Of a DNA stretch of 64,000 bases, positions 1-64,000 are shown in pieces (position 1 is the stretch's first letter; every line of letters begins with the position of its first letter). The position numbers and the translations under genes were made by a program. This DNA comes from an uncultured virus (IMG/VR IMGVR_UViG_3300042879_002288). Its lineage: Duplodnaviria > Heunggongvirae > Uroviricota > Caudoviricetes > Crassvirales. The stretch is taken from the IMG/VR virus record IMGVR_UViG_3300042879_002288. One strand, given 5' to 3'. The notes under the pieces are model-generated. The model was not told the DNA's origin. It worked only from the letters and a program-made list of their open reading frames with translations, and did not search any database.

Positions 1-670
1 TAATGCACCCCACGGTTGGCTTGCGTGTGATGTTGGCAGTGGCCCACGTTCCGCTTGAAAGGGTGTGGGCTTCATTGGTTATTTCTGCGCCGTCTTTGTA
101 AATGCGGAAGGTTCCCGTGGTGCTCGTTGAATAAGTCATTGTAAATGTCAACTGAAACCACGAACCAGTCGGGACGGTCTCGGCCTTTGTCGTGTGGTAG
201 GCCGTTGAATTCAGGTACACCCCCATCATGTAACCCTGTCCGGTACTGCTTGAGTTTCCGCTGTCGTTGCTACGGTTATCCGTGAAAAAAGGATAAGCAT
301 AGCTTTGAGCTGCGTACAGGCCCATTCCGATAATAACATCCGGAAAGGTTACGGCCTGCGAAGCCGGAGCACTCACGTAGTATATCCAAATGCTCCACGT
401 ATATCCGGTCGTGCCGATGTTAAAGTCGGAACTGTCTGTCGCCCCTTCCATCCGGTCGTTCACCCCATCAAACTCAAAGTACCTTCGGCCTCCGCTGGTG
501 GTCCAAGTCGGCCCGGTTATGGTGAAGTTGTACCCGCTATTCGAGAGGTCCGTCCACGTAGAGCCGGAGCCGCTGTAGCTGTCGAGGTTGTACGCGTCGA
601 GGTACAACTTGAGTCCGTCGGTGATGACGGGGTATCTTCTTCTTGCCGAAGCAACTGCATTAAGTAACAT
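1..670 (-). CDS. LamG/ConA-like lectin-domain tail or receptor-binding protein (3' partial)
   Basis: Hand-translated, not in ORF track: [43 protein letters not shown]...FEFDGVND...YTWSIWIY...FRIYKDG. The ATG overlaps the upstream stop (TGATG); frame is open to the window edge. Confidence 0.8.
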   Translation of the reverse strand, partial: MLLNAVASARRRYPVITDGLKLYLDAYNLDSYSGSGSTWTDLSNSGYNFTITGPTWTTSGGRRYFEFDGVNDRMEGATDSSDFNIGTTGYTWSIWIYYVSAPASQAVTFPDVIIGMGLYAAQSYAYPFFTDNRSNDSGNSSSTGQGYMMGVYLNSTAYHTTKAETVPTGSWFQLTFTMTYSTSTTGTFRIYKDGAEITNEAHTLSSGTWATANITRKPTVGCI

Positions 671-3069
671 CATACCAGTGAACGTTCTCCAGTTAAAGTC
701 CAAGTATCTGATGCAACTCTTTTGAGCGCAATAACACTGTATCGAGCAAATGTCTTCAATGTTTCAGTAGAGTTTATGGTAACACCGCTTGCGGCAGCAA
801 TAGTTAATTGACCAGTATTATTTTGCTCAAAATAAATCTCAGTATCGGCAGCCCACGTTACGCTCGACTGTGCTGGAACGGTTATGGTTACCGCTGTTGT
901 TGATGTCGTCTGTATGTAATATCCAGCGTCAGAAAGTTGAAGTGTGTAAGACGTTCCGCTTTGAGTTCTTACAACGCTATAACTGCTTCCTCCGCCGCCG
1001 CTAACAGTCCCCCAAGAGGTGTCGTAGTCTGCTGTTGAGTTTTTAATAAGCGCCTGACCTGTAGTCCCACCAGTGGGAACCCCAACACCAGTCGCGCCTG
1101 TACCTCCTGTACCTCCTGTTACTCCAGTTGCTCCAGTTGCTCCTGTAGGACCAGCAGGGCCTTGAACACCCTGAACGCCTTGAACACCCTGAACGCCTTG
1201 CGCTCCCGTTTCGCCTGTTGCCCCCGTAGCCCCCGTTGGACCAGGAACAGTTGAATCAGCGCCAGTGGGTCCTATTGGGCCCTGAATGCCCTGTGTGCCA
1301 GTCTCACCAGTCGCACCTGTGGCTCCCGTAGCGCCAGTCGGACCAGCAACTCCTTGTATTCCCTGAGGACCAGTTTCACCCGTAGCGCCCGTAGGTCCCA
1401 CAGGTCCTTGTATTCCTTGAGCCCCAGTAGGTCCCTGAATACCTTGAATCCCCTGCGCCCCCGTCTCCCCTGTTGCCCCAGTAGCGCCCGTAGGCCCAGT
1501 GGGACCCGCCACCGTAGATGTAGCCCCTGTTGCCCCTGTAGCTCCTGTCGGACCCTGAATCCCTTGAATACCCTGGGGACCTGTCTCGCCTGTAGCCCCT
1601 GTAGCTCCTGTAGCTCCCGTGGCTCCAGTTGGTCCCGCTGGCCCTGGTACTGTAGATGTAGCTCCCGTAGCCCCAGTTGGCCCTATAGGTCCTTGAGACC
1701 CTGTCTCACCTGTTGCTCCAGTTGGCCCTGTGGCGCCAGCAACACCCGTGGCCCCAGTAGCCCCCGTAGGTCCAAGCTGAGTGTATGTTACTTGTGTGAT
1801 ACCACAGATAGCAGATGGGGCGGCGGGGATGTTGTTAGCGGCTATTGCTTGAAGAGATATGTCTGTAGATTCGGACTGCCAGTATATCTCTATATAATCA
1901 TTTGCAGCAGTAGATGTACCTACAAATGTTATAGTTAATGGGGCTTCAGAAGGTTCTGTAGAAGCTTTTCTAGGCTCTTGTGTGGTATGAATGGTAGAGT
2001 TAGCGTAATCACTTCCGTTAAGCTTTATCCAAAATTCACTTTCTTGTACAGCGTTTGAGGCATTTGTTATCTGAATTACACAAGTAAGTGTATATGTTCC
2101 TGGGTTAGCAATAACTATCCTTGAATTGTTTTGAATAGATATTCCGTTTGACGTGTATGTCCCGTTAAACGTAATTGCCTGTGGAGTATTTATAGTGGCG
2201 ATAGTCTGAGTAGACGAACTATAAAATGAACCATAGTAACCTATTGTTCCTCCAGCTCCTGTAACTCCAGTAACACCAGTGGCCCCAGTAGCTCCTGTTG
2301 CTCCAGTAACACCTGTAGCCCCAGTTGGTCCAGCCACGGTTGAAGTAGCACCCGTAGTTCCAGTCGCTCCAGTTGCTCCAGTAGGGCCAGCTACCCCTTG
2401 TGGTCCTTGTGGCCCAGTCTCTCCAGTGGCTCCTGTAGCTCCTGTGGCCCCTGTTGGTCCCTGAACGCCTTGTATTCCCTGTGCCCCCGTACCTCCTGTT
2501 GCTCCTGTTGCTCCAGTAGCCCCCGTTACGCCGCTTGTCCCTTGGGCACCGGTTTCTCCTGTAGCCCCTGTAGCCCCTGTAACTCCCGTGGGTCCAGCAA
2601 TCGTTGATGTCGCACCCGTTGCCCCTGTCGCACCCGTTGCCCCTGTTGCTCCCGTAGGTCCAATCGGACCCTGTACTGTAGATGTAGCGCCAGTGGCTCC
2701 CGTAGCGCCAGTGGCTCCCGTAGGGCCAGTATCTCCCTGTACTCCCTGGATGCCTTGTATTCCTTGAATCCCCTGCGCCCCAGTCTCGCCAGTAGCACCT
2801 GTCGACCCCGTAGGACCAGTTGGTCCAACTACAGTAGAATCTGCACCAGTGGCACCCGTAGCACCAGTTGGCCCCGTAGCTCCTGTAACGCCAGTCGGGC
2901 CTGTAGGTCCCTGAACTGTAGAGTCAGCCCCTGTAGGACCAGTGGGACCCGTGCCACCAGTCTCGCCCTTGGGTCCGGAGACGGCGGGAACCTGTACATC
3001 AACTATATTACTTGATGGTACAGATACCTCTACGGATAACTGAGCGGGGGATGTTACCTCTACAATCAT
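670..3069 (-). CDS. Collagen-like tail fibre
   Basis: Two long G-X-Y blocks (GPT/GAT/GIQ) flanking a beta-rich domain, plus a C-terminal globular domain. Confidence 0.85.
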
Positions 3070-3070
3070 T

Positions 3071-3220
3071 TTAGCTGAGTTCGTTTATTTCTTGCTGGCA
3101 TGCAGCTATGGCACCATCGTAACCAGACACATCAAAATCCATTTTAAACAACAAGTCTTTTGTAATTAAAAGATGTTGTATTTTTTGGTTCAAGCTATCT
3201 ATTAACTGTTGATTGCTCAT
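3071..3220 (-). CDS. Small protein, 49 aa
   Basis: Hand-translated [18 protein letters not shown]...EINELS; fills the gap between the two fibre genes exactly. Confidence 0.6.
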
Positions 3221-3221
3221 G

Positions 3222-4096
<875 letters not shown>

Positions 4097-4097
<1 letters not shown>

Positions 4098-4552
4098 TAC
4101 ACAACAGTTATGTCGTCGTTTACAACAAACCCTCCTCTAACAATAGTCTTGTACGTTCCGCTCACAACTGATTGAATATCATACACATACCTTCCAGCAG
4201 GAACCTGCTTCATAGTGTTATGCGAACCAGTTATAGTCACATTACCGCTGTCGTCAACCACTATTGGCTCAAACGTAAGGTTTGTCACAGGAGCCTGTCC
4301 CTCTTCCTGTCTGGTTTCTTTTGCGTCTGGAGTGCTTATAACCACAGGCCCTTTCATCAAGGCTGGCTCCACGGAGGCGGGGTCTTGTACTGGCTGTTCT
4401 CTGACCTGCATCAAGAACGTGTACCCAAGGGTAGACAATTCCATGGGGACGCCATCAGAGTCCTTAAGTCTTAGATTAAGCAAGAACGTGTCTCCCTTCT
4501 TACAGACTATGTCAAGCTTGTCGGCTGTATCTAATGTAACCTTGCTGGCCAT
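4097..4552 (-). CDS. BppU-like fibre-attachment protein
   Basis: [11 protein letters not shown]...G(R)YVYDIQ...G.F.V pattern; directly upstream of the fibre genes. Confidence 0.6.
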
Positions 4553-6948
4553 TATATTATGTTTGATTGTTTACGCTGTTCTATAAGCTTTGACTGTTCT
4601 ATTGCCTGCTTCGTGACCCTCTCATCCTTTCTGTTTTCTTTGAAAACCTCTATCTTTTCCTTAAACTCTTTGTCGTCTGTCTTAAAACCAAGCATGGCCT
4701 GAGCCTTTAGTAGCTCAATTTGCATTCTGTTTTGATGTCTTACGGCTTCTAATTGAGCTTCAATCTGAGCCTGCAACTGCATTTTTTGAGCTTCAATCTG
4801 AGCCTCCATCTGCATCTCCTGCATCTTGGCCTGTGAAGTTGCTTGAGCAGACTGCTGTTGTATCTGAGCCTGCATCTGCGAGTTCTGCATGGCCTGCTCC
4901 TGAAGCCTCTTCATGCGCTTCTTGCGACGAGCAATTAACAGCATCTCAGCCTGATTGACGTCCTTCATGTTGCGTATGGCTATGGCATCCTCTATGTCAA
5001 GTTCCTTCTGCTGAAGAGAAATCTGTATGTTCTGCTCAAGATACTGTCTGTCCTTATCCTCCATGTCCTTCACCACCTGCACCCCAAAATTGTACATAGG
5101 GAGATTGCTGAATGACGAAAGGACATTCATGTTCTCCTTACCTATAGCATTTTCATACACCCTGAAGATGACGGAGTCAGTTGGGAGAATCTGGATACAC
5201 TTGACAACATCCTCGCACACTTTTTTGAACAGAACCATAGAGGCGTTGGTTATGTCGTATATAGCGTTGTTGGCAGCAGCCAGAGCCTGCTCTCTAACCC
5301 CGACAAGGGCCTCTCCTTTTGGTGATGAAGCATCCATTACCTCGTTGATTCCAGTCACATCACGAATCATCCTTAGGTAGTGATTGTATATACCTATGAG
5401 TTCGTTTATGTTTCTGATGCTGTTGCCAATCTCTCTAATCGGTGGATTCTGGAACCCTCCTTCTGGGTTCTTACTTCTATAGTAGAAAACACCAGTCTGC
5501 TCATAGATGTCGTGCAGGTCCAGGGGCTGTAGCTCACCACCCTTGCCAAGCTGCACATTCTCCAGGCCCTCAATATCTATGATAAGCCCATCAGGCTTTG
5601 CCTTGGCTATGGCCTGCTGTATCTTCAGGTGTGTGAGTTGTAACATATCAGCAAACCCTATACAGCTATCCACCATGCTCTTCGGCATCATCTGCATCAG
5701 GTTGGTTGAGATGGCGGAATAAGACATACGCGCCTTTGATATGTCGTGTATGTTCTTTGGTATGTTGGTGACCTTTCCGTACCCAAACAAGTAGTCGTCG
5801 CAGTCGAGTATGTAGCTGCCCCCGTAAACGGTGGCTATAGTCATCATATGAGGTCTGCGCTCATAAACACTACCAGGTCTTTCTTTGTACTCAAATCCCT
5901 TGTAGAAGAAGTTCACGTTCCCGTATCTGTTCTCTTTCTCTTCGAAGTACATATTGTCAACTGAGATAAACTCGAAGTCAAGAACATCTACCATATACTC
6001 GTCATAGCCATATATATTCTTCTTAAGTCTGTCGTCGTATCTGTACTTGTCTATACCAGAAGGGTCATTCCCAGTTCTGTTTTTAACCTTATAGGCAATT
6101 TTCTTCAGCGTCTCCTCGTCAATCTCCCCGTTAGATATTCTTCTAAGTTCATCTATAGAGATTCTCTTTATGCTTCCCGCATAGATGATGTCATCAAAGT
6201 TGGGGTCTTCTGTATAGCTGTGAACAAATCTTGCTGGGTCCACGTAATCCAGGACTATACCTGTGTTGGGGTCGTTTCTACGTTTCACAACAGCCATGCC
6301 TATAGAGGCAAGGTCATTGACGCATCTGCGGTATGTGCCGTCGTTGAAGTTGTTCCACGACAGCGTCATATTGGTTCCAATCTGTGCAGCAATCTCTGCG
6401 TCAGTCTTTATGTTCGTCTCAAGAAGTATCTCTGACTCCTCGAGCGTCTCTGGAAGTTGTTCTGGGTCTATGTCAAGCACAACGCCAGTCTGTTGCTTCA
6501 GCTGGATGAGTTGCTCTCTGGCCTCTACCTGCATCTGAATCCTTTTCTTCTGCTCATTTTTTTCAGAAGAAGACAGCGGGTCAACGGCCTCAAGATTAGG
6601 GTATGGGTCTCTCGACAGAATCTTGTTGACCACGACGCGTACAAACTTCGGCAGTATAGGAACTGGGGTGAAGTCTATGTTTAGTAAGCTACCGTCGTTG
6701 CTATTAGGGTCAAGAGTGTGAAGCAGTTGCTTGTATATGGAGGTGTCCTGAGTTCCGTTGGCATAGTTTCTTGAACGCTCGAACGTAGAGTTTCTCTTGG
6801 AGAACAATGAGTTTGTGTCATATATCTTCCCCCACTGAGACTCTATGGCCTTGGCATACTTGATGCCGTACTCCTTGCTTGCCTTTACAGAGGCATCTGC
6901 CAAGGGGTCTGGAAACCCTCCTGTGTTCTTGTTTTCTTTATTGTACAT
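4552..6948 (-). CDS. Portal protein (crAss-like)
   Basis: 798 aa directly downstream of TerL; PILPKFV and TGINE motifs; Q-rich coiled C-terminus. Confidence 0.85.
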   Translation of the reverse strand: MYNKENKNTGGFPDPLADASVKASKEYGIKYAKAIESQWGKIYDTNSLFSKRNSTFERSRNYANGTQDTSIYKQLLHTLDPNSNDGSLLNIDFTPVPILPKFVRVVVNKILSRDPYPNLEAVDPLSSSEKNEQKKRIQMQVEAREQLIQLKQQTGVVLDIDPEQLPETLEESEILLETNIKTDAEIAAQIGTNMTLSWNNFNDGTYRRCVNDLASIGMAVVKRRNDPNTGIVLDYVDPARFVHSYTEDPNFDDIIYAGSIKRISIDELRRISNGEIDEETLKKIAYKVKNRTGNDPSGIDKYRYDDRLKKNIYGYDEYMVDVLDFEFISVDNMYFEEKENRYGNVNFFYKGFEYKERPGSVYERRPHMMTIATVYGGSYILDCDDYLFGYGKVTNIPKNIHDISKARMSYSAISTNLMQMMPKSMVDSCIGFADMLQLTHLKIQQAIAKAKPDGLIIDIEGLENVQLGKGGELQPLDLHDIYEQTGVFYYRSKNPEGGFQNPPIREIGNSIRNINELIGIYNHYLRMIRDVTGINEVMDASSPKGEALVGVREQALAAANNAIYDITNASMVLFKKVCEDVVKCIQILPTDSVIFRVYENAIGKENMNVLSSFSNLPMYNFGVQVVKDMEDKDRQYLEQNIQISLQQKELDIEDAIAIRNMKDVNQAEMLLIARRKKRMKRLQEQAMQNSQMQAQIQQQSAQATSQAKMQEMQMEAQIEAQKMQLQAQIEAQLEAVRHQNRMQIELLKAQAMLGFKTDDKEFKEKIEVFKENRKDERVTKQAIEQSKLIEQRKQSNII

Positions 6949-7004
6949 TACGGCAGAGCGTATACTGCGCTATAACACAATATAACTCTGCAAATATAAA
7001 TAAA

Positions 7005-9119
7005 TCAACCCATGACCTTGTATCTACGTATAAATCTCTTGTCTTCAAATGACGCCACTGGTTTTTCTTTCGCCTTTTGAGCGGCGAGGAGCGCCAATCC
7101 AGAGCTTATGGTCAAGTCAAACTTAGTACGCTTGTCAATCTTAAACCCTATCCAGTCCTCCAGGGTTCTATCGAAATACATCTTACCCATCTCCCCAGTC
7201 TCGTAGTTTATCCCGACATGGTTGTGGACGTAAGACTCTATGGCCTGGGCATGGGCATGTATGATGTCCTGCGAGTTTGATGGGATTCCCTTGGTCTTCA
7301 CGCTTGTATTAGAACCAGAAATCTTCAGGTGCTCTGGCCTGTCCATGATGTACCCGTCATAACCCCTCTGCTCAAAGTACCTGACTATACCGTACTTGTT
7401 GTTTTCTATAAGCAGCGGATAGCCATAGAAGAAGGCGCACATAAGCACATCCTCGTAGAATATCTTAGCCATGTCCGGTCGAGAGGCGTACTCCACCACA
7501 AACATGTTGGACGGCCTGTTCATGGAGAACTTGTTGTACATATGGAGGGCCCCCTTGGAGCCCCTGCCGTCTACAGTAGCGTCGATGTCATAGGAGTCAA
7601 CCCCACCACACCCATAGTCAGAGAATGGGGGAACGCGCTTCCCATGGGCCTCTCTTATCACGTTTCGCTCTTCATTAGGGGGCATCCAGCAAACCCTAAA
7701 TCTTCCGTTGACGTTAGGAGAGAACACAACCTTCTTGTCTTTCTCCTCCCACACAAAGTTGCCCTGTACAACAGGGTTGGGGTACAGTTCCTGGTTGTGC
7801 TCTATCTGCTCGTAAATTTTCCCTACGTTAAATATGCTCCCCGACACACTGTCTCTAAACGCCTCGTCTTCGTTGAATGGAAACTGCCTGACTATTTCGT
7901 TCATCTCCGAGGAGTCATGCTTCATGCTGTCTCTCTCGTTTCTCAAGAAGTCTTTGGCGCCTATGGCGGTAGTTCCACCGTCGAGCGTCTCAACTGGTTC
8001 TTCTGGGGTCTCTGCTATAGGATTACCATAGACATCAAAGAATCCCTCCAGGGCGTCATAGGCAGGAACAAAAATCTTGTACAGTCCGCTCTTGGTTCTT
8101 CCGTTGGCATTTCGTTCAAACGGGTTGCTGTCCTCCCACAACTTCTTGTATTCCTCACCACCGTTCTGCATTGGGTTCACGGTACTGCCAACCAAAGCCT
8201 TACCAATCACGTTCTTACCAACGATGAGACACGTACGCTCTATCCTCCACGCCTCTCTTATGTCTGACGGGTCCTCCCACTTACCAGCCTCATCCAGGTA
8301 TAGCATGTGCAGTTTCTCACCGTCGTATGCGTTGTTGGTGGTGTTCTTCCAGTTGATTATGGTGTTAAGAGCGTCACCAGCATATGTGCTCTTGTTGTTC
8401 TTGGTTATCCTCTTGGATGGCTCCCTAAAGGCCAGTTCCATTCTGGGGTTGGTGGTACCGTCCTGGATAGGCTTGAAGAAGAAAGGGTAGTTTGTAAAAA
8501 TCTGAACTACCTTCTTCATGAAGATATTCTCCTGAGCGTCCTTACCCGTCTTGGACTGTATGCCTATCGTCTTGTCCTTGACCTGAGTTCCCTCGTCAAC
8601 AAGGATAGCAGTGCAAATGTTGGTGTAACCAGAACGGCGACACTTAGTATAAAGCTGACCAATACAACGCTCGTCAGCCTCACAAGCAGCAAAATGAAGA
8701 AATATCTCACGTTGAAACTGTAGGAAGTAAGGGTAACCTATGTCAATCTTAGACCACTGGAGAAACATGTAGTGTCTGCCTGTGATATACGTAGGCTCGC
8801 CATTGTTATAGAACCACACCCCGTTCCTCCTCCTTTTGTACTCCTCTTCTATGTACGGGGAAAATGTAGCCCTGAACTCTGGAGACTTTTCCATCCACTC
8901 GTCCATGGACCTAATCTTCTCAAGTTCCTTAGGGACTGGCAACCTTGACCATCGTTGTTCCAGTTTTGGGAACTCGTGAAACAGTATCTCTTTCTTAGAT
9001 GGCTGTTTGGGTAAAACGACAAGAAGCCCGTGAAGTTCTATGACTTCGCCGTGGCTTCCGTTTGGGTCTATCTTTATTCCTTTCTCCTTATAGCCCTCTA
9101 AGTCAACCAAACAACTCAT
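7005..9119 (-). CDS. terL: Terminase large subunit
   Basis: KCRRSGYT Walker A, LYLDEAGKW Walker B, GVDSYD nuclease motif, LIENNK. Confidence 0.92.
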   Translation of the reverse strand: MSCLVDLEGYKEKGIKIDPNGSHGEVIELHGLLVVLPKQPSKKEILFHEFPKLEQRWSRLPVPKELEKIRSMDEWMEKSPEFRATFSPYIEEEYKRRRNGVWFYNNGEPTYITGRHYMFLQWSKIDIGYPYFLQFQREIFLHFAACEADERCIGQLYTKCRRSGYTNICTAILVDEGTQVKDKTIGIQSKTGKDAQENIFMKKVVQIFTNYPFFFKPIQDGTTNPRMELAFREPSKRITKNNKSTYAGDALNTIINWKNTTNNAYDGEKLHMLYLDEAGKWEDPSDIREAWRIERTCLIVGKNVIGKALVGSTVNPMQNGGEEYKKLWEDSNPFERNANGRTKSGLYKIFVPAYDALEGFFDVYGNPIAETPEEPVETLDGGTTAIGAKDFLRNERDSMKHDSSEMNEIVRQFPFNEDEAFRDSVSGSIFNVGKIYEQIEHNQELYPNPVVQGNFVWEEKDKKVVFSPNVNGRFRVCWMPPNEERNVIREAHGKRVPPFSDYGCGGVDSYDIDATVDGRGSKGALHMYNKFSMNRPSNMFVVEYASRPDMAKIFYEDVLMCAFFYGYPLLIENNKYGIVRYFEQRGYDGYIMDRPEHLKISGSNTSVKTKGIPSNSQDIIHAHAQAIESYVHNHVGINYETGEMGKMYFDRTLEDWIGFKIDKRTKFDLTISSGLALLAAQKAKEKPVASFEDKRFIRRYKVMG

Positions 9120-9751
9120 GTAAATTTAAGTGCAGCTGCCGTTACTGGCAGGTTATCTGCAAAGATATGTTTAATGACTTTTGCCAAATCCTGTATCTCT
9201 TTCTGAGCATGTGGGTCGTCACGAATCTGCAAGAAATGTATCCAAGAGCGTACGCTGCCAGTCATGTGCAGCGTTGTCTTCGTGGCAAGAGGCAGCACAA
9301 ATCTTGCCGTCTCACGAGACACGCCAGCCTCAATTAGACCGTTGTATAGCTGCTCACATGCGGCAAACACCATAGCTACCTTGCTATCAAGGACAACAGA
9401 GTTCATTGGCTCAACAGACGACTGCCTGTTTTTTACAGCCTGCCAACGCAACTCCACTGGCTCAAAGATGCTCCCGTCTTTTGACAGGGCATTGACGTCC
9501 TGGTATCTCTGGCTAAACTCCTGGAATGTAAAGCTTCTATGTCTGAGAAGCTGTATGGCTATGGCCTTGCTGGTCTCTATCTCAAACGTAAGGTAGGAGT
9601 GCTCGAACGGTGACCAGTGCCCATGAGTGATGAGGTACTTTATGAGCGAGCCGTAATCCTCCTTCTTATTCTCACGAGAGCTTGAAACACGTGCAACTTC
9701 AACAATATGCTGTTCAGCATTGGGGGTGATGGACAATAGTTTTACTTTCAT
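9116..9751 (-). CDS. thyX: Flavin-dependent thymidylate synthase
   Basis: GHWSPFEH, RHRSFTFQEFSQRY ThyX signature, HAQKEI. Confidence 0.97.
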   Translation of the reverse strand: MKVKLLSITPNAEQHIVEVARVSSSRENKKEDYGSLIKYLITHGHWSPFEHSYLTFEIETSKAIAIQLLRHRSFTFQEFSQRYQDVNALSKDGSIFEPVELRWQAVKNRQSSVEPMNSVVLDSKVAMVFAACEQLYNGLIEAGVSRETARFVLPLATKTTLHMTGSVRSWIHFLQIRDDPHAQKEIQDLAKVIKHIFADNLPVTAAALKFT

Positions 9752-9752
9752 T

Positions 9753-10283
9753 TTATTCCCAGTAGATTTCTTCTCCTCTTAAGTAAAGTTTCTTCTCCTC
9801 TGCTTTTTCTTCAGATGTAAAGTGTCTGTCCGTAAACAGACAGTAGTTGTTTGGCATCAAGCAAAACTGACCGCTTTCAAGATTCACAAGATTAAGTGGC
9901 TTGTGCTCTTGCGGATACATGCTATACCCGTCTTTCCAATCAACCATGATGCCTGTGTGTCTTCCTTTGCAAGTCCTGGTTTTTACTTCAAGGCCGTGAA
10001 GATAATGAACGTGCCATACATCCATGTCATCGCCCATGCACTTCCATGGCATCAGTTCTTCGTGAGTCAGTGAAAAATCTTCTGTAGTGGATACTCCGTG
10101 AAGCGGAAGCCCACTCCAATGAGCGCCAGTTTCAAGGACTACGTGACACAGCAAAACCTGATACTCACGACCATATACAGCGTGCCATATACCCTTTGTA
10201 ACGCCTTCTGGCATATTCGGACCAAGCATCTTGTTATCTACATTTATGTAGAAGTGATGCGGGAGATTTGCGTGTTTGCTCAC
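9753..10283 (-). CDS. Hypothetical phage protein
   Basis: 176-aa ORF with GTG start, in operon orientation. Confidence 0.75.
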   Translation of the reverse strand: MSKHANLPHHFYINVDNKMLGPNMPEGVTKGIWHAVYGREYQVLLCHVVLETGAHWSGLPLHGVSTTEDFSLTHEELMPWKCMGDDMDVWHVHYLHGLEVKTRTCKGRHTGIMVDWKDGYSMYPQEHKPLNLVNLESGQFCLMPNNYCLFTDRHFTSEEKAEEKKLYLRGEEIYWE

Positions 10284-10442
10284 AAGAGTTTTACTTTCAT
10301 TTGATTTATGACCGTGATGGTTTTTTACTTCATTGAATCGTTATTGCAGTTATAATGATGCATTTTTGCTTCATTTGCATCAACAATCAGGCATTATGCT
10401 CAGGAGTAATTCCCGAGTTTGGCGCCGTTTTACTCCCGAGTT

Positions 10443-10517
10443 TGGCAGCCAGGGTAGGAGTCGAACCTACATTCAGTGGCATGAAGCCAGCCATTCTACC
10501 AGTTGAACTACCTGACT
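10443..10517 (-). tRNA. tRNA with UCA anticodon (opal-suppressor/Trp-like, atypical)
   Basis: AGTCAGG/CCTGGCT acceptor, GTTCGACTC T-arm, G73, encoded CCA; loop CT-TCA-TG; one C-C mismatch in the anticodon stem. Confidence 0.7.
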
Positions 10518-10522
10518 ATTAG

Positions 10523-10595
10523 AGCTTCTGAAAGGAGTCGAACCCTCAACCTACTGAGTACAAATCAGTTGCTCTACCAATTGAGCTACAGAAGC
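10523..10595 (-). tRNA. tRNA-Thr(UGU)
   Basis: GCTTCTG/CAGAAGC acceptor; loop TT-TGT-AC. Confidence 0.92.
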
Positions 10596-10596
10596 A

Positions 10597-10672
10597 TGGC
10601 GCGTCAGACAGGATTTGAACCTGCAGCCCTCGGTTTTGGAGACCGATGCTCTACCAGTTGAGCTACTGACGT
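10597..10672 (-). tRNA. tRNA-Trp(CCA)
   Basis: Loop CT-CCA-AA, G73, encoded CCA. Confidence 0.93.
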
Positions 10673-10706
10673 GTTTTCTTGCGGTCACAAATTGTGACAT
10701 CAAGAG

Positions 10707-10780
10707 TAGGGGCGACAGGACTCGAACCTGTGACCTTGATGATATAAGCATCCTGCTCTAACCAACTGAGCTACGCCCCC
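10707..10780 (-). tRNA. tRNA-Ile(UAU)
   Basis: GGGGGCG/CGCCCCT acceptor, A73, loop CT-TAT-AT. Confidence 0.85.
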
Positions 10781-10848
10781 AGTTAATCGCACCTATTTAA
10801 TCGTAGAGGTGCAGAACGCGAAATAAAGACCAGCAAGTCAAAGAATTG

Positions 10849-10922
10849 TACGCCCGACAGGATTCGAACCTGTGACCCACAGCTTAGAAGGCTGTTGCTC
10901 TATCCAGCTGAGCTACGAGCGC
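10849..10922 (-). tRNA. tRNA-Arg(UCU)
   Basis: ACAGC-CTTCTAA-GCTGT anticodon arm; canonical D and T arms. Confidence 0.93.
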
Positions 10923-10931
10923 AGATGATTG

Positions 10932-10998
10932 AGCCCTGTGCAGGAATCGAACCCGCCGCGTCCGAGTATTAGTCGGGGCTCCCGTGAGCTTACAGGGC
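10932..10998 (-). tRNA. Atypical 67-nt tRNA-like gene, apparent anticodon AAU
   Basis: GCCCTGT/ACAGGGC acceptor, GGTTCGATTCC T-arm, 4-nt D-loop, CCGA-CTAATAC-TCGG. Confidence 0.6.
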
Positions 10999-11006
10999 AA
11001 GGCCAG

Positions 11007-11285
11007 TTAGGCCTTTTTTCTGTCTGGGATGATTGCGTTAATCATGGAGTCAAACAGACCGAACACTTTGTTGTCTCTCTCCGTGGGAGTGAGGTTGACA
11101 ACAATCTTCACCAACGCCAGGAAGACGATGAGAAGTTCGGTGATGATTCCAGGAGTGAACCATCCAGACTCAGCGACCGCTTCGTTCGGTGCCGTCTGAG
11201 CAACTGTTGCAGAGTCTGCAACGGCTGCCATAGTGTCCATCACCACTGGCAATGAATCAACTACAGTTGCAAGGGTATCAATCAT
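11007..11285 (-). CDS. Small membrane protein (possibly holin-like)
   Basis: One hydrophobic helix followed by IVVNLTPTERDN. Confidence 0.65.
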   Translation of the reverse strand: MIDTLATVVDSLPVVMDTMAAVADSATVAQTAPNEAVAESGWFTPGIITELLIVFLALVKIVVNLTPTERDNKVFGLFDSMINAIIPDRKKA

Positions 11286-11305
11286 ATCTTAGAGGGTTTC
11301 CGTTA

Positions 11306-11533
11306 CTACTTGCTGTTTCTCTTGGCAGGCCTGTTGTCAGCCCTGTTCTTCGAGGCGCTAATGTAGCCAATAATCTTCCCATTGGAACCATGTGCGGCAT
11401 CTTTTTTATCGCCGTTCCCATACGTGCCGTTGTCACGGTTGTATTTGTTCAGTTCCGCACGGTACTTCTTGGCCTCTGGCTTAGACCCATACTTCTCGTA
11501 CTCTTTTTTGTAGTTACGCTTTTTTGCCTTCAC
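11306..11533 (-). CDS. Small basic protein, HNH-like remnant
   Basis: RNYKKEY...GDKKDAAH...ASKNRA; TAACTTTG box 4 nt before the GTG. Confidence 0.65.
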   Translation of the reverse strand: MKAKKRNYKKEYEKYGSKPEAKKYRAELNKYNRDNGTYGNGDKKDAAHGSNGKIIGYISASKNRADNRPAKRNSK

Positions 11534-12167
11534 CCTGCAAAGTTACGGAATCGCCTCCTTTACTCTGATTGACAAGCCGTATCCACTCAGATATGTCCGC
11601 CCTGATTACATCCTTCAGTTCGCTTGAGTTGGATGAGGACGACATCTCTGTGTACAAATTGAACAACAGGCTCTTTGATGGCCTGCATACCTCTGCAATC
11701 CAGTTGTCGCCAAACCAAATCTTAAGCCCGCTAGGTATGTCGACATACAAGTCCTTGTCTACGAATATGAGGACGCCCCATCCCTGGCCTATAAAGATGT
11801 TGTTTACCATCTCAATCGGCCATTTGTCCTCAGAGTTTATCCCTATGGGATGGACGCCACAGCAGCCATACTCCTTATCCTTCATAAATTCAAGGACAGA
11901 CGACACATCAAAGCTTATGTCGTCGTTGGAGATGATGACCTTCTTGTTCTTAGCCATCGAAACTCCGAGATTCCACGAAGGGTTGACATACATGTTGTCG
12001 CCTCTGTGTATGACATTTACCTTCTCGTAGTACGGGAAATCTATGGTCTTGTCTGGGTTGTTGTCCACGAGAAGTATCTCGTCAACAAGTTCGCAGTCGT
12101 TGAAGCCCTCTATGAGTTCCACGATACGCATGTTCTTCCACATCGTGGGGATGATAACGCTATACAT
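11514..12167 (-). CDS. Glycosyltransferase family 2
   Basis: SVIIPT, ILLVDN, WNLG, SNDD, GDNW. Confidence 0.85.
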   Translation of the reverse strand: MYSVIIPTMWKNMRIVELIEGFNDCELVDEILLVDNNPDKTIDFPYYEKVNVIHRGDNMYVNPSWNLGVSMAKNKKVIISNDDISFDVSSVLEFMKDKEYGCCGVHPIGINSEDKWPIEMVNNIFIGQGWGVLIFVDKDLYVDIPSGLKIWFGDNWIAEVCRPSKSLLFNLYTEMSSSSNSSELKDVIRADISEWIRLVNQSKGGDSVTLQGEGKKA

Positions 12168-12937
12168 TACAGAAGCATCTTATAGTTTTTGGGAAGGTAC
12201 GAGTTGTCATTTATGTCTACAAACTCGTAATCAATTCCGTCTCGCTTAAACAAGTCCCTGTGATTTGCTATGGCCTCTTTGATGTTCTCTTCGCTGGTAA
12301 ACTCATCTGTATTAAACTCTTGATGAGCAAAATGCATCAACTTGTTCTGAATCATCTTTATGTCTCCAAAATAAGAGAAATGCCAGCCTCCGTTTTCAAT
12401 CGCTTGCGTGGTGTAAGACATCCTTATGTTTTCAGTTCCTCTATACAATTTAACAAGTTCATATGTGGCCACCTTAGGATGATACCACTTGCTATTAAGC
12501 CTAGTGTTTAAATTGTAATAGTACATATCCTGACGCAACGTAATTGGTTGAAGTATTGCGTAATCAGCAATACCCTTTAAAGAACCTGGGTCTGGTATTT
12601 CATCGCAGTCAGTTATAGTCACTATGTCATCGCCTTGAAGGTCAAGCAAATCTAGCCCCCTAGATATACAGTTTCGCTGATGTCTTTCTCTAACCCATGC
12701 GTCGTCACCTACAGGCATGTCTGTAACTTGAACATACACGATTTTATCAAGGAACTGCTTTACATCATCCTGCACCTTCAAGAAATTCATTTCCTTATCA
12801 GCACCAGCATGTGTCTTGTCAGCCTCTACGATTACAAAATGGTCTACGGTGTCATAAAGCTCAGTAAGTCTGAACTTCAGCATGTTGTATTCATTGTAAA
12901 ACGTAAAACAATCAACTATCTTTCTTTTGCGTTTCAT
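12167..12937 (-). CDS. GT17-like (beta-1,4-GlcNAc transferase-like) glycosyltransferase
   Basis: DCFTFYNE, FVIVEA, ERHQRN, DCDEIP, GWHFSY. Confidence 0.85.
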   Translation of the reverse strand: MKRKRKIVDCFTFYNEYNMLKFRLTELYDTVDHFVIVEADKTHAGADKEMNFLKVQDDVKQFLDKIVYVQVTDMPVGDDAWVRERHQRNCISRGLDLLDLQGDDIVTITDCDEIPDPGSLKGIADYAILQPITLRQDMYYYNLNTRLNSKWYHPKVATYELVKLYRGTENIRMSYTTQAIENGGWHFSYFGDIKMIQNKLMHFAHQEFNTDEFTSEENIKEAIANHRDLFKRDGIDYEFVDINDNSYLPKNYKMLL

Positions 12938-14051
12938 TTACTTTGTTTTCGTAGTAAGAAAAGTTCTTTAGCAGCCTAGCTTGCTCTTCTGATGGAACTT
13001 CTTTGAATGTGTCAGACTCTATGAACTTCTTTGCATTCTCGTAGGCCAACTGCGGCTGTCCAACGTAGTACGCAGCCATGCAATACTCGTCCATAAACAT
13101 CCAATTTTTTATGGGAGCACTTACAAACAGAACGTCTATCTCTCTATAGTTCTGCGCTGCCATGTTCCCATATGTGAACGCAAGTACGTGTCTGTTGTTC
13201 AAACGAAGAAGCCTCATCAAATAGTATACTGCCTCAAGTCTATGGGGCCTGCACTCCCAGGCTAAACTATAAGCCTCTATAACTTCTTTGACAGGTCTTT
13301 TGGTTTCTTCAAGCAATAGAGCCACCTGAAGCAAAGAGATGTATACCTCTTCGTCCCATCCTTTCATGTTGGCTCTTTTTCTATAAGCCTTTATTGCTTT
13401 CTCTTTCTGCTGAGAATCCCTATAAGACTGAGCAAGATAGAAGGCGTATCTGGCGTTGTCTGGCTCTTTCTTAAGTGCCTTTTCAAGTATTTTAGCATCG
13501 TTTGCATACTTCTCTATAAGAGAGTTTGCTCGTTTTAGAGGAGATATGTCTGCCTTTATGTAACACTTGGGAATAACGAACCCCCTACGAGAGTTGGCCT
13601 CTTCGTCGTCAATATGCGGATATTCGTGAAGCACTCCCTTAAATACCCAGTCTTCATCTGACTTAAACAAAAAGTTTCTGGTGTACTCAAGGCCTCCAAA
13701 CTTCAGCAATATGCCATGTGATGATTTCGTTTTGTCAATTCCTTCAAATGGGTTTACACCTTCGTCTGGAATAAACAAGTCGTCAGCATCCATCATAAAT
13801 CTGTAGTCGCACTTTCCCAAAGCCAATCGCAAGGCCTCCGTCCTGTTGTGTGCAAAATCAACCCAAGGCCTCTCATGTACTTCTCCAGGGATTCCAAGTT
13901 CCTTGGTTACTTCTTTAATTTTTTGTATCGTGTTGTCTTTGGAACCCGTGTCTACGATGACGTAGTACGAAATAAAGGGAGCAACGCTCTTGATACATTC
14001 CTCTATGCAGGACTCTTCGTCCTTTACAATCATATTCAGGCATAGTTCCAT
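12912..14051 (-). CDS. GT2 glycosyltransferase with TPR repeats
   Basis: LNMIVKDE, VDTGSKD, DADD, GVLHEY, FYLAQSYRD. Confidence 0.88.
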   Translation of the reverse strand: MELCLNMIVKDEESCIEECIKSVAPFISYYVIVDTGSKDNTIQKIKEVTKELGIPGEVHERPWVDFAHNRTEALRLALGKCDYRFMMDADDLFIPDEGVNPFEGIDKTKSSHGILLKFGGLEYTRNFLFKSDEDWVFKGVLHEYPHIDDEEANSRRGFVIPKCYIKADISPLKRANSLIEKYANDAKILEKALKKEPDNARYAFYLAQSYRDSQQKEKAIKAYRKRANMKGWDEEVYISLLQVALLLEETKRPVKEVIEAYSLAWECRPHRLEAVYYLMRLLRLNNRHVLAFTYGNMAAQNYREIDVLFVSAPIKNWMFMDEYCMAAYYVGQPQLAYENAKKFIESDTFKEVPSEEQARLLKNFSYYENKVNETQKKDS

Positions 14052-14056
14052 TTAAT

Positions 14057-14995
14057 TCAGTTTAAAAACTTTTCTTCAAATCTACGCATTACATTGGCTG
14101 GAGAAAACTCTTCGACTATTTTTTTAAAATATCCTGGCTCATAATCAAATTTTTTCTTAGACAATATCTGTTTTAGGTAATCTTCATTTGAATACATAAG
14201 TCCAGTATGCTCAAGCATCAACCTGTGATTCTGGTCATGACCTCCAGTCCAGGCTACCACTGGCTTGTCCATAAATAAAAACTCGCTTATAGCTAATCCA
14301 AAAGACTCTCCCATAGCTCTACCGTGAATCATAGCATTGCATGTGTTTATGAACTTTACCTTGTACTCAAGGTCATAATTAGGCGGTAGGTGTATAATGT
14401 TTGGAAGGCTTTGACAAAACTTATCAGTGTTCATGAACAAAAAATAAGTGTCTGGGTTTTCAACCGCAGCATGATAAACCGTGCTTATGGTCATGGGCAG
14501 GTTGAATTGGCTTTCCCCACCATGTCTGCCCCACACAAAAGCGTCTCTTGGTATCCCAAGCTCTTCTCTTAAATCTCCTTCTGGATAAGGTAAGTCGACT
14601 ATGTGAGGAATGTAGTCGTCTGGCTTATTGTTTACTTCCGCCAGCCACTTTGATATATACATGTATCTGTCTCCATGCGGCTCGTTTATGTTGAAAACGA
14701 CATGAACAAGGTTTTTTACGTTATTCAACAAAAACTCTTCTTCGCCAGAACGACATAGATGTATGTACTCTGCACCAACAGATAGTGCGAAATCATCAAG
14801 CTCGTGTACCTCGTCAAAAAGAAAAACTTCAAATCTATCTGAGAACTTTTTTAGAGTGAACAGGTCCGAGTTTTTTCTTGACGCTATGTATGATTTATTG
14901 CCAAGAACTTCTTCATTTGCAACGGCATAATCATACATGGCAACTTCGCTTCCACGAACGCTAAGTTGGTTTGAATAAAATATGACTTTTTTCAT
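14057..14995 (-). CDS. GT-B (GT4-like) glycosyltransferase
   Basis: RGSEVAMYDYA, GRHGG, GESFGLAISEF. Confidence 0.8.
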   Translation of the reverse strand: MKKVIFYSNQLSVRGSEVAMYDYAVANEEVLGNKSYIASRKNSDLFTLKKFSDRFEVFLFDEVHELDDFALSVGAEYIHLCRSGEEEFLLNNVKNLVHVVFNINEPHGDRYMYISKWLAEVNNKPDDYIPHIVDLPYPEGDLREELGIPRDAFVWGRHGGESQFNLPMTISTVYHAAVENPDTYFLFMNTDKFCQSLPNIIHLPPNYDLEYKVKFINTCNAMIHGRAMGESFGLAISEFLFMDKPVVAWTGGHDQNHRLMLEHTGLMYSNEDYLKQILSKKKFDYEPGYFKKIVEEFSPANVMRRFEEKFLN

Positions 14996-15285
14996 TTACT
15001 AAATTTCTCTGCAAACCCAGCCCTGTAGTCCTTCTCCTCTTTCATCCCTCCAGTGGCCTGAAGTTCTTTCTTCATGTCGGTGAGTTCTTGGTACTTCTTT
15101 ATCAGGTCCTGACAGTCTACGGCAGTCTGCTTCACAGATTGTAGCTCTGCTTTTCTCCCTGCCCCAGAGGCTTCGGGGTCTACTGGGCGCCTGACCTCTT
15201 CAATCATGTTATTGATTGCCACCTCCATGCTCCCCATGAGCCTGTCTATGGCGTCTACAGTGTCAAAGCTCTTCTGTCTGGACAT
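14992..15285 (-). CDS. Helical phage protein, possible terminase small subunit
   Basis: 97-aa helical ORF ending GFAEKFSK; function is inferred from position only. Confidence 0.5.
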   Translation of the reverse strand: MSRQKSFDTVDAIDRLMGSMEVAINNMIEEVRRPVDPEASGAGRKAELQSVKQTAVDCQDLIKKYQELTDMKKELQATGGMKEEKDYRAGFAEKFSK

Positions 15286-15856
15286 ACATAAGGTCTTCTA
15301 CGCGGGTTCTGTAGTACTCTATGCCGTCAATCTTGAATCTGTAATCGTGGTTCTTCTTGAACCCAACCACGTCTCCCTTCTTCACGCCAATCTCGGATAA
15401 TTCGTCAGAATCAAACGCCACGACACCTTTGGTGACGGGAGGTTCATTAAACTCAACAACCTCTATAATTTCCGACATCTTGACCCTGGGCTCCTCGTAC
15501 GGCGCCAGCACGGACCACTTGTTAAGCGTGTGGAAGAGTCCCGTGTCCCTGCTCTTGTATCCTATGGCCTGATTATTCGTGGCTATAGATGGGCTAAACT
15601 TTACAAGGTAGTGGTCCTTTAAGTCGGCCAATACTTGTCCGTCGTTCATGACCACGAGGTGGTGGAAATAAAGGGTATCTCCAACCTGTACTGGGGTGTC
15701 ATACTTAAACGGAACCGATATTACTTCTCCCTCGTTTACTCGATACTCAAATTCGTTGAATCTCGTGTCCACGTACAACTCAAGTCCATTGGAAAGGGAG
15801 ATAGTGTCATTAACCCGCTTTGGCAGGTAGACGACAAAACTGTCGTAAGAACGCAT
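15263..15856 (-). CDS. GroES-like co-chaperonin (tandem-domain)
   Basis: GLELYVD, GEVISVP, VQVGDTLYF, and a second VKKGDVVGF unit. Confidence 0.7.
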   Translation of the reverse strand: MRSYDSFVVYLPKRVNDTISLSNGLELYVDTRFNEFEYRVNEGEVISVPFKYDTPVQVGDTLYFHHLVVMNDGQVLADLKDHYLVKFSPSIATNNQAIGYKSRDTGLFHTLNKWSVLAPYEEPRVKMSEIIEVVEFNEPPVTKGVVAFDSDELSEIGVKKGDVVGFKKNHDYRFKIDGIEYYRTRVEDLMYVQTEEL

Positions 15857-16014
15857 TACTTCTTTCTATAAGGGAAGATTATATTTAATTTTTCTTGTCT
15901 CTTCTTGCACCCACAGTCCTCTCCCGCCACCTTCTTGACCACGGATTCTATGCCCGTGGCTTTTGTAATCTTGGCTATGGTGTCGCCAAGGCCCTTGCTT
16001 TGTTCGTTTTCCAT
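15856..16014 (-). CDS. Small conserved-looking phage protein, 52 aa
   Basis: Hand-translated MENEQSKGLGDTIAKITKATGI...DCGCKKRQEKLN..FPY; start and stop overlap both neighbours. Confidence 0.75.
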   Translation of the reverse strand: MENEQSKGLGDTIAKITKATGIESVVKKVAGEDCGCKKRQEKLNIIFPYRKK

Positions 16015-16265
16015 CAGAAGTTCAAATCGTATTCAACTATACACGGCATGTCGTCTATGGTCTTCCAGAGTACCTGGGTTCCATCTGGTTCCTGCAAATA
16101 TATGTGGTACCTGGACTTGCTGTGGCGAGCCATCGTGGCATCATCGTACACTATAGCACTGATGGCGTTCTCTTTCATCTTCCCCACTGGCATCCCCACA
16201 AAGTATGCCATGGCGTTAGTTTTCGGCTCCTGACCGACAATAATCTTTCTTATAAGTCCTTCCAT
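16014..16265 (-). CDS. Hypothetical protein
   Basis: 83-aa ORF coupled to its neighbours. Confidence 0.75.
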   Translation of the reverse strand: MEGLIRKIIVGQEPKTNAMAYFVGMPVGKMKENAISAIVYDDATMARHSKSRYHIYLQEPDGTQVLWKTIDDMPCIVEYDLNF

Positions 16266-16266
16266 T

Positions 16267-16599
16267 TTAATTAAGTGATATAAATCCGTCGAACAGGTCG
16301 TCTGTCGCAGACAGTCTATTTTTTTTCTTAGATTCTTGGTTTTCTTTCTCGTACACCTCCACGGCGTGGGACATCATGTCGAACATCTCCTGCGAGTCTG
16401 CCACGTTAAATAGGTACATGGCCTCTATATTTGCCTGCTCATCCTCGTCGAAGTCACGTATGACTGAAACTATATTTACAAGGATTACGTCCTGTCTTAC
16501 GTCGAGGCTATCTGCAAGGTCGTCTATCTGAGACAGAAGATTCTTGGCCTTAGTCATAAACATATTAAGTTTAATATCACGCTCAAGTCTTCCTTTCAT
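16267..16599 (-). CDS. Hypothetical acidic protein
   Basis: 110-aa ORF preceded by TATTTTTG-N5. Confidence 0.7.
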   Translation of the reverse strand: MKGRLERDIKLNMFMTKAKNLLSQIDDLADSLDVRQDVILVNIVSVIRDFDEDEQANIEAMYLFNVADSQEMFDMMSHAVEVYEKENQESKKKNRLSATDDLFDGFISLN

Positions 16600-16624
16600 G
16601 GCTACAAAAATAAAGAAACAATTT

Positions 16625-17023
16625 ATGTTCCGTGAGTTCCTGTATAAAGATAAGGAAACGCGGGAGTCAAACTATCTGAAGTACCACAAGATGGTTAAGA
16701 AGTCTGTGGTAGACGAGCACGACATAAACAACTCTATCCTGGATTTTTTGGTGTGGGCATATGACATGGAGTTCTTCACCACCAGGCACGTTTGCAAGGA
16801 CCTGAAGATGCGTCAGAGCAACTACTATGAGCGGGTGATTATGATTGCCCTACGCAAGGGACTTATATATCATTACTTCAAGCGTATGGAAACCTTCAAC
16901 ACGTTTGAGGGCGCACAGTTTCGGGAGGACGGGGGACACAGCTACAGGGTTAGGTACGCCCTTACCCAGCGTGGGAGGATGATTGTAAAGAAGTTCTACG
17001 ACAGACTTCAGAAGGGAGAGTAG
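16625..17023 (+). CDS. Winged-helix (MarR-like) DNA-binding protein
   Basis: Helix-turn-helix segment, LRKGLI, YALTQRGR wing; start uncertain (alternative 16598). Confidence 0.6.
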   Translation: MFREFLYKDKETRESNYLKYHKMVKKSVVDEHDINNSILDFLVWAYDMEFFTTRHVCKDLKMRQSNYYERVIMIALRKGLIYHYFKRMETFNTFEGAQFREDGGHSYRVRYALTQRGRMIVKKFYDRLQKGE

Positions 17024-17466
17024 ACGGCACGTCCCTTGTGCATCTTGGCACGGAGAACCTGTCTCTTGTTGGAGCCTTCTTTGTACGACACGTGTACCCA
17101 GTCTGGGTTGTCCTTGTCCCCAAACTCCCAAATCAGTTGGTTGAAGTCGAGGTTGTTCTTGATGAAGTCAAAAATCTCTTTGTTTGTGACGCCACCAAAA
17201 ACATCTCCATCAAGGTCGAGCGCACGCCCCTCCATATGTTCTGACGTCTTGCTCCCTCCGATGGCTTTGTTGAGGGCGAGGGAGCGAAACCCTGACGTGA
17301 CTGCAATCGCCACATCGAAGTGGTCTCGTACGGGCTGAAATACATGCTGAGCTATAAGTTGTAGGTTACGTGTCTGTACCTGGTTGGGGACGTTCTTTAT
17401 CCCCAGCCTGGTGGCCACCTGTGATTTGGTGGCCTCGGCCAGCGTAAGATTCTTGCTCAGCTGCAT
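17008..17466 (-). CDS. Peptidase M15 endolysin
   Basis: SGFRS..LNKAIGG..TSEH..G.A.D...WVHVSY. Confidence 0.92.
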   Translation of the reverse strand: MQLSKNLTLAEATKSQVATRLGIKNVPNQVQTRNLQLIAQHVFQPVRDHFDVAIAVTSGFRSLALNKAIGGSKTSEHMEGRALDLDGDVFGGVTNKEIFDFIKNNLDFNQLIWEFGDKDNPDWVHVSYKEGSNKRQVLRAKMHKGRAVYSPF

Positions 17467-17467
17467 C

Positions 17468-17662
17468 TTACTTATTCTTACGCATGTATGCCTCGTAGTC
17501 GGATACCAGGAGCTTGTTGTCGTTCAGCTTCCCAGAAACTATGGGTCCGTACTCCTTGACGTTACGTCCTCTCTGGCTGGTGGCGAAGAGGATGAGTTCC
17601 TTCTCGTTGTACCGTGGCCTGGGGGCGGGGGCGCCAGCTGGCTTGTTCGTAATCGTCTTCAT
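17468..17662 (-). CDS. Small hypothetical protein
   Basis: MKTITNKPAG...; TATCTTTG box upstream; start uncertain. Confidence 0.5.
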   Translation of the reverse strand: MKTITNKPAGAPAPRPRYNEKELILFATSQRGRNVKEYGPIVSGKLNDNKLLVSDYEAYMRKNK

Positions 17663-17760
17663 AAGTGGATTTTGAGCAAAGATAAAAAATTTTTTCATCC
17701 GCACACAATACCGATTGTCGTCCTGCGTTTCGATATTAGATAAACCCAAAAACCTCTCTC

Positions 17761-18306
17761 ATGAAAACGACAGCTTTGTTTCTCTTGTCGGCCCTGGCGC
17801 TGACGTCTTTGGCCTCGGGCCCAGGTAAGGCACAGTCTAACGTGTCACCTGTGTCCTTCCGTATCATCCTCAACCACGACGGCAACCTGCTCTCAAGCTC
17901 TGCCAACGACTCTATCGTGTGGGAGTTGTGGGTGGAGACGCAGGGAATTCGCGTGTACTCTAACGAGACCTTCGAGGAGCGTGTGACACGCTACGGAATT
18001 ACTGACGAGTTTATCGAGAACTCCAAACAAGAGAACGCTCCGTTCATAGCACACAACCAGGGCAGCACCTACTTCACGTACACCACGAACAAGGCTGGGC
18101 TGCACCACATCGAGGCATACAACAAGTACACTGGCGAGCTGGTGGGGTACACGGTACTCATGCTCGACAGCTTCTTCACCCTCCCCCACTACAGCGGAAA
18201 GAAGACAGAGTGGCCGTTGATTCTGGAGCGGGGAGGCAAGCTCAACGCCTGGAGCCCATTCACGAATAACACCTACTCAGGACGATTTAAGCTGGGGGTG
18301 CAGTAA
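17761..18306 (+). CDS. Exported protein of unknown function
   Basis: Sec-type signal peptide MKTTALFLLSALALTSLA; own promoter-like motif and terminator. Confidence 0.7.
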   Translation: MKTTALFLLSALALTSLASGPGKAQSNVSPVSFRIILNHDGNLLSSSANDSIVWELWVETQGIRVYSNETFEERVTRYGITDEFIENSKQENAPFIAHNQGSTYFTYTTNKAGLHHIEAYNKYTGELVGYTVLMLDSFFTLPHYSGKKTEWPLILERGGKLNAWSPFTNNTYSGRFKLGVQ

Positions 18307-18340
18307 AAGAGAAGAGCGGCGATTGCCGCTCTTTTTCTTT
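18306..18340. terminator. Bidirectional intrinsic terminator
   Basis: AAGAGCGGC-GATT-GCCGCTCTT with A- and T-rich flanks between convergent genes. Confidence 0.85.
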
Positions 18341-19490
18341 AGAACTCAGCTCGTGCTGACTGCTTTTTCCTAAGTAGGTTCATGAGCGGGCTGTAGCTCA
18401 CGTCGTACAATTCTTTCCCAGCTTTGTCGTACCCACGGCTTATGACCCTGAAGGGGCTGCTTCTTTCTTCTGTGCGGTAGGCCTGCGCCCTCATGGCGTC
18501 GCTAATCTCTGTCTGAACAGGACGCTTCTTGGGGACCATGCCACCGTTATTGTAGCCTCTCTTCATGGCATTGACTTGCTCCATGGCTCTTCTTATACGC
18601 TCATCTGCCTGGGTGCTTCTGCTTTGAAGCTGTTGCTCTGCCTCCTTTCTCACCATGTCGGCGAAGTATCTGTTGTCCATGCCCCTGGACTCTGCTGGCT
18701 TCTCCTGCATCCCAGACCCTTCCATAAACGTCTGCACAAAGTCTCTGGCCTCTGGGGTGTCTCTGGTGATGTCTACACCAGCTGACTCTGCCTGTCTTAC
18801 CAGCTCTGGGATGTCGCCCTCCATAACCGTGCGTCCACCGACACCTGTCAGGTACTTAGGCAGTGGCTCGCTACGCACCAATCCAGCCTGTCTTACTTCC
18901 GCATTGGGGTCGTAGAACGACGCTCTGGGCATTATCGTCTCACCGAATACCAGGGCCCCATGGAAGTCGCCTATACGCTTGTCGGTCATGAGTCTCTTGG
19001 TGGTGGCAAGCTTCTCCTCGTCTGACATACCCTTGAGGATAGCGAAGTTGGGGTTGCCTGACTCTATGGCGCCGTTGATAGCTCTGAGTGCCACCCCAGG
19101 GTTGTCGTCTATGTAGGAGTTTACTTTCTGTGCCCAACGACCATACTGCTGGTCTATGTCTGCATTGGGGTCGCTGAGGTACTCTCTTCCGAACTCCGTG
19201 TTTCTAAGACGTTGCTTTGTCTCTTCATTGTAGTCGCTCAGCATTCCAGTGCTGGGGAGTTGGAAGTCATAGACATCTATCCTCCCCTCACCAACAGCCT
19301 GTATCATGTTAGGGTTTTCCCTGGTGTACTGGGCTGGCTCTATGGTCTGTACTGTCTCATAGTAGTTCCTGGTGTAGTCAGGTCCTGTGACACCACCACC
19401 CATCTGGTACATGGGCATCTTGCCCCCTTGGAGCATCTTGACGACCTTAGAGGCTATGTCCTTAGCCATATTTGATTTTTTGTACTTCAT
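18339..19490 (-). CDS. Probable internal virion protein
   Basis: LQGG/YQMGG/YNNGG motifs like the MYKSGG of 49402..50508. Confidence 0.55.
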   Translation of the reverse strand: MKYKKSNMAKDIASKVVKMLQGGKMPMYQMGGGVTGPDYTRNYYETVQTIEPAQYTRENPNMIQAVGEGRIDVYDFQLPSTGMLSDYNEETKQRLRNTEFGREYLSDPNADIDQQYGRWAQKVNSYIDDNPGVALRAINGAIESGNPNFAILKGMSDEEKLATTKRLMTDKRIGDFHGALVFGETIMPRASFYDPNAEVRQAGLVRSEPLPKYLTGVGGRTVMEGDIPELVRQAESAGVDITRDTPEARDFVQTFMEGSGMQEKPAESRGMDNRYFADMVRKEAEQQLQSRSTQADERIRRAMEQVNAMKRGYNNGGMVPKKRPVQTEISDAMRAQAYRTEERSSPFRVISRGYDKAGKELYDVSYSPLMNLLRKKQSARAEF

Positions 19491-19494
19491 GTCT

Positions 19495-19944
19495 TTATAC
19501 AGATGCTACGAATATCTCTGTTGCACACTGGCTACCTCCCGTGGCGCCGCCACGAATCAACGACACATCTGTGTACGAGGGCGTGGTGTTTGTACCTGTG
19601 GTAGCGTATAGGTCCTTGTTGGAGAGAATGAATGACTCACCACCGTCGAGCTTTACGTTGAACTCGCTCGTGGCTGTCTGCACGTTGAGTATAAGTGACG
19701 ATGGTGGGGAGGCTGTGTCTATATTGGAGACACGCAGGTACCTCATGTTGGACGGGGTGAACACAGAGCCCCCTGGTGTGGTATCAAAGGATACTAAGTC
19801 TGTCATGCCAAGAGCTACTGATTGTACCGTGACGGCTCTCTGCATCACGTCATTGACACCAGTTATGGACAGTGTGTTTACAGAGCCCCTGTTGGAGCCA
19901 TTGAGGTACACCTCCTCTGTTATGCTTACTGTAAGTGTGGCCAT
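19495..19944 (-). CDS. Probable structural protein
   Basis: Beta-rich, S/T-rich 149 aa. Confidence 0.65.
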   Translation of the reverse strand: MATLTVSITEEVYLNGSNRGSVNTLSITGVNDVMQRAVTVQSVALGMTDLVSFDTTPGGSVFTPSNMRYLRVSNIDTASPPSSLILNVQTATSEFNVKLDGGESFILSNKDLYATTGTNTTPSYTDVSLIRGGATGGSQCATEIFVASV

Positions 19945-20078
19945 TACTTGTTTTTCTTGGCTTTAGATATTTCTATGGCTATAAGCTGTTTCTGAGCCCT
20001 GTCCTTGGTGGGGTGTGTCCCCAACAGCTTACCCTTGCTGCTGCGTACCTGGTACTGGCTACCCTTCTTTATAATCAT
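19944..20078 (-). CDS. Small basic protein, 44 aa
   Basis: Hand-translated MIIKKGSQYQVRSSKGKLLGTHPTK...QLIAIEISK; TAATG coupling; TATATTTG-N4-ATG. Confidence 0.75.
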   Translation of the reverse strand: MIIKKGSQYQVRSSKGKLLGTHPTKDRAQKQLIAIEISKAKKNK

Positions 20079-20202
20079 ACGGCAAATATAACACAACAAA
20101 ATACACAGGCCTTTGAGGCAAAAGGAAACACATACATGCCCATACCTATAGGAGACTGTTGTCTGTCTGCTTTATCTATCTTTTTTTTTTGGGTATAGCT
20201 AT

Positions 20203-20333
20203 CCCTTCATACAGACTAATCACAGGCGACCTCCACACTCACTGACTCACTTACTCAATGTTTGCCCAGTGGGGGCCCTCAAGCGCCCCCCAAAAGGCAA
20301 ACGACTGCCTGTTACTGTATCTCCCTGAAGGGC
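20203..20333 (-). ncRNA. Candidate structured non-coding RNA
   Basis: Five nested helices; predicted 5' end lies 4 nt after a TAACTTTG box. Confidence 0.6.
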
Positions 20334-20337
20334 GTAG

Positions 20338-20368
20338 CAAAGTTACAGACTTTTTTGGCAAAAGTCAA
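20338..20368 (-). promoter_or_regulatory. Bacteroidota housekeeping promoter with palindromic spacer
   Basis: TTG-N20-TAACTTTG; spacer holds GACTTTT-N5-AAAAGTC. Confidence 0.7.
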
Positions 20369-20897
20369 GTGGCGAAATGGGTTGTAAACCACAGTTTTAG
20401 GAATTTTGTGAATGGCAAGTTTATGAAATTAACACTTGTTAACAATTAGCAGGGCTCATGGGGGTCAATTAACTGCCTCATGTACCACAGTAACCAAGGA
20501 GCGTATAATTCGACGAGGGCAAAAAATTATAAGATTTACTCTCGTTGGGTGAACGAGGGCAAAAATTACCGAGTTATATAGGGGTAGGGGATTATATATA
20601 ATTACGGACGTACGCGGGTGGGGTCCGGAACGCAAATGCGCGACCCCGTGGGTACGCACGCACGCGCAGTCGCGGCATCTTTTTACCTTTTGGATTTCCC
20701 GGCATTGCTAATGGTAACAAGACCGCAGATTGTGTTAGTATTTGTGTTTGGACGCAATACAAATTGCAAGTAAATCGATGAGGGAGATGCAATTGCAAAT
20801 GTAACTCGCTGATTGCTAATAGCAACAAGGCAGGATTGTCCCCTCCCCATCTCTTCACAACCTTTAACATACCTCACATACGAGAACACGACATGGC

Positions 20898-21003
20898 TGC
20901 GTTGCGCGTGCCCGTGTGCGCGTAGCGCGTATCGCGTGTGCATGCGTAGCGCATGTGCGCGATGCGTGCGCATGTCGCGCGGTGCCTATCCTGCGAGATG
21001 CGT
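20898..21003. repeat. Alternating purine-pyrimidine (CG/TG/CA) tract
   Basis: gcgcgtg..gtgtgcgcgt..gcgcgt..cgcgtgtgcatgcgt..gcgcatgtgcgcg..tgcgtgcgcatgt. Confidence 0.8.
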
Positions 21004-21203
21004 CTGTGGCGCTGTGGGCGCTGTGGAATGCCTGCAAACAGCGAGCAGGTCTGTTAACGGATGTTAAAATCCACTTTGCAACCATCTGGTTTTCAGCCAG
21101 TTGAAAAAAACTTTCATGGGGCACATACCAAAGGTCCATGCCTTGACGTCATATCAGCAGACGGGGAGGACGAGCCAAACCGCACACCACACACACAGAC
21201 AAC

Positions 21204-21545
21204 ATGTCTAACAAACTCCACACCAACTACGTCAAGCTCACGGGACGTGAACTGACCATTCTCGACGAGATGACCAACTTCATGGGTCAGCGCATCCTGC
21301 TCGTAGAGCACCCCATCCATGGGGATGAGGCACCCGTCATCGCAATCTGCCGCGAGCACATGATGAAGGTAGGTCCGCTCGAATACGTCTACGGAGCGGC
21401 GGCGAACACGGATTTCTTCGACACCGACGACATGTACGAAGGCAGTGACTACGAACCTCTCTTCATCGGCGACAAACTAACCTACCGCTACGTTATTGAC
21501 AACTACGACAAGCTCCACATCTCCCCATTAGGCGGCGAACTCTGA
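21204..21545 (+). CDS. Early hypothetical protein
   Basis: First ORF of the + strand block; (AC)n leader. Confidence 0.75.
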   Translation: MSNKLHTNYVKLTGRELTILDEMTNFMGQRILLVEHPIHGDEAPVIAICREHMMKVGPLEYVYGAAANTDFFDTDDMYEGSDYEPLFIGDKLTYRYVIDNYDKLHISPLGGEL

Positions 21546-21903
21546 ACCCATCATCGGGGAGCGGGAACCGCTCGCTCCCCACCATCACCCTCAAACACAC
21601 ACACACCATGTCCACCACATCAATCTCCCGCCGCTCTCCCGTCATGCTCACATTCAGTGACGGAACCTACATGTTGTCCATTCGGAAGCACATCCAATTT
21701 GGCCACTACATCGTGGAACTGCGGGACCCCGATAACATAGCGATTCACGAGCAAAGGTTCGAATCGATGGCCGATGCATGCGGGTTCGCGGAACGTTTGG
21801 GAGGCGGAACATTCCAAGTAATCTGCAACATCCAACTCTGAACCCATCACGGGGAGCGGGAACCGCTCGCTCCCCTTCATCACCCATCAAACACACACCC
21901 ATG
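21538..21903 (+). repeat. Two ~70-bp direct repeats (21538-21610, 21834-21903) containing a GC hairpin
   Basis: AACTCTGAACCCATCA(T)CGGGGAGCGGGAACCGCTCGCTCCCC..CATCACCC(A)TCAAACACACAC..ATG. Confidence 0.9.
21608..21841 (+). CDS. Early hypothetical protein
   Basis: 77 aa bounded by the two repeats. Confidence 0.7.
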   Translation: MSTTSISRRSPVMLTFSDGTYMLSIRKHIQFGHYIVELRDPDNIAIHEQRFESMADACGFAERLGGGTFQVICNIQL

Positions 21904-21999
21904 CTCTACACAATGGAATCCTACGCATCGCTCATGTTCCCAACAATGCTGTGCATCTCTGCTGTCTTGTTGTTAATCTATGAGCGCAAACAACAATAA
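21901..21999 (+). CDS. 32-aa hydrophobic peptide
   Basis: MLYTMESYASLMFPTMLCISAVLLLIYERKQQ after an AAACACACAC leader. Confidence 0.55.
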   Translation: MLYTMESYASLMFPTMLCISAVLLLIYERKQQ

Positions 22000-22040
22000 T
22001 CCAAACATCTCTCACGTTAACCCATCAAACACACACAGCT

Positions 22041-22220
22041 ATGAATAGAGTGGAAATCGTCGGCACGAAGTTCAAGGTATTGATTGACTTCTTACCAATT
22101 ACGAATCAGTACTACGTTTCTGTCATCAGCGTCAAGCACGACCTGCTCATCGGCACAACGCAGTACGGCACCCATGAGGAGGCGTACGCATTCGTGGGAA
22201 ACGTCATGGACATCCAATAA
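22041..22220 (+). CDS. Early hypothetical protein, 59 aa
   Basis: Hand-translated MNRVEIVGTKFKVLIDFLP...NVMDIQ after motif and leader. Confidence 0.65.
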   Translation: MNRVEIVGTKFKVLIDFLPITNQYYVSVISVKHDLLIGTTQYGTHEEAYAFVGNVMDIQ

Positions 22221-22251
22221 ACCATCATTACCCATCAAACACACAGAAAAC

Positions 22252-22551
22252 ATGTCATCATACATCTCAACCATCTACGTGTTCGACACGCTGTCCATCG
22301 CAGGATGCTACCTTCCTGCTCTCATCAACGGAGATGCATCGGGCATCGACGACAACGAATTCGCTGAACTCGACAAGTTCCTGATGGAACTACGCAACAG
22401 AATTCGTGAGCGCCACGATGCCGACGAGGAGATTAGCTATGACCTTGTGGTGACAAGTGACGAGTCATTCATAGGCATGTGCGAAGTTAGTGGGCTGTAC
22501 TCTGACTGCCACGATGTGAATGTGATTGCACATGTATCTCGTCGGTCATAA
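22252..22551 (+). CDS. Early hypothetical protein
   Basis: YLPALINGDASG; start reassigned to the ATG after the leader. Confidence 0.7.
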   Translation: MSSYISTIYVFDTLSIAGCYLPALINGDASGIDDNEFAELDKFLMELRNRIRERHDADEEISYDLVVTSDESFIGMCEVSGLYSDCHDVNVIAHVSRRS

Positions 22552-22615
22552 AAAAGTTGCATCAGCACACAATAAACAGATTCCTCATAACGTTAACCTA
22601 TCAAACACACACACC

Positions 22616-22765
22616 ATGAACAATCAAGAGATGCTGTTTTACGCACACAATTTCAAGGGATTTGCGGTTTCCGTTCGAGCAAGGAACGAAAGAGATGCAA
22701 GAGAATTCTTCCGCAATCACTTTGCAGTGAAGACATTGAGAGGATTCGAAATTTGGAGAGGATAA
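22616..22765 (+). CDS. Early hypothetical protein, 49 aa
   Basis: Start reassigned after motif and leader. Confidence 0.65.
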   Translation: MNNQEMLFYAHNFKGFAVSVRARNERDAREFFRNHFAVKTLRGFEIWRG

Positions 22766-22815
22766 CACACAATAAACAGAAATCACTACACGTTAATCTA
22801 TCAAACACACACACA

Positions 22816-23073
22816 ATGGAAACTAACATTCAAAAATTTCTCGCCGAGAACTTCGATGCAGTTCAGGTGAAGCGGTCAGTGCAGGACGATGAATACGTCA
22901 TCCTATGCACCTTGCCAACTCTGCTCGATGTAGCTAAAGTTCAGTTCGGGAGCGAGGAGTACCACGAATTGTTCGATGCCATGCAGGAACTATTCGAATG
23001 CCCAGTATTTGTCAGCGACTACGACGATGTGGTAGCCGTAAGTGAAGATTTCTTTGAAAATTACTACCAATAA
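22816..23073 (+). CDS. Early acidic hypothetical protein
   Basis: Start reassigned after motif and leader. Confidence 0.7.
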   Translation: METNIQKFLAENFDAVQVKRSVQDDEYVILCTLPTLLDVAKVQFGSEEYHELFDAMQELFECPVFVSDYDDVVAVSEDFFENYYQ

Positions 23074-23122
23074 GCACAATAAACATCAATCACCACACGT
23101 TAACCTATTAAACACACAGACC

Positions 23123-23365
23123 ATGAAAGTTCAAGATTTGATTTGCTACCTTGACCTGAATCCGAAATACGAATGGGTTGAGATGGAATTCTTTGGCCGA
23201 AGAGTACTTGACTGGGCATTCCTCGGGAAAGAAGGAGCAATGGATTTCTTGCATGGCATTGAACCACAACGCCACGAGTCCATGTCTTTCCACATCGTCG
23301 GAACAAAGGATGGAGACGTATTAAGAGTTGATGTGGTAGAGAAAAAAAACAACGTCACACAATAA
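23123..23365 (+). CDS. Early hypothetical protein
   Basis: Start reassigned after motif and leader. Confidence 0.7.
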   Translation: MKVQDLICYLDLNPKYEWVEMEFFGRRVLDWAFLGKEGAMDFLHGIEPQRHESMSFHIVGTKDGDVLRVDVVEKKNNVTQ

Positions 23366-23407
23366 ACAGATTCCCTCTCACGTTTAACATTCAAACACAC
23401 ACACACA

Positions 23408-23710
23408 ATGAACACGATTCTTTTCGAAACAGAAGCAAACAAGCGTGCGTCAGACGCACGATTGGCCAAGTCAAAGAAGCAGGTTGTTGACTACATGGTC
23501 ATCCTCGTAGAGGAACTGGAGTCCTTGAACGAAGAACTGCTACGAATCAAGGCATTGCAACAGATGAATGCCATGTGCGTCTTGAGCGGCAGTGAGTCAG
23601 CGCCAACAGAAGAAGTTGAGTCCCTTGATAAACGGGAGCAAGAAATTCGCATGGAGATTACGAACAAGAAGAATTACCTCATCGTCCTCATCGAATCTCA
23701 AGCACAATGA
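23408..23710 (+). CDS. Early coiled-coil protein
   Basis: 100-aa ORF after motif and leader. Confidence 0.7.
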   Translation: MNTILFETEANKRASDARLAKSKKQVVDYMVILVEELESLNEELLRIKALQQMNAMCVLSGSESAPTEEVESLDKREQEIRMEITNKKNYLIVLIESQAQ

Positions 23711-23874
23711 TTAACGCACTCTTGACCTTCAGGAACTCTGCCGGACGCACCTTCGGTAGCCCAAAGAACTTCTCTGACCAAACGCACATCGATAACTACA
23801 TCAACTTCATGATGCGTAAAGGACACAAGTTCGTGGACATCTTCTACGCAGACGACAACGATGCACCACAATAA
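23707..23874 (+). CDS. Early hypothetical protein, 55 aa
   Basis: Hand-translated MINALLTFRNSAGRTFGSPK...DDNDAPQ; ATGA overlap. Confidence 0.65.
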   Translation: MINALLTFRNSAGRTFGSPKNFSDQTHIDNYINFMMRKGHKFVDIFYADDNDAPQ

Positions 23875-23914
23875 ACGCACCCAGTCAAACGTTAAACAAT
23901 AAACACACACAGCT

Positions 23915-24151
23915 ATGATTACGACATCAAATTCAAAGGTCTCTGTTTCGGACATCATCCGTTACGAGGAAGGGGACATGACCGTACGGGAGATGGTATA
24001 CTTCTTCTCCCTGCTCATCAGGTCAGGCATGTTGAACAGGATGCAGGGTTCATACGGACGTATGGCATCGCAGATGCTCCAGTACGGATTGCTCGATGCG
24101 AGCGGTCAGGTGAACCGCGATAACCTCGAAGAGTTTATCAGCAGATTTTAA
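23915..24151 (+). CDS. Early hypothetical protein
   Basis: IIRYEEG...LIRSG...QGSYGRMA. Confidence 0.75.
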   Translation: MITTSNSKVSVSDIIRYEEGDMTVREMVYFFSLLIRSGMLNRMQGSYGRMASQMLQYGLLDASGQVNRDNLEEFISRF

Positions 24152-24180
24152 CATCTGTTAACACAACAAACCCACACACA

Positions 24181-24630
24181 ATGTCAGTTCAATCAATCTC
24201 CAACCTGATGCCGAGCAAGGCATACTTGGACACCATTCGTAACGGCGGCATCTCCGTCAACCACAGAGGAGAGACACCCCCATCCACGGGATTCATGGTA
24301 GGCGGTGCTGACGAGGACAGCGAGAGCCACATCGTACAATTCACGGATTTCTATGAGTTCTCCCGTGTGTTCGAACAACTGCTCACAAAGTTGAGCAACC
24401 TGCCGGAACCGGAGCGCGAATGCATGTACGTTGGCACGTGGTTAAACAACAACTTTGTTGACCAATCACGTCCATCGCCGCTCACTATCATCGAGTTGGA
24501 GTTGTCTATGCACATCTCCTCACTTGAGAAAGCCATGAAGCTTGGCAAGGCGTTCAATCAGTTGTATATCTATGACCTTGCGGAAGGCAAGAGCATCAAG
24601 GTAGAAAAAGATGTGCCTCAAGCACAATAA
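24181..24630 (+). CDS. Hypothetical protein, possible SAM-lyase-like fold
   Basis: GG.S..TGFMV...YVGTW...ELS...A..LG..FNQ..IYDL. Confidence 0.6.
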   Translation: MSVQSISNLMPSKAYLDTIRNGGISVNHRGETPPSTGFMVGGADEDSESHIVQFTDFYEFSRVFEQLLTKLSNLPEPERECMYVGTWLNNNFVDQSRPSPLTIIELELSMHISSLEKAMKLGKAFNQLYIYDLAEGKSIKVEKDVPQAQ

Positions 24631-24670
24631 ACCATTCAGGTAACCCGTTAATTAAGAAACACACACAGCC

Positions 24671-25198
24671 ATGAAAACAATTCAAATCGGTTCACAAGTG
24701 TGGACTACAAAGAACCTGCGAGTATTCAAGTTTCGCAATGGAGACCCCATCCCGATTATTCAGGACAACGAGGAGTGGAGCAAACTCGAATCACCTGCCA
24801 TGTGCATCAACCCTGACAACGGAGAATGTTACTACAACTGGTACGCAGTCAACGACTCGCGATGTCTTGCACCTATAGGATTCCATGTGCCTTCAAATGA
24901 CGAGTGGCAACAGCTTGTTGACTACTGCGGTGGTAATGAGAAAGCGGGCAACTTGTTGAAATCGACGAAAAAGTGGGATGGCGCAGGAGCCTCCAAAGGA
25001 TTCAATGCTATCCCTTCAGGCTTCCGAGCCCACTACAACGGGAACTTCTACGACCAAGGCAACAACGGGCATTGGTGGTCTTACTCCCCGAGTGGAGCAG
25101 ACGCTTGGTATCGCTGGCTGTGCTTTGAAGACCCGTATGTCTTCCGTGACTACTCCAACCAACGAAACGGCTTCTCTGTACGCTTAATCAAAGATTAA
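24671..25198 (+). CDS. Fibrobacter succinogenes major paralogous (CLec-fold) domain protein
   Basis: IQIGSQVW..KNL, YNWYAV, P.GFHVPS..EW, WWS, GFSVRLIKD. Confidence 0.9.
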   Translation: MKTIQIGSQVWTTKNLRVFKFRNGDPIPIIQDNEEWSKLESPAMCINPDNGECYYNWYAVNDSRCLAPIGFHVPSNDEWQQLVDYCGGNEKAGNLLKSTKKWDGAGASKGFNAIPSGFRAHYNGNFYDQGNNGHWWSYSPSGADAWYRWLCFEDPYVFRDYSNQRNGFSVRLIKD

Positions 25199-25209
25199 AA
25201 CACCCAACT

Positions 25210-25749
25210 ATGAAAACTATTCAAATTGGTTCACAAGTGTGGACAAGAAAAAACCTCCGAGTGTTCAAGTTCCGTAACGGAGACCCTATCCCAATCATTC
25301 AGGATTCCGACGAGTGGGCATTATCTCAAGAAGCCGCTATGTGTATCAACCCTTACAATGGAGAATGCTATTACAACTGGCATGCTGTCGCTGACAAACG
25401 AGGTCTTGCCCCCAAGGGATTCCACGTTCCGTCAGATATGGAGTGGTATACGTTAATCAAAGTATACGATGGTTTTGATGTCGCGGCTAAATTGTTGAAG
25501 TCCCCTAAAAAGTGGGATGGCGCGGGAGTCCCCAAAGGATTTAATGTCAAAGGATTCGATGCCATTCCAAGTGGATACCGCACACACAATGGCGACATCA
25601 TCACTCGCGAATACAGCGGGTTTTGGTGGACTTCCACTCCATGTGGTTCAGAAGCATTTTGCTACTACATGTTCTCTGGGGTCTCGATTGCACACCGAGA
25701 TAGCGGCACCTTTCGAAACGGCTTCTCTGTCCGCTTAATCAAAGATTAA
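25210..25749 (+). CDS. Second Fib_succ_major domain protein (tandem paralogue)
   Basis: Same motifs as 24671..25198. Confidence 0.9.
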   Translation: MKTIQIGSQVWTRKNLRVFKFRNGDPIPIIQDSDEWALSQEAAMCINPYNGECYYNWHAVADKRGLAPKGFHVPSDMEWYTLIKVYDGFDVAAKLLKSPKKWDGAGVPKGFNVKGFDAIPSGYRTHNGDIITREYSGFWWTSTPCGSEAFCYYMFSGVSIAHRDSGTFRNGFSVRLIKD

Positions 25750-25760
25750 AATACACAGCC

Positions 25761-25988
25761 ATGAAAATCTACGTTCAAGCAAACAGCAAGAAAGAAGTGA
25801 ACAACTGGCTCGCTTCAGGAATCCACATCTACGGATATAACTATTCGATGTTCGAGGATGCAGGATGGCACGACATCTCAAACCTGAACGATGGGGATGT
25901 AGTGGCCATCTTCTCCAAGACGATGAACGGCTCCCCAGTCCCAAAGTCATGGGGTTCCTATGATGCCAAGAAGAACAGATTAAAGTGA
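25761..25988 (+). CDS. Hypothetical protein
   Basis: 75 aa; ACACAGCC-ATG leader. Confidence 0.7.
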   Translation: MKIYVQANSKKEVNNWLASGIHIYGYNYSMFEDAGWHDISNLNDGDVVAIFSKTMNGSPVPKSWGSYDAKKNRLK

Positions 25989-26042
25989 TGGGCGCACAAT
26001 AAAAGACACACGACACACGTTACATAATAAACACACACAGCA

Positions 26043-26282
26043 ATGTCACAAGAAAAGAAATACCCCAACGGACTGCGAGAGTACCTTGAGACACTCGTCA
26101 TGATGTCAGTTGAACTGGAGGCAAGAGACCTGCCCATGCATCTCATCAACTACATAGACCATGCTATCGATTGGTCGGAAGAGTTTGAGAAGATGTACAG
26201 CGGCAGAAACATGAGGATATGGGATGGTGATTGGTTGGATGCAATCCAAGAATTTGTAGATAAAAAGATTTCAGAATCATGA
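26043..26282 (+). CDS. Hypothetical protein
   Basis: 79 aa after motif and leader. Confidence 0.7.
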   Translation: MSQEKKYPNGLREYLETLVMMSVELEARDLPMHLINYIDHAIDWSEEFEKMYSGRNMRIWDGDWLDAIQEFVDKKISES

Positions 26283-26452
26283 ACGAACTGCCTGAAGATG
26301 AGTTGATTGAGTTGGCCGAAGGCCCCAACAACGACATAGCTAACGCCGCTATGAATGAGCTACGCAGACGATTCGATGCATCATACGGATGGTGCCCCGA
26401 ACTTGACTACGCAGTTGTCAAACGAGAAGAGTGTGAGAAACTAACCCAATAA
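26279..26452 (+). CDS. Hypothetical protein, 57 aa
   Basis: Hand-translated MNELPEDELIELAEG...CEKLTQ; ATGA overlap. Confidence 0.6.
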   Translation: MNELPEDELIELAEGPNNDIANAAMNELRRRFDASYGWCPELDYAVVKREECEKLTQ

Positions 26453-26462
26453 TAAAAAAGAA

Positions 26463-26699
26463 ATGAAGCAGACAGCAGTAGAGTGGTTATGGGACGCTTT
26501 AGACAATATTCTTGAGTTATACCCCAGCGAATGGGAAAAAATAAGTAAGGTAGTAGAGCAGGCCAAAGAGATGGAGAAGGGGCAGATTGAACAGGCATTT
26601 AATGAAGGAAGAGAAGAAAGAGATTACAATGGTAGTATCTGGGAATGTAAAAGTGGATTAGAGTACTTCAACCAAACCTTTAACACTGAAGAGAAATGA
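26463..26699 (+). CDS. MKQTAVEWL-type small phage protein
   Basis: MKQTAVEWL...EQAKEMEK.QI...YFNQTF. Confidence 0.75.
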   Translation: MKQTAVEWLWDALDNILELYPSEWEKISKVVEQAKEMEKGQIEQAFNEGREERDYNGSIWECKSGLEYFNQTFNTEEK

Positions 26700-26914
26700 A
26701 AACCCCAGTCGAACAACTGATTGAGAACATTCGGCAACGTGCCACACTTCTGAAAGAAGGAAATAAAACAGAACGACACAATAGTAGGATTCTGTTTAAC
26801 GTTGCAAGTACAGCAAGACGGTTCCTCGAAATCGAACGAGAGTTCATCGAACAGGTCCGAACGGGTATAGATGCGCCCGAAAAGGATGAAACTATACCCG
26901 ATAGCGCCCAGTAA
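26696..26914 (+). CDS. Hypothetical protein
   Basis: ATGA-coupled ORF. Confidence 0.65.
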   Translation: MKTPVEQLIENIRQRATLLKEGNKTERHNSRILFNVASTARRFLEIEREFIEQVRTGIDAPEKDETIPDSAQ

Positions 26915-26941
26915 TAATCAATCGCCCCTAAAATTCACGTC

Positions 26942-27244
26942 ATGGGAATGCACAAAGAAACCAAGGACAAGATAACAACGCTAACTGAATGCTTTGAGTT
27001 AGTGATTTGGATGGCCATCAGATATGCAGATGGTCGCCATACCTACGCACCGGGAGATGTTAGGCATGCAATCAAGATGTTCCAAAGTGTGTACCCATCG
27101 TGGAAGCCACAGACAGACATCACGATTAAGAAACCAAACCTCACGGATGAACCCGAACTCTTCTACGAGTCAGACCACTTGTGGGATTTAGTAAACAACG
27201 AAAATGAACGAAACCAAGAAGACGTACAAGGAGATGTACCTTGA
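26942..27244 (+). CDS. Hypothetical protein
   Basis: AIRYADGRHTYAP. Confidence 0.7.
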   Translation: MGMHKETKDKITTLTECFELVIWMAIRYADGRHTYAPGDVRHAIKMFQSVYPSWKPQTDITIKKPNLTDEPELFYESDHLWDLVNNENERNQEDVQGDVP

Positions 27245-27425
27245 GCAGAACGAGGAACGTAACCTCGACGGATACCTGAAGGGCGACCTTGCCATCCTGT
27301 TCGACATCATCCACCCCTACCAAATGTGGAGCGAACTGGACAACACCAAGTTCAGCATGAAGGTGTCCTTCAAGGAACGATACGAACCACAACTGCATCT
27401 CTTTTTTGATAACCCTGTAACCTGA
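27204..27425 (+). CDS. Hypothetical protein
   Basis: 73-aa ORF in operon. Confidence 0.6.
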   Translation: MNETKKTYKEMYLEQNEERNLDGYLKGDLAILFDIIHPYQMWSELDNTKFSMKVSFKERYEPQLHLFFDNPVT

Positions 27426-27451
27426 ATTAAACAAGTTACTATATTCGCCAC

Positions 27452-27688
27452 ATGATTGCAGATGTGGTATTTAAGAACGCATACGGGGCAGATGTCTGCC
27501 TCACCATCCACGATGTTAACGACAGCGACAACTGGCACTTCGTTACATCCTCAATAGACAACCAATCTTATGCCATCAACATCTTCAGAGAGTCAGAGTC
27601 AATGCGATGCTACGTCCACTACGTCTACGGAGCAGACGACATCGACCATCTCAAGCGATTCGAACCCGAATCATTTTCAATCGTTTGA
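27452..27688 (+). CDS. Hypothetical protein
   Basis: TATATTCG-N4-ATG. Confidence 0.6.
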   Translation: MIADVVFKNAYGADVCLTIHDVNDSDNWHFVTSSIDNQSYAINIFRESESMRCYVHYVYGADDIDHLKRFEPESFSIV

Positions 27689-28268
27689 CGAGACCCTCGC
27701 CAACTACGAGCAGGAACTTCACAAACGTGTGTGTTTCAATCAGATAACTGCTGTACGAAATACTTTCTACGCAATTACTGGGCACCACGACAATAAAAGC
27801 AGGAAGGAGTACGTTGTTAAACCAAGGGCGGCACTGCTCTGCGCCTTGTCCACCAAGTACACACTAACTGACGTGGCAAAGGCGTTTGACATACACCACG
27901 CCACGGTGATTCACCACCGCAAGCACCACGAAGGAAACCTATCAGCATGGAAGGGATACAAGGAAATCTTTGACAAAGCAATTCAAACACTTCATTCAAT
28001 GCCATTCATCAAGTCAACGTCCTTCCCGGACAACCCACCCAAGTCGTTCAACGAGTGGCAGGAACACCTGCTCGAACAGCGCCGTCAAATCTTCGAAAGA
28101 AACATAGGCATGGTAAACATCACGGATGAGATGTCCTCACAGCAGGACATGGTAGACAAAGCGAAACTCCTTGACCGCATGTTGAAGGAGATTCGAGAGG
28201 GTGCAGACCTGAACTCTGCGGCACAGCGCGTATTAAATGATGCTATCAATTACGGATTCACCAAATGA
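27570..28268 (+). CDS. Protein with DnaA domain-IV-like HTH
   Basis: TLTDVAKAFDIHHATVIH resembles the DnaA_C motif; true start uncertain. Confidence 0.6.
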   Translation: MPSTSSESQSQCDATSTTSTEQTTSTISSDSNPNHFQSFDETLANYEQELHKRVCFNQITAVRNTFYAITGHHDNKSRKEYVVKPRAALLCALSTKYTLTDVAKAFDIHHATVIHHRKHHEGNLSAWKGYKEIFDKAIQTLHSMPFIKSTSFPDNPPKSFNEWQEHLLEQRRQIFERNIGMVNITDEMSSQQDMVDKAKLLDRMLKEIREGADLNSAAQRVLNDAINYGFTK

Positions 28269-28465
28269 AAAGCAAGCGAAAGTTCGTGTTCATCTTCACC
28301 CCATTGTCGATAGACATCGCGGATGATGCATTCAGGTTTTCTATCTGCGAGATAATCACAAGGTCAGGCATGGCTTCGAGCCTGTTCTCTGTGGGCTACA
28401 TCAAGTATCGACACCGCAACGTGTACTACATGGACTTGTTCTTTGCGCGATTCAGCAACCTATGA
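28265..28465 (+). CDS. Hypothetical protein
   Basis: ATGA-coupled ORF. Confidence 0.55.
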   Translation: MKSKRKFVFIFTPLSIDIADDAFRFSICEIITRSGMASSLFSVGYIKYRHRNVYYMDLFFARFSNL

Positions 28466-28674
28466 ACGACCAGCTCATGTACGCTGTCACCGCCACACGG
28501 AACAGCCACCTCGAGGTCCTCACGTTCCCCATCGGGGTATTCGACGACAAGGACACGGCCATCGAAAGTGCCCGCAATCACAAAGAGCAGTTCGGGAAAC
28601 ACTACGATTACTATGTCTATGAGTTCACAAAAAACTTGGTGAATACGAGTTCACCACCTATCTTCGTTGTCTAA
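28462..28674 (+). CDS. Hypothetical protein
   Basis: ATGA-coupled; IGVFDDKDTA. Confidence 0.65.
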   Translation: MNDQLMYAVTATRNSHLEVLTFPIGVFDDKDTAIESARNHKEQFGKHYDYYVYEFTKNLVNTSSPPIFVV

Positions 28675-28697
28675 TCACAATTCAATCCAATAGAGTT

Positions 28698-29030
28698 ATG
28701 GCACAGGAGTTAAAGGACGAAAAGGTCATGGAATGGGAGGCCCTCGAGTTAGGGGTCGCTCAATGGGCCAAGGACAGGGGACTGCTCAAACGTGAGAATG
28801 CCCCAGCGCAGATGATGAAGGTCGTGGAGGAACTCGGCGAACTTGCCGCGTGTATCGCCAAGCGAAAGCGTGCCTCCACCACGGCGGATGCAGTTGGTGA
28901 CGTGCTGGTCACTATCATCATCCTCTCGTATCAGCTTGGCATCGACCCCCAGTATGCCCTCGACCTCGCGTACAACGAAATCAAAGACCGCGCAGGGAGC
29001 ACCATCAACGGAGTATTCATCAAGAAATGA
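28698..29030 (+). CDS. MazG-like nucleotide pyrophosphohydrolase
   Basis: KVVEELGELA...DAVGD...AYNEIKDR.G..INGVF. Confidence 0.88.
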   Translation: MAQELKDEKVMEWEALELGVAQWAKDRGLLKRENAPAQMMKVVEELGELAACIAKRKRASTTADAVGDVLVTIIILSYQLGIDPQYALDLAYNEIKDRAGSTINGVFIKK

Positions 29031-29201
29031 ACGACCTTGAAATCAACTACATCTACACAAGAGGAAACTCTTGGTACATCACGCCGTCAGCGGCAGTCGC
29101 GAACTGGAGGGGCGAAACATACTACGCCATCGAAAGTCGCGTTAGAGAATGAAGTGACAGCAACTCAAATTCACGAGCCACAAGCTCAAAAACACAATTC
29201 A

Positions 29202-29822
29202 ATGTCCATTTTCATTAAGCTGGCTTCCGTTCAGGCGGAGCTAAAGGCCCCCAAGGGCCAGTTCAACTCCTTCGGGAAGTATAAGTATCGTTCATGTGAG
29301 GACATCCTCGAGGCTGTCAAGCCCTTGCTTCACAAGTACGAACTGGGCATGTCCATCAACGATGATATGATGGAAGTCGGTGGTCGTGTATACGTCATGG
29401 CAACGGTAACTGTCTTTGACTATGATGGGAACCTACATAGCGTCAGCGCCTCTGCCCGTGAGGAGGAGACCAAGAAAGGCATGGATGCCTCACAGGTGAC
29501 TGGAGCCACATCCTCCTATGCACGAAAGTATGCCCTCAACGGGATGTTCCTCATCGACGACACCAAAGACAGCGATGCCACAAACACCCACGGCAACGAA
29601 CCAGCCCAGTCACATGGACGTGTGCCCGTAGGCGGAGCGGCGGCACGTGACGCCATCGCAGAGGAAGAATCCAAGCAGGAACCCATGTCCATGATGGACA
29701 AGGCCGTGGCCTACCTGAAGTCAGCCACAGACCGCAAGACAGCCTACGACAGCGTGATGAAGCACTACGGCGCACAACTGACTGACAATCAGAAGGAAGC
29801 CCTGAAGAAGTTCGTCCGATGA
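29202..29822 (+). CDS. erf: ERF-family ssDNA-annealing protein
   Basis: LKAPKGQFNSFGKYKYRSCEDILEAVKP...TGATSSYARKYAL. Confidence 0.9.
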   Translation: MSIFIKLASVQAELKAPKGQFNSFGKYKYRSCEDILEAVKPLLHKYELGMSINDDMMEVGGRVYVMATVTVFDYDGNLHSVSASAREEETKKGMDASQVTGATSSYARKYALNGMFLIDDTKDSDATNTHGNEPAQSHGRVPVGGAAARDAIAEEESKQEPMSMMDKAVAYLKSATDRKTAYDSVMKHYGAQLTDNQKEALKKFVR

Positions 29823-30607
29823 ACTTGCCCCAACTCCTCGAGGCTCGGTACGGGAAACCGCACCTGTCCTACAGTAGCCTCAAGCAATCGCTTGACGACA
29901 TCGCTCGGTTCGATGCGTACATGAAGAAAGAGATTACATACAAGTCCGATGCCCTTGACTTCGGAACCCTGTACGACATGCTCCTTTTCGAACGTGACAA
30001 GGCCATGGAGACCTACATAATCGTGGACCACGAGTACATCCTCGAGCGTTGTTCTGCGGCCACCCAGTCCACCAAGTCACCCAAGGCCACCAAGGAGTAC
30101 AAGGAGGTCAAGGAAGCCATCGAGAACGACCTGACCGCAAACGGCAAGGTCCTTTGTAACCCAGACGACTGGAAGACGGCCAACGACATGATTGACCGAC
30201 TGCACACCTGCGGAATCACCAAGGAGTACTTCGCTGGTGACTACCAGGTTCCAATCATGAAGAACATCCTCGACATCAAGGTCAAGGGATTCATCGACTG
30301 CTGGGACAAAGGGAGGTCCATGGTGGTGGACAGCAAGTCCACACGAAGCATCAGTGGATTCCGTTATGACGTAGGCAAGCTGTCTTACGACATCCAAGCG
30401 TACCTGTACATGCAGGCCACGTCAGCAAAAGAGTTCTACTGGGTTGCACAGGAGAAGGATTACCCCTACCTTCCCGCTGTCGTCAAGTGCAGCGAGGAGA
30501 CGCTCTTCAAGGGTGAGATGAAGACCCGAGCAGCCATAGCACGAATCAAGGATTTCCTTAAGAATGACACAGACCCTAAATCAGATTTTGTCACCTATGA
30601 GGTCTAA
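29819..30607 (+). CDS. PD-(D/E)XK RecE-like exonuclease
   Basis: LSYSSLK, FGTLY, KGFID, DSKST, YDIQAYLY. Confidence 0.85.
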   Translation: MNLPQLLEARYGKPHLSYSSLKQSLDDIARFDAYMKKEITYKSDALDFGTLYDMLLFERDKAMETYIIVDHEYILERCSAATQSTKSPKATKEYKEVKEAIENDLTANGKVLCNPDDWKTANDMIDRLHTCGITKEYFAGDYQVPIMKNILDIKVKGFIDCWDKGRSMVVDSKSTRSISGFRYDVGKLSYDIQAYLYMQATSAKEFYWVAQEKDYPYLPAVVKCSEETLFKGEMKTRAAIARIKDFLKNDTDPKSDFVTYEV

Positions 30608-30700
30608 AACCAAAGAAAGAATCAAGGACATCGCAGAGAACGTCCTAATCATCGCAACCCTATTCCTATTCCATCTTTTAATCACCAATTTTGTTGAGCA

Positions 30701-31018
30701 ATGAGCAAAGAAAAGAGCTATGACAGCGTCCTGATGGGATTCGCTGATGAGCCGAAGTACAACAACGGACAGCTGGTTAGCTGGCGCGTAAAGCTTCGGG
30801 ATTTCGAAATCAAGGAAATCCTTGACCGATACCTATCCAAGAATGCTGAAGGCAAGGGCCAAGCATACATCACCATGTTCATGAGTAAAGAAGGTAAGCC
30901 TTTTGCTCGCGTGTACAACCCCAACAGCGAGTCAGCCAAGGAATACCGCGAAAAGAACATGAAGCAGAATGAGCGGGCCGCTACCCCAGTCGCTGAAGAC
31001 AACGACCTACCATTCTAA
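30701..31018 (+). CDS. Probable ssDNA-binding protein
   Basis: Acidic EDNDLPF tail; located in the recombination cluster. Confidence 0.6.
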   Translation: MSKEKSYDSVLMGFADEPKYNNGQLVSWRVKLRDFEIKEILDRYLSKNAEGKGQAYITMFMSKEGKPFARVYNPNSESAKEYREKNMKQNERAATPVAEDNDLPF

Positions 31019-31361
31019 GATTCTCGGCTGTCTGTGTGTGATTGAATGGGGGTTGAGGGACATTGTGTTCCTCAGCCCCTCTTCTTTCGAAGCCGAGGCG
31101 AATGGAAAGCGATACACCTTCCACGCATGCATCATCGAACACTTCAACACCATGGTAGATATACCTGTATTTGAGGAGGACTTCTTAGTGATGTGCATAG
31201 CAAACAAGTCAGGTGACAACACCATCGTGCTCACCCATGATGACTGCAAGGAGGTAATGGGAACGTCTGTGGACTTTCACTGGGTGGCAGGATTCATAAA
31301 GAAAAGAATGAGCGTCACCGTTACCAATGAACAAAAACAGCCTACCGATTTACTACGTTGA
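30969..31361 (+). CDS. Hypothetical protein
   Basis: ORF fills the operon gap; start uncertain. Confidence 0.5.
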   Translation: MSGPLPQSLKTTTYHSKILGCLCVIEWGLRDIVFLSPSSFEAEANGKRYTFHACIIEHFNTMVDIPVFEEDFLVMCIANKSGDNTIVLTHDDCKEVMGTSVDFHWVAGFIKKRMSVTVTNEQKQPTDLLR

Positions 31362-31578
31362 ACTCACCGTGACATACAAGCACGGAAAGAAAGAGATGAC
31401 AAAGGACGTGTGGTGCATAAGCCACAGCACGGATGTGCTTGACATCATGGACGACCCCCTGTCAGTCTCAACCATGGAGAGGCAGATATACTCCTCTACA
31501 TACAAATCTGAAAAAAGAATCACAATTAAAAAAGTACGGACATGGAAACAACTCGGAATGACGAACCACAGCAGGTAG
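31327..31578 (+). CDS. Hypothetical protein
   Basis: 83-aa ORF. Confidence 0.65.
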   Translation: MNKNSLPIYYVELTVTYKHGKKEMTKDVWCISHSTDVLDIMDDPLSVSTMERQIYSSTYKSEKRITIKKVRTWKQLGMTNHSR

Positions 31579-31793
31579 ACATGGTCAACAGCCCCAATCA
31601 CTACAGGTCGTTTCCCAAAGAGACATGGGAGATGATGATTGACATCTGGGGTGTAGACAACTTCGTCGTATACTGCGAGATAAACGCCTTCAAGTACAAG
31701 ATGCGTGCAGGTGAGAAGCCCGGCCAGTCAGTTGAGCAGGACCTGCAAAAGGCTGAATGGTATCTGAAGAAGGCAAACGACTACAGGAAATGA
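31542..31793 (+). CDS. DUF3310-like protein
   Basis: VNSPNHY...NAFKY..RAG.K...DLQKAEWYL. Confidence 0.85.
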   Translation: METTRNDEPQQVDMVNSPNHYRSFPKETWEMMIDIWGVDNFVVYCEINAFKYKMRAGEKPGQSVEQDLQKAEWYLKKANDYRK

Positions 31794-33574
31794 AAGTAAC
31801 CCTGTATCGGTCTATCCACGACACGGATAAACCATACCATATCCATATGGACGTGGCGCTGGACAGAATCCAGCAGGGCAAGTCCAAGGACACCGTAGAG
31901 CGGTTCCGTACGAGCAGGGAACGGGAGGATAAGATGTCCCTTCCCGTGGTGCTGTGGAGCGGCACGTTCAACAAGCGCTCCGACAGCGAACTTGTGGAGC
32001 ACAGCGGATACATAGTCCTTGACTTCGACCACATCGACGTTCAGGCTGGGAAGACGCAGGTGGGTTCCGACCAATACGTCAGAGCCTGTTGGGTGTCCCC
32101 TTCTGGGGATGGACTCAAGGCCCTTGTGAAGGTCACCAACCCTGAGCGCCACAGAGACCATTTCAGGGCTATCAAGGCATACTTCAGTAAGTCGTATGGG
32201 CTGGAGGTAGACGAGACGGGTATCAACGAATCACGGGCTTGTTTCGAGTCATATGACTCAGACATCATCGTCAAGGACGAGAGCACCCCGTTTGGAGGCC
32301 TGATAACCAAGCACAGCGAGGAACAGACTCCAAGCCAGCCATATGTCTACACAGACTACATGAAGCTGAATCTGGCCGCACGTATGATTCGTCAGGCACA
32401 GGACGGGGAGAAGCACAGCACGCTGCTCAAGGCCTCACGCCTGTGTGGTGGGTATGTGTCTGCTGGGCGCATGGAGGAGGAGGAGGTCATCAGAGTTCTG
32501 TTCCGTGAGATACAGAAGCGGGACATAGACTCCGAGGAGCATGCCCTCACCACCATCCGTGCAGGACTGGAGGCGGGCAAGAACGCTCCACTTCGGGACA
32601 TCATCAACGACGAGAAGTCGGTCACACGGGAACTGCTCATCAACGATGGGGACATGTCGTTCATCTCGTCAGACGACTCTGACTATAGGATGATTGATGA
32701 CTTTGTCAATGGAAAGATTCTGATTGGTCTGGACACAGGGGACCCCAACCTCGACAAATACTTCAGGTACAAGCGAGAGTTCGTCATCATCAACGGCCAC
32801 AGCAACGTGGGCAAGACGACAATGGCGCTATACATGATGGTCAATGCCAGCCGTAGACATGGGTGGAAGTGGGTGCTCTACTCCTCTGAGAACAGCACGT
32901 GGTCAGTCAAGATGACGCTGATGGAGTTCGCCACGGCCATGCCCATCAAGACTCAGAATTACGAGCAACGCAAGGAGGCATACCGCTGGGTCAATGACCA
33001 CTTCACTATCATCAACAACAATCAGGTGTACAGCTACTCTGACATCATCCTATTCATGGAGAAGGTACGCAGGATTCAACACGTGGATGCTGTCTTTGTA
33101 GACCCGTACAACAGCCTAAAGATTGACCTCAAGAACACGGCCATAGGCGTCCATGACTACCACTACGAGGCAGCCTCAGAGTTCCTGACGTACAGCACGG
33201 CCAATAATATAGCCGTGTGGCTCAACATGCACGCCGTGACGGAGGCCCAGAGACGCAAGGGCGACGATGGTCTCCCGATAGCCCCGTATGCTGAGGACAC
33301 CGAGGGCGGTGGCAAGTTCGTAAACAGGGCAGACTGCTTCATCACCATCCACCGCAAGGTGCAAGCCCCTGACATGCAGACACGTAGGACCACTGAGCTA
33401 CACGTCAGGAAGGTGCGTGAGGTGAAGACAGGTGGGCAGCCCACACCTCTGGATGAGCCAGTCACGTACGCCATGAACCCGACCATGACAGGATTTAGGG
33501 CGCTGAGCACTGGTAACGAACTGTTTGAGCCCATAGGCCTGGACTTCACGAGATACCAAGTATTTAACGAATGA
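31790..33574 (+). CDS. Primase-helicase (VirE_N/BT4734-like primase plus SF4 helicase)
   Basis: K.SLP, LDFDH, SPSGDGLK; GHSNVGKT Walker A; FVDPYN. Confidence 0.88.
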   Translation: MKVTLYRSIHDTDKPYHIHMDVALDRIQQGKSKDTVERFRTSREREDKMSLPVVLWSGTFNKRSDSELVEHSGYIVLDFDHIDVQAGKTQVGSDQYVRACWVSPSGDGLKALVKVTNPERHRDHFRAIKAYFSKSYGLEVDETGINESRACFESYDSDIIVKDESTPFGGLITKHSEEQTPSQPYVYTDYMKLNLAARMIRQAQDGEKHSTLLKASRLCGGYVSAGRMEEEEVIRVLFREIQKRDIDSEEHALTTIRAGLEAGKNAPLRDIINDEKSVTRELLINDGDMSFISSDDSDYRMIDDFVNGKILIGLDTGDPNLDKYFRYKREFVIINGHSNVGKTTMALYMMVNASRRHGWKWVLYSSENSTWSVKMTLMEFATAMPIKTQNYEQRKEAYRWVNDHFTIINNNQVYSYSDIILFMEKVRRIQHVDAVFVDPYNSLKIDLKNTAIGVHDYHYEAASEFLTYSTANNIAVWLNMHAVTEAQRRKGDDGLPIAPYAEDTEGGGKFVNRADCFITIHRKVQAPDMQTRRTTELHVRKVREVKTGGQPTPLDEPVTYAMNPTMTGFRALSTGNELFEPIGLDFTRYQVFNE

Positions 33575-33611
33575 TATTATATAACCATAGCTGTATTATA
33601 TATTTGTGGTC

Positions 33612-34196
33612 ATGCATAGAAAAAAAGGGTCGGGTACGACTCCTCGTGCAAACACAAGGAAGAGACAGCTTGGGAAGTATAAGTCTCAGTTAGAGAAGTA
33701 CTGCGCTGAAAGACTTCAGCAGGAAAATCTAAACTTTATGTACGAGGGCAGGGAGTACGTGCTGCAAGAGTCATTCAACTACAACGGGGTGTACTACAAG
33801 ATGACAAGAGGGAGCAAGGACCTCGTAAAGAGAACCAACTCACACATCCTCCCCATCAAGTACACACCAGACTTCGTAGGAACTGAATACAACTTCGTCA
33901 TAGAAACCAAGGGTTTCATACACGAACAGCATACCTTTCAGCTCAGATGGAAGATGTATTTGGACTACCTTTGTAAAAGCGGGGAACCTCTCCCCGCTCT
34001 TTTCTTACCCAAAAATAAGCAGCAGGTAGACGAGTGCATTAACATAATTTTAGATTTAATACACGATGAACGAATACAAACTCTCGGAGATGTACGCGAT
34101 GGCCACTCAAAAAATGGCAGACGCGGTAACAGAACTCTACGAAGACCTTCACAATCAGGACGGCAGACCGATTTTCAAGAGGGAGAAGATTTCTGA
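33612..34196 (+). CDS. T7 endonuclease I-like resolvase
   Basis: KSQLE, YE, YTPDF, IETKG. Confidence 0.75.
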   Translation: MHRKKGSGTTPRANTRKRQLGKYKSQLEKYCAERLQQENLNFMYEGREYVLQESFNYNGVYYKMTRGSKDLVKRTNSHILPIKYTPDFVGTEYNFVIETKGFIHEQHTFQLRWKMYLDYLCKSGEPLPALFLPKNKQQVDECINIILDLIHDERIQTLGDVRDGHSKNGRRGNRTLRRPSQSGRQTDFQEGEDF

Positions 34197-34278
34197 AGGG
34201 ATGGCTAAGTTTAGAAAGGCTGTCACTTTGGAGATTGACCTCGTAAAGCAGGCTGCGCTTGAGTTCCAGGGCAAGTAA
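34066..34278 (+). CDS. Hypothetical protein
   Basis: 70-aa helical ORF. Confidence 0.6.
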   Translation: MNEYKLSEMYAMATQKMADAVTELYEDLHNQDGRPIFKREKISEGMAKFRKAVTLEIDLVKQAALEFQGK

Positions 34279-34291
34279 GTTCAAGTCTTCC

Positions 34292-34753
34292 ATGGCCGTA
34301 GGCCTGAAGGGGGAGGTCATGTGGGCGGAGCACCTCGCATCAAAAGGACACGATGTGGTGTTCTCTGACGCTGGGGTAAACTATTGGGACCTTATGGACT
34401 CGATGGGCAACTACTACGAGGTGAAGCTTGACGAGAAAGCTATGTACTATGCAAAGAAGCACAACAGGCCTCCCAACATGTTCCTTGAGTACTGGAGCAC
34501 CAAGAGGAACAGCTTCTGCGGTGTCATGGTACTGGAGGTGGATTTCTTCGTGTACATAATCAAGAGCCTTGAGAGGCTATATACAGCGTATGTATTTGAT
34601 TATCCGGTATTTCTGAATCACCTGTCCGTCACAAAATACCCATCAAGAGATAATAGTTCCACTGGAGACAATAATGCTCTTGGGTATGTCGTTCCTATAG
34701 AGACGTTGACAAAATCTGAAGAAACAGGATTCATAAAATCTGTCATTCTTTAG
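34292..34753 (+). CDS. PD-(D/E)XK-like protein
   Basis: G..GE, WDL, YEVK.D, N.FLEY; start uncertain. Confidence 0.6.
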   Translation: MAVGLKGEVMWAEHLASKGHDVVFSDAGVNYWDLMDSMGNYYEVKLDEKAMYYAKKHNRPPNMFLEYWSTKRNSFCGVMVLEVDFFVYIIKSLERLYTAYVFDYPVFLNHLSVTKYPSRDNSSTGDNNALGYVVPIETLTKSEETGFIKSVIL

Positions 34754-34788
34754 TATCTTGCAAGCCGTTTCTCTCTAAAAAACACATC

Positions 34789-36684
34789 ATGAAAAACACA
34801 GATTCCCACGCGATTCCGTGGGGGGAAGTAGGTTACCCCGTCTTCAAAAGAACCTACGCAAGGGCAGTTGAAAACAGGACCGAAGAGTGGCCAGAGACAG
34901 TTGAGCGAGTCGTCAAGGCATGCAACGAGCAACTGGGCTGTGGCTTCTCTGACGTCGAAAAAGATGAGCTGAGACACATAATGATGTCTCTTAAGGGAAC
35001 TGTGGCTGGCAGGTTCCTTTGGCAGCTTGGTACCGAGACCGTGGACCGCCTCGGTCTCCCCTCGCTTCAGAACTGCGCCTTCGTAGTCGTAGACAAACCC
35101 ATCAGACCATTTACGTGGGCATTTGAGATGCTCATGCTGGGCAGTGGTGTTGGATTCAACATCCAGCGAGAGAACGTGGGTGAACTTCCTAACCCTCTTC
35201 CTAATGTGACCATCACACGAATGGACAAGAACGATGCTGACTTCATCGTTCCTGACAGCAGAGAGGGCTGGGTGGAACTCCTCAGACGTGTCCTCGAGGC
35301 TTCTTTCGTGACCGGAAAGGGGTTCACCTTCGCCACACACCTCATCCGCTCTAAGGGCTCTCCAATCAAGGGCTTTGGGGGAACGGCATCAGGACCAGAG
35401 GACCTGGTGTGGGGGATGATGGAAATCAACAAGCTGCTCAACGCCAAGGAAGGCGCCCAGCTGTCCCCAGTGGACTGTCTCGATATCATGAATATCATCG
35501 GTAGAATCGTGGTGGCTGGCAACGTGAGACGCTCAGCACAGATTGCTATCGGTGACCCTGACGATGTGGAGTACCTGAGCGCCAAGCGATGGGACCTTGG
35601 TAACATCCCTAACTGGAGGGCTATGTCCAACAACAGCGTTGTGTGTGGCAACATAAACAACCTGCATGAGTCGTTCTGGGATGGGTACAACGGCAACGGA
35701 GAGCCATACGGAATCATCAACCTCGATGCTACCAGACGCATGGGGCGCACAGGTGAGACCCAGTACCCTGACCCAGAGGTTCGTGGATTCAACCCATGTG
35801 CAGAGCAGGGCCTCGCCAACTTCGAGACATGCTGCCTTGCAGAGATTTACCTGCCCAACATAGAGTCCTACGAAGAGCTGAAGAAGGTGGCTCGTTACCT
35901 GTACAGAATAAACAAGCACAGCCTCGCCATCAAGTGTGCCGTAAAGGAGACAGAGCATATCGTACACAGGAACATGAGGATGGGTATCGGGGTTACTGGT
36001 TACCTTCAGGCCACAGAAGAGCAGCGTACATGGCTTGACCTGTGCTATGTGTATCTTAGAGAATATGACAATGAATACTCTAAACTTGCTGGATTCCCTC
36101 GCAGTATTAAGCTCACCACGGTTAAGCCCTCTGGAACACTTAGTCTTCTCGCTGGCGTTACACCAGGAGCACATCCTGCCTATAGCCAATTCTACATCAG
36201 GAGAATTCGAATGGCCTCAGGTAGCCCTCTTGTTAGAGCAGCAAAAGATTCTGGTTATCCAGTAGAGTTCGTAAGGAACTTCGACGGGACGGAAGACCAT
36301 GGCACGGAGGTGGTAAGCTTCCCCTGCAAGTTTCCCCAAGGGACAACTCTGGCCAAGGACATGACAGCCATCGACCAGCTGGAGGTCATCAAGAGACTTC
36401 AGAAGGAGTGGTCTGATAACGCTGTGTCCGTGACCATCTACTACAGACTCCATGAACTGGAAAACATTAAGCTATGGTTGAGGGGCAACCTGCATATGGT
36501 GAAGTCAGTTTCGTTTTTGCTTCACAACGAACACGGGTTTGACCAGGCCCCACTGGAGGAAATCACAGAGGAGAAGTACCTCGAGATGTCGTCTATGGTC
36601 AAGCCATTGGTATCTATAGACGGCATTGGGTTTGATGATGTGGACATCGCTGACTGCGACACAGGAGCATGCCCAGTACGATGA
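34789..36684 (+). CDS. nrdJ: Class II (adenosylcobalamin-dependent) ribonucleotide reductase
   Basis: RTYAR, LQNC, GSGVG, GNVRRSA, NPCAEQ, TTVKPSGT, C-terminal CDTGACPVR. Confidence 0.93.
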   Translation: MKNTDSHAIPWGEVGYPVFKRTYARAVENRTEEWPETVERVVKACNEQLGCGFSDVEKDELRHIMMSLKGTVAGRFLWQLGTETVDRLGLPSLQNCAFVVVDKPIRPFTWAFEMLMLGSGVGFNIQRENVGELPNPLPNVTITRMDKNDADFIVPDSREGWVELLRRVLEASFVTGKGFTFATHLIRSKGSPIKGFGGTASGPEDLVWGMMEINKLLNAKEGAQLSPVDCLDIMNIIGRIVVAGNVRRSAQIAIGDPDDVEYLSAKRWDLGNIPNWRAMSNNSVVCGNINNLHESFWDGYNGNGEPYGIINLDATRRMGRTGETQYPDPEVRGFNPCAEQGLANFETCCLAEIYLPNIESYEELKKVARYLYRINKHSLAIKCAVKETEHIVHRNMRMGIGVTGYLQATEEQRTWLDLCYVYLREYDNEYSKLAGFPRSIKLTTVKPSGTLSLLAGVTPGAHPAYSQFYIRRIRMASGSPLVRAAKDSGYPVEFVRNFDGTEDHGTEVVSFPCKFPQGTTLAKDMTAIDQLEVIKRLQKEWSDNAVSVTIYYRLHELENIKLWLRGNLHMVKSVSFLLHNEHGFDQAPLEEITEEKYLEMSSMVKPLVSIDGIGFDDVDIADCDTGACPVR

Positions 36685-36732
36685 AGCACATATCTCAATG
36701 CTGGATAAGCCAGCTATACTATTTCGGTAAAC

Positions 36733-36761
36733 AAGAAAGGGGCACAGGCCCCTTTCTTTTT
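36733..36761. terminator. Bidirectional intrinsic terminator
   Basis: AAGAAAGGGGC-ACAG-GCCCCTTTCTTTTT at the convergence of the two blocks. Confidence 0.85.
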
Positions 36762-36804
36762 GCCCTTAGTTTACATTACGGGCTGAAGTATAAGTATGTA
36801 GACT

Positions 36805-36945
36805 TTATTTCTCTTGTTGTTTAATTTTCCTCTCTTGCTTCAGCATCTCTGCCGTGGGCTTCTTGCCTGAACCACGGTTGGCCCTGATATTGTCCCACAG
36901 GCCTCTCGGCGAATAGGAACCATCCTTCCTCTTCAGTAGTTTCAT
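36805..36945 (-). CDS. Small basic protein, 46 aa
   Basis: Hand-translated MKLLKRKDGSYSPRGLWDNIRANRGSGKKPTAEML... Confidence 0.7.
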   Translation of the reverse strand: MKLLKRKDGSYSPRGLWDNIRANRGSGKKPTAEMLKQERKIKQQEK

Positions 36946-37070
36946 TTTCCTTGACCTTTGTACTTTTTCTTGTACAGCTTGCTTGTTTTGTTGTCAGAGT
37001 CGCTCTTTGCATGGCCACCAACAGATTTCTTTTTGCTTAGTACAACTTTACCAGTTTCCTTCTTAGCCAT
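36942..37070 (-). CDS. Small basic protein, 42 aa
   Basis: Hand-translated MAKKETGK...SKLYKKKYKGQGK; TAAATTTG-N3-ATG. Confidence 0.7.
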   Translation of the reverse strand: MAKKETGKVVLSKKKSVGGHAKSDSDNKTSKLYKKKYKGQGK

Positions 37071-37078
37071 ATGCAAAT

Positions 37079-38287
37079 TTAATCATTCTTGTTCATATGC
37101 TCATTTATCTTCCTGACTATCTCGTGGAGGTCCTCAGGCTTGTCTATAGGGTGTGTTGGTATAAACAAGTCGTCACAGTTACAGTCTTGTCCATACACGC
37201 TAAGAAGCAGTTGAAGGTCGTTGGTGGTGACCAGATGGTCCAGGTCTAAGTCTGCCTCCGTGCAGTAGTCGCAGTTGAAGTACGATAGCACGTACAACAA
37301 ATCTGACGTGCCAACAAAACAATCCCCGTCAAGGTCACCAAAGCAGAATGTCTCATCTGAGAACAGGTCAGAACGCTGGTACTCAAGCATGGCGTGCATT
37401 CTGTCTATCTGGCCAGGTGTAAAAACGTCTCTGCACTCTTCTGGACAGTAGTCCATGTGATTGTTCGCTTGAAACTGCACCCCAGAGTATGTTGTTTCTG
37501 GACAGTAGTACCCAGGCACCCCAGGGCATCCTTGGCTTGTTTTAGTGGGCGGGGTGTCGCACACGTAGTCCCCTGTGTGTTCACATGGACCCAGGTTCAA
37601 CCCACAGCTTGACACATAGGTGCTGTTGTTCTTGAACACGTGATGCAACCCACAGTAGTGCCCCATCTCGTGGGTGAGCGTCTCGTTCTCAAATCTAAAT
37701 GTGAGGTGAGGGCCATCCACGCCAAACACCTCCGTCTCCACCCATACCCCGTCAAGAGTAGACCAAGGGTAGTATGTGACCCATGCAAATCCAAGGATAG
37801 ATGAGCAGAAGTCCGGGGCAACGTACACGTTGCAGTATTCTGCCGTGTTCCATTTCACCATGTTTGTCCACTGAGCCATCTGAGTCCCATAGTTAGGGAA
37901 ACAGACTCCACCATTGTTTCTATACGATGTTGCCCATTGGAATACGCCGAGGTGCGTGTATGTGACATCAACCAATTCAAATGATATGTTGGTTCCTTCG
38001 AAATCCACATTGAGCTGTTCGAAGGCATCGATAACAACGTCAAGACCTATATTGCTGTTTGGGAAGTATTGGTTGTCATGAAGCACGTGGACGACACAGT
38101 TGATGGTCTTCTGTGTGTATGTGCGATTGGCAGAGTTGTGGTTCTTTGGAAGCGGATTCTCCTGAGAGCCCATGACGGCGCACTCCTCTTGAGCCGGGGC
38201 TGGGGCGGCACAGAAAGAGAACGACATGCACACAGCAAGGAACCAAAGTATAGGCCAGGCGCTTTTAAGGGGGAGGGTATTGTTCAT
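37079..38287 (-). CDS. M43 (pappalysin/ulilysin-like) zinc metalloprotease with dockerin-like C-terminus
   Basis: Signal peptide; HEMGHYCGLHH; GDYVCDTP; NHMDY; FTPGQ; GDLDGD..VGTSDLL. Confidence 0.88.
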   Translation of the reverse strand: MNNTLPLKSAWPILWFLAVCMSFSFCAAPAPAQEECAVMGSQENPLPKNHNSANRTYTQKTINCVVHVLHDNQYFPNSNIGLDVVIDAFEQLNVDFEGTNISFELVDVTYTHLGVFQWATSYRNNGGVCFPNYGTQMAQWTNMVKWNTAEYCNVYVAPDFCSSILGFAWVTYYPWSTLDGVWVETEVFGVDGPHLTFRFENETLTHEMGHYCGLHHVFKNNSTYVSSCGLNLGPCEHTGDYVCDTPPTKTSQGCPGVPGYYCPETTYSGVQFQANNHMDYCPEECRDVFTPGQIDRMHAMLEYQRSDLFSDETFCFGDLDGDCFVGTSDLLYVLSYFNCDYCTEADLDLDHLVTTNDLQLLLSVYGQDCNCDDLFIPTHPIDKPEDLHEIVRKINEHMNKND

Positions 38288-38745
38288 CGTTTATTGAGTC
38301 TTACTTTTTCATATGAGCGTCCGGCAAAGTATGCTGTGAATGCAGTTGTCATTAAAACACTAAATACATCTATATATGATTCATTTATGTTAAATCCCAC
38401 ATTTTCAATACTGTCGGTAACCACAAATATAGTAAATGAAAGTATCAGATACATTAAAATCATAGGCCTTATATTCTTGGATAGCCACGAGTCGGACATC
38501 ATATCTGACTTCCATCGTTCAGTCACGTTGTCCTGAGCATTGGACTCATACTCCATGAGCATCTTCTCGAACTCCATCTTCTCCTGAGCAGTCATGTTTG
38601 GCTCAAGGTCTATGAGTCTCTTGACCACACCAAGAGCCCCCTGGTCTGGAAGCAGCTCTCCAACTGTTTCCAGAACGTCAGGGGCCTTGTCCTTCAGCCA
38701 GATTCCGACCTTGGTATCCTTAATCTTCTTTCGGTCCTTTCTCAT
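38284..38745 (-). CDS. Holin (GTA 3TM-like)
   Basis: RW..DM.SDSWLSKNIRP, TM helices, AYFAGRSYEK. Confidence 0.75.
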   Translation of the reverse strand: MRKDRKKIKDTKVGIWLKDKAPDVLETVGELLPDQGALGVVKRLIDLEPNMTAQEKMEFEKMLMEYESNAQDNVTERWKSDMMSDSWLSKNIRPMILMYLILSFTIFVVTDSIENVGFNINESYIDVFSVLMTTAFTAYFAGRSYEKVRLNKR

Positions 38746-41700
38746 CGTAAATCTTGTTGAACCTCATCATAATCAAACGCTGTTCCTCATATAGTTCGAA
38801 GATTCTGTTCTGTCTGTCCACATAGTTCTCCATCTGTTCAGCCAACCTTATCTTCTCTCTATTTGTTTTTAACATTTTTTCTGCTTTCTTGGCCTCGTTG
38901 CTAAGAAGATATATTCTTCCATAACGAGACTTCTCTCCCCTTGCCTTGGGGTCCTCATATTCATCAAGCAGTTGTTTTGTGTTTACAATGTTGTCTCTGA
39001 ACTTATCGTAATCATAATAAGTTCCAAGCTCACCGTATATCTGTCTTACCAGAGGTAGGTCGCTGGTGGTCATCTTAACTCTCTCACCCTCCTTTATCAT
39101 CTCAGCAGAGTTGTATATCAGCGTGCCAGTTCTGTCAACAAATCTACCTGCGCCGCCTATGTAAAAGTTCCAGTAGTGATACAGTCTGTCTGGGTTAAAG
39201 TCCAGTGCCCCAGGTGTATACTCACTTCCACCTGTTGTCTCGTTCATCCACTGAGCCATGTCTTTTAGGAACTTGGGAGACTTGTACGCAAGCTGGTACT
39301 CTGGGACAGGTGTCCCAAATGGCATTTGCTCTCTATACACAGCGGTTCCAAAGAACGTCTCGTTGATGGCAGCCTCGCCAAAAGCTGCAAGACCAGAAGG
39401 GGTAAGCGCCGTAATTAGACCCTTCTCAACGCTGGAGTAGCTTCCAAACTGAACTGGTGAGAATGAGTTCAGGATAGAACTCATAGAGAATATAAAGGCA
39501 TCGTCAGCGTCCCTTTCCCCAAGGGAAGCTGAAGTTACAGCCTCGCCAAACGTAGACAAAACACCAAATCCGTAAGCCATAGGAAGCTTGAAGTACTTAT
39601 CCTTGTCATACATGAGTATGAGATTTCTCTGCTTCTCATGGTCAGGTATCTTGTTGTAGAACAACTCACCATCCTCATCCTCGCCACTCATGGCTATGTT
39701 GATGGCGGTCAGTGCGCTGCTAAGTCCAAACAAACCCAAGCCAAGCTTCTGGGACTTTCTGAGTCTTTTGACGGTTGTTCCATCGGGAAGTGTTACGTTC
39801 TTACGAGAGCCCATCGTGGTAAAGAATCTGTAGCTACCCTGGATGCTGGCCCCGAAAAACAACTTGAACTGATTCAACGTAATTCCCCACTCACCGTACT
39901 TGTTAAAGTTAACAGTGATGTTCTTGGCAAGCTGTGCTGCTTTTGGCCTTGACATACCCTTCTCTCTTCCAGCTATGTAGACAGAAAGTCTGATGGTCTG
40001 TTCAAAAGCATCGTTGATGCCCTCTACATATCCACCAATTTTTCCAAGCGCCTTCTTCGTGAGATACAGTTTGTTTGGAGATAGGTCTCTCTCAAGTTCT
40101 CTGGCAATCTCGGATAGCGGCTTGGCGTAAGTATACCCAGTAAGGCCACCGTCCTCAATCATCTCATCCATGTACTGATTTATCTCAGGACTACCAGGCC
40201 TTCCATTGGCCCTTGCAACCAACGACTTCATCACTGGCCAAACCTTTTTCTTGATTTTGGCTACCTCCTTTTCTATATCAAAACCAGCTGCTATGCCTCC
40301 TTCCTCGCTTTCGTATGCAGCATTGAATAGAGCAGCCTCAAGGTCTCTGGTGAAGTTCGGGATGAAAAACTCGGGGTTCATCGTGGTGAGCGACTTACGC
40401 AACCAGGCAGTTGGCAGAAGGGCAAGCATCTTGTTGAATGCATTTACCTTGTCCACCCCCATGTTCTTCAACTGCTTGGCAAGAGATGGGTTCTGGAACC
40501 TGATGAATAACTGCTTACCCTCAACTCTTACACCAACGGTTGAGTCAGCGCCAAACTCTACGGAGGTCTCTACGCTCCACACTGATGATGGATTCTGCTG
40601 AACCAGGTTCAGCAACGACACGAGGGCCTCGTTCTTTCTTGCCTTGATTCTCAGCGCTGTAGATGCAGACACGATGTTGGCGAGCACGTTAGTAGCCTTA
40701 CTCGCTCTGCCCTTAGCCTTCTTGCTGGTTCTTCCATAAACGTGTATGCCAGAGCCGCCAGTTGGATAAACAGTTGTTTGAGCATCCTTCTCATCCAAAG
40801 CAATACCATACAGCGGAACGTAGGTTTCGTCCTGCTCCCACGAGTCTATAACATCCTGAGACTCAAGACCAAAGTCAAGCATAATCTGTCTGTTCTCAGC
40901 GAGCATGTCCTTGAACATCTTAGCCCCTTGCTCAAGAACCTCCTTGGGGTACTTCTGCTCAAGTTCTTCAATCAATGCATCCGCCTCCTCGTTCGACATG
41001 CCAGAGCCGTTTTCTTTACCATACTTCTCGAATATCATCTGGTTTCGAGACGGGGCATGAAGGGCGTACAAATAGTCGGACAGGTCGTCGGACATCAGTT
41101 TGTTCTTCCTCATAAACTCCTTGGCTGTGTCAAGCTTGGCCTCAAACTTTCTGAAATCAGCCATGGTCTTGCCAGGCATGAGTTCCTCCATCATTCTGAA
41201 GTCAGACTCAAGACCAACCTTTCTGCCCTGAGCCTTGACATCCTCAGTGAGCCAAAGAACTTCAGCATACTTGTCCTGCAAGACTCTTCTAAGGTAAAGA
41301 AGCATGGCCCTGAAGTTTGACAGCTTCGACGGCTCATACTCGCTCTGCCCTTGGTCATTCATGGGGCCCTGGTAGTAAACCCCATCAACTGCCTGCTGAC
41401 TATGTATGGAGTTCTCAGGCTCATGCATGGACAGCATGGTGTCGTACAGCTGACGCATCTTGTCGCTCAGCTCAACCTCAAGAGGAGTTCCCTTGATGCT
41501 GCTGTATATCTCACCAAGCCAGTTCTTAAACGACTTGAATATGTTTACAAGAGACAGGTTGGACACAGAGCCATCGTACAGGAACTTCTCAAAGCCCTCT
41601 GCAAATGCCTCGCTGGTGTCTCTACCCCACTCCTCATGACCAGCCCACTCCAAGACAGTTTCTCTCTCCTCTTCGGTAAGATACTGCTCGTAGAGGTGAG

Positions 41701-44700
41701 CCAGTTCGTGGAGAGGAGACGTGACGTCTGGGCTTGATATAGCGTACACCACACCCTCCTTGTTCTTGATGGCTATGGCCGCTCTTTGATTCTGGAAGTA
41801 TACCTGCTCCTTGTTGTCTATGTTGTATATAGAGCCATCCTCCCCAAGCTTGTAGATGGGGGTGCGAAGTCTTGACACGAAGTGCTTATCGTAGTTCGGG
41901 TCCTTCAAGCGCCACATCGGCTCTTTTATTGTGTCTGGTCTGTTATCCCAAGTCTTGGTGACATATTCTATAGTTCTGTTGTCACCCTCCCCGTTAAACC
42001 CTACGAACACCCCAATCTGTCCTCTGACGTTTATGTTGTCCCCAGGAACCAGGTTAGGCAACTGTCTCGTGTTTCCAGACATCTTGAAGTCACCATCCAC
42101 AGGAGTCATGGGTCTCGTGGTCTGGGCACGCAATCCTGCTGGTCCTCTGTTCCACTCCGACACAACCATGTCAAACCCATTCTCATTTGCAGCCTTGGTC
42201 ACCCAGGCCAGCTGATGATTGAATGAAGGGAATTTGGCGTTGGGGTTATCCATGAACTTTCGGTACGACTCAAGAGCCTGGTCAAACAGGTTGAGCTTGT
42301 CCTCATTGAAGTAGTACACTCTGTTCTTGGGAACCTTAACGATGTGAGGGACATTTGGAGACACCTCCTTCGTTGAATCCACATAGTACATGGCCACCCC
42401 GCCCACCTGACCTATAGCAGCAGCCTCGTCTCTGGAGGTGTGCGTCTTCTCCCCGGCCATAGGCTTGACCTGGTCTCTTCTTTCGTCGGAGTAGTGTCTG
42501 AAGACGTAGTTGCCCTCGTCATCCTGAGTCATGACAGCGTCAACCTCCTCAGGCAGTGAGTATGCGTTGTTGTTCTCTATAAACGGGTCTATGTTGTTGT
42601 CCTTCAGTCTCTGCGCTATCTCTGCATACTGCTGCTTTGAGAACGTCTTTGGGTTCTTGCCGCTTGCGCCAGTTTGTATGGTGCTGAAGTCAGACATCTT
42701 GAACACGGAGAACTGACCAGCAAATCTTGCGAACTTCATGGCGAGGGCCTCGTTGTCCTCAGGAACCATGATGTTTATATCTATGGAAACTTTGTCTGAG
42801 TTGGGGAACTTGTAAAGCCCAAACTTGACCTCGTCCGTAGCGAATACCTCCTTCATCGTGTTGATGTAGTCGGCAATCATCTCTGGAGTCAGTTCGCTCT
42901 GCGTGGTGTTGAGTGAGCCGACAGGAACCACAAGGCCAGTACCCTCAGAAAACTCCGTTCCGTCATAGTTGAAGGTGGCTCCATCCTCCTCAGCCACATC
43001 CAGGCCCTTGATTCTGTCTACCTGAGCCTTAGTATTTTGTGCGAGTTCTTTCTTGTTTACAGTCGGGCCCTGCATCAAAATCTGCGTGGTATCCGTAGCG
43101 TCCGTCTTCCTCTGAATGGCCTTAAGGGCTGGGCTCAATCCAGAGTTTGTTGGAAGCTTCCTCGTCATCTCCTTGGCATCGCTGCCGATGGGCATGTTGC
43201 TTCCGGGCTCAGAGGGGTGCTCTACAACATTACCCCACTTCTCCCTATTCCTATATACGTTTACCTTGACCTTTGTGTTGGGGTTGATAACTTGTGCTGC
43301 AAATCCATAAGACTTATGCGTGTACATTCCCTCAGCACTTGTGTTAACGCTTCTAAATGTATCGTCACCGTCTGGATTTACATCGACCTCTATAGAGGCA
43401 TATATCATCTCGCCTTTATTTATATCGCTTCTCCTATCATATTGAGATGTAAATACATCTCTTAAAATTGGCTCACAAAAAGCTCTTTCAAGTGCTTGCT
43501 TTACGTCAATACCATTTAGCTGTGCATTTTTCTTTTCTCCAGCTAAAACGGCGCGTCTTGCCGCCTCTGGAGGAAAGTCATCTTTTGATTCAAAATTTCC
43601 TAAATCAAACAGTACTTTAATTAACTCGTCTTTAAGGTTTTTGTCTTTTTTTGCTGCTTCAGTTATGTATGAAATTAAGGCCTCGGAAAACACTTTTCTG
43701 TCTTCAAAAGTTCTATTTTGTATTGCCGAATAAACTTTGTTAAGAACAACTTCAAAACTGTCTCGTTTTTTTATGTCCGCCTTTAATTGATATACTTTTG
43801 TTATTTCTTCTCCCTTGTCGTTTTTGCTCTTTTTAACAACTTGTTTATTGGTAGCCGCAATAAGGGCATCAACAAGGAGTTGCTTTTTCAAAGAAGACTT
43901 GGGGTCTTTGACCATATTCTCCAGCAACCTCATAAAACCAGAATTGAAGCTTGCATTGGTTCTGAGCTTGTCCATCCCTGTGGTAACAAGAACCAATCGA
44001 ACCTTACCATCGGTGCTATTTTTAGCTGCCTTGTTCAAAGCGTTGACAAGCCCATTTGTAGTGGATGGCTTGGTCGCAACCCAAAATAAATTACTTTCTC
44101 TTGCGCCTGGTATAAGGGGATAATAAACACCTCCTTCGCCTTCTACAAGCAAAACACCATTTCTAACTGTGTCACTGGCAGACATCGCGTCTGGGACATG
44201 CAGAACCATAGACGTGCCAAAGAGAGATTCTATGTCAGCCTCGTCATCTATGAGTCCATCGGCCTTGAGCTGAGCAAACTCCTCGCTATTCTTCAGCCAT
44301 GTTCTTGTGAATCCATTCTCGCTAAGCGCTATGTTTTCTTGGAACAGCAGCACCTCCTCGGTGTTGTCTGGGACTATCTTGCCATCAGGGGTGACGGACT
44401 TAGCCTTCTCCCACGACAAACGTCCGTACATCTCTTCCTTGCTGATTCCGTCTCTCTTGGCCATATTGGCAATCATGACGTCAGCCACAGCGGCGTCAGC
44501 CTTGGCCTTGTCCTTTGGCAATCCGAACACGACTTCAAGGGTCTTGGCAAGCTGGGCCTTGCTCTTGGGCTTGGATATTTTCTCAGCCTCTTTCGCTCTC
44601 TTGTCGGCGAACTTAGCATCCATGGGACTTGCGATGCCGCGCTTGACCACAAGCTTTGCAGGCTGTACCACCTGCCCGTTCTTCCTTATCTCAGGTCTCG

Positions 44701-47700
44701 ACACAGACGAGACAACCTCTTCGCCTTTAGGCAGGTTCTTGTCTGGGACATAGGCAACCTCGTCGAGTTCGTTCTTGACATACCGTTCGCCTATGTTGGG
44801 AGCGGTATAAGAATAGCCAGAGGTTCTAAGCTGTTCTCTTGCGTCATCAAGTTCCTTCTGTTGCTTCTGTGTCAGCTTGGCACCACGAGCCACTGCATCA
44901 TCATGTTGAGCTATCAGGGTAGCCATACGGATTGGCTCTGTCTCTATGGATAGGAGTCTTGACAGCCTCTCCATAGATGGGTTAGCTTTCTCCGCTGGCG
45001 CAGGCTTCTCCTTTATTGGGGAGGATTTTGGCTTTGTAGGTGTTTCGACAGGTACTTTACTTGCAGGCTTCTCGGCAGTTGTTTTAGTTTCGACAGGTTT
45101 GGAAACTCTTTCTGCGAGTTTGCTGGCGACGTACTCGTCATGTTCTCTTTGGAATTGTTCATCTTGTTCTAAAAGTTGGTCTACTCTCTCAACCTGTTGT
45201 GGTGACTCGGCGTTAGCCAAAAGTACTTGATAGGCAACATCTTCCGCAAGCTGTCCCTCGAACATCTTTCTTTCGTCACTGCCAACCTTCTTCAAGCTGA
45301 CCCTTGCGACATTTCCACTATCATCATATTCGATACCAAGAGTTGGTAACTCAAGCTGTGCTTCAAAACTCTCACCATCCACTTCTATGGTCTCATCTTT
45401 CAAAGTCCTCACTCTCTCTGGCTCAACCTGGAGCCCAACTTCAGAAAGGTCATTCTCAAAGACCTCCATGTAGTTGCCTATCTCGTATATCTTGTCCTCG
45501 GTCTCGAAGACTAAGGTCTGGTCCTGAACATACAGGTCTCCTTTAACGGGCTGGTCAAACTTGATACCACCAAATGAGGTGAGGGTAGCTGGTCTGTTCA
45601 AAGATTCCTGAACCGTGACTCCCTGAAGTGCAACCTCTTCTGCTGGAGCCTGTATATCAGTTTTAGTTTCTGTAGCAATAGGAGAAGAATTAAGCTCTAA
45701 GGTAAATGTCTCTCCTTTGTAACGAACAGTTACAGTAGGGACAAATCGTCCTCCTCCCGATGACTCTTTAAGTACAGTGGCAGAATCGTCAAGAGATTCT
45801 AAGACCCCAAGAGATTCCTCATTAAAATCATATTGACTTAATAATTCGTCTTTTGACAGTTGTTTACCTCCAAAAGTTACCTTCTTGCCTTCTATTAGCT
45901 GTTCATAAGATACATTTGTAACTGTAACTTCTTCTACTTCTTCTATAGAAGTTGTGGATGTAACTACGTTTTTACGACCTTTAGCGTCTACAAAGGTTTG
46001 AACGGGTGGTTTTTCTGTGCTTCTGTTTATGTAGGAGCCGTTTATGTCTGCTATCTCTGCGTCTATGGCTGCTATACGCTGTGCTGTCACCTGACCCGCA
46101 TCAGCCTCTCTTCCCTTCTCTTTTGTGCCAGCTGCCTTAGATAGCGCCCTTCTCTCAAGCTCAAGGTTGATGATTCTGCGTCTGTCTTCAGACGAGACAG
46201 ATGGGTCTATCCTGTCAGCCACTTGTGCTCTGAAGGCCTTCTCCTCAAGGATGTCAGACAGTTCTGGGTCGTTGTTTATGGTTATGGTGAAGTCCTTGAG
46301 GTCCTCAGGTGTTGAGGACTCAATGATTCTCCTTGCTTGCTGTTTGTTTACCTTCTTGTCATTTATGGTGTATGACGGAAGTGTCTTGGCAGTGTAGTCA
46401 TCAAGCATGGCCTGGCCCACCGTCAACGGAGCCATTCCAGCCTCAGCCAAGCCCTCGATAAGTATGTCTGCACCAGAAATCTTCTGACCAGCGGCTACCT
46501 GTCCAGCAAATTCACCAGCGGAACCAAATGCGCTCTCTATGGGTGCGGTAGCAGCAACCCTACCGACGGCGGAAACGCCTTTCTTAGCGAGAGCAGACGC
46601 GGCCGCACCACCAACCCCCATGCTAATACCATCCACAACACCTATTACAAGACCCCTTTTTGCTGAACCAGAAAGAACTGCGTCATATATGTCTTCGTTG
46701 TTCAAGGCTGATTGGATGTTTTCTGGGGTCCACTGCATGCCTCTGTTCGCCATTTCCTGCCGAAGGAGGTCAACGAATGTTGCAGATGTCTCAAGTACAG
46801 TGGATGCGGCGCCAAAAGCAAAAGGAACAGAACCAACAGCAGCACCTATTGCCCCAGGAACGGCGCCTACAGCAGCCCCACCTGCCGCTGCCCCAGCCAC
46901 CGTACTACCAAAGGCAGTTGCAGACGCCTTGTTAAAAAGACCTGCAAGAGACTCAAGAGTTATTGTAGGCAGTATTGATGGGTTTCTGCCTATAGCATAC
47001 AAAGCAGCAAGAGTGGTATTCTCACCGTTAGCCTCCGCATCCTGCTGGCTCTGCTGGAAATCAAGCATCTCGGCAGACACCCCGTATTTATCTACAAATC
47101 TTTGATGCTCATCAGCAGCATTCATAAATTTTTCAGCCTGAGACAGGGTGACATTGCCTCTGGTAACCATTATGTCAGCAACCTCTGCGGCAGCGTCATT
47201 GGCTGACAGCGAGCCAGCTATACCTCTGACAGCGTCATCAAACATGTCAATTATGGGGGCAGAATATGCTGACTCTGAACCCATAAAAAACTTAACACCT
47301 TCATAAAGGCCAGGTGCATTTGGGAATGTCTCCTTGACAAGCTGAGGTATAAAGGCCTGATTAGCTTTATCCTCAAGGGCCTTGCGTCTTGCTGCTATTA
47401 TCTCTTCTTGACGCTGGTCAACCATCTGAGGGAGTTCCTCCATAGGAGCCTCCATGGCCTGCTGAATCTGAGACGACCTCCAATCATCCTCAGTAAACCC
47501 GTACTTGGAAGCAGCCTCATCAGAAATCTCTCCCAAGTCCCTCCCAGACAACAGGTTAGACTTTACGAAGTTGTTCATTACCTGACCGTACGATGGGCCA
47601 GAAGGAGGTGTGTAGGTGCCTCTAAACGGCCTTATGGCCGTGGCAGACTGTAACTCAGCGCCTCTTAGGGAAGAAAAACCTCCCGAAGAAGGAGCAGGCG

Positions 47701-47917
47701 CTGGCGAAGAGTCTTTTTTTTTTGGCTCACCTCCGAAGTAAGCCTGGTAGAACGACTCAGACGACAGGTCTGTCATCTGATTTTGAACTAAATAACCGTA
47801 TAGCTGATTGTACTTTTCCTTGTCTGAGCCGTAGACATTATAAAATTCATCGGCACCCAAGTCTGTCATGCCGTTAGACTGCAAGTACTGATACAGTTGT
47901 TGATATTTTTCGTTCAT
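38720..47917 (-). CDS. Giant polyvalent internal virion protein (zincin HELAH, C-terminal LPD38-like domain)
   Basis: 3065 aa; hydrophobic G/A-rich N-region; HELAH; NP.F...NF.RD, AKNITVNFNK, KLPMAYGF. Confidence 0.75.
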   Translation of the reverse strand: MNEKYQQLYQYLQSNGMTDLGADEFYNVYGSDKEKYNQLYGYLVQNQMTDLSSESFYQAYFGGEPKKKDSSPAPAPSSGGFSSLRGAELQSATAIRPFRGTYTPPSGPSYGQVMNNFVKSNLLSGRDLGEISDEAASKYGFTEDDWRSSQIQQAMEAPMEELPQMVDQRQEEIIAARRKALEDKANQAFIPQLVKETFPNAPGLYEGVKFFMGSESAYSAPIIDMFDDAVRGIAGSLSANDAAAEVADIMVTRGNVTLSQAEKFMNAADEHQRFVDKYGVSAEMLDFQQSQQDAEANGENTTLAALYAIGRNPSILPTITLESLAGLFNKASATAFGSTVAGAAAGGAAVGAVPGAIGAAVGSVPFAFGAASTVLETSATFVDLLRQEMANRGMQWTPENIQSALNNEDIYDAVLSGSAKRGLVIGVVDGISMGVGGAAASALAKKGVSAVGRVAATAPIESAFGSAGEFAGQVAAGQKISGADILIEGLAEAGMAPLTVGQAMLDDYTAKTLPSYTINDKKVNKQQARRIIESSTPEDLKDFTITINNDPELSDILEEKAFRAQVADRIDPSVSSEDRRRIINLELERRALSKAAGTKEKGREADAGQVTAQRIAAIDAEIADINGSYINRSTEKPPVQTFVDAKGRKNVVTSTTSIEEVEEVTVTNVSYEQLIEGKKVTFGGKQLSKDELLSQYDFNEESLGVLESLDDSATVLKESSGGGRFVPTVTVRYKGETFTLELNSSPIATETKTDIQAPAEEVALQGVTVQESLNRPATLTSFGGIKFDQPVKGDLYVQDQTLVFETEDKIYEIGNYMEVFENDLSEVGLQVEPERVRTLKDETIEVDGESFEAQLELPTLGIEYDDSGNVARVSLKKVGSDERKMFEGQLAEDVAYQVLLANAESPQQVERVDQLLEQDEQFQREHDEYVASKLAERVSKPVETKTTAEKPASKVPVETPTKPKSSPIKEKPAPAEKANPSMERLSRLLSIETEPIRMATLIAQHDDAVARGAKLTQKQQKELDDAREQLRTSGYSYTAPNIGERYVKNELDEVAYVPDKNLPKGEEVVSSVSRPEIRKNGQVVQPAKLVVKRGIASPMDAKFADKRAKEAEKISKPKSKAQLAKTLEVVFGLPKDKAKADAAVADVMIANMAKRDGISKEEMYGRLSWEKAKSVTPDGKIVPDNTEEVLLFQENIALSENGFTRTWLKNSEEFAQLKADGLIDDEADIESLFGTSMVLHVPDAMSASDTVRNGVLLVEGEGGVYYPLIPGARESNLFWVATKPSTTNGLVNALNKAAKNSTDGKVRLVLVTTGMDKLRTNASFNSGFMRLLENMVKDPKSSLKKQLLVDALIAATNKQVVKKSKNDKGEEITKVYQLKADIKKRDSFEVVLNKVYSAIQNRTFEDRKVFSEALISYITEAAKKDKNLKDELIKVLFDLGNFESKDDFPPEAARRAVLAGEKKNAQLNGIDVKQALERAFCEPILRDVFTSQYDRRSDINKGEMIYASIEVDVNPDGDDTFRSVNTSAEGMYTHKSYGFAAQVINPNTKVKVNVYRNREKWGNVVEHPSEPGSNMPIGSDAKEMTRKLPTNSGLSPALKAIQRKTDATDTTQILMQGPTVNKKELAQNTKAQVDRIKGLDVAEEDGATFNYDGTEFSEGTGLVVPVGSLNTTQSELTPEMIADYINTMKEVFATDEVKFGLYKFPNSDKVSIDINIMVPEDNEALAMKFARFAGQFSVFKMSDFSTIQTGASGKNPKTFSKQQYAEIAQRLKDNNIDPFIENNNAYSLPEEVDAVMTQDDEGNYVFRHYSDERRDQVKPMAGEKTHTSRDEAAAIGQVGGVAMYYVDSTKEVSPNVPHIVKVPKNRVYYFNEDKLNLFDQALESYRKFMDNPNAKFPSFNHQLAWVTKAANENGFDMVVSEWNRGPAGLRAQTTRPMTPVDGDFKMSGNTRQLPNLVPGDNINVRGQIGVFVGFNGEGDNRTIEYVTKTWDNRPDTIKEPMWRLKDPNYDKHFVSRLRTPIYKLGEDGSIYNIDNKEQVYFQNQRAAIAIKNKEGVVYAISSPDVTSPLHELAHLYEQYLTEEERETVLEWAGHEEWGRDTSEAFAEGFEKFLYDGSVSNLSLVNIFKSFKNWLGEIYSSIKGTPLEVELSDKMRQLYDTMLSMHEPENSIHSQQAVDGVYYQGPMNDQGQSEYEPSKLSNFRAMLLYLRRVLQDKYAEVLWLTEDVKAQGRKVGLESDFRMMEELMPGKTMADFRKFEAKLDTAKEFMRKNKLMSDDLSDYLYALHAPSRNQMIFEKYGKENGSGMSNEEADALIEELEQKYPKEVLEQGAKMFKDMLAENRQIMLDFGLESQDVIDSWEQDETYVPLYGIALDEKDAQTTVYPTGGSGIHVYGRTSKKAKGRASKATNVLANIVSASTALRIKARKNEALVSLLNLVQQNPSSVWSVETSVEFGADSTVGVRVEGKQLFIRFQNPSLAKQLKNMGVDKVNAFNKMLALLPTAWLRKSLTTMNPEFFIPNFTRDLEAALFNAAYESEEGGIAAGFDIEKEVAKIKKKVWPVMKSLVARANGRPGSPEINQYMDEMIEDGGLTGYTYAKPLSEIARELERDLSPNKLYLTKKALGKIGGYVEGINDAFEQTIRLSVYIAGREKGMSRPKAAQLAKNITVNFNKYGEWGITLNQFKLFFGASIQGSYRFFTTMGSRKNVTLPDGTTVKRLRKSQKLGLGLFGLSSALTAINIAMSGEDEDGELFYNKIPDHEKQRNLILMYDKDKYFKLPMAYGFGVLSTFGEAVTSASLGERDADDAFIFSMSSILNSFSPVQFGSYSSVEKGLITALTPSGLAAFGEAAINETFFGTAVYREQMPFGTPVPEYQLAYKSPKFLKDMAQWMNETTGGSEYTPGALDFNPDRLYHYWNFYIGGAGRFVDRTGTLIYNSAEMIKEGERVKMTTSDLPLVRQIYGELGTYYDYDKFRDNIVNTKQLLDEYEDPKARGEKSRYGRIYLLSNEAKKAEKMLKTNREKIRLAEQMENYVDRQNRIFELYEEQRLIMMRFNKIYDEKGPKED

Positions 47918-47936
47918 GTCGTTTATCCGTTAAATG

Positions 47937-49400
47937 TCATTTTCTTACTGCCCCTTGGGACGTAAAGAACATTTTTTGACCACCACCCCCTTCTTGACTT
48001 GTAGGGGTCTGGAAGCCAGTAAGAGTCTGATATACTCTTCCGCTACTCCAGTCACTCAAAGCTAAGTTACCGCCGTACACAAGCTTTAGCAACCCCTCAA
48101 TATCTCTTGCCGCATCAGTATTGTAAGGGACAGTCACATCACCTATGTCAGTCCCGTCAGATGATGTAGCGTTCTTGATAATCATGCGGTCAGAAAGGAA
48201 TGTGATGTTCTTTGGAACAACGGTGACCTTTCCTGCAAGCTGGTCTCTTATTTCTGAATTAACATACTGAGACAGGTTTATCCCTGCTGTTGCCGCCTTC
48301 TCTTCGGATATGTTGGGTAGTGAGTAGTTATATCCAGTTTGAGTTTTTGGTGCTCTGTTGAATATTCCTAATCCTCTTTGCTCTTTTTCCGGCTGGCTCA
48401 GTGGAATCTCAACCTGCTCTACTTGTGCGTTGACAAACGACAGGGCTGGTGGTTTTGTTGTGCCAGTTGAACGTGGAGCAGTCGCGCTTCTCGGAGCATA
48501 CGTCTTTCTCATGTTCAAGAACGGGGCAAGAACTGCATCAGCGTACGACTCGGCATAAACTTCGTTGGGGTCTTTTCCTGGGGCATCGACCACCGAGGTA
48601 CCCATGGTTTGCTCATAGTACATCTTCGCCGAGGCCGAAAGAGCCTCGTCGTTAGACACAGACGCAATGATTTCTGGCTTGACTCTGGCTGCAAACGACT
48701 TACCAGTATCACTCTCATTGACAGCCCTTGTTGCAAGCGGGCTGTATTGTGTAGACAGTTCAAGAGGGGCGATGTAGTTCCAGTCTATCTGAGGCAGGAA
48801 CGGAGCTGGATTGGCAGCTATAGGGATGTCAAACAACGGCATTTGTCCGGTTGCTCCAAGACCGTTATACTCAACCATCACCGAACCATCCTCAGCAACA
48901 GTCCACCCATCTATCCCCATGTTCTGAGCCATGTCAGCCTTATGAGTATATGTGCTCAGGTCTTCAGTCACCTTCTTGGTCTTGTCTGGGTATAGTCCAG
49001 GAGCCTGCATGTACTTCATGGTCTCCTGAAGCACGGGCTTTACCGTCTCGTAGTGGTTGCTGAAGTACCCGTGCATATTAGAGACGTTGCCTATGTCTCT
49101 ATAGAAGTCCTCAATGCTTGTGTACTGGCTGTTCTTGAGCTTGTCAGCTACCTGACCACGTACCTCATTGAAAATCTGTATGGGCTGGTCACCCCATCCG
49201 TTGGTCTTAAATCCGTATAAGGATTCAAGTTGCTTCAGCCTAAACTCATTCTTTCTCTCTTGAGATTCAACTATTTGAGCTATGTTAGCTTTCTGCTGCT
49301 CCTGTATGAGGGCAACTCTTTTTTGCAGGGCGTCTGCATAAGACTCCTGGGCGGCTACAGGAGCCACATAGCCATAGTACGGTGCTGCTTCTTCTGCCAT
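47937..49400 (-). CDS. Probable internal (ejected) virion protein
   Basis: Position between tail genes and the giant gene. Confidence 0.6.
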   Translation of the reverse strand: MAEEAAPYYGYVAPVAAQESYADALQKRVALIQEQQKANIAQIVESQERKNEFRLKQLESLYGFKTNGWGDQPIQIFNEVRGQVADKLKNSQYTSIEDFYRDIGNVSNMHGYFSNHYETVKPVLQETMKYMQAPGLYPDKTKKVTEDLSTYTHKADMAQNMGIDGWTVAEDGSVMVEYNGLGATGQMPLFDIPIAANPAPFLPQIDWNYIAPLELSTQYSPLATRAVNESDTGKSFAARVKPEIIASVSNDEALSASAKMYYEQTMGTSVVDAPGKDPNEVYAESYADAVLAPFLNMRKTYAPRSATAPRSTGTTKPPALSFVNAQVEQVEIPLSQPEKEQRGLGIFNRAPKTQTGYNYSLPNISEEKAATAGINLSQYVNSEIRDQLAGKVTVVPKNITFLSDRMIIKNATSSDGTDIGDVTVPYNTDAARDIEGLLKLVYGGNLALSDWSSGRVYQTLTGFQTPTSQEGGGGQKMFFTSQGAVRK

Positions 49401-49401
49401 A

Positions 49402-50508
49402 TTAGTCTTCTTCTTCGTCGTCCTCTTCGTCTTGGAACTGAGGCTGAGAGAACACGCCTCTTATTACGTCATAGAGCATCATGAGGTCCTGTCGAGAAAT
49501 CTTCTTACCAGAGGACTGCTTCTCCTTTATGCTCTCGTATGCGTCCTCTATGGCGTCAGCCTGGTCTGGGTTTATAATATATTCACCACCAGTCATCTCC
49601 CCAATCTTAGCCCCATCCTTCATAATGTCTATGGGGTTTGTCTTGTGGCTAAATGGACCTGGAGTCTTACTTACGGAGCCTCCTGACTTATACATGACGT
49701 TATTAGACTGTAACCATGCATTAAGAGAGGACTCTAAGGGTGAAGGTATCGACGATGGTGGTAAGGACGGAATTGGCTGCATGTTGGTTGGTGCAGCCCC
49801 ACCTCCGCCTAACGCGCTCCCAAGCCCAAGTCCAGGTGCAGCCAGAGACATACCCACGTTAGCAACGCCTCCAAGTATATCTGCCCACGCTCCTCTCTTC
49901 TCGGCTTTAAGAGCCTCTATATTCTGAAGAGCCTGATTTCTTGCTGCCGTAGACTCTGCAAGCCCCATGAGGCCCATCCGCTGTCTAAGGCCTCTGTTGG
50001 CGTTCAGAGTCTGTTGTTCTATGTTGGCAAGGTTTGACTTAGCAGCAATCTCTCTCTTCATATCAGCCATTTGCTGCTGCTGCATCTGTTGAGCTTGATT
50101 ACGTTGGATGTTACCAAGCATCCCTCCAAGTACTCTGGGGTCAGCTGATGCGGCCTGCAATGCTGTTGCTGAGGCTGACTGGATGCCTGAAGTGTCCGTG
50201 GGTCTAATCCCCATCATGGCCAAGTCTCTCTGGGCCTGAGACACCTGCATGTCATACATCCCAGAGGCAAAGTCCTTCTTATACTTAGCTACATCATCTT
50301 TGGCCCTGTCCAAAAGGTCCTGCTGGTCTTTAGTCCTCTTCTTGTTTCCAATGAGGTCTATGACGCCGCCTACAATTCCAGCAGCACCACCTATAGCCCC
50401 GCCCCCTGGTATTTGGCCTGGGATAGGATTCCCTAATATATCTGTGCCCCCAGCAGTAGGAGAGTATCCAGATAGAAATGTATTCCAATCAAACTGACCG
50501 TTTGCCAT
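49402..50508 (-). CDS. Probable internal (ejected) virion protein
   Basis: G/A/Q-rich; GPFSHKTNPI...EMTGGEYI. Confidence 0.65.
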   Translation of the reverse strand: MANGQFDWNTFLSGYSPTAGGTDILGNPIPGQIPGGGAIGGAAGIVGGVIDLIGNKKRTKDQQDLLDRAKDDVAKYKKDFASGMYDMQVSQAQRDLAMMGIRPTDTSGIQSASATALQAASADPRVLGGMLGNIQRNQAQQMQQQQMADMKREIAAKSNLANIEQQTLNANRGLRQRMGLMGLAESTAARNQALQNIEALKAEKRGAWADILGGVANVGMSLAAPGLGLGSALGGGGAAPTNMQPIPSLPPSSIPSPLESSLNAWLQSNNVMYKSGGSVSKTPGPFSHKTNPIDIMKDGAKIGEMTGGEYIINPDQADAIEDAYESIKEKQSSGKKISRQDLMMLYDVIRGVFSQPQFQDEEDDEEED

Positions 50509-50528
50509 TTTACAAAGGTAATGTTTTG

Positions 50529-51530
50529 TTATGAACTTGCATCCAGCTTGGAGTGCGAGTATTCAGTATTTATAGCGTATAGTTCAAAAGGCTTTCCATC
50601 AGCCTTGGAATCCACAACAATCATTGCATATTTCCCTCTAAGAGGGTCGCCATCCATTGCGGGGTCAGAAACCTGATAAAGAACACTTCCAGGAGTAAGA
50701 CCTCTAAACACGTTTGAGCCTATCTCAAGCGCATTATTATATATCTGTTTAAAACCTAAAACAACATAAGTGCCAGGATATGCAGAGTTAATTTGGCTTC
50801 TTACTCCAGCAATATGATAAACAGATTCATCATAACAACCAGCCACAGTAAATGGCTTTTCTACGGCTTGGCTTGATTCAATTTTTATATATTTTGGCTC
50901 TGAGTAAGACGGTGGAACCGGCGGCTGGTTTATTGTTAATGTAGAAAAAGCCGCCTTGTATTTGGTTTCATCAGAAGAATACCTTGAATCGCCTATTATC
51001 TGTGCTGAAAAAGCTATATACTTATATCCAGTTTTTATATTTTCTATAAATTTAAGTTGCTGTAATTGACTAGAAGTCAATGGTATATACCCTTGAATCC
51101 TGGCAACTATTTTAAAGTTTTTTGTCGTATTAACAAGAGATGGGCCAATGTCAGTATACAGGGCCTCTTCTCTTGCATCAAACGACTTTATGCTTGACGT
51201 CTGTCTTTTTGTAGTGGAAGAATCGCTTAAATCTAAGTTTGTGGAAACCACAGCATTAAAATTATTTTGATTGCTTTCTATTGACACAGCCTTGTAGACC
51301 TTCTCCATTGACGGGTCTTCGTTGGACACAACAGTAAGCCTACTTGGATATGTTTGCCCATAAAAATTATTTCTACTTTGATTTGTGTTGTGCAACCAAC
51401 AGATGCTGTCAGAAGAGTCTACTTGATTGAAAGACAAAAAATAATTGTCTACAGAGCCATAGCAATGAGGCTCAAAACTGTATTTTGTCTTCCAAAAGTT
51501 TCCCGAAGTAGAAAATGAAAACGTGGCCAT
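50529..51530 (-). CDS. Tail muzzle/stabilisation protein, C-terminal part
   Basis: W.T.YSF.P, NNFYG, KVYKAVSIES, LRGKYA, ELYAIN. Confidence 0.65.
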   Translation of the reverse strand: MATFSFSTSGNFWKTKYSFEPHCYGSVDNYFLSFNQVDSSDSICWLHNTNQSRNNFYGQTYPSRLTVVSNEDPSMEKVYKAVSIESNQNNFNAVVSTNLDLSDSSTTKRQTSSIKSFDAREEALYTDIGPSLVNTTKNFKIVARIQGYIPLTSSQLQQLKFIENIKTGYKYIAFSAQIIGDSRYSSDETKYKAAFSTLTINQPPVPPSYSEPKYIKIESSQAVEKPFTVAGCYDESVYHIAGVRSQINSAYPGTYVVLGFKQIYNNALEIGSNVFRGLTPGSVLYQVSDPAMDGDPLRGKYAMIVVDSKADGKPFELYAINTEYSHSKLDASS

Positions 51531-51533
51531 ATT

Positions 51534-54500
51534 TTAAGAGTTTTGAGCAAGGAAGTCAAGAAACCCAGACACACTTGTAACGCCTGTAGCCCCAGCAGGA
51601 AGCTGACTGTCTTCCGAAAATCCAGTGGGACCAGAAGATAGCTCAGCCATTTTTGCCGCGTTATATGCTGACGGATTGTAGTTGAACACCTTTTCAGACG
51701 GGTCGTATTCAGGGTCTGGATTTGAATCACCGTACGACTGCAAAAAGTCAAGGAACTGGTCTGTCCCAACCTGGAAATAACCAGTGTTTTGAGACGGAGA
51801 AGAAGAGCTTGCCACAGATATTGTGGCATATATTTTCCTATCGAGCGTTGACCTATCGTCGTTTAGGTTCGTTAACGTTGGGGCGGTGGCAGATGCAACA
51901 CGACCAGGCTCAAACCACTTGTTCAATATGTTTGTTTCTTCACTCCACTCTGGTTGTCCTTGATACTCGAGCAGGCTTTTAATGACATACTGAAGTTGAG
52001 ATTTAGTCATTTCGCTTACAGCAATAGAATGCAATAATCTATAAGCTGACTTTACTTTTTCAGAACCAGTTTGAGGTACGGCTGGGAGAGGAAGATTGTT
52101 TTTATCTACATATCCAGGGGAAACCTCTACTGGGCTGAATCTTGACACCGGGGTAAGCTCGGTGGTAGTAGAAGAGCCAGGTTGGTAGTTTGATAAGAAG
52201 TTGAGAAGGTCAGTTGAATTAGACACACCAGCAGGAACGTCTCCAACAAGCTGAGGAGCTGTTGGCGTTGGCGCGGCTGCTGAAGAAGGCTGCTGTGCTA
52301 AGAAAGAAAGAAGGTCGTTTACGCTTGACACTCCAGGTGGAACATCTCCAACAAGTTGGGGGCCCTGTCTCAAGGCAAGAACCTCTGGGTGTATACTTGG
52401 ATGTATGGCATAGTCGTCTGGATTTATAAATGAGCCATAGGCAGACATAAAGCCAAGCAAGTCAGCTGAACCTACAGTTCCATCTCTGTTTATATCAAAC
52501 TTGTTGTATAAGTAATCGTTGGTTCCAGCGTATTCATTTAAAAGAGAAAGGCCTCTGTATGTCAACCCAAAAGCATTTATGTTTTTTACAAAATCATCCA
52601 CAGCAACACCAGATGGCTCTCCATTGCAGTTGAATCCAAGTTCTGGATAAGAACACATAGAAGGCAGATAAAAAACATTTACAGCTGGCTCTACGTACTG
52701 ACAAGATTCTGGGTCATCACACCCAACTATAATCCCCATCAAATCAACTATATCCTGGCATATACCAGTGTCATATTCAACGCCATTTCTGTCAACATAT
52801 ACATATGTTTTAGTGCAGTTATTATTACAATCCCTGTATGGAGGCGGAAATACACATGAGCCGTCATTTGTGTTTGCAGATGGGTCGTAGTTGCATGCCG
52901 TGCTGGTGGTGCAACCGAAATATATACAGCCGCCAGGGTCAGTGCTATTAGGGTCGTAGTTATCAGCATCAGGGTCTTGACACCCTATAATCTCCTCCTC
53001 GTCGCATATCCCATCTCCATCAGAGTCATTTAAGCAGTTTCCGTTGCAGTCTTTGTAACTCAATGAATATGTACAGTTCCCGTCATTTATGACAGCCTCG
53101 GAGTCGTAACTGCATGACGAGGGGTCCATACAACCATAAACATAGATTGGATAAACATCCGGAACCGCTGGAAGCCTGTCAAATAACTTTGTCGTGAACA
53201 TGTACTCGTCATTGACAGAGTCATACCCAGCAGGAACCTTGAATATCTTATTTTGAGCAGAGGCTGCTGCCGTTGCGTTAGCAAGTTCAGTCCTAATAGC
53301 AGTCTTCATGCCAACAGAGCTTATCTCCTCTGTAGACGAGCCCTGTATCATGAACACCTTACCAACAGACGTATTCACAAAATAAAGCGTTCCGTCCACG
53401 TCTACAATAGACTCAGGATGCATGTCACATCCTGCTTGACTCTGGAAATATCTCTCCTTGCCAAGAACGCTCGTGCTGGATGTTATAAGTTCACTTCCAG
53501 AAGCATCTTGTATTATAGACCTATTGAGCGGTATTAAGGCGCTCTTATTCTCCTGTATGCTAAGTATGGAATCCCCTCTGTCAGCAAGATAACTTATAGA
53601 GCCATAGACCTCAGGAAGGTCCTTGAATCCAAGAAGAGACTGATTGAATGACGAGTACCTTATCCTTGGCGACGACTGCGCTGTTGGGTCAGAGTATATG
53701 ATGCTGCTCTCATTGGTGGTCTCCTGAGCTTCTTTCAGTATAATGTTTGGACGACCAAGACCATACGAGTCACCCTTGTACATGTCGCTAAACGTCATGG
53801 ACTCCACGTACCTGCTAAAGAACCTGGACTTGGAGTTGTTGCTACCATAGTTGTCCTCTGTATCTACTATGATGTCCTCAAACACAGAATCCTCTTCTTT
53901 CCTAAGGTTCAATGCTATAGGCCTCCACCAGTAGTCGCCATTTGTTATGAGGTTTGACGCGGAAGCTAAAGTACCAGCAACTGGTATAAAGTCAGATATT
54001 TCGTAAAACACCCTTGAGCTGTCAGACACTTTTTTAGACGGAGTATATATCTCCATGAGGCAGTTGTTGCCCCATCTGTGGAGTTCGTTTTTGACAGCGT
54101 TATAGTCAAACCCAGAAGATGTTGGATTGTCCTTTAATACCAAAAAATGTCCCTTTTTGTAATATGGGACGTTGTTGTAATCCTCGTGAATTGGATTGCC
54201 ATCATCGCCCAAGTCAACAAGGTCTATAACTTCAAAATCGTATCCATATGGATAAACTGTGATTCCGTCAGAAGTTTCGTAAGAGATTATTCTAACCCTA
54301 TCTCCTGGGGAAAACTTATATAAATCAAGACCGCCTTCTGAACTTCTTGCTCCAAAAGAACTCGAGTACGACACCGTGCTTCTTTGAAGATAGTTAAGAG
54401 ACACATAGATGTTGTCAAACTCATCAGTGGTTGGGTTATGCCTAACATACGCTCCGCCAGAAGTGTACTGTATAAACCTGTCTACTGAGGTAGACCTTGA

Positions 54501-57500
54501 GTGAACTATTCTAAAACTGTCGGCCCAAGATGGGTGTGAACTTGTTATCTGGATACTGACGTCTATCTTGCCCTTTTCGTTTCTTTCATCGTCAGAATAG
54601 CCTGGGGCATATTTTGTGCCTATGGGATTTACAAAGCCGTGCCTTCCTCTCCTGTCGTAGTAAACAACACCAAACTCGTGAAATGAGTTAGACTTAAATG
54701 TCCTAAAATCTGAAGGAGACCTTACGATGTAGTAGTCAATATATTTCTGAATAATCTCTATTTGTGCATGGGTGTGGACACTAACATCTGCTGGTATTGC
54801 CTTATATGGGCTTTGGTCAACTGCTGAGCCAGGGTTGTCCAGTCTACGAAGGGGGAGACATGATGAAGTTGTTTCAAAAAAAGAAAACGAAGGAACTTCC
54901 TGACTTGTCTGATTCCCTTGATAGTTAATCTCTATTTCATATATAACATCTTTTCCATTAAAGAAATAACCACCAAAGCCACCAAGAGGCGTAAATTTAA
55001 CGAGCGAAAATATAGAGCCAGCGTTATTTATATTATACGCAGAATAATCACCATACCCAGGGCCACCGCCAATGCCTGCCTCGCCGTCAACTATGCAGAC
55101 ACCAACAAGGTCAGAGCTGTAGGTGTTTGACAGATAGTTATTGTACTTAAATTCCTTGACGTATGGGGCAGATGGGCTTTCGTAAATTAAGTAACCAAAC
55201 TGCTTCTTAAAGTTTGTGTATCCAGTGTCGTCGTTTATTTCTATGTTTATTGAGCTATAAGTCTCAAGCTTGTAATAATCATTTAAGCTTGTAATTTCCT
55301 CGTTGGATATGTTGCTTATGAATTGATTTATTTTTTGAGCAGCAACATTGCTTCCGCCATAATCTGAGTTCATAAAAGACCTTGACAGCACAACCCACTC
55401 ACCATCTTGAGCCGGTCTTCTTATGCAAGAAAAAAGCTCCATATCATAAAGCCTTTTTAGGCTCAACAACACCTCGTTTATTTGTCCATTTTGAGCGTTT
55501 TTAACTTTCTGGAACCCAAAATCAGCGCTGACTTTATTGGGAATCACATAGCCTATAGGACCGCCTTTGGGTATTGGGTTCGCAGAATTTCCAGAAGGAA
55601 ACACTGGTGTTATAAAATAAGCAAGGTTGCTTGATGGCTGTGGTGTTGGGTAAGAAAGATTTAATCTTGGCCCAAAGAACTTTATCCTGTCAAAATTTTG
55701 AAGTCCAAGACTTACCTCATGAGTGAATACTGAATCATTGGAAAGTACTTGAATACCCTGGCTTGGCTCAAGACCGCAAAGAACATTTGTTAATGAGTTA
55801 CATATCAACTCTGCGGCATCACTTCCAAAAAGGCTCGGACCACTGTATAAAAACTCGACATAAAAAGAAAGCTGACCTCCTGGGATGATGAACGGTCTTG
55901 TAACATCACGACCTAAAACGGCGGTTTGTCCAGTTACATCAGCAGATGAGTTTATAGAAGACCATCTTGCGGCAATCAAAGACGAGTCGTCTTCAGGGGC
56001 ATACGAGTCATTTTTTTCTGTGCTCGTTGGGTATCCCTGGCTAAGTGCTCCTTCCGCAATATATCTGTCTATAGTGTTATTATCCCTGGACGGAAGAGAC
56101 CATCCGTTTTTATTGTATATATGAAAATTTTTGTCTGGGGCTATCTTTAATCTAAACCTAACTACCGAGCTGTTCGGGAGAGAAAGGTCACTACTGTCTA
56201 CATCAAAGATATAAGACGCCCCACCGTTAAACGCTTTGTTCTTTTTCTGCTTTTGAGAATCATTAAGATTTCCTTCCCATTCGGCCTTGCCCCTTATGGA
56301 GGGGGTCACGTAGATTCTTACATCAGTCTCCTTAGGCACATCGTTATAAACCCAGTTTATGCTTGCCTCAACAGACACGTTGTCAAAACCCTCCGTGTAG
56401 TTACCATAGAAGAGTCTGTTGTTTGATATTGTCTGGGTGTATGCCTTTTTAGGAACGGCATCAAACTGCTTCTGCACAGTCTCAGCACTTACCGGGACAA
56501 GTATTCTGTCGTTGTAAAAAGAGTATGAGTAGTATCCGCTTTGTCCTGTAGCGGTTGACAGAGAGCTAACCATGACCTCTTCTATAAGCATAAAAGAAGA
56601 CGTATCGTGCTCTCTAACAAGTATCTTGATTGAAGCTACTTCTTTGTTTGCTGGAGGTATATAAAGCTCACACACGTTAACGAATGAGTAGTCAACGTAT
56701 GGGGCCGCTCCTTGAGAAAGAAGCACCTGGGGAACAGCAAGGTCAGAGTAGGGAGATATTGATGACTCTATGCCATCGTTGTATACATACTGGTACGCAA
56801 ATGTGAAGCAAGAGCCAGACGAAAAGTTAGAACCGTTGAATGCCGAGTCATACCCAAACTCAAACTTTATCTTCTTTAAGGGAGTTCTTGGGCAGGCAGA
56901 AATAAAATCGTCAACCTCTGGAAACGAGTAGTTCTCATATCCATAGGTATTAACTTGACCAACGGGGCTTTCTCCTTCGTAATACTGCTCAGTGTTATTT
57001 AGTAAGGCTCTATATACGTTTATCTTTTTGGGTTCATTCTTTCCGTCCGTAAAGTACAGAATGGCATCGGCACTCATCTCATTCCAGTATCCATTGGACT
57101 CCATGTGAGACTTTATGTTCTGGTGCTTTGCAAACTCAGAGCGCTTTGTGTGGACTACGTCTCCCTTCACAAACCCGTCTTGAGGGAACATAAACCTGCT
57201 TGAGGCCATGATAAGCCTTATGCTGTTAGGCTTCCCAGCGGGCTCTTCCTTGCTTTTAGGCAGTCTTCCTTGAGGGTCGTAAGCGAATATAGAGTTTATG
57301 TTGTTCTGGTTGGAGTAGACAAAGAAGTAAACAATCTTCGTCTTTTGGTCGGTTACGGTTCCTAAGATTCTATAGTTGTATATGTCTGGAAGAAGGTCAA
57401 AATCGTTGTATCCATCTACGGCAGTATTGCCAAGTACATTCTTAATCACGCCAACATCACCAGAACCCTCTTCACCAGATGACAACGAGTCTGTTATAGA

Positions 57501-57590
57501 TACGTTCAATGCGTCAATCATGGAGTCCTTAGGCGTGAGCTTAAGGTCCATCGAAGTGTCTAACTTCTTTGGTAGTATCTTGTCAATCAT
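51534..57590 (-). CDS. Tail muzzle/stabilisation protein (crAss-like) with Cys-rich and dockerin-like extension
   Basis: DALNV, LYFTDGKNEPKKIN, FAYQYVY.DG, NRLFYGNY.EG, GVVYYD..GR, HPES. Confidence 0.8.
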   Translation of the reverse strand: MIDKILPKKLDTSMDLKLTPKDSMIDALNVSITDSLSSGEEGSGDVGVIKNVLGNTAVDGYNDFDLLPDIYNYRILGTVTDQKTKIVYFFVYSNQNNINSIFAYDPQGRLPKSKEEPAGKPNSIRLIMASSRFMFPQDGFVKGDVVHTKRSEFAKHQNIKSHMESNGYWNEMSADAILYFTDGKNEPKKINVYRALLNNTEQYYEGESPVGQVNTYGYENYSFPEVDDFISACPRTPLKKIKFEFGYDSAFNGSNFSSGSCFTFAYQYVYNDGIESSISPYSDLAVPQVLLSQGAAPYVDYSFVNVCELYIPPANKEVASIKILVREHDTSSFMLIEEVMVSSLSTATGQSGYYSYSFYNDRILVPVSAETVQKQFDAVPKKAYTQTISNNRLFYGNYTEGFDNVSVEASINWVYNDVPKETDVRIYVTPSIRGKAEWEGNLNDSQKQKKNKAFNGGASYIFDVDSSDLSLPNSSVVRFRLKIAPDKNFHIYNKNGWSLPSRDNNTIDRYIAEGALSQGYPTSTEKNDSYAPEDDSSLIAARWSSINSSADVTGQTAVLGRDVTRPFIIPGGQLSFYVEFLYSGPSLFGSDAAELICNSLTNVLCGLEPSQGIQVLSNDSVFTHEVSLGLQNFDRIKFFGPRLNLSYPTPQPSSNLAYFITPVFPSGNSANPIPKGGPIGYVIPNKVSADFGFQKVKNAQNGQINEVLLSLKRLYDMELFSCIRRPAQDGEWVVLSRSFMNSDYGGSNVAAQKINQFISNISNEEITSLNDYYKLETYSSINIEINDDTGYTNFKKQFGYLIYESPSAPYVKEFKYNNYLSNTYSSDLVGVCIVDGEAGIGGGPGYGDYSAYNINNAGSIFSLVKFTPLGGFGGYFFNGKDVIYEIEINYQGNQTSQEVPSFSFFETTSSCLPLRRLDNPGSAVDQSPYKAIPADVSVHTHAQIEIIQKYIDYYIVRSPSDFRTFKSNSFHEFGVVYYDRRGRHGFVNPIGTKYAPGYSDDERNEKGKIDVSIQITSSHPSWADSFRIVHSRSTSVDRFIQYTSGGAYVRHNPTTDEFDNIYVSLNYLQRSTVSYSSSFGARSSEGGLDLYKFSPGDRVRIISYETSDGITVYPYGYDFEVIDLVDLGDDGNPIHEDYNNVPYYKKGHFLVLKDNPTSSGFDYNAVKNELHRWGNNCLMEIYTPSKKVSDSSRVFYEISDFIPVAGTLASASNLITNGDYWWRPIALNLRKEEDSVFEDIIVDTEDNYGSNNSKSRFFSRYVESMTFSDMYKGDSYGLGRPNIILKEAQETTNESSIIYSDPTAQSSPRIRYSSFNQSLLGFKDLPEVYGSISYLADRGDSILSIQENKSALIPLNRSIIQDASGSELITSSTSVLGKERYFQSQAGCDMHPESIVDVDGTLYFVNTSVGKVFMIQGSSTEEISSVGMKTAIRTELANATAAASAQNKIFKVPAGYDSVNDEYMFTTKLFDRLPAVPDVYPIYVYGCMDPSSCSYDSEAVINDGNCTYSLSYKDCNGNCLNDSDGDGICDEEEIIGCQDPDADNYDPNSTDPGGCIYFGCTTSTACNYDPSANTNDGSCVFPPPYRDCNNNCTKTYVYVDRNGVEYDTGICQDIVDLMGIIVGCDDPESCQYVEPAVNVFYLPSMCSYPELGFNCNGEPSGVAVDDFVKNINAFGLTYRGLSLLNEYAGTNDYLYNKFDINRDGTVGSADLLGFMSAYGSFINPDDYAIHPSIHPEVLALRQGPQLVGDVPPGVSSVNDLLSFLAQQPSSAAAPTPTAPQLVGDVPAGVSNSTDLLNFLSNYQPGSSTTTELTPVSRFSPVEVSPGYVDKNNLPLPAVPQTGSEKVKSAYRLLHSIAVSEMTKSQLQYVIKSLLEYQGQPEWSEETNILNKWFEPGRVASATAPTLTNLNDDRSTLDRKIYATISVASSSSPSQNTGYFQVGTDQFLDFLQSYGDSNPDPEYDPSEKVFNYNPSAYNAAKMAELSSGPTGFSEDSQLPAGATGVTSVSGFLDFLAQNS

Positions 57591-58417
57591 TAGAATTTAG
57601 GCGACAGCTTGAAGTTCTTTCTGATGGTCTTTAGAGCTTCTTCTTTGGTAAAGTTAGATAGGCGAGCATTAGCAAGCCTGCGCTCATTATAATACTCAGC
57701 TCTTGCACGAGCTTTTTCATTAGCCGGAACGGTGGATTTTTTTTCAACAAGCTTGTAGTATATATATGCTCTGAGCGCCTCTTCTGCATAGACGTGTACA
57801 CTTGGGTCTGATGACCGTGCCTCATCGCCTATGTACTCCATGACTATCTCAGAGACATTCGAGTTTGCTGATATTTCTATTCTGTTTTGGTCAAGATTGA
57901 TTCTGTACTCACCAATCCCGTGTCCGCCGCCAATCCCATACAGTCTGCCAACATTGCCCTCATAAAGATAGTTTTCAAAGATGAACTCGTAAAAATCATC
58001 CATTATAGACAGGTTAGTCTCTGTTGCCGTCTTACTCTCTTCGATATTTACAATCTCGTTTGCCTTTATGTCAAGAGGTCCAGCATTAAATGTTGTTCTT
58101 GACGCAGGAGACACCTTCTTGTGCGAGTAGTTCAGGTGCTTGTTTTGATTTAACACGTAAACCCTACCGTCCTCTCCAACCACACCTATCTTTATCAAGT
58201 CAACATAATCGTCTGGGAGCGTCACAGTGTCATTGCTGTTCACAGCAAGTTTCAAAGATTTAGTCTTCTTTCCTATGTCAAAACCTATGTCTCTTATTCC
58301 TCTAAGAGCTATGTTTCTAAGCTGTATGTCAGATACATTGCTTATGTAGTCGTCTGAGTCCAGGCCGATTCGAAAGTCAGCAAGTATGACATTGAGAGGT
58401 ACTGTATTCATGCTCAT
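57590..58417 (-). CDS. Tail ring (head-tail connector) protein
   Basis: VTLPDDYVDLIKIG; adjacent to the muzzle gene. Confidence 0.7.
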   Translation of the reverse strand: MSMNTVPLNVILADFRIGLDSDDYISNVSDIQLRNIALRGIRDIGFDIGKKTKSLKLAVNSNDTVTLPDDYVDLIKIGVVGEDGRVYVLNQNKHLNYSHKKVSPASRTTFNAGPLDIKANEIVNIEESKTATETNLSIMDDFYEFIFENYLYEGNVGRLYGIGGGHGIGEYRINLDQNRIEISANSNVSEIVMEYIGDEARSSDPSVHVYAEEALRAYIYYKLVEKKSTVPANEKARARAEYYNERRLANARLSNFTKEEALKTIRKNFKLSPKF

Positions 58418-59199
58418 TACTCAACAGCAGTTTTAGCTTGCGCGTATTGTTGAACATCATTGTCTCTGAGATTAAGGCCAATCATACCTGCGATTTCTCC
58501 GATAAGCTCAGCCTCATAACCAGGCGGAAGGTCAAAATCTCTTGAAGAAAACGGATTATATGACTCAACACCTTGAACAAGAGATATGGAGTATATCGGG
58601 GGAAGAGTAACCCTTGTCCCAGCTATAGAATTATTTATGCTTGCTGTGTTTTGATATGAGCCTGGCGTGCTGTAATAGTGAAGCCAGTACTCCTCTGTAT
58701 CGTCATTTGGCCATATCTCTATTTTATCTGAACCAACAAGAGCTACTTTGTATTGGTCTGTAGGCGCAGAAAGCCTGCTGATTTTCAGCTCCTCAAAGAA
58801 TACTGGATTGTAGACTATTTCGCATTTTCCGTAGTCTTGGTCTAAACCAGCGACATTTGACGACGCTGTATCTTTAAAAGTTATATATACAACCTTATAA
58901 AGGTCTATTGGTTTTACTATAGTAGACGGGGCTGTTGATGGAGATGCTGAAGACAATACCTTCTTGTAGAAGTAAGACATGTCCTCCGACTTTCTCTCTT
59001 TCATCGACAAAACAGTTCCAACATCAACCCCAGCCTTAGCCAACTTTTTCGCCTCAATCTGTTCGTTCATAATCTCGTTGAACACGTTAAGCTGAGCCAT
59101 GTGCGCGAACGAGTTGAACACCTCAGGAGTTACAAACCCCTTCTGCTCTTTGTTAGCTAAGTTCTTGAGGGTATTATACACCCTGTATATACTCACCAT
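58417..59199 (-). CDS. Tail ring protein
   Basis: VY..L..LANKEQKGFVTPE.FN. Confidence 0.7.
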   Translation of the reverse strand: MVSIYRVYNTLKNLANKEQKGFVTPEVFNSFAHMAQLNVFNEIMNEQIEAKKLAKAGVDVGTVLSMKERKSEDMSYFYKKVLSSASPSTAPSTIVKPIDLYKVVYITFKDTASSNVAGLDQDYGKCEIVYNPVFFEELKISRLSAPTDQYKVALVGSDKIEIWPNDDTEEYWLHYYSTPGSYQNTASINNSIAGTRVTLPPIYSISLVQGVESYNPFSSRDFDLPPGYEAELIGEIAGMIGLNLRDNDVQQYAQAKTAVE

Positions 59200-59210
59200 A
59201 ATGCAAATAT

Positions 59211-59243
59211 AACAAGAAAGGCCCCCTCGGAAGGAAGCCTTTC
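59211..59243 (-). terminator. Intrinsic terminator abutting the next promoter
   Basis: GAAAGGCTTCCT-TCCG-AGGGGGCCTTTCTTGTT then ATATTTG. Confidence 0.7.
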
Positions 59244-59264
59244 AGTTGTGTGTGAGTCAGTTGT

Positions 59265-60101
59265 TTACGTGTTGGTAAGGTGGTCCTCTATAGACAAGAG
59301 TGCGCTTGAGCCTCTCTCAGTCATACAGAATCTTGTCAGGGTATCCAATGGGTCCTGTCCAACAGGAACCGCAACAATCAAGTTGTTGCTGTCTGTCCAG
59401 TAACATCCGTCTGGCTTGAGCGTCACAACATTGTATTCAGAAGCCTTGAACACCAGTGAGCGTGTCTTGACGATTGGGTTATCAAATGAGCTAACGAACT
59501 CATGCGGCTTTGACTTGGCTATTCTAAGCAGGTCGTACTTGATGTCAGACACGGGTCTGTTCACGTTGACACCGTAAAATATAGCCACTGGCAAAAGCTC
59601 ATCTATACTCTTGTCTTTAACCAATGATACCGAGTCAAAAACATTAAACTCCTTTTCAAGCTCTTTCTCGATATTGACTTTATTGTCAACCTTGTGATAC
59701 GTTGAACCACCATTGGCTTTATTTGATGGGTGAGCCTCCATAAAGTGCCTTAGATTAGGCTTATCTACAGGAACTACGAGATACCCATCTCTAAAAATAA
59801 TAGCCTCTTTTTTTGCGTTCTGGCTTTGCTCATCAACAAATATACTTCTTTCGTTTGGACAATATCTAATCTGTCTGACGGTATCTGATTCTTTGTCATA
59901 AACAGTGACGCTTGACTGAGACAGCATATAGGCGATTCCACCGCCCATCTCAATGTGATAAACAACAGCTTTAGGCCCCTCTTCTTCCTTGTATGAGTGA
60001 GAAATTAAAGGCTTAGTCGTTTTTGAAACAGTTGTTTGTTTCACTTCTTCTTGGCCCTCCTGTCTAACAGGCGGTCTGCCAACTCTTTTGGGTTGTTCCA
60101 T
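59265..60101 (-). CDS. Conserved crAss-like capsid-cluster protein
   Basis: RQIRYC.NE.SIFVDEQ, IIFRDG.L.V, HP.N. Confidence 0.7.
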   Translation of the reverse strand: MEQPKRVGRPPVRQEGQEEVKQTTVSKTTKPLISHSYKEEEGPKAVVYHIEMGGGIAYMLSQSSVTVYDKESDTVRQIRYCPNERSIFVDEQSQNAKKEAIIFRDGYLVVPVDKPNLRHFMEAHPSNKANGGSTYHKVDNKVNIEKELEKEFNVFDSVSLVKDKSIDELLPVAIFYGVNVNRPVSDIKYDLLRIAKSKPHEFVSSFDNPIVKTRSLVFKASEYNVVTLKPDGCYWTDSNNLIVAVPVGQDPLDTLTRFCMTERGSSALLSIEDHLTNT

Positions 60102-60107
60102 TATATA

Positions 60108-61478
60108 TTATTTAAGTGGTTTATATTTCTCGTAGAATGCCTTTGCAAGTCTTGACGCCTCAGAGGCTCCTATGTCTCTTTTTATGACCCCAAATCTTGC
60201 AAGAACAGCATATAAGTGTTTATAGTCTAATTCGTCAAAATCTGCAATTCCTAAATGCCGAAGACTAAAAACTCCATCTGTCCTTCCTGGACTTGAAACC
60301 GTGCCTCCAACCTTAGCAGGTATTACACACACAAGGTCTCCCTCATGATTGTGCAGATACACATTAAATTGTTTATCTCTTCTAATCACAAATACATAAC
60401 AGGTCTGTTGCAGCTCAGCACCCCTGTTGTCTGGAACTTTGTATGCGATGGTTCCATTGTCTTCGTTATATGTTGGAACTGTCGCTGGGGCTCCTTTAAG
60501 CTCATCATGCCTTACAGAAAAAGAAGAAAATCTTGATTGGTCAAAAGAGGCAAAAGACTTATAGTCGTCTCCAGAATAAAACGGGCCAATCTTGGTATCA
60601 TATCTTTCCGTATATAAATTAGAGGAAGACTCAAGGGCTCTCCAGTCATCTGGAATACCAATAACAATATATGTTGTATAATCTTCTTCTATAGATATTT
60701 CTTTAATTAAACCCCAGTAATTTGCTTTGCTAATGCTTATTCCAGTGGTTCCAATGCCAGTATTTGACTTTTCCCCTGGGGCGTAAACTCTAACCGAACT
60801 AATAAGTAACTCAGGAACTAAATCATACCCAGATGGACCTACACCGTCGTTAATCAATGAATTATTTCCTATTCTATTGAAAGCTGTACCCCCTCCAGTA
60901 AACCCATAATATGTAATCCCAATTCCACCAGTAGCAAAGATTCCAGTAGCTGAACTGGCAGTAAATCCTATAGGACTATAGTCTGCTATGGGGTAAGAAA
61001 CTTCAGTAAACTCTATACCATCAAGAGCGAATGACGTCAGGCCAGTGTCCCCAAGAAGCAGTTCTTTTGGCTTTATGAGTTCTGGGGACGTAAACACCTT
61101 GCTCTGTATGCTCTTGGCTGTCTTGATAGACGCCTGCTTGAAGCTTGACTTGCCAATATAGTCAAAGCTCATCACGTTCTTGTTGGGTGGTGAGTTTGCT
61201 ATAAAGTTCAGAATGTCTTCTATAAGAGCCTGCTCCTGCCCTATATCACACTCCACATCTATAGTAGTCTTTCTATAGGCCTCTCCCTCCACATTCTGCA
61301 TAAAATCATATATGCCAGAGTCATTAAATATCAGCGTGACTCTTCCCTGGCTTGCTGTCATGTAAGACAGATTATTCGCCTGTAGGGCTATAACGCTGAT
61401 ACCAACACCAGTGTCCGACTCTGTGGTGCTGCCAGTATTTACCTTCTCCTTATTAAAAAGGAAGAACTTGCTTAACAT
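60108..61478 (-). CDS. Probable structural protein with LamG-like C-terminus
   Basis: 456 aa in the capsid cluster; YVFVIRRD. Confidence 0.55.
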   Translation of the reverse strand: MLSKFFLFNKEKVNTGSTTESDTGVGISVIALQANNLSYMTASQGRVTLIFNDSGIYDFMQNVEGEAYRKTTIDVECDIGQEQALIEDILNFIANSPPNKNVMSFDYIGKSSFKQASIKTAKSIQSKVFTSPELIKPKELLLGDTGLTSFALDGIEFTEVSYPIADYSPIGFTASSATGIFATGGIGITYYGFTGGGTAFNRIGNNSLINDGVGPSGYDLVPELLISSVRVYAPGEKSNTGIGTTGISISKANYWGLIKEISIEEDYTTYIVIGIPDDWRALESSSNLYTERYDTKIGPFYSGDDYKSFASFDQSRFSSFSVRHDELKGAPATVPTYNEDNGTIAYKVPDNRGAELQQTCYVFVIRRDKQFNVYLHNHEGDLVCVIPAKVGGTVSSPGRTDGVFSLRHLGIADFDELDYKHLYAVLARFGVIKRDIGASEASRLAKAFYEKYKPLK

Positions 61479-61490
61479 GAAGTAAATTTA

Positions 61491-61523
61491 AGAAGAAAAG
61501 CAAGGGGGCCGAAGCCCCTTTGC
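61491..61523 (-). terminator. Intrinsic terminator
   Basis: GCAAAGGGGC-TTCG-GCCCCCTTGC-TTTTCTT. Confidence 0.85.
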
Positions 61524-61530
61524 AAAGTAA

Positions 61531-61896
61531 TTAAGAGAATGTGGCTCCGGCAAAAGAGACCAAAGCCCATGCCTCACCGTTCCACATCAACGTGATATGC
61601 TCGTCAGCTGCATTAAGAACAAAAACGTCGTATCCACCGTCAACAACTGTACTGATAGTTAGTGTAGCATAATTTGTGTCGCTGGCTGCTTCCGCCCAAA
61701 TCATAAGCATCTGGCCAGGAACTTCTCCATTGGGAAGAGTCAATGCGTTGTTGGTATTTCCGTCAATTACCAACTTGATAAAGCTCGTGTCAACGGGAAG
61801 CGTTTGAGCCGTAGCCGCATCTTCTATAGTAGCCACATCAGCCTTAAGATAAAGCGGAAAGACGTGGTTTTTTCTGTTTGTATTTACTACTGCCAT
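61531..61896 (-). CDS. Probable capsid decoration protein
   Basis: LTLPNG..PGQM...LMWNG.AW; immediately after the capsid gene. Confidence 0.6.
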   Translation of the reverse strand: MAVVNTNRKNHVFPLYLKADVATIEDAATAQTLPVDTSFIKLVIDGNTNNALTLPNGEVPGQMLMIWAEAASDTNYATLTISTVVDGGYDVFVLNAADEHITLMWNGEAWALVSFAGATFS

Positions 61897-61918
61897 GATT
61901 TCTTTTATTTGTGAGTTA

Positions 61919-61944
61919 AGGGGAGGAGCCAAAACCCCTCCCCT
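61919..61944 (-). other. Hairpin after the capsid gene (no U-tract)
   Basis: AGGGGAGGGGT-TTTG-GCTCCTCCCCT. Confidence 0.6.
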
Positions 61945-61958
61945 CTCCCCAGGTTATT

Positions 61959-63326
61959 TTATGCAGACTTCAGGACAACGTGTTGGTTAGCAGCACGAGT
62001 GATGAGGTTGCACTCCGAACGGTAGTGGAACGTAGCAACGTCCTTACCAGCATCACCGTTGTTTGTGTAACCCAACACACCACCACCAGTCACCCAATGC
62101 TCAAGCTCTCTGCTGTAGCCATTTGCAGCCTTGTAGTTCATCTCCAAAGCAGGAGACTTCACTCCAGTGCGAGCGTCAGCAACTTGAGTCATAGGAATCA
62201 TTGCACCAGCATACTTAGAACCAGCCAACAGCGTTGGGTCGTTCAGCAACTTCCAGCTGTGCTTGTGGAAGGTGTAACCACCTCTCGTGAAGGATTTGAA
62301 GCCCAACTGAACAGCCATGTCTGCGCTGTTGTTGAATGCCCCAAACTGTCCGGGGAGACCAGCAGTGACCTGCGTAGCAACACCGAAGGCAAGTAAGTCA
62401 TCGACAGCCAAGTCAAAAGCTCTGTTGAGATACATAGCGTACTCAGAAGGAGCGCCCTGCTTGTCAAGCTCAATGATGATGTTATCAATATCTGTCATTG
62501 TTTCGAACGTGCCAGTAGCGATGTTGCCTCTTTCTTCTACTGCGCTGAAGTATCCTTCAGAACCAGCTCTACCCAAGACGCCATCATTAGTATCTCCAAG
62601 CTTGTTAGAGAACAACATCATCATCTCACGCTTGTCCATGAAACGCTTACGAGCCTCTTGCTCACCATACATGAACCATCTGTAGTCACCGTTGCCAGTG
62701 TTGACGTATCCAATGTTGGTTGCTTGCGAGCCATTCACTTGGAAACGCTCTTTAATAATCATGAATGGGTTGATAAGTCTGTCTACTCCAGGCTCCGTAA
62801 ATCCAGCGGGCTGGTCGGTTCCTTGAGCATACATGTTGCCGATAATTGCAAGCTCTTGGTCTGCAACCACGGCGGTAATGTCGCCAGTAAGTGCAACAAG
62901 GGAACAAGAAGTGCCCAACCCATTTGAAGTAGCACAGATGTATCTAGCGCCAGTAGCAATGTTAATCAAAACATCATTGACAAGTGGCTGAAGGCTGTCG
63001 TCGAAAGAAACACCCGCAGCGGTAATCCCTACTGCGGTTCCAATGGTATTGACTACAAGTCTCTTGTGTCTACGTCTTTCTTCGAAGTATTCAACCTGGT
63101 CGGCTTGACCAGCGTTCTTCGTGGCGCCAGTCAGCGTCAAGAAACCAGTGATGCCTTGGTCTCCAAACGTCTTGACAAGCATCTCACGAACGTCAGGTCT
63201 GTTGTACGCATCTGCGCTAGTCAACAGGTCGTTAATAGCTGTGTACTTGGAAGGGTCTGTCTTAATCGTACCAGCAGCCAAATTGCCACCAAGAGAGCTA
63301 GCTTTTTGTGTTTGTGTAAGGGCCAT
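61959..63326 (-). CDS. Major capsid protein (crAss-like)
   Basis: 455 aa; IIKERFQVNGSQATNIG, GSEGYFSAVEERG, LDKQGA, LGFKSF.RGGYTFHK, HYRSE. Confidence 0.88.
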   Translation of the reverse strand: MALTQTQKASSLGGNLAAGTIKTDPSKYTAINDLLTSADAYNRPDVREMLVKTFGDQGITGFLTLTGATKNAGQADQVEYFEERRRHKRLVVNTIGTAVGITAAGVSFDDSLQPLVNDVLINIATGARYICATSNGLGTSCSLVALTGDITAVVADQELAIIGNMYAQGTDQPAGFTEPGVDRLINPFMIIKERFQVNGSQATNIGYVNTGNGDYRWFMYGEQEARKRFMDKREMMMLFSNKLGDTNDGVLGRAGSEGYFSAVEERGNIATGTFETMTDIDNIIIELDKQGAPSEYAMYLNRAFDLAVDDLLAFGVATQVTAGLPGQFGAFNNSADMAVQLGFKSFTRGGYTFHKHSWKLLNDPTLLAGSKYAGAMIPMTQVADARTGVKSPALEMNYKAANGYSRELEHWVTGGGVLGYTNNGDAGKDVATFHYRSECNLITRAANQHVVLKSA

Positions 63327-63331
63327 TTTTT

Positions 63332-64000
63332 TTAGATTTTAAAGGTTAGAGTGTTGCCCATCCCTATGATATTTTTTAGTTGGTCTATAACAGGGTCGGC
63401 TTGGTTGTTAATGTTTTGTTGTTGCGGGGAACCTACAGATACATTGGCAGCCTTGTCAACTAAGGACCTTTGACCATCACCAAGTCCTTTTTGATAAGCA
63501 GATTTCACGATGGAGTCTATGTTATCAATAACGGTCATGTGAGATGAAAGAAGGTCATAGTCCCAGGTGCCATTGTCACGAACGTAAGAGTCAAAGAAGT
63601 TGGGCAACTGCGAGTTCTTTTGCTTGAGGTTGTTTCTTAGCTTGTCATCGATTCCGAAGGTGAACGTATTTCCATTCCCTAAATCGAACTCGATGCCTTC
63701 AAGAGCATCAACCTCCTTATACATGTTGTTCACCCAAGTATCATCAATTATTGACTCATACTGAGACTCTTTTTTTTCGGGGGCGGCATAGCGACTTCTT
63801 ACTTCTTCTATAGACTGCTTAGCCTTTTGGGCATCAATCTTAAGCTGAAGTTGAGAGAGTCTAACCTCGCCATCCTCGTAGATGTCTGGGTTCAACTTGT
63901 ACTTAGAATCCAGGAGAAGGTTGATTTCCTCATAGGACAAGTTGGGATATTCTGACGCCATGCTTACCCTTACGGCAGTCATGTCATCCATTTCGGATGG
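63332..64000 (-). CDS. Scaffold-like protein upstream of the capsid gene (5' partial)
   Basis: Acidic and helical; frame open to the window edge. Confidence 0.6.
   Translation of the reverse strand, partial: PSEMDDMTAVRVSMASEYPNLSYEEINLLLDSKYKLNPDIYEDGEVRLSQLQLKIDAQKAKQSIEEVRSRYAAPEKKESQYESIIDDTWVNNMYKEVDALEGIEFDLGNGNTFTFGIDDKLRNNLKQKNSQLPNFFDSYVRDNGTWDYDLLSSHMTVIDNIDSIVKSAYQKGLGDGQRSLVDKAANVSVGSPQQQNINNQADPVIDQLKNIIGMGNTLTFKI

What the first reader, a model, noticed from the sequence alone, without database searches (positions are those of the whole stretch)
20203..20368. Candidate novel ~130-nt structured ncRNA with its own promoter and a repeat-bearing bulge
Seen: nested inverted repeats 20203-09/20326-32, 20209-14/20315-20, 20222-27/20307-12, 20260-66/20296-302 and 20270-76/20285-92 form a rod. 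A ~30-nt one-sided bulge carries three UGAGU repeats (UUGAGUA-AGUGAGUC-AGUGAGUG). A TTG-N20-TAACTTTG promoter ends 4 nt before the first stem base, the same spacing seen before late start codons, and its spacer is palindromic (possible operator). No credible ORF covers it. Inference: a regulated phage RNA such as a protein sponge, 6S-like RNAP decoy, replication primer or packaging RNA.
Basis: partly seen in the sequence, partly recalled or inferred. Interest (0 to 1): 0.82.

Follow-up and report, generated by a model that had tools for sequence, protein, structure and literature searches.

The report
Conserved structured RNA in crAss-like phage
A crAss-like phage carries a gene-sized stretch of about 130 bases that makes a folded RNA from its own promoter; related phages keep the fold through matching mutations, but what the RNA does is still unknown.

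Summary
On the minus strand, a Bacteroidota-type promoter (TTG ... TAACTTTG, 20368-20338) places the predicted start at G20333, one base before the first helix. The next ~131-142 nt fold into a closed structure with no credible ORF and no Rfam match.

I found the element in 6 distinct sequences from about 10 uncultured-phage contigs. They fall into two types, of 141-142 nt and 120 nt. Between the types, 11 base pairs in helices P1, P3, P4 and P6 changed on both sides and still pair. All 22 changed stem positions (of 40) changed as pairs, and the apical hairpin is invariant. G-U pairs and the promoter point to the minus strand.

- The "bulge" contains a small conserved hairpin.
- Only one UGAGU is conserved.
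- The palindromic spacer coincides with the known AT-rich promoter motifs.
- No terminator follows the element.

Function is inferred only. My best guess is a discrete protein-binding small RNA. The rivals are a cis-acting 5' leader of a three-gene operon and a replication primer. Expression is untested. This is a new RNA family of narrow distribution.

The parts
20366..20368 (-). -33-like TTG of promoter P1
   Evidence: Sequence; invariant in all 6 variants
20346..20365 (-). 20-nt spacer with a T-run (about -31..-27) and an A-run (about -23..-18) forming the palindrome GACTTTT/AAAAGTC
   Evidence: Arms CTTTT/AAAAG are kept in type B. Their positions match the AT-rich -28/-18 motifs of F. johnsoniae promoters
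20338..20345 (-). -7 box TAACTTTG (type B: TAACTTCG)
   Evidence: Consensus TAnnTTTG with G at -5 (PMC6847099 passages)
20333..20333 (-). Predicted transcription start (G, +1)
   Evidence: Inferred from the 4-5 nt spacing rule; not measured
20203..20332 (-). Structured core, RNA positions 2-131, closed by helix P1 (20332-20326 with 20209-20203)
   Evidence: MFE. P1 has 2 pairs changed on both sides between the types
20209..20320 (-). P2, found in type A only: 20320-20315 (AUACAG) with 20214-20209 (CUGUAU)
   Evidence: Sequence. Used in the MFE of L034. Absent in type B
20222..20312 (-). P3: 20312-20307 (ACAGGC) with 20227-20222 (GCCUGU); type B has AGCUUC/GAAGCU
   Evidence: 4 of 6 pairs changed on both sides. 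The covariance-model alignment did not reproduce it for type B
20260..20302 (-). P4: 20302-20295 with 20267-20260, including the invariant U.G pair
   Evidence: 3-4 pairs changed on both sides
20271..20291 (-). P5 apical hairpin GGGGGGCGCUUGAGGGCCCCC, invariant except G to U at one mismatch position in L034
20241..20259 (-). P6 small hairpin inside the 'bulge', carrying the only conserved UGAGU
   Evidence: MFE of both types. 2 pairs changed on both sides, 1 broken in L026
20228..20240 (-). Single-stranded purine-rich linker (GAGUGUGGAGGUC); 18 nt in type B
20192..20202 (-). Conserved 3' tail (A/G)UAGCU(A/G)U..; conservation between the types ends here
   Evidence: Alignments A1, A4
20181..20190 (-). 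A10 run after the element (7-10 A in type A, absent in type B); no U-tract terminator
20083..20090 (-). -7 box TATATTTG of second promoter P2, 4 nt before the ATG of the 44-aa gene (leaderless)
19944..20078 (-). 44-aa basic protein gene (phrog_3684); its TAA overlaps the ATG of the 149-aa gene
   Evidence: E 4.3e-11
18312..18333 (-). Strong intrinsic terminator ending the operon [RNA]-44aa-149aa-383aa
   Evidence: 9 pairs, 6 G-C, then a CTCTTTT tail

Best explanation
This is the gene, or the 5'-terminal domain, of a previously undescribed structured RNA of a small clade of environmental crAss-like phages of Bacteroidota. Host RNA polymerase with its primary sigma factor would start at G20333 from promoter P1 and make an RNA whose first ~131 nt fold into a closed structure. 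In that structure P1 pairs the 5' end with a segment about 125 nt downstream. P3 leads to a junction carrying a long arm (P4 plus the sequence-invariant apical hairpin P5), a small hairpin (P6, with the conserved UGAGU) and a purine-rich single strand. I think it most likely acts as a discrete small RNA, released by processing or by non-canonical termination just after the conserved UAGCU tail. It would work by binding a protein of the phage or host: the invariant P5 hairpin would be the specific recognition site, and the P6 loop and linker would provide further contacts. Shown: the sequence features, conservation, covariation and strand bias. Inferred: transcription, the 3' end, and action in trans through a protein. 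My odds: about 0.8 that it is a real conserved minus-strand RNA structure, and about 0.4 for the trans-acting protein-binding mechanism. The confidence given below is for the mechanism.
For: Structure: the window folds with z -3.43. Each type, folded on its own, gives the same order of helices P1, P3, P4, P5, P6. On homologous helix positions, 160 of 162 cells are standard pairs. Eleven pairs changed on both sides between the types, and 22 of 40 variable-stem positions changed, all as pairs. Slid controls gave 67-91 of 162. On the covariance-model alignment A6, 97.6% of cells are paired and 7 pairs changed on both sides. Covariation there is 0.243 against 0.107 +/- 0.021 in shuffles (0 of 500) and at most 0.060 when slid. 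RNAalifold gives -43.5 against column shuffles of -9.95 +/- 2.8 (0 of 300). Strand: the U.G pair in P4 is invariant in 6 of 6 sequences. Single changes create U.G in L004, L026 and L034. Consensus energy is -43.5 for the sense strand against -33.5 for the antisense. Promoter: it is invariant from about -60 to +10 across the types, and its spacing puts +1 at the base before P1. Independent module: the promoter plus element is constant while the next gene differs (44 aa, 85 aa, or a ~330-aa insert). Each of those genes has its own TAnnTTTG box, set 4-5 nt before the ATG of the 44-aa and 85-aa genes (leaderless) and about 27 nt before that of the inserted gene, and the distance to it varies from about 75 to 255 nt. 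Conservation between the types stops about 11 nt after P1. Sequence-specific recognition: 21-24 nt of P5 are identical between types whose flanks are about 65% identical. There are no terminators inside the short operon for a cis antiterminator to act on. No ORF, no Rfam family.
Against: No expression data of any kind. No intrinsic terminator follows the element, although the phage uses canonical ones elsewhere (18333-18312; the hairpin near 33975-34010 seen). P1 transcripts may therefore simply run into the 44-aa gene. Only two sequence types exist, so all the covariation comes from one evolutionary split. The helices of type B were placed by folding and by hand. The unguided MAFFT alignment recovers only P1 and P5 (z -3.2), and its antisense scores as well (z -4.7). 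The covariance model deleted most of P3 in type B. Type B alone folds no better than shuffles (z -0.74). The type B -7 box (TAACTTCG) departs from a nearly invariant T. L026 breaks two pairs. No partner protein is identified, and Pfam finds no RNA-binding or RNA-processing protein in the window.
Confidence: 0.4

Rival explanations
1. A cis-acting 5' leader. P1 is the main promoter of the operon 44aa-149aa-383aa, and the structured domain stays on the mRNA. There it acts as a 5'-end stabiliser, an RNase processing site (as at the head of the T7 early operon; recalled), or an RNA that modifies the transcribing polymerase (like the put RNA of HK022; recalled).
For: No terminator lies between the element and the next gene. 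The element always has the orientation of the downstream genes and sits at the head of the module. It starts at +1 with only one unpaired 5' base, as 5' stabilisers do.
Against: The next gene has its own promoter, leaderless for the 44-aa and 85-aa genes, and both that gene and its distance vary while the element is constant. There is no terminator inside the operon for an antiterminator to overcome, and beyond the terminal one lies a convergent plus-strand gene. A 24-nt invariant hairpin and a closed 5'/3' helix are more than a stabiliser needs.
Confidence: 0.27
2. An origin-related element. The P1 transcript forms a persistent hybrid or primer for DNA replication (as ColE1 RNA II or the T4 R-loop origins do; recalled), or the same sequence acts as a single-stranded DNA hairpin.
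For: It lies in a 1.26-kb conserved ORF-free control region between divergent modules, next to the replication genes. The RNA strand is G- and purine-rich, and in type A it is followed by an A7-10/T-run. Contig ends of relatives cluster 300-800 bp away.
Against: The A-run is absent in type B. Cumulative GC skew shows no turning point here. The G.U-creating changes and the precise promoter geometry fit an RNA better than DNA. Nothing marks an origin directly.
Confidence: 0.1
3. A 6S-like decoy of host RNA polymerase holoenzyme.
For: It is rod-like with paired ends and a large internal loop. The phage depends on host polymerase for middle and late genes in related phages (PMC8375218 passages).
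Against: No match to any Rfam family, 6S models included, at E up to 10. The RNA is 120-142 nt rather than about 180. The internal loop is 3-7 nt on the 5' side against 32-35 nt, partly folded, on the 3' side, so it is not an open-promoter mimic.
Confidence: 0.06
4. No function of its own: a promoter-proximal inverted-repeat region kept by descent, with the apparent covariation arising from how the type B helices were chosen.
For: There is only one A/B contrast. Type B has z -0.74. The unguided alignment gives weak support.
Against: All 22 changed stem positions are paired changes and none is single. The covariance-model alignment, which was not made by hand, also gives 7 double changes with 0 of 500 shuffles reaching the score. 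A 24-nt block is invariant amid about 65% identity.
Confidence: 0.07

Closest known systems
put RNA of phage HK022 (recalled; not tested against a model)
   Same: A phage-encoded structured RNA just downstream of a promoter at the head of an operon, with no protein-coding role.
   Different: put consists of two stem-loops of about 70 nt that act in cis to suppress terminators. Here there is a ~131-nt closed multi-helix structure starting at +1, and no internal terminators in the operon.
6S RNA, including the Bacteroidota and Flavobacteria forms in Rfam
   Same: Paired 5' and 3' ends, an elongated shape, a large internal loop, and a possible link to host polymerase.
   Different: No Rfam match. 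It is shorter, and its loop is strongly one-sided and partly folded.
phi29 packaging RNA (pRNA)
   Same: A 120-170-nt phage RNA with a 5'/3' closing helix and a junction, encoded near a possible genome end.
   Different: No Rfam match. No pair of complementary loops was identified. crAss-like phages are expected to package with a terminase (recalled; none was identified in this window), and no phi29-type packaging ATPase or terminal protein was seen in the Pfam scans.
Lambda PR' leader ('6S' transcript) with Q antitermination (recalled)
   Same: A strong promoter followed by a non-coding structured leader ahead of late genes.
   Different: The lambda leader ends in a canonical terminator; none is present here.
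ColE1 RNA II primer (recalled)
   Same: A promoter-driven, structured, G-rich RNA followed by an A-run in type A.
   Different: The A-run is not conserved in type B, and there is no evidence of an origin.

Membership tests
Any Rfam 15 family | Score at or above the family's gathering threshold | tested here: not met
   Whole window: 5 tRNAs only. For 19900-20800 at E up to 10, only a 13.3-bit chance hit on the other strand. For the type B locus, only 20.5 bits against a threshold of 34, on the antisense strand.
6S RNA | Match to the 6S covariance models | tested here: not met
   No 6S-family hit at E up to 10.
6S RNA | A central bubble with both strands open, mimicking an open promoter, in a ~180-nt rod | tested here: not met
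   The internal loop is 3-7 nt against 32-35 nt with a hairpin, and the length is 120-142 nt.
6S RNA | Binds sigma-holoenzyme and templates product RNA | not testable with these tools
   Needs biochemistry.
phi29-type pRNA | Match to the Rfam pRNA model; two loops that pair between molecules | tested here: not met
   No Rfam hit. No complementary loop pair was seen in the folds.
HK022 put RNA | Promoter-proximal position in the same transcript as the operon | tested here: met
   The element starts at the predicted +1 of P1, and no terminator precedes the next gene.
HK022 put RNA | A two-stem-loop architecture with terminators downstream to be suppressed | tested here: not met
   Five to six helices form a closed structure. 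There is no minus-strand terminator between 20190 and 18340.
Retron msr-msd | A closing inverted repeat plus an adjacent reverse transcriptase gene | tested here: not met
   The closing helix is present, but no reverse transcriptase domain was found in the 53 window ORFs scanned against Pfam.
Bacteroidota sigma-A promoter (TTTG / TAnnTTTG) | A -7 box TAHHTTTG with G at -5 and the start 4-5 nt downstream | tested here: met
   TAACTTTG + CTAC + G20333; rule from PMC6847099 passages. Type B has TAACTTCG, one departure.
Free-standing small-RNA gene | Its own intrinsic terminator | tested here: not met
   No hairpin plus U-tract follows the element in either type.

The most novel reading that the evidence does not exclude
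The element is the first noncoding-RNA effector of a crAss-like phage. It would be a trans-acting RNA whose invariant hairpin and UGAGU hairpin capture a host protein, for example the Bacteroidota RNA polymerase holoenzyme or a defence or RNA-decay factor, and so reprogram the infected cell. It would belong to no known RNA family.
Probability: 0.2. Interest if true: 0.8.

Novelty: new member of a known kind. Interest (0 to 1): 0.5.

Why it matters
crAss-like phages are among the most abundant phages of Bacteroidota, yet their regulation is known only in outline. Passages of PMC8375218 say that their middle and late genes probably depend on host polymerase. My literature searches (listings only, plus passages of three papers) turned up no described noncoding RNA of this phage order, and Rfam holds no match. 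A promoter-defined, covariation-supported RNA with a 24-nt invariant hairpin gives a concrete, testable handle on RNA-based control in these phages. It also adds a candidate family for RNA databases. Its narrow distribution (6 variants, about 10 contigs) and unknown function limit its weight for now.

Tried and rejected
- Close cultured relatives: blastn of 19000-22000 against phage records found no match. The nearest held record, G001, is the same phage at 100% identity.
- More homologues:
  - The exact hairpin in viral contigs gave 4 contigs.
  - The degenerate hairpin in metagenome contigs gave 16 loci, of which 7 were real. The other 9 were an unrelated GGGGGGGGCTTGAGCCCCCCC element.
  - The same pattern in genome contigs gave 0.
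  - The promoter pattern added only L040, a chance match inside a coding region.
  - A conserved upstream block added 3 contigs that end before the element.
- Distant relatives: relatives of the 149-aa protein (L018-L022, 30-36% identity) and of the 113-aa protein (L008, L009) carry the gene in mid-operon. They gave no hit to model R1 at E up to 10.
- Antisense-target idea: the 13-nt similarity of the bulge to 21216-21228 is not conserved, because type B has a different first gene there. The duplex scan of the window gave no standout (one search failed on a script error).
- Neighbouring proteins: no PDB sequence match. The Atlas returned only hypothetical phage families. The AlphaFold model of the 149-aa protein had pLDDT 37 and was unusable, so no fold search was run.
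- Reverse transcriptase or retron link (prompted by PMC9226505): no such domain in the window.
- Earlier notes of this scan: none.
- No complex prediction was run, because no partner is known.

Full report
**Context**

The window is a crAss-like phage. Its 2018-aa and 333-aa proteins carry the crassvirus muzzle domains, and its 3065-aa protein carries LPD38. It also encodes a primase/helicase, ribonucleotide reductase, ERF recombinase, ThyX and an M15 endolysin.

The closest cultured relatives of the primase infect Flavobacteriia. The best is Maribacter phage Panino at 33%, and 33 of the 57 matching records are Flavobacterium phages.

Minus-strand genes fill 1-19944 and plus-strand genes fill 21204-36684. 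The finding therefore lies in a 1.26-kb ORF-free divergent region, 19945-21203.

**The observation**

All five inverted-repeat pairs, the three UGAGU copies, the promoter and its palindromic spacer are at the stated coordinates.

| Strand folded | MFE (kcal/mol) | z | Shuffles as good |
|---|---|---|---|
| Minus, 20336..20195 | -56.1 | -3.43 | 1 of 200 |
| Plus, same interval | -41.8 | -2.72 | 0 of 200 |

Rfam gives only five tRNAs in the window at gathering scores. Around the element it gives nothing credible at E up to 10.

Only short ORFs of 36, 41 and 63 aa overlap the element. Only the 63-aa ORF was scanned, and it has no PHROG hit. The 22-nt length difference between the two sequence types argues against coding.

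**The promoter**

Passages of Baez et al. 2019 (PMC6847099) put the nearly invariant bases of the Flavobacterium -7 box at T-12, A-11, T-8, T-7, T-6 and G-5. The start lies 4-5 nt after the box, and AT-rich motifs sit near -18 and -28.

Applied here, TAACTTTG (20345-20338) followed by CTAC predicts a start at G20333, one base before helix P1. The T-run and A-run of the "palindromic spacer" fall at about -28 and -20. The palindrome can therefore be explained as ordinary promoter architecture rather than an operator.

In the window, 6 of the 38 TAnnTTTG motifs are followed 3-6 nt later by the ATG of an ORF of at least 40 aa. Seven scrambled motifs gave 0-3 of 30-47.

**Relatives**

Flanking-protein and DNA-pattern searches found the element in about ten uncultured contigs. 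They reduce to six distinct sequences:

| Type | Length | Sequences |
|---|---|---|
| A | 141-142 nt | window; L004 = L028; L034 |
| B | 120 nt | L005 = L023 = L027; L024 = L031; L026 |

The flanks of the two types are about 65% identical. The promoter region from about -60 and the apical hairpin with its borders (TTTGGGGGGCGCTTGAGGGCCCCC, one base, CTGG) are identical. Conservation stops about 11 nt after P1, at a shared (A/G)UAGCU(A/G)U tail.

Several searches added nothing further:
- A model built from type A alone finds type B at E 6e-10 to 4e-9. It finds nothing in seven loci of more distant relatives or elsewhere in the window.
- In those distant relatives the neighbouring gene sits in mid-operon.
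- The genome collection gave 0 hits.

**Structure and covariation**

Folded independently, both types give the same series of helices:
- P1 closes the structure.
- P3 follows. P2 exists only in type A.
- P4 and P5 form the long arm.
- A 13-18-nt purine-rich single strand leads back to P3.

| Measure | Result |
|---|---|
| Standard pairs on homologous helix positions | 160 of 162 cells |
| Pairs changed on both sides between types | 11 (P1 2, P3 4, P4 3, P6 2) |
| Variable-stem positions changed | 22 of 40, every one together with its partner |
| Slid controls | 67-91 of 162 |
| Model alignment A6: cells paired | 97.6% |
| Model alignment A6: pairs changed on both sides | 7 |
| Model alignment A6: covariation score | 0.243 against 0.107 +/- 0.021 in shuffles (0 of 500); at most 0.060 when slid |
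| RNAalifold on the structure-guided alignment | -43.5 against -9.95 +/- 2.8 for column shuffles (0 of 300) |

Alignment A6 was not made by hand but is fitted to the model.

**Results against the structure**

- Type B alone folds no better than shuffles (z -0.74, 34 of 200).
- The unguided MAFFT alignment recovers only P1 and P5 (z -3.2), and its reverse complement scores as well (z -4.7).
- The model alignment dropped most of P3 in type B.
- L026 breaks two pairs.
- All the covariation comes from a single A/B split.

**Strand**

- The U.G pair in P4 is present in 6 of 6 sequences.
- Single changes in L004, L026 and L034 create U.G pairs, which would be A.C mismatches on the other strand.
- The sense consensus is 10 kcal/mol more stable than the antisense.
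- The promoter points the same way.

**What is not conserved**

The three UGAGU repeats are not conserved. L004 and L034 have two, and type B shares one, which lies in the loop and 3' strand of P6. The spacer palindrome shrinks to 5-bp arms in type B. The A10 run after the element is 7-10 A in type A and absent in type B.

**Surroundings**

The element is followed by a second promoter, P2 (TATATTTG 20090-20083, with ATG at 20078). P2 gives a leaderless 44-aa basic protein, phrog_3684 at E 4.3e-11. That gene's stop overlaps the start of the 149-aa gene. A 383-aa gene and a strong terminator at 18333-18312 follow.

No minus-strand terminator lies between the element and that point.

In relatives the first gene after the element differs. 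It is the 44-aa gene, an 85-aa gene, or a ~330-aa insertion followed by the 44-aa gene. Each has its own TAnnTTTG box, set 4-5 nt before the ATG of the 44-aa and 85-aa genes and about 27 nt before that of the inserted gene, 75-255 nt from the element. The promoter plus element therefore behaves as a module of the conserved control region, not as the leader of one particular gene.

**Mechanism**

Transcription from P1 by host polymerase is inferred. So is everything downstream of it.

I favour a discrete, protein-binding small RNA (0.4). The reasons are:
- the 5'/3' closing helix;
- the sharp 3' boundary of conservation;
- a 24-nt invariant hairpin, which implies sequence-specific recognition;
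- independence from the downstream gene;
- the lack of anything for a cis antiterminator to act on.

The main rival is a cis-acting leader, acting as a stabiliser or processing site (0.27). It is favoured by the absence of a terminator after the element.

The remaining readings are:
- a replication-primer or origin role (0.1), which fits the location and the G-rich RNA followed by an A-run but is weakened because the A-run is not conserved;
- a 6S-like decoy (0.06), which fails the two testable 6S features;
- no function (0.07), which is hard to square with 22 of 22 changed stem positions being compensated.

**Comparison and novelty**

The resemblances to HK022 put, 6S RNA, phi29 pRNA, the lambda PR' leader and ColE1 RNA II are recalled analogies. 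Where a defining feature could be tested it was mostly not met (see the membership table).

The literature searches found no noncoding RNA described for this phage order. I saw listings only, and passages of PMC8375218, PMC6847099 and PMC9226505. Supplements were not opened.

I rate the element as a new RNA family within the known kind "phage-encoded structured small RNA". It is real in sequence and structure, unproven in expression, and narrow in distribution.

Noticed in passing
window 20083-20128 and 20338-20368: The segment CTTTTGCC...CTGT of promoter P1 is repeated at 80% identity upstream of promoter P2 (20105-20124 against 20345-20364). It looks like a duplicated promoter piece.
   Followed up: partly
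window about 20610-20700 and 20920-21150: Contigs of relatives coming from both sides end inside this GC-rich repeat region: L004, L006, L023, L026, L027, L034, L045, L046 and L047. It could be a genome terminus or terminal repeat, or simply an assembly-breaking repeat.
   Followed up: partly
window 20429-20444 and 21052-21067: Paired TGTTAAC motifs lie upstream of P1 and upstream of the first plus-strand gene, and are also present in type B. They may be binding sites of one regulator for both divergent promoters.
   Followed up: no
window 21040-21170: A block of about 150 nt upstream of the first plus-strand gene is the best-conserved DNA of the intergenic region between the two types. It may hold the promoter of that gene module.
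   Followed up: no
window 20513-20525 and 20553-20565: An exact 13-nt direct repeat, ACGAGGGCAAAAA, spaced 40 nt apart. It was seen in the window and in L028, the one other type A contig aligned across this region, but not in type B.
   Followed up: no
window 10446-10922: A cluster of five tRNA genes on the minus strand.
   Followed up: no
window 33966-34017: A GC-rich hairpin (AAGCGGGGA...TCCCCGCTT) flanked by TAnnTTTG boxes on both strands. It looks like a bidirectional terminator between converging or adjacent units.
   Followed up: no
L025, L029, L030, L033, L035-L038 (and L032): The degenerate hairpin pattern also hit unrelated metagenome contigs. Eight of the nine share the repeated element TTTGGGGGGGGCTTGAGCCCCCCC with similar flanks, so they probably carry a mobile or repeat element of another organism. 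L032 matches only a different variant of the pattern.
   Followed up: no
L004 922-1944: Type A relatives L004 and L028 carry an extra gene of about 330 aa, rich in basic and low-complexity sequence, inserted between the RNA element and the 44-aa gene.
   Followed up: no
window 24671-25749: Two adjacent genes with the Fibrobacter succinogenes major domain (PF09603, E 2.5e-33 and 9.8e-30) lie in the plus-strand module.
   Followed up: no

Follow-up and report, generated by a model that had tools for sequence, protein, structure and literature searches.

The window, as we call the whole analysed stretch of DNA of 64,000 nucleotides, is part of the genome of a crAss-related podophage of Bacteroidota; a scaffold gene is interrupted at position 64000 and a few kb of the full genome are missing. 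Genes were labelled early or late on the basis of gene content and strand. The features that matter for the argument, including the copies of the motif ACAAT-N17-CGTT, are the following.

6991..6998, - strand: TAnnTTTG box of the primary-sigma type ahead of the portal gene, by sequence match
16598..17023, + strand: MarR-fold winged-helix protein, candidate early-to-late regulator and not a specificity factor; motif-negative relatives have it too
17705..17729, + strand: copy with a 16-nt spacer, located on the early strand within the late block and followed by a 181-aa signal-peptide gene (17761-18306)
21125..21150, + strand: putative first copy in degenerate form (ATACC-N17-CGTC), upstream of 21204, the first of the early genes
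21204..36684, + strand: early and replication block with small genes, ERF, exonuclease, primase-helicase, nucleases and class II RNR (PHROGs/Pfam)
21556..21580, + strand: 10-bp GGGGAG..CTCCCC hairpin in the promoter's place ahead of gene 21608; the hairpin recurs at 21851-21875
21993..22018, + strand: ECF-type promoter copy 1 (ACAAT-N17-CGTT), 14-nt A/C leader, ATG 22041
22569..22594, + strand: promoter copy 2, 13-nt leader, ATG 22616
22769..22794, + strand: promoter copy 3, ATG 22816
23076..23101, + strand: promoter copy 4, ATG 23123
23359..23384, + strand: promoter copy 5, overlapping the upstream stop, ATG 23408
23868..23893, + strand: promoter copy 6, ATG 23915 of a DUF7417 gene
24624..24649, + strand: promoter copy 7, ATG 24671 of the first of two Fib_succ_major genes
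25996..26021, + strand: promoter copy 8, ATG 26043
26778..26803, + strand: in-ORF copy inside 26696-26914, probable internal promoter with a predicted 130-nt leader to 26942
27570-28268, + strand: DnaA_C-like HTH gene (Pfam)
27790..27815, + strand: in-ORF copy inside this HTH gene, probable internal promoter for downstream recombination/replication genes
34668..34693, + strand: in-ORF copy 87 nt upstream of the ribonucleotide reductase start (34789), conserved at homologous codons in relative G051
38720..47917, - strand: polyvalent (LPD38) protein of 3065 aa, probably virion-borne, with a centre of shuffled modules

The small genes between the cassettes are hypervariable, and their content differs even from that of a 95% identical relative (G002). 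The two hairpins have z values of -5.35 and -5.07. The arrangement of a 17705-type copy with a signal-peptide gene is also found in relatives G004 and G050; the 181-aa ORF behind this copy was considered as an ECF sigma factor and has the right size, but it has a signal-peptide-like start and no Pfam or Atlas match. The first early gene (21204) is preceded by a degenerate copy only, which is a point against the reading that we prefer below.

Exact matches to ACAAT-N17-CGTT number 12 in the 64-kb window, every one on the + strand, as compared to a mean of 0.45 and a maximum of 4 in shuffled windows (12 was reached in 0 of 100 shuffles). Ten of these, already recognized in the preliminary description and confirmed here, lie within 21993-27815, and the remaining two are at 12908 and 34668. 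The leader and ATG that had been reported downstream of eight copies are likewise present, and the leader is of the AAACACACA type. When spacings of 10-25 nt were compared, enrichment occurred at 17 only (12 on +, 0 on -), with single matches at 15, 16 and 20; the most over-represented dyad in the whole 64 kb was CAATA-N16-CGTT. The spacing, earlier described as invariant, is not so in the family, where 16 nt is found at 17705 and at many copies in relatives. The spacer does vary between the boxes, but it is not entirely free, since cACAATAAAC and aCGTTaa are common to the eight leader copies. Two conserved boxes, a CGT in the -10 box and a fixed spacing of 16–17 nt together give the copies the make-up of an ECF promoter, and the +1 position predicted by host geometry is an A in 12 of 12 copies, coinciding with the leader start in eight. 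A sigma-70 consensus scan of 20000-37200 was uninformative (20 sites versus 18.5 in shuffles). Selection on the motif itself had been proposed for the first two in-ORF copies: the number of such copies (three, at 26778, 27790 and 34668) exceeds the maximum of 2 in 5000 synonymous-codon resamplings, but homologous codons retain the motif in only 1 of 8 homolog comparisons, that of 34668 in G051, and the in-ORF copies are therefore lineage-specific.

The assignment of TAnnTTTG to the late genes was borne out. This box, which just 5' of gene starts is the mark of late promoters read by the Bacteroidota primary sigma, occurs within 70 nt of 8 of the 36 hand-curated minus-strand (late) starts (background 3.4%, p 2e-5) and near one of 37 plus-strand starts (33612); none was found on the + strand from 16426 to 33599. 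Boxes resembling the portal box are present on the - strand at 16612, 20090, 37081, 50520 and 59211.

Motif arrays are present in 7 of 50 relatives, and 131 distinct sites were collected from viral loci, 71 with 17 nt and 60 with 16 nt. In six motif-positive genomes the motif precedes 38/197 early-strand and 2/274 late-strand ORFs, as compared to 9/197 and 53/274, respectively, for TAnnTTTG. Identical motifs and leaders occur across phages with 28–79% TerL identity and 38–52% GC that have no candidate regulator in common. Five motif-negative relatives were searched for a common early dyad and gave none; three of them carry TAnnTTTG close to where the early region begins, in a context that looks non-coding. 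The MCP tree is a quick version from which the 6 of 48 loci without MCP were excluded. A TerL search of GTDB gave only two matches, both in Proteobacteria MAG contigs that are probably mis-binned, and comparison of phage tRNAs, Fib_succ_major and M43 proteins with plasmids indicated no host. Three Bacteroidota megaplasmids lacked gldN and had motif counts of 2, 2 and 2 (controls 2, 2 and 3); PorP was not found in viral contigs.

The same motif is encountered in front of host genes. According to the available text of PMC9723704, the start-mapped ECF promoters of gldN, rmlB and Rfp11 in Flavobacterium psychrophilum are exact ACAAT-N16-CGTT sites, with ACAATAA as the -35 region of gldN and rmlB. 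Among the high-confidence SM6 starts in supplement 3 of that paper, 10 of 19 have CGTT at -12..-9 and an ACAAT-like box 16 nt upstream, by a tally made by eye in which three of the ten are exact ACAAT-N16-CGTT; these starts include gldN, porU, rmlB, a PG0189 homolog and a TPR gene. In metagenomic porU loci, identified by NF033707, the strict motif is found upstream in 4/11 cases versus 1/283 for other genes (p 5e-6). With an SM6-derived set of -35 variants, which GCAAT joined after inspection of the porU loci without affecting the strict count, this becomes 10/11 versus 12/283 (p 6e-12), with 1/11 in the wrong-strand control and spacings of 16 nt in eight and 17 nt in two. By the porU counts, this promoter class is conserved ahead of T9SS genes in Bacteroidota; the upstream regions of gldJ have a loose motif in only 4/16. 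The preferred spacing is 16 nt in host copies and 17 nt in the window. A GTAAC -35 box, typical of the autoregulated ECF/anti-sigma class of SM6, gives 0–3 matches per strand in seven phage sequences, which is chance level. PMC9723704, as far as its text is available, treats SM6 as one motif and names THC0290_1774 or several ECFs as possible readers, with the promoter of THC0290_1774 itself belonging to the GTAAC class. In Porphyromonas gingivalis, SigP is reported to control T9SS genes with an EMSA consensus whose end may be read as ACAATAA (PMC4800418, partial text); the porT footprint contains TACAATA, which lies around -24..-20 relative to the published +1 instead of -33..-29 (PMC8050853, partial text). 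No ACAAT/CGTT group was found in the accessible parts of Todor et al. (bioRxiv 2020.06.23.168245) or the Casas-Pastor supplement. At the level of sequence, these comparisons show the phage motif to be a host promoter class, the ACAAT-CGTT subclass of F. psychrophilum SM6, and the sigma that reads the copies would most likely be a SigP/ECF228-type factor.

We consider it probable that the early genes are transcribed by host RNAP with a T9SS-regulating (SigP-type) ECF sigma, and the late genes with the primary sigma. The earlier proposal of ECF-type early and housekeeping-type late promoters is thereby supported and sharpened to the promoter class of host T9SS genes. Since a promoter type of this kind stands before the early genes, infection would probably start with an optional host sigma whose activity is mostly confined to starved cells or cells grown on a surface. 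Each copy would act as a promoter for host RNAP bound to the Bacteroidota ECF sigma whose usual targets are the type IX secretion and gliding genes. After DNA entry, the ECF holoenzyme would start about 9 nt past CGTT, giving 13–15-nt A-rich leaders, and reading of the array would provide expression of host-takeover and replication genes. The late genes would next be read by the primary sigma, with the conserved MarR-fold or HTH proteins perhaps acting as the switch. The host ECF would thus take over the role that a virion RNAP has in true crAss phages. More speculatively, early expression may be gated to T9SS-active cells, because promoters of this class show low activity in exponential broth but high activity on surfaces, late in growth and in water. 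The F. psychrophilum Rfp11 and porU signals are reported to increase on agar, late in growth, and in salt or water, and not to be raised by lysozyme, amoxicillin or peroxide, whereas those of gldN and rmlB are nearly flat across conditions (PMC9723704, available text), so that the evidence for a gate comes from Rfp11, porU and two ATACT-type sites. A host-state gate fits the available host expression data better than infection stress does, since agar and water, but not lysozyme or amoxicillin, raise two of the four host promoters considered. It is conceivable, at somewhat less than an even chance, that a widespread lytic crAss-related group has placed its whole early programme on the host T9SS/gliding sigma and infects only or mainly surface-attached or starved cells showing T9SS-dependent surface proteins, with sister lineages switching back and forth between such promoters and primary-sigma early ones.

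Other readers of the array have to be weighed against a SigP-type factor. The sites could be middle promoters: transcription would first begin at a degenerate or primary-sigma-like site and yield a phage protein that activates or frees a host ECF sigma, after which the array is read. This would agree with the ATACC-N17-CGTC site as the only one before gene 21204, with the motif also preceding replication genes and with two DNA-binding candidates (the MarR fold of 16598 and the HTH of 27570), but it is rather unlikely, as the + strand is devoid of TAnnTTTG between 16426 and 33599, G004 has a full site (ACAAT-N15-CGTT) at the equivalent first position, and both regulators occur in motif-negative relatives as well. 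The infection-triggered stress sigma of the preliminary description is not favoured either. Bacteroidetes average 22.5 ECFs per genome (PMC7826278, partial text), several sigmas may read SM6, and P. gingivalis RpoE reportedly activates T9SS genes too, so a general envelope-stress ECF could be imagined; however, the autoregulated ECF/anti-sigma pair uses the GTAAC promoters that are at chance level in the phages, the RpoE-group motif is predicted, in the accessible text, to be GAC / GGT(T|A)ACA, and the indifference of Rfp11 and porU to lysozyme, amoxicillin and peroxide makes this very unlikely.

The motif would also be accounted for by a divergent sigma-like factor or RNAP, either encoded by the phage or injected from the virion, with the likeness to host promoters due to descent from a host ECF. 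In agreement with the preliminary description, none of the 70 window ORFs gave a sigma or RNAP match (PHROGs, Pfam). Sigma70_r2/TIGR02937 matched in 0/5 near-complete motif-bearing relatives, two of them with terminal repeats, while positive controls matched; RNAP was likewise not detected in these five relatives, and no sigma match was found in 93 ORFs of G048, G051 and G004, including the G004 genes covering the window's missing stretch, by HMM searches that could miss a very divergent sigma. A relative (G003) has one weak Sigma70_r4_2 match of 12.6 bits, below the cut-off. The sequence D[FY]DxD is absent from the 3065-aa and 2018-aa proteins, and the former gave no match to PDB sequences. 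Of this giant protein, residues 1190-1950 were folded (pLDDT 75.8), with no Foldseek match at E<=0.001 and, as a weak test, no sigma or RNAP family among the matches listed. The best likeness of this centre is to ADP-ribosyltransferase/RES (VIA, Z 6.5, rmsd 3.6, 110 aligned), followed by PUA/YTH (Z about 5), both below the tool's caution level. A 400-aa module of the protein is common to the window, G004, G048 and G051, but motif-negative elemo phages have it too, and searches of G050 and G003 did not find it. BLAST found no small gene common to all motif-positive genomes, and no virion protein candidate tracks the motif across relatives. Even with a few kb of the genome outside the window, the injected specificity factor that had been suggested is disfavoured, and a phage-borne factor of any kind is quite unlikely. 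Finally, copies flank hypervariable small genes and have leaders in common, as might be expected if gene shuffling had spread a recombination cassette or a translation signal. The two boxes are conserved together with their spacing while the spacer varies, in-ORF copies lack a leader and yet exceed chance, and the boxes are identical to host promoters mapped in the available data, which makes a non-promoter repeat extremely improbable. The attC consensus is GTTRRRY, and by inspection the flanks do not match it, so an integron attC reading was rejected.

The general view of lytic phages is that they begin transcription with the housekeeping sigma or with a polymerase of their own. The open-access literature gave no report of a host ECF reading phage early promoters, and the sequence-based identification of the early motif as a host promoter class is new here. 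If true, a start on a dispensable host ECF sigma would be a built-in host-state checkpoint, which could explain the absence of such phages from broth-isolated culture collections and predicts a post-entry route to resistance in which the sigma or PorXY is lost. Phage resistance is described for gliding-gene mutants of F. psychrophilum (PMC9804748, partial text). A sharp consensus for the T9SS promoter class, RCAATA-N15/16-CGTT, also emerges from more than one hundred distinct phage copies together with the porU test; in the accessible papers this class is left merged with a second ECF class. The nearest cultured phages are Elemovirus, Callevirus phi38:1 and Pachyviridae phi18:3 and phi46:3, with Flavobacteriaceae hosts (TerL about 40% for elemo, MCP 27–32%); they differ in having 0–2 motif matches per genome and no array in 5/5 records.

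In phiEco32 and Salmonella phage 7-11, the sigma is said to serve middle and late genes after host sigma-70 early genes. As here, a small-sigma promoter class organizes part of a podophage genome, but that sigma is phage-encoded (PMC8948821, partial text), whereas the window yielded no sigma gene and would have the opposite order. The crAss-like phage phi14:2 has a related portal, terminase, capsid, ring and muzzle module, and its non-early genes are read by host RNAP, as proposed for the window phage; it delivers a virion RNAP with DFDxD into the cell, and no common motif is described for its early transcripts, whereas in the window no such RNAP was found and the ECF-type early motif is clear (bioRxiv 10.1101/2020.03.07.982082, partial text). 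The SM6 ACAAT/CGTT subclass resembles the phage sites in its -35 (ACAAT[AA]), -10 (CGTT), 16–17-nt spacing and start geometry; its host copies stand before gldN, porU and rmlB, whereas the window phage is lytic and has 11–13 copies with 17-nt spacing (PMC9723704, available text). PorXY-SigP (ECF228) of P. gingivalis is an ECF system without anti-sigma that binds T9SS promoters with an ACAATAA-compatible consensus; the likeness is one of consensus only, with no -10 box reported in the accessible texts and the porT mapping about 9 nt off (PMC4800418, PMC8265659, PMC8050853, PMC7826278). In the Alphaproteobacteria phages with CtrA sites ('lytic deferment'), phage promoters are wired to a host regulator of surface appendages, as proposed here; CtrA, a response regulator, works alongside the primary sigma, whereas the window promoter itself would need an alternative sigma (PMC9437464, partial text).

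The motif ACAAT-N17-CGTT, of ECF-sigma promoter type, occurs 12 times in the window, in all cases on the plus strand, against 0.45 copies expected, and 10 of the 12 fall within 21993–27815; the array of ten copies that the preliminary description placed at about 21992–27817 is real. The ACAAT/CGTT dyad is the most over-represented dyad of the 64 kb. The spacing had been called invariant, which agrees with 17 being the sole enriched value among spacings of 10–25 but not with one window copy that has 16 nt, and the spacer had been called variable, whereas eight copies share cACAATAAAC...aCGTTaa, followed by a 13–15-nt AAACACACA leader and ATG. When the host start geometry is applied, the predicted +1 is an A in 12 out of 12 phage copies. 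Selection on the copies inside ORFs had also been proposed; those at 26778 and 27790, with 34668, do exceed synonymous resampling (three observed, maximum two in 5000), but the motif is kept at homologous codons in just one of eight comparisons.

Features of the window (coordinates, strand, description)
10443–10998 (-), six ARAGORN tRNA calls, including a TCA anticodon (called SeC) and Ile with TAT and AAT anticodons
11514–14995 (-), four clustered late-block glycosyltransferase genes (GT2, GT17, GT2-TPR, GT-B like), also in G004
16598–17023 (+), MarR-fold protein, early strand within the late block
17705 (+), motif copy with 16-nt spacer, 5' of a conserved exported-protein gene
17761–18306 (+), signal-peptide gene with ECF-type promoter, convergent with a 383-aa late gene at 18339–19490 (-)
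21125 (+), degenerate motif copy 5' of the first early gene
21556–21580 and 21851–21875 (+), a GGGGAG..CTCCCC hairpin of 10 bp in two identical copies (z about -5), 5' of the second and third early genes, with no promoter there
26778 and 27790 (+), motif copies inside ORFs
37079–38287 (-), M43 zinc peptidase with dockerin-like tail, adjoining the holin
16612, 20090, 37081, 50520, 59211 (-) and 33599 (+), TAnnTTTG boxes 3–5 nt 5' of ATG

ERF, exonuclease, primase-helicase and RNR genes lie with a set of small genes on the plus strand, labelled early from its gene content, and the minus (late) strand codes for the portal, terminase, capsid, ring and crAss muzzle proteins. The scan of 70 ORFs did not recognise a DNA polymerase gene. 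The nearest cultured phages have Flavobacteriaceae hosts. Comparison with the related genome G004 (rated complete at 65 kb), which is almost colinear with the window, shows that all the window lacks is a few small genes of the late block and the first part of the scaffold gene. In G004, the nuclease-RNR segment (54553–57632) has the opposite orientation to that in the window and lacks the in-ORF promoter 5' of RNR.

The Bacteroidota primary-sigma box TAnnTTTG precedes 8 of the 36 minus-strand starts (background 3.4%) versus 1 of the 37 plus-strand starts, which bears out the earlier assignment of a host-type box to the late genes. At the tabulated sites, its position just 3–5 nt from ATG implies leaderless or near-leaderless late mRNAs. 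Among six motif-positive genomes, the motif was found 5' of 38 of 197 early-strand ORFs versus 2 of 274 late-strand ORFs, and TAnnTTTG 5' of 9 versus 53 of these. Hairpins similar to the GGGGAG..CTCCCC pair occur 3' of the first promoter in other relatives, and they are possibly processing or stability signals. The convergent genes at 17761–18306 and 18339–19490, which are present in G004, G048 and G050 and absent from five motif-negative relatives, may form an effector-immunity or exclusion pair. Of the 11 relatives examined, all but G003 and the elemo phage elemoA keep the MarR-fold protein, with or without the motif; this protein, with a weak MotA-like PHROG match in G051, is a candidate early-to-late switch.

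Arrays of the looser form CAATA-N15/16-CGTT, 6–13 on one strand, were found in 7 of 50 viral records (G002, G003, G004 and G048–G051), the remaining 43 having 0–3 per strand, as in controls; leaving out G002 and G003, which were selected via the motif itself, gives an unbiased 5 of 48. A wider scan of viral loci yielded at least 145 stretches and at least 131 distinct sites, with 17 nt in 71 and 16 nt in 60 of those listed. Motif-positive genomes occupy three places on a quick capsid tree. No array was found in five cultured or GenBank relatives, nor in G006, a complete genome of the same clade as the window, which has TAnnTTTG 5' of its first early gene.

In Flavobacterium psychrophilum, mapped start sites gave an ECF motif with a CGT box, SM6, 5' of type IX secretion (T9SS) genes (Guerin et al., PMC9723704). 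All 19 high-confidence SM6 rows in supplement 3 of that study were classed by eye. Ten combine CGTT at -12 to -9 with an ACAAT-like box 16 nt further 5' (gldN, porU, rmlB, Rfp11, yceA, a PG0189 homolog, a TPR gene and three others), exact ACAAT-N16-CGTT occurring in 3 of the 19; four, among them the ECF gene THC0290_1774, form a separate GTAAC class, and the other five belong to neither. This split of the tabulated rows into ACAAT/ATAAT/ATACT-CGTT (T9SS genes) and GTAAC-CGT (band 7, ABC, ECF gene) suggests two sigma factors. Generality was examined with 67 porP-family metagenomic loci, 14 of which have a divergent porU start (12 identified by NCBIfam, two by near-identity); 11 were kept after three near-duplicates were dropped. 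Between -250 and +60, 4 of 11 porU genes have the strict motif, as do 1 of 283 other genes; with the SM6-derived set the counts are 10 of 11 and 12 of 283, against 1 of 11 porU genes on the wrong strand. GCAAT joined the SM6-derived set after the porU loci were inspected, and the strict count is independent of it. The porU spacing was 16 in eight cases and 17 in two. At gldJ starts, the loose motif occurred in just 4 of 16. In sequence, these comparisons establish that the phage motif equals the host T9SS-gene promoter.

The sigma factor that reads it may be SigP. SigP is the driver of T9SS genes in Porphyromonas gingivalis, and gel shifts gave it a consensus whose end can be read as ACAATAA (PMC4800418); SigP belongs to ECF228, described as a Bacteroidetes group without anti-sigma (PMC7826278). 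The reported porT footprint, with TACAATA, lies about 9 nt nearer to +1 than expected (PMC8050853), which speaks against a straightforward match; the T9SS link of this promoter class is therefore established, with SigP as its putative reader. Expression values in the F. psychrophilum tables, with conditions assigned by column order, are for Rfp11 about 4.0 in exponential broth, 7.7–9.3 late, 8.7–14.1 on agar and 8.0–10.9 in water, and 3.8–4.1 under lysozyme, amoxicillin or peroxide. For porU they rise from 9.3 to 11.6–12.3 on agar and in water and 11.3–11.5 in salt, with no change under the same three agents, and gldN and rmlB are nearly flat. This pattern, although from another species, fits a host-state gate better than the infection-triggered stress sigma originally suggested.

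No sigma or RNAP family matches any of the 70 window ORFs, in line with the preliminary description, and neither Sigma70_r2 nor TIGR02937 matches in five motif-positive relatives, two of which have terminal repeats; Sigma70_r4_2 gave one sub-threshold match. Of the mid-sized ORFs listed for G048, G051 and G004 (155 in all), 93 were compared with PHROGs and none gave a sigma; most others have homologs in the window that its own scan had covered, and four that run across locus ends were left out. The 3065-aa protein (38720–47917, -) contains LPD38, lacks DFDxD and has no sequence match in the PDB. The modules that make up its centre are shuffled between relatives, and the largest of them occurs in elemo phages that are motif-negative and was not found in G003 or G050. 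For the giant-protein domains a fold comparison had been proposed; a model of residues 1190–1950 gave no sigma or RNAP match, which is a weak test. Separately, residues 1800–1940 or so weakly resemble ADP-ribosyltransferase/RES folds (best, an anti-CRISPR, Z 6.5, rmsd 3.6, 110 aligned), a module shuffled among many relatives.

The genomes establish a strand partition of two predicted promoter types, with no detectable phage sigma or RNAP. We consider it probable that early and replication genes would be transcribed by the host ECF holoenzyme and late genes by the host primary sigma. That the copies are middle promoters following a first step, in favour of which the degenerate copy at the first early gene would speak, is unlikely. 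A hidden phage factor reading the motif is somewhat less likely still, given the negative searches. Another stress ECF of the host, against which the flat responses of Rfp11 and porU to lysozyme, amoxicillin and peroxide speak, seems improbable. The common leader could also mark a repeated non-promoter cassette, which we regard as very improbable.

Reading by the host ECF holoenzyme would set this phage apart from phage phi14:2, whose motif-less early genes are described as read by a virion RNAP (bioRxiv 2020.03.07.982082), and the host ECF appears, by analogy, to take the place of that enzyme. No report of a phage with early promoters read by a host ECF was found in the open-access literature searched, and such promoters would be a new form of phage temporal control. 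The window phage appears to lie outside the CtrA system, the Crassvirales RNAP scheme and phage-sigma cascades, and resembles the CtrA-wired phages, as these are described (PMC9437464), in that its promoters would be tied to a surface programme of the host.
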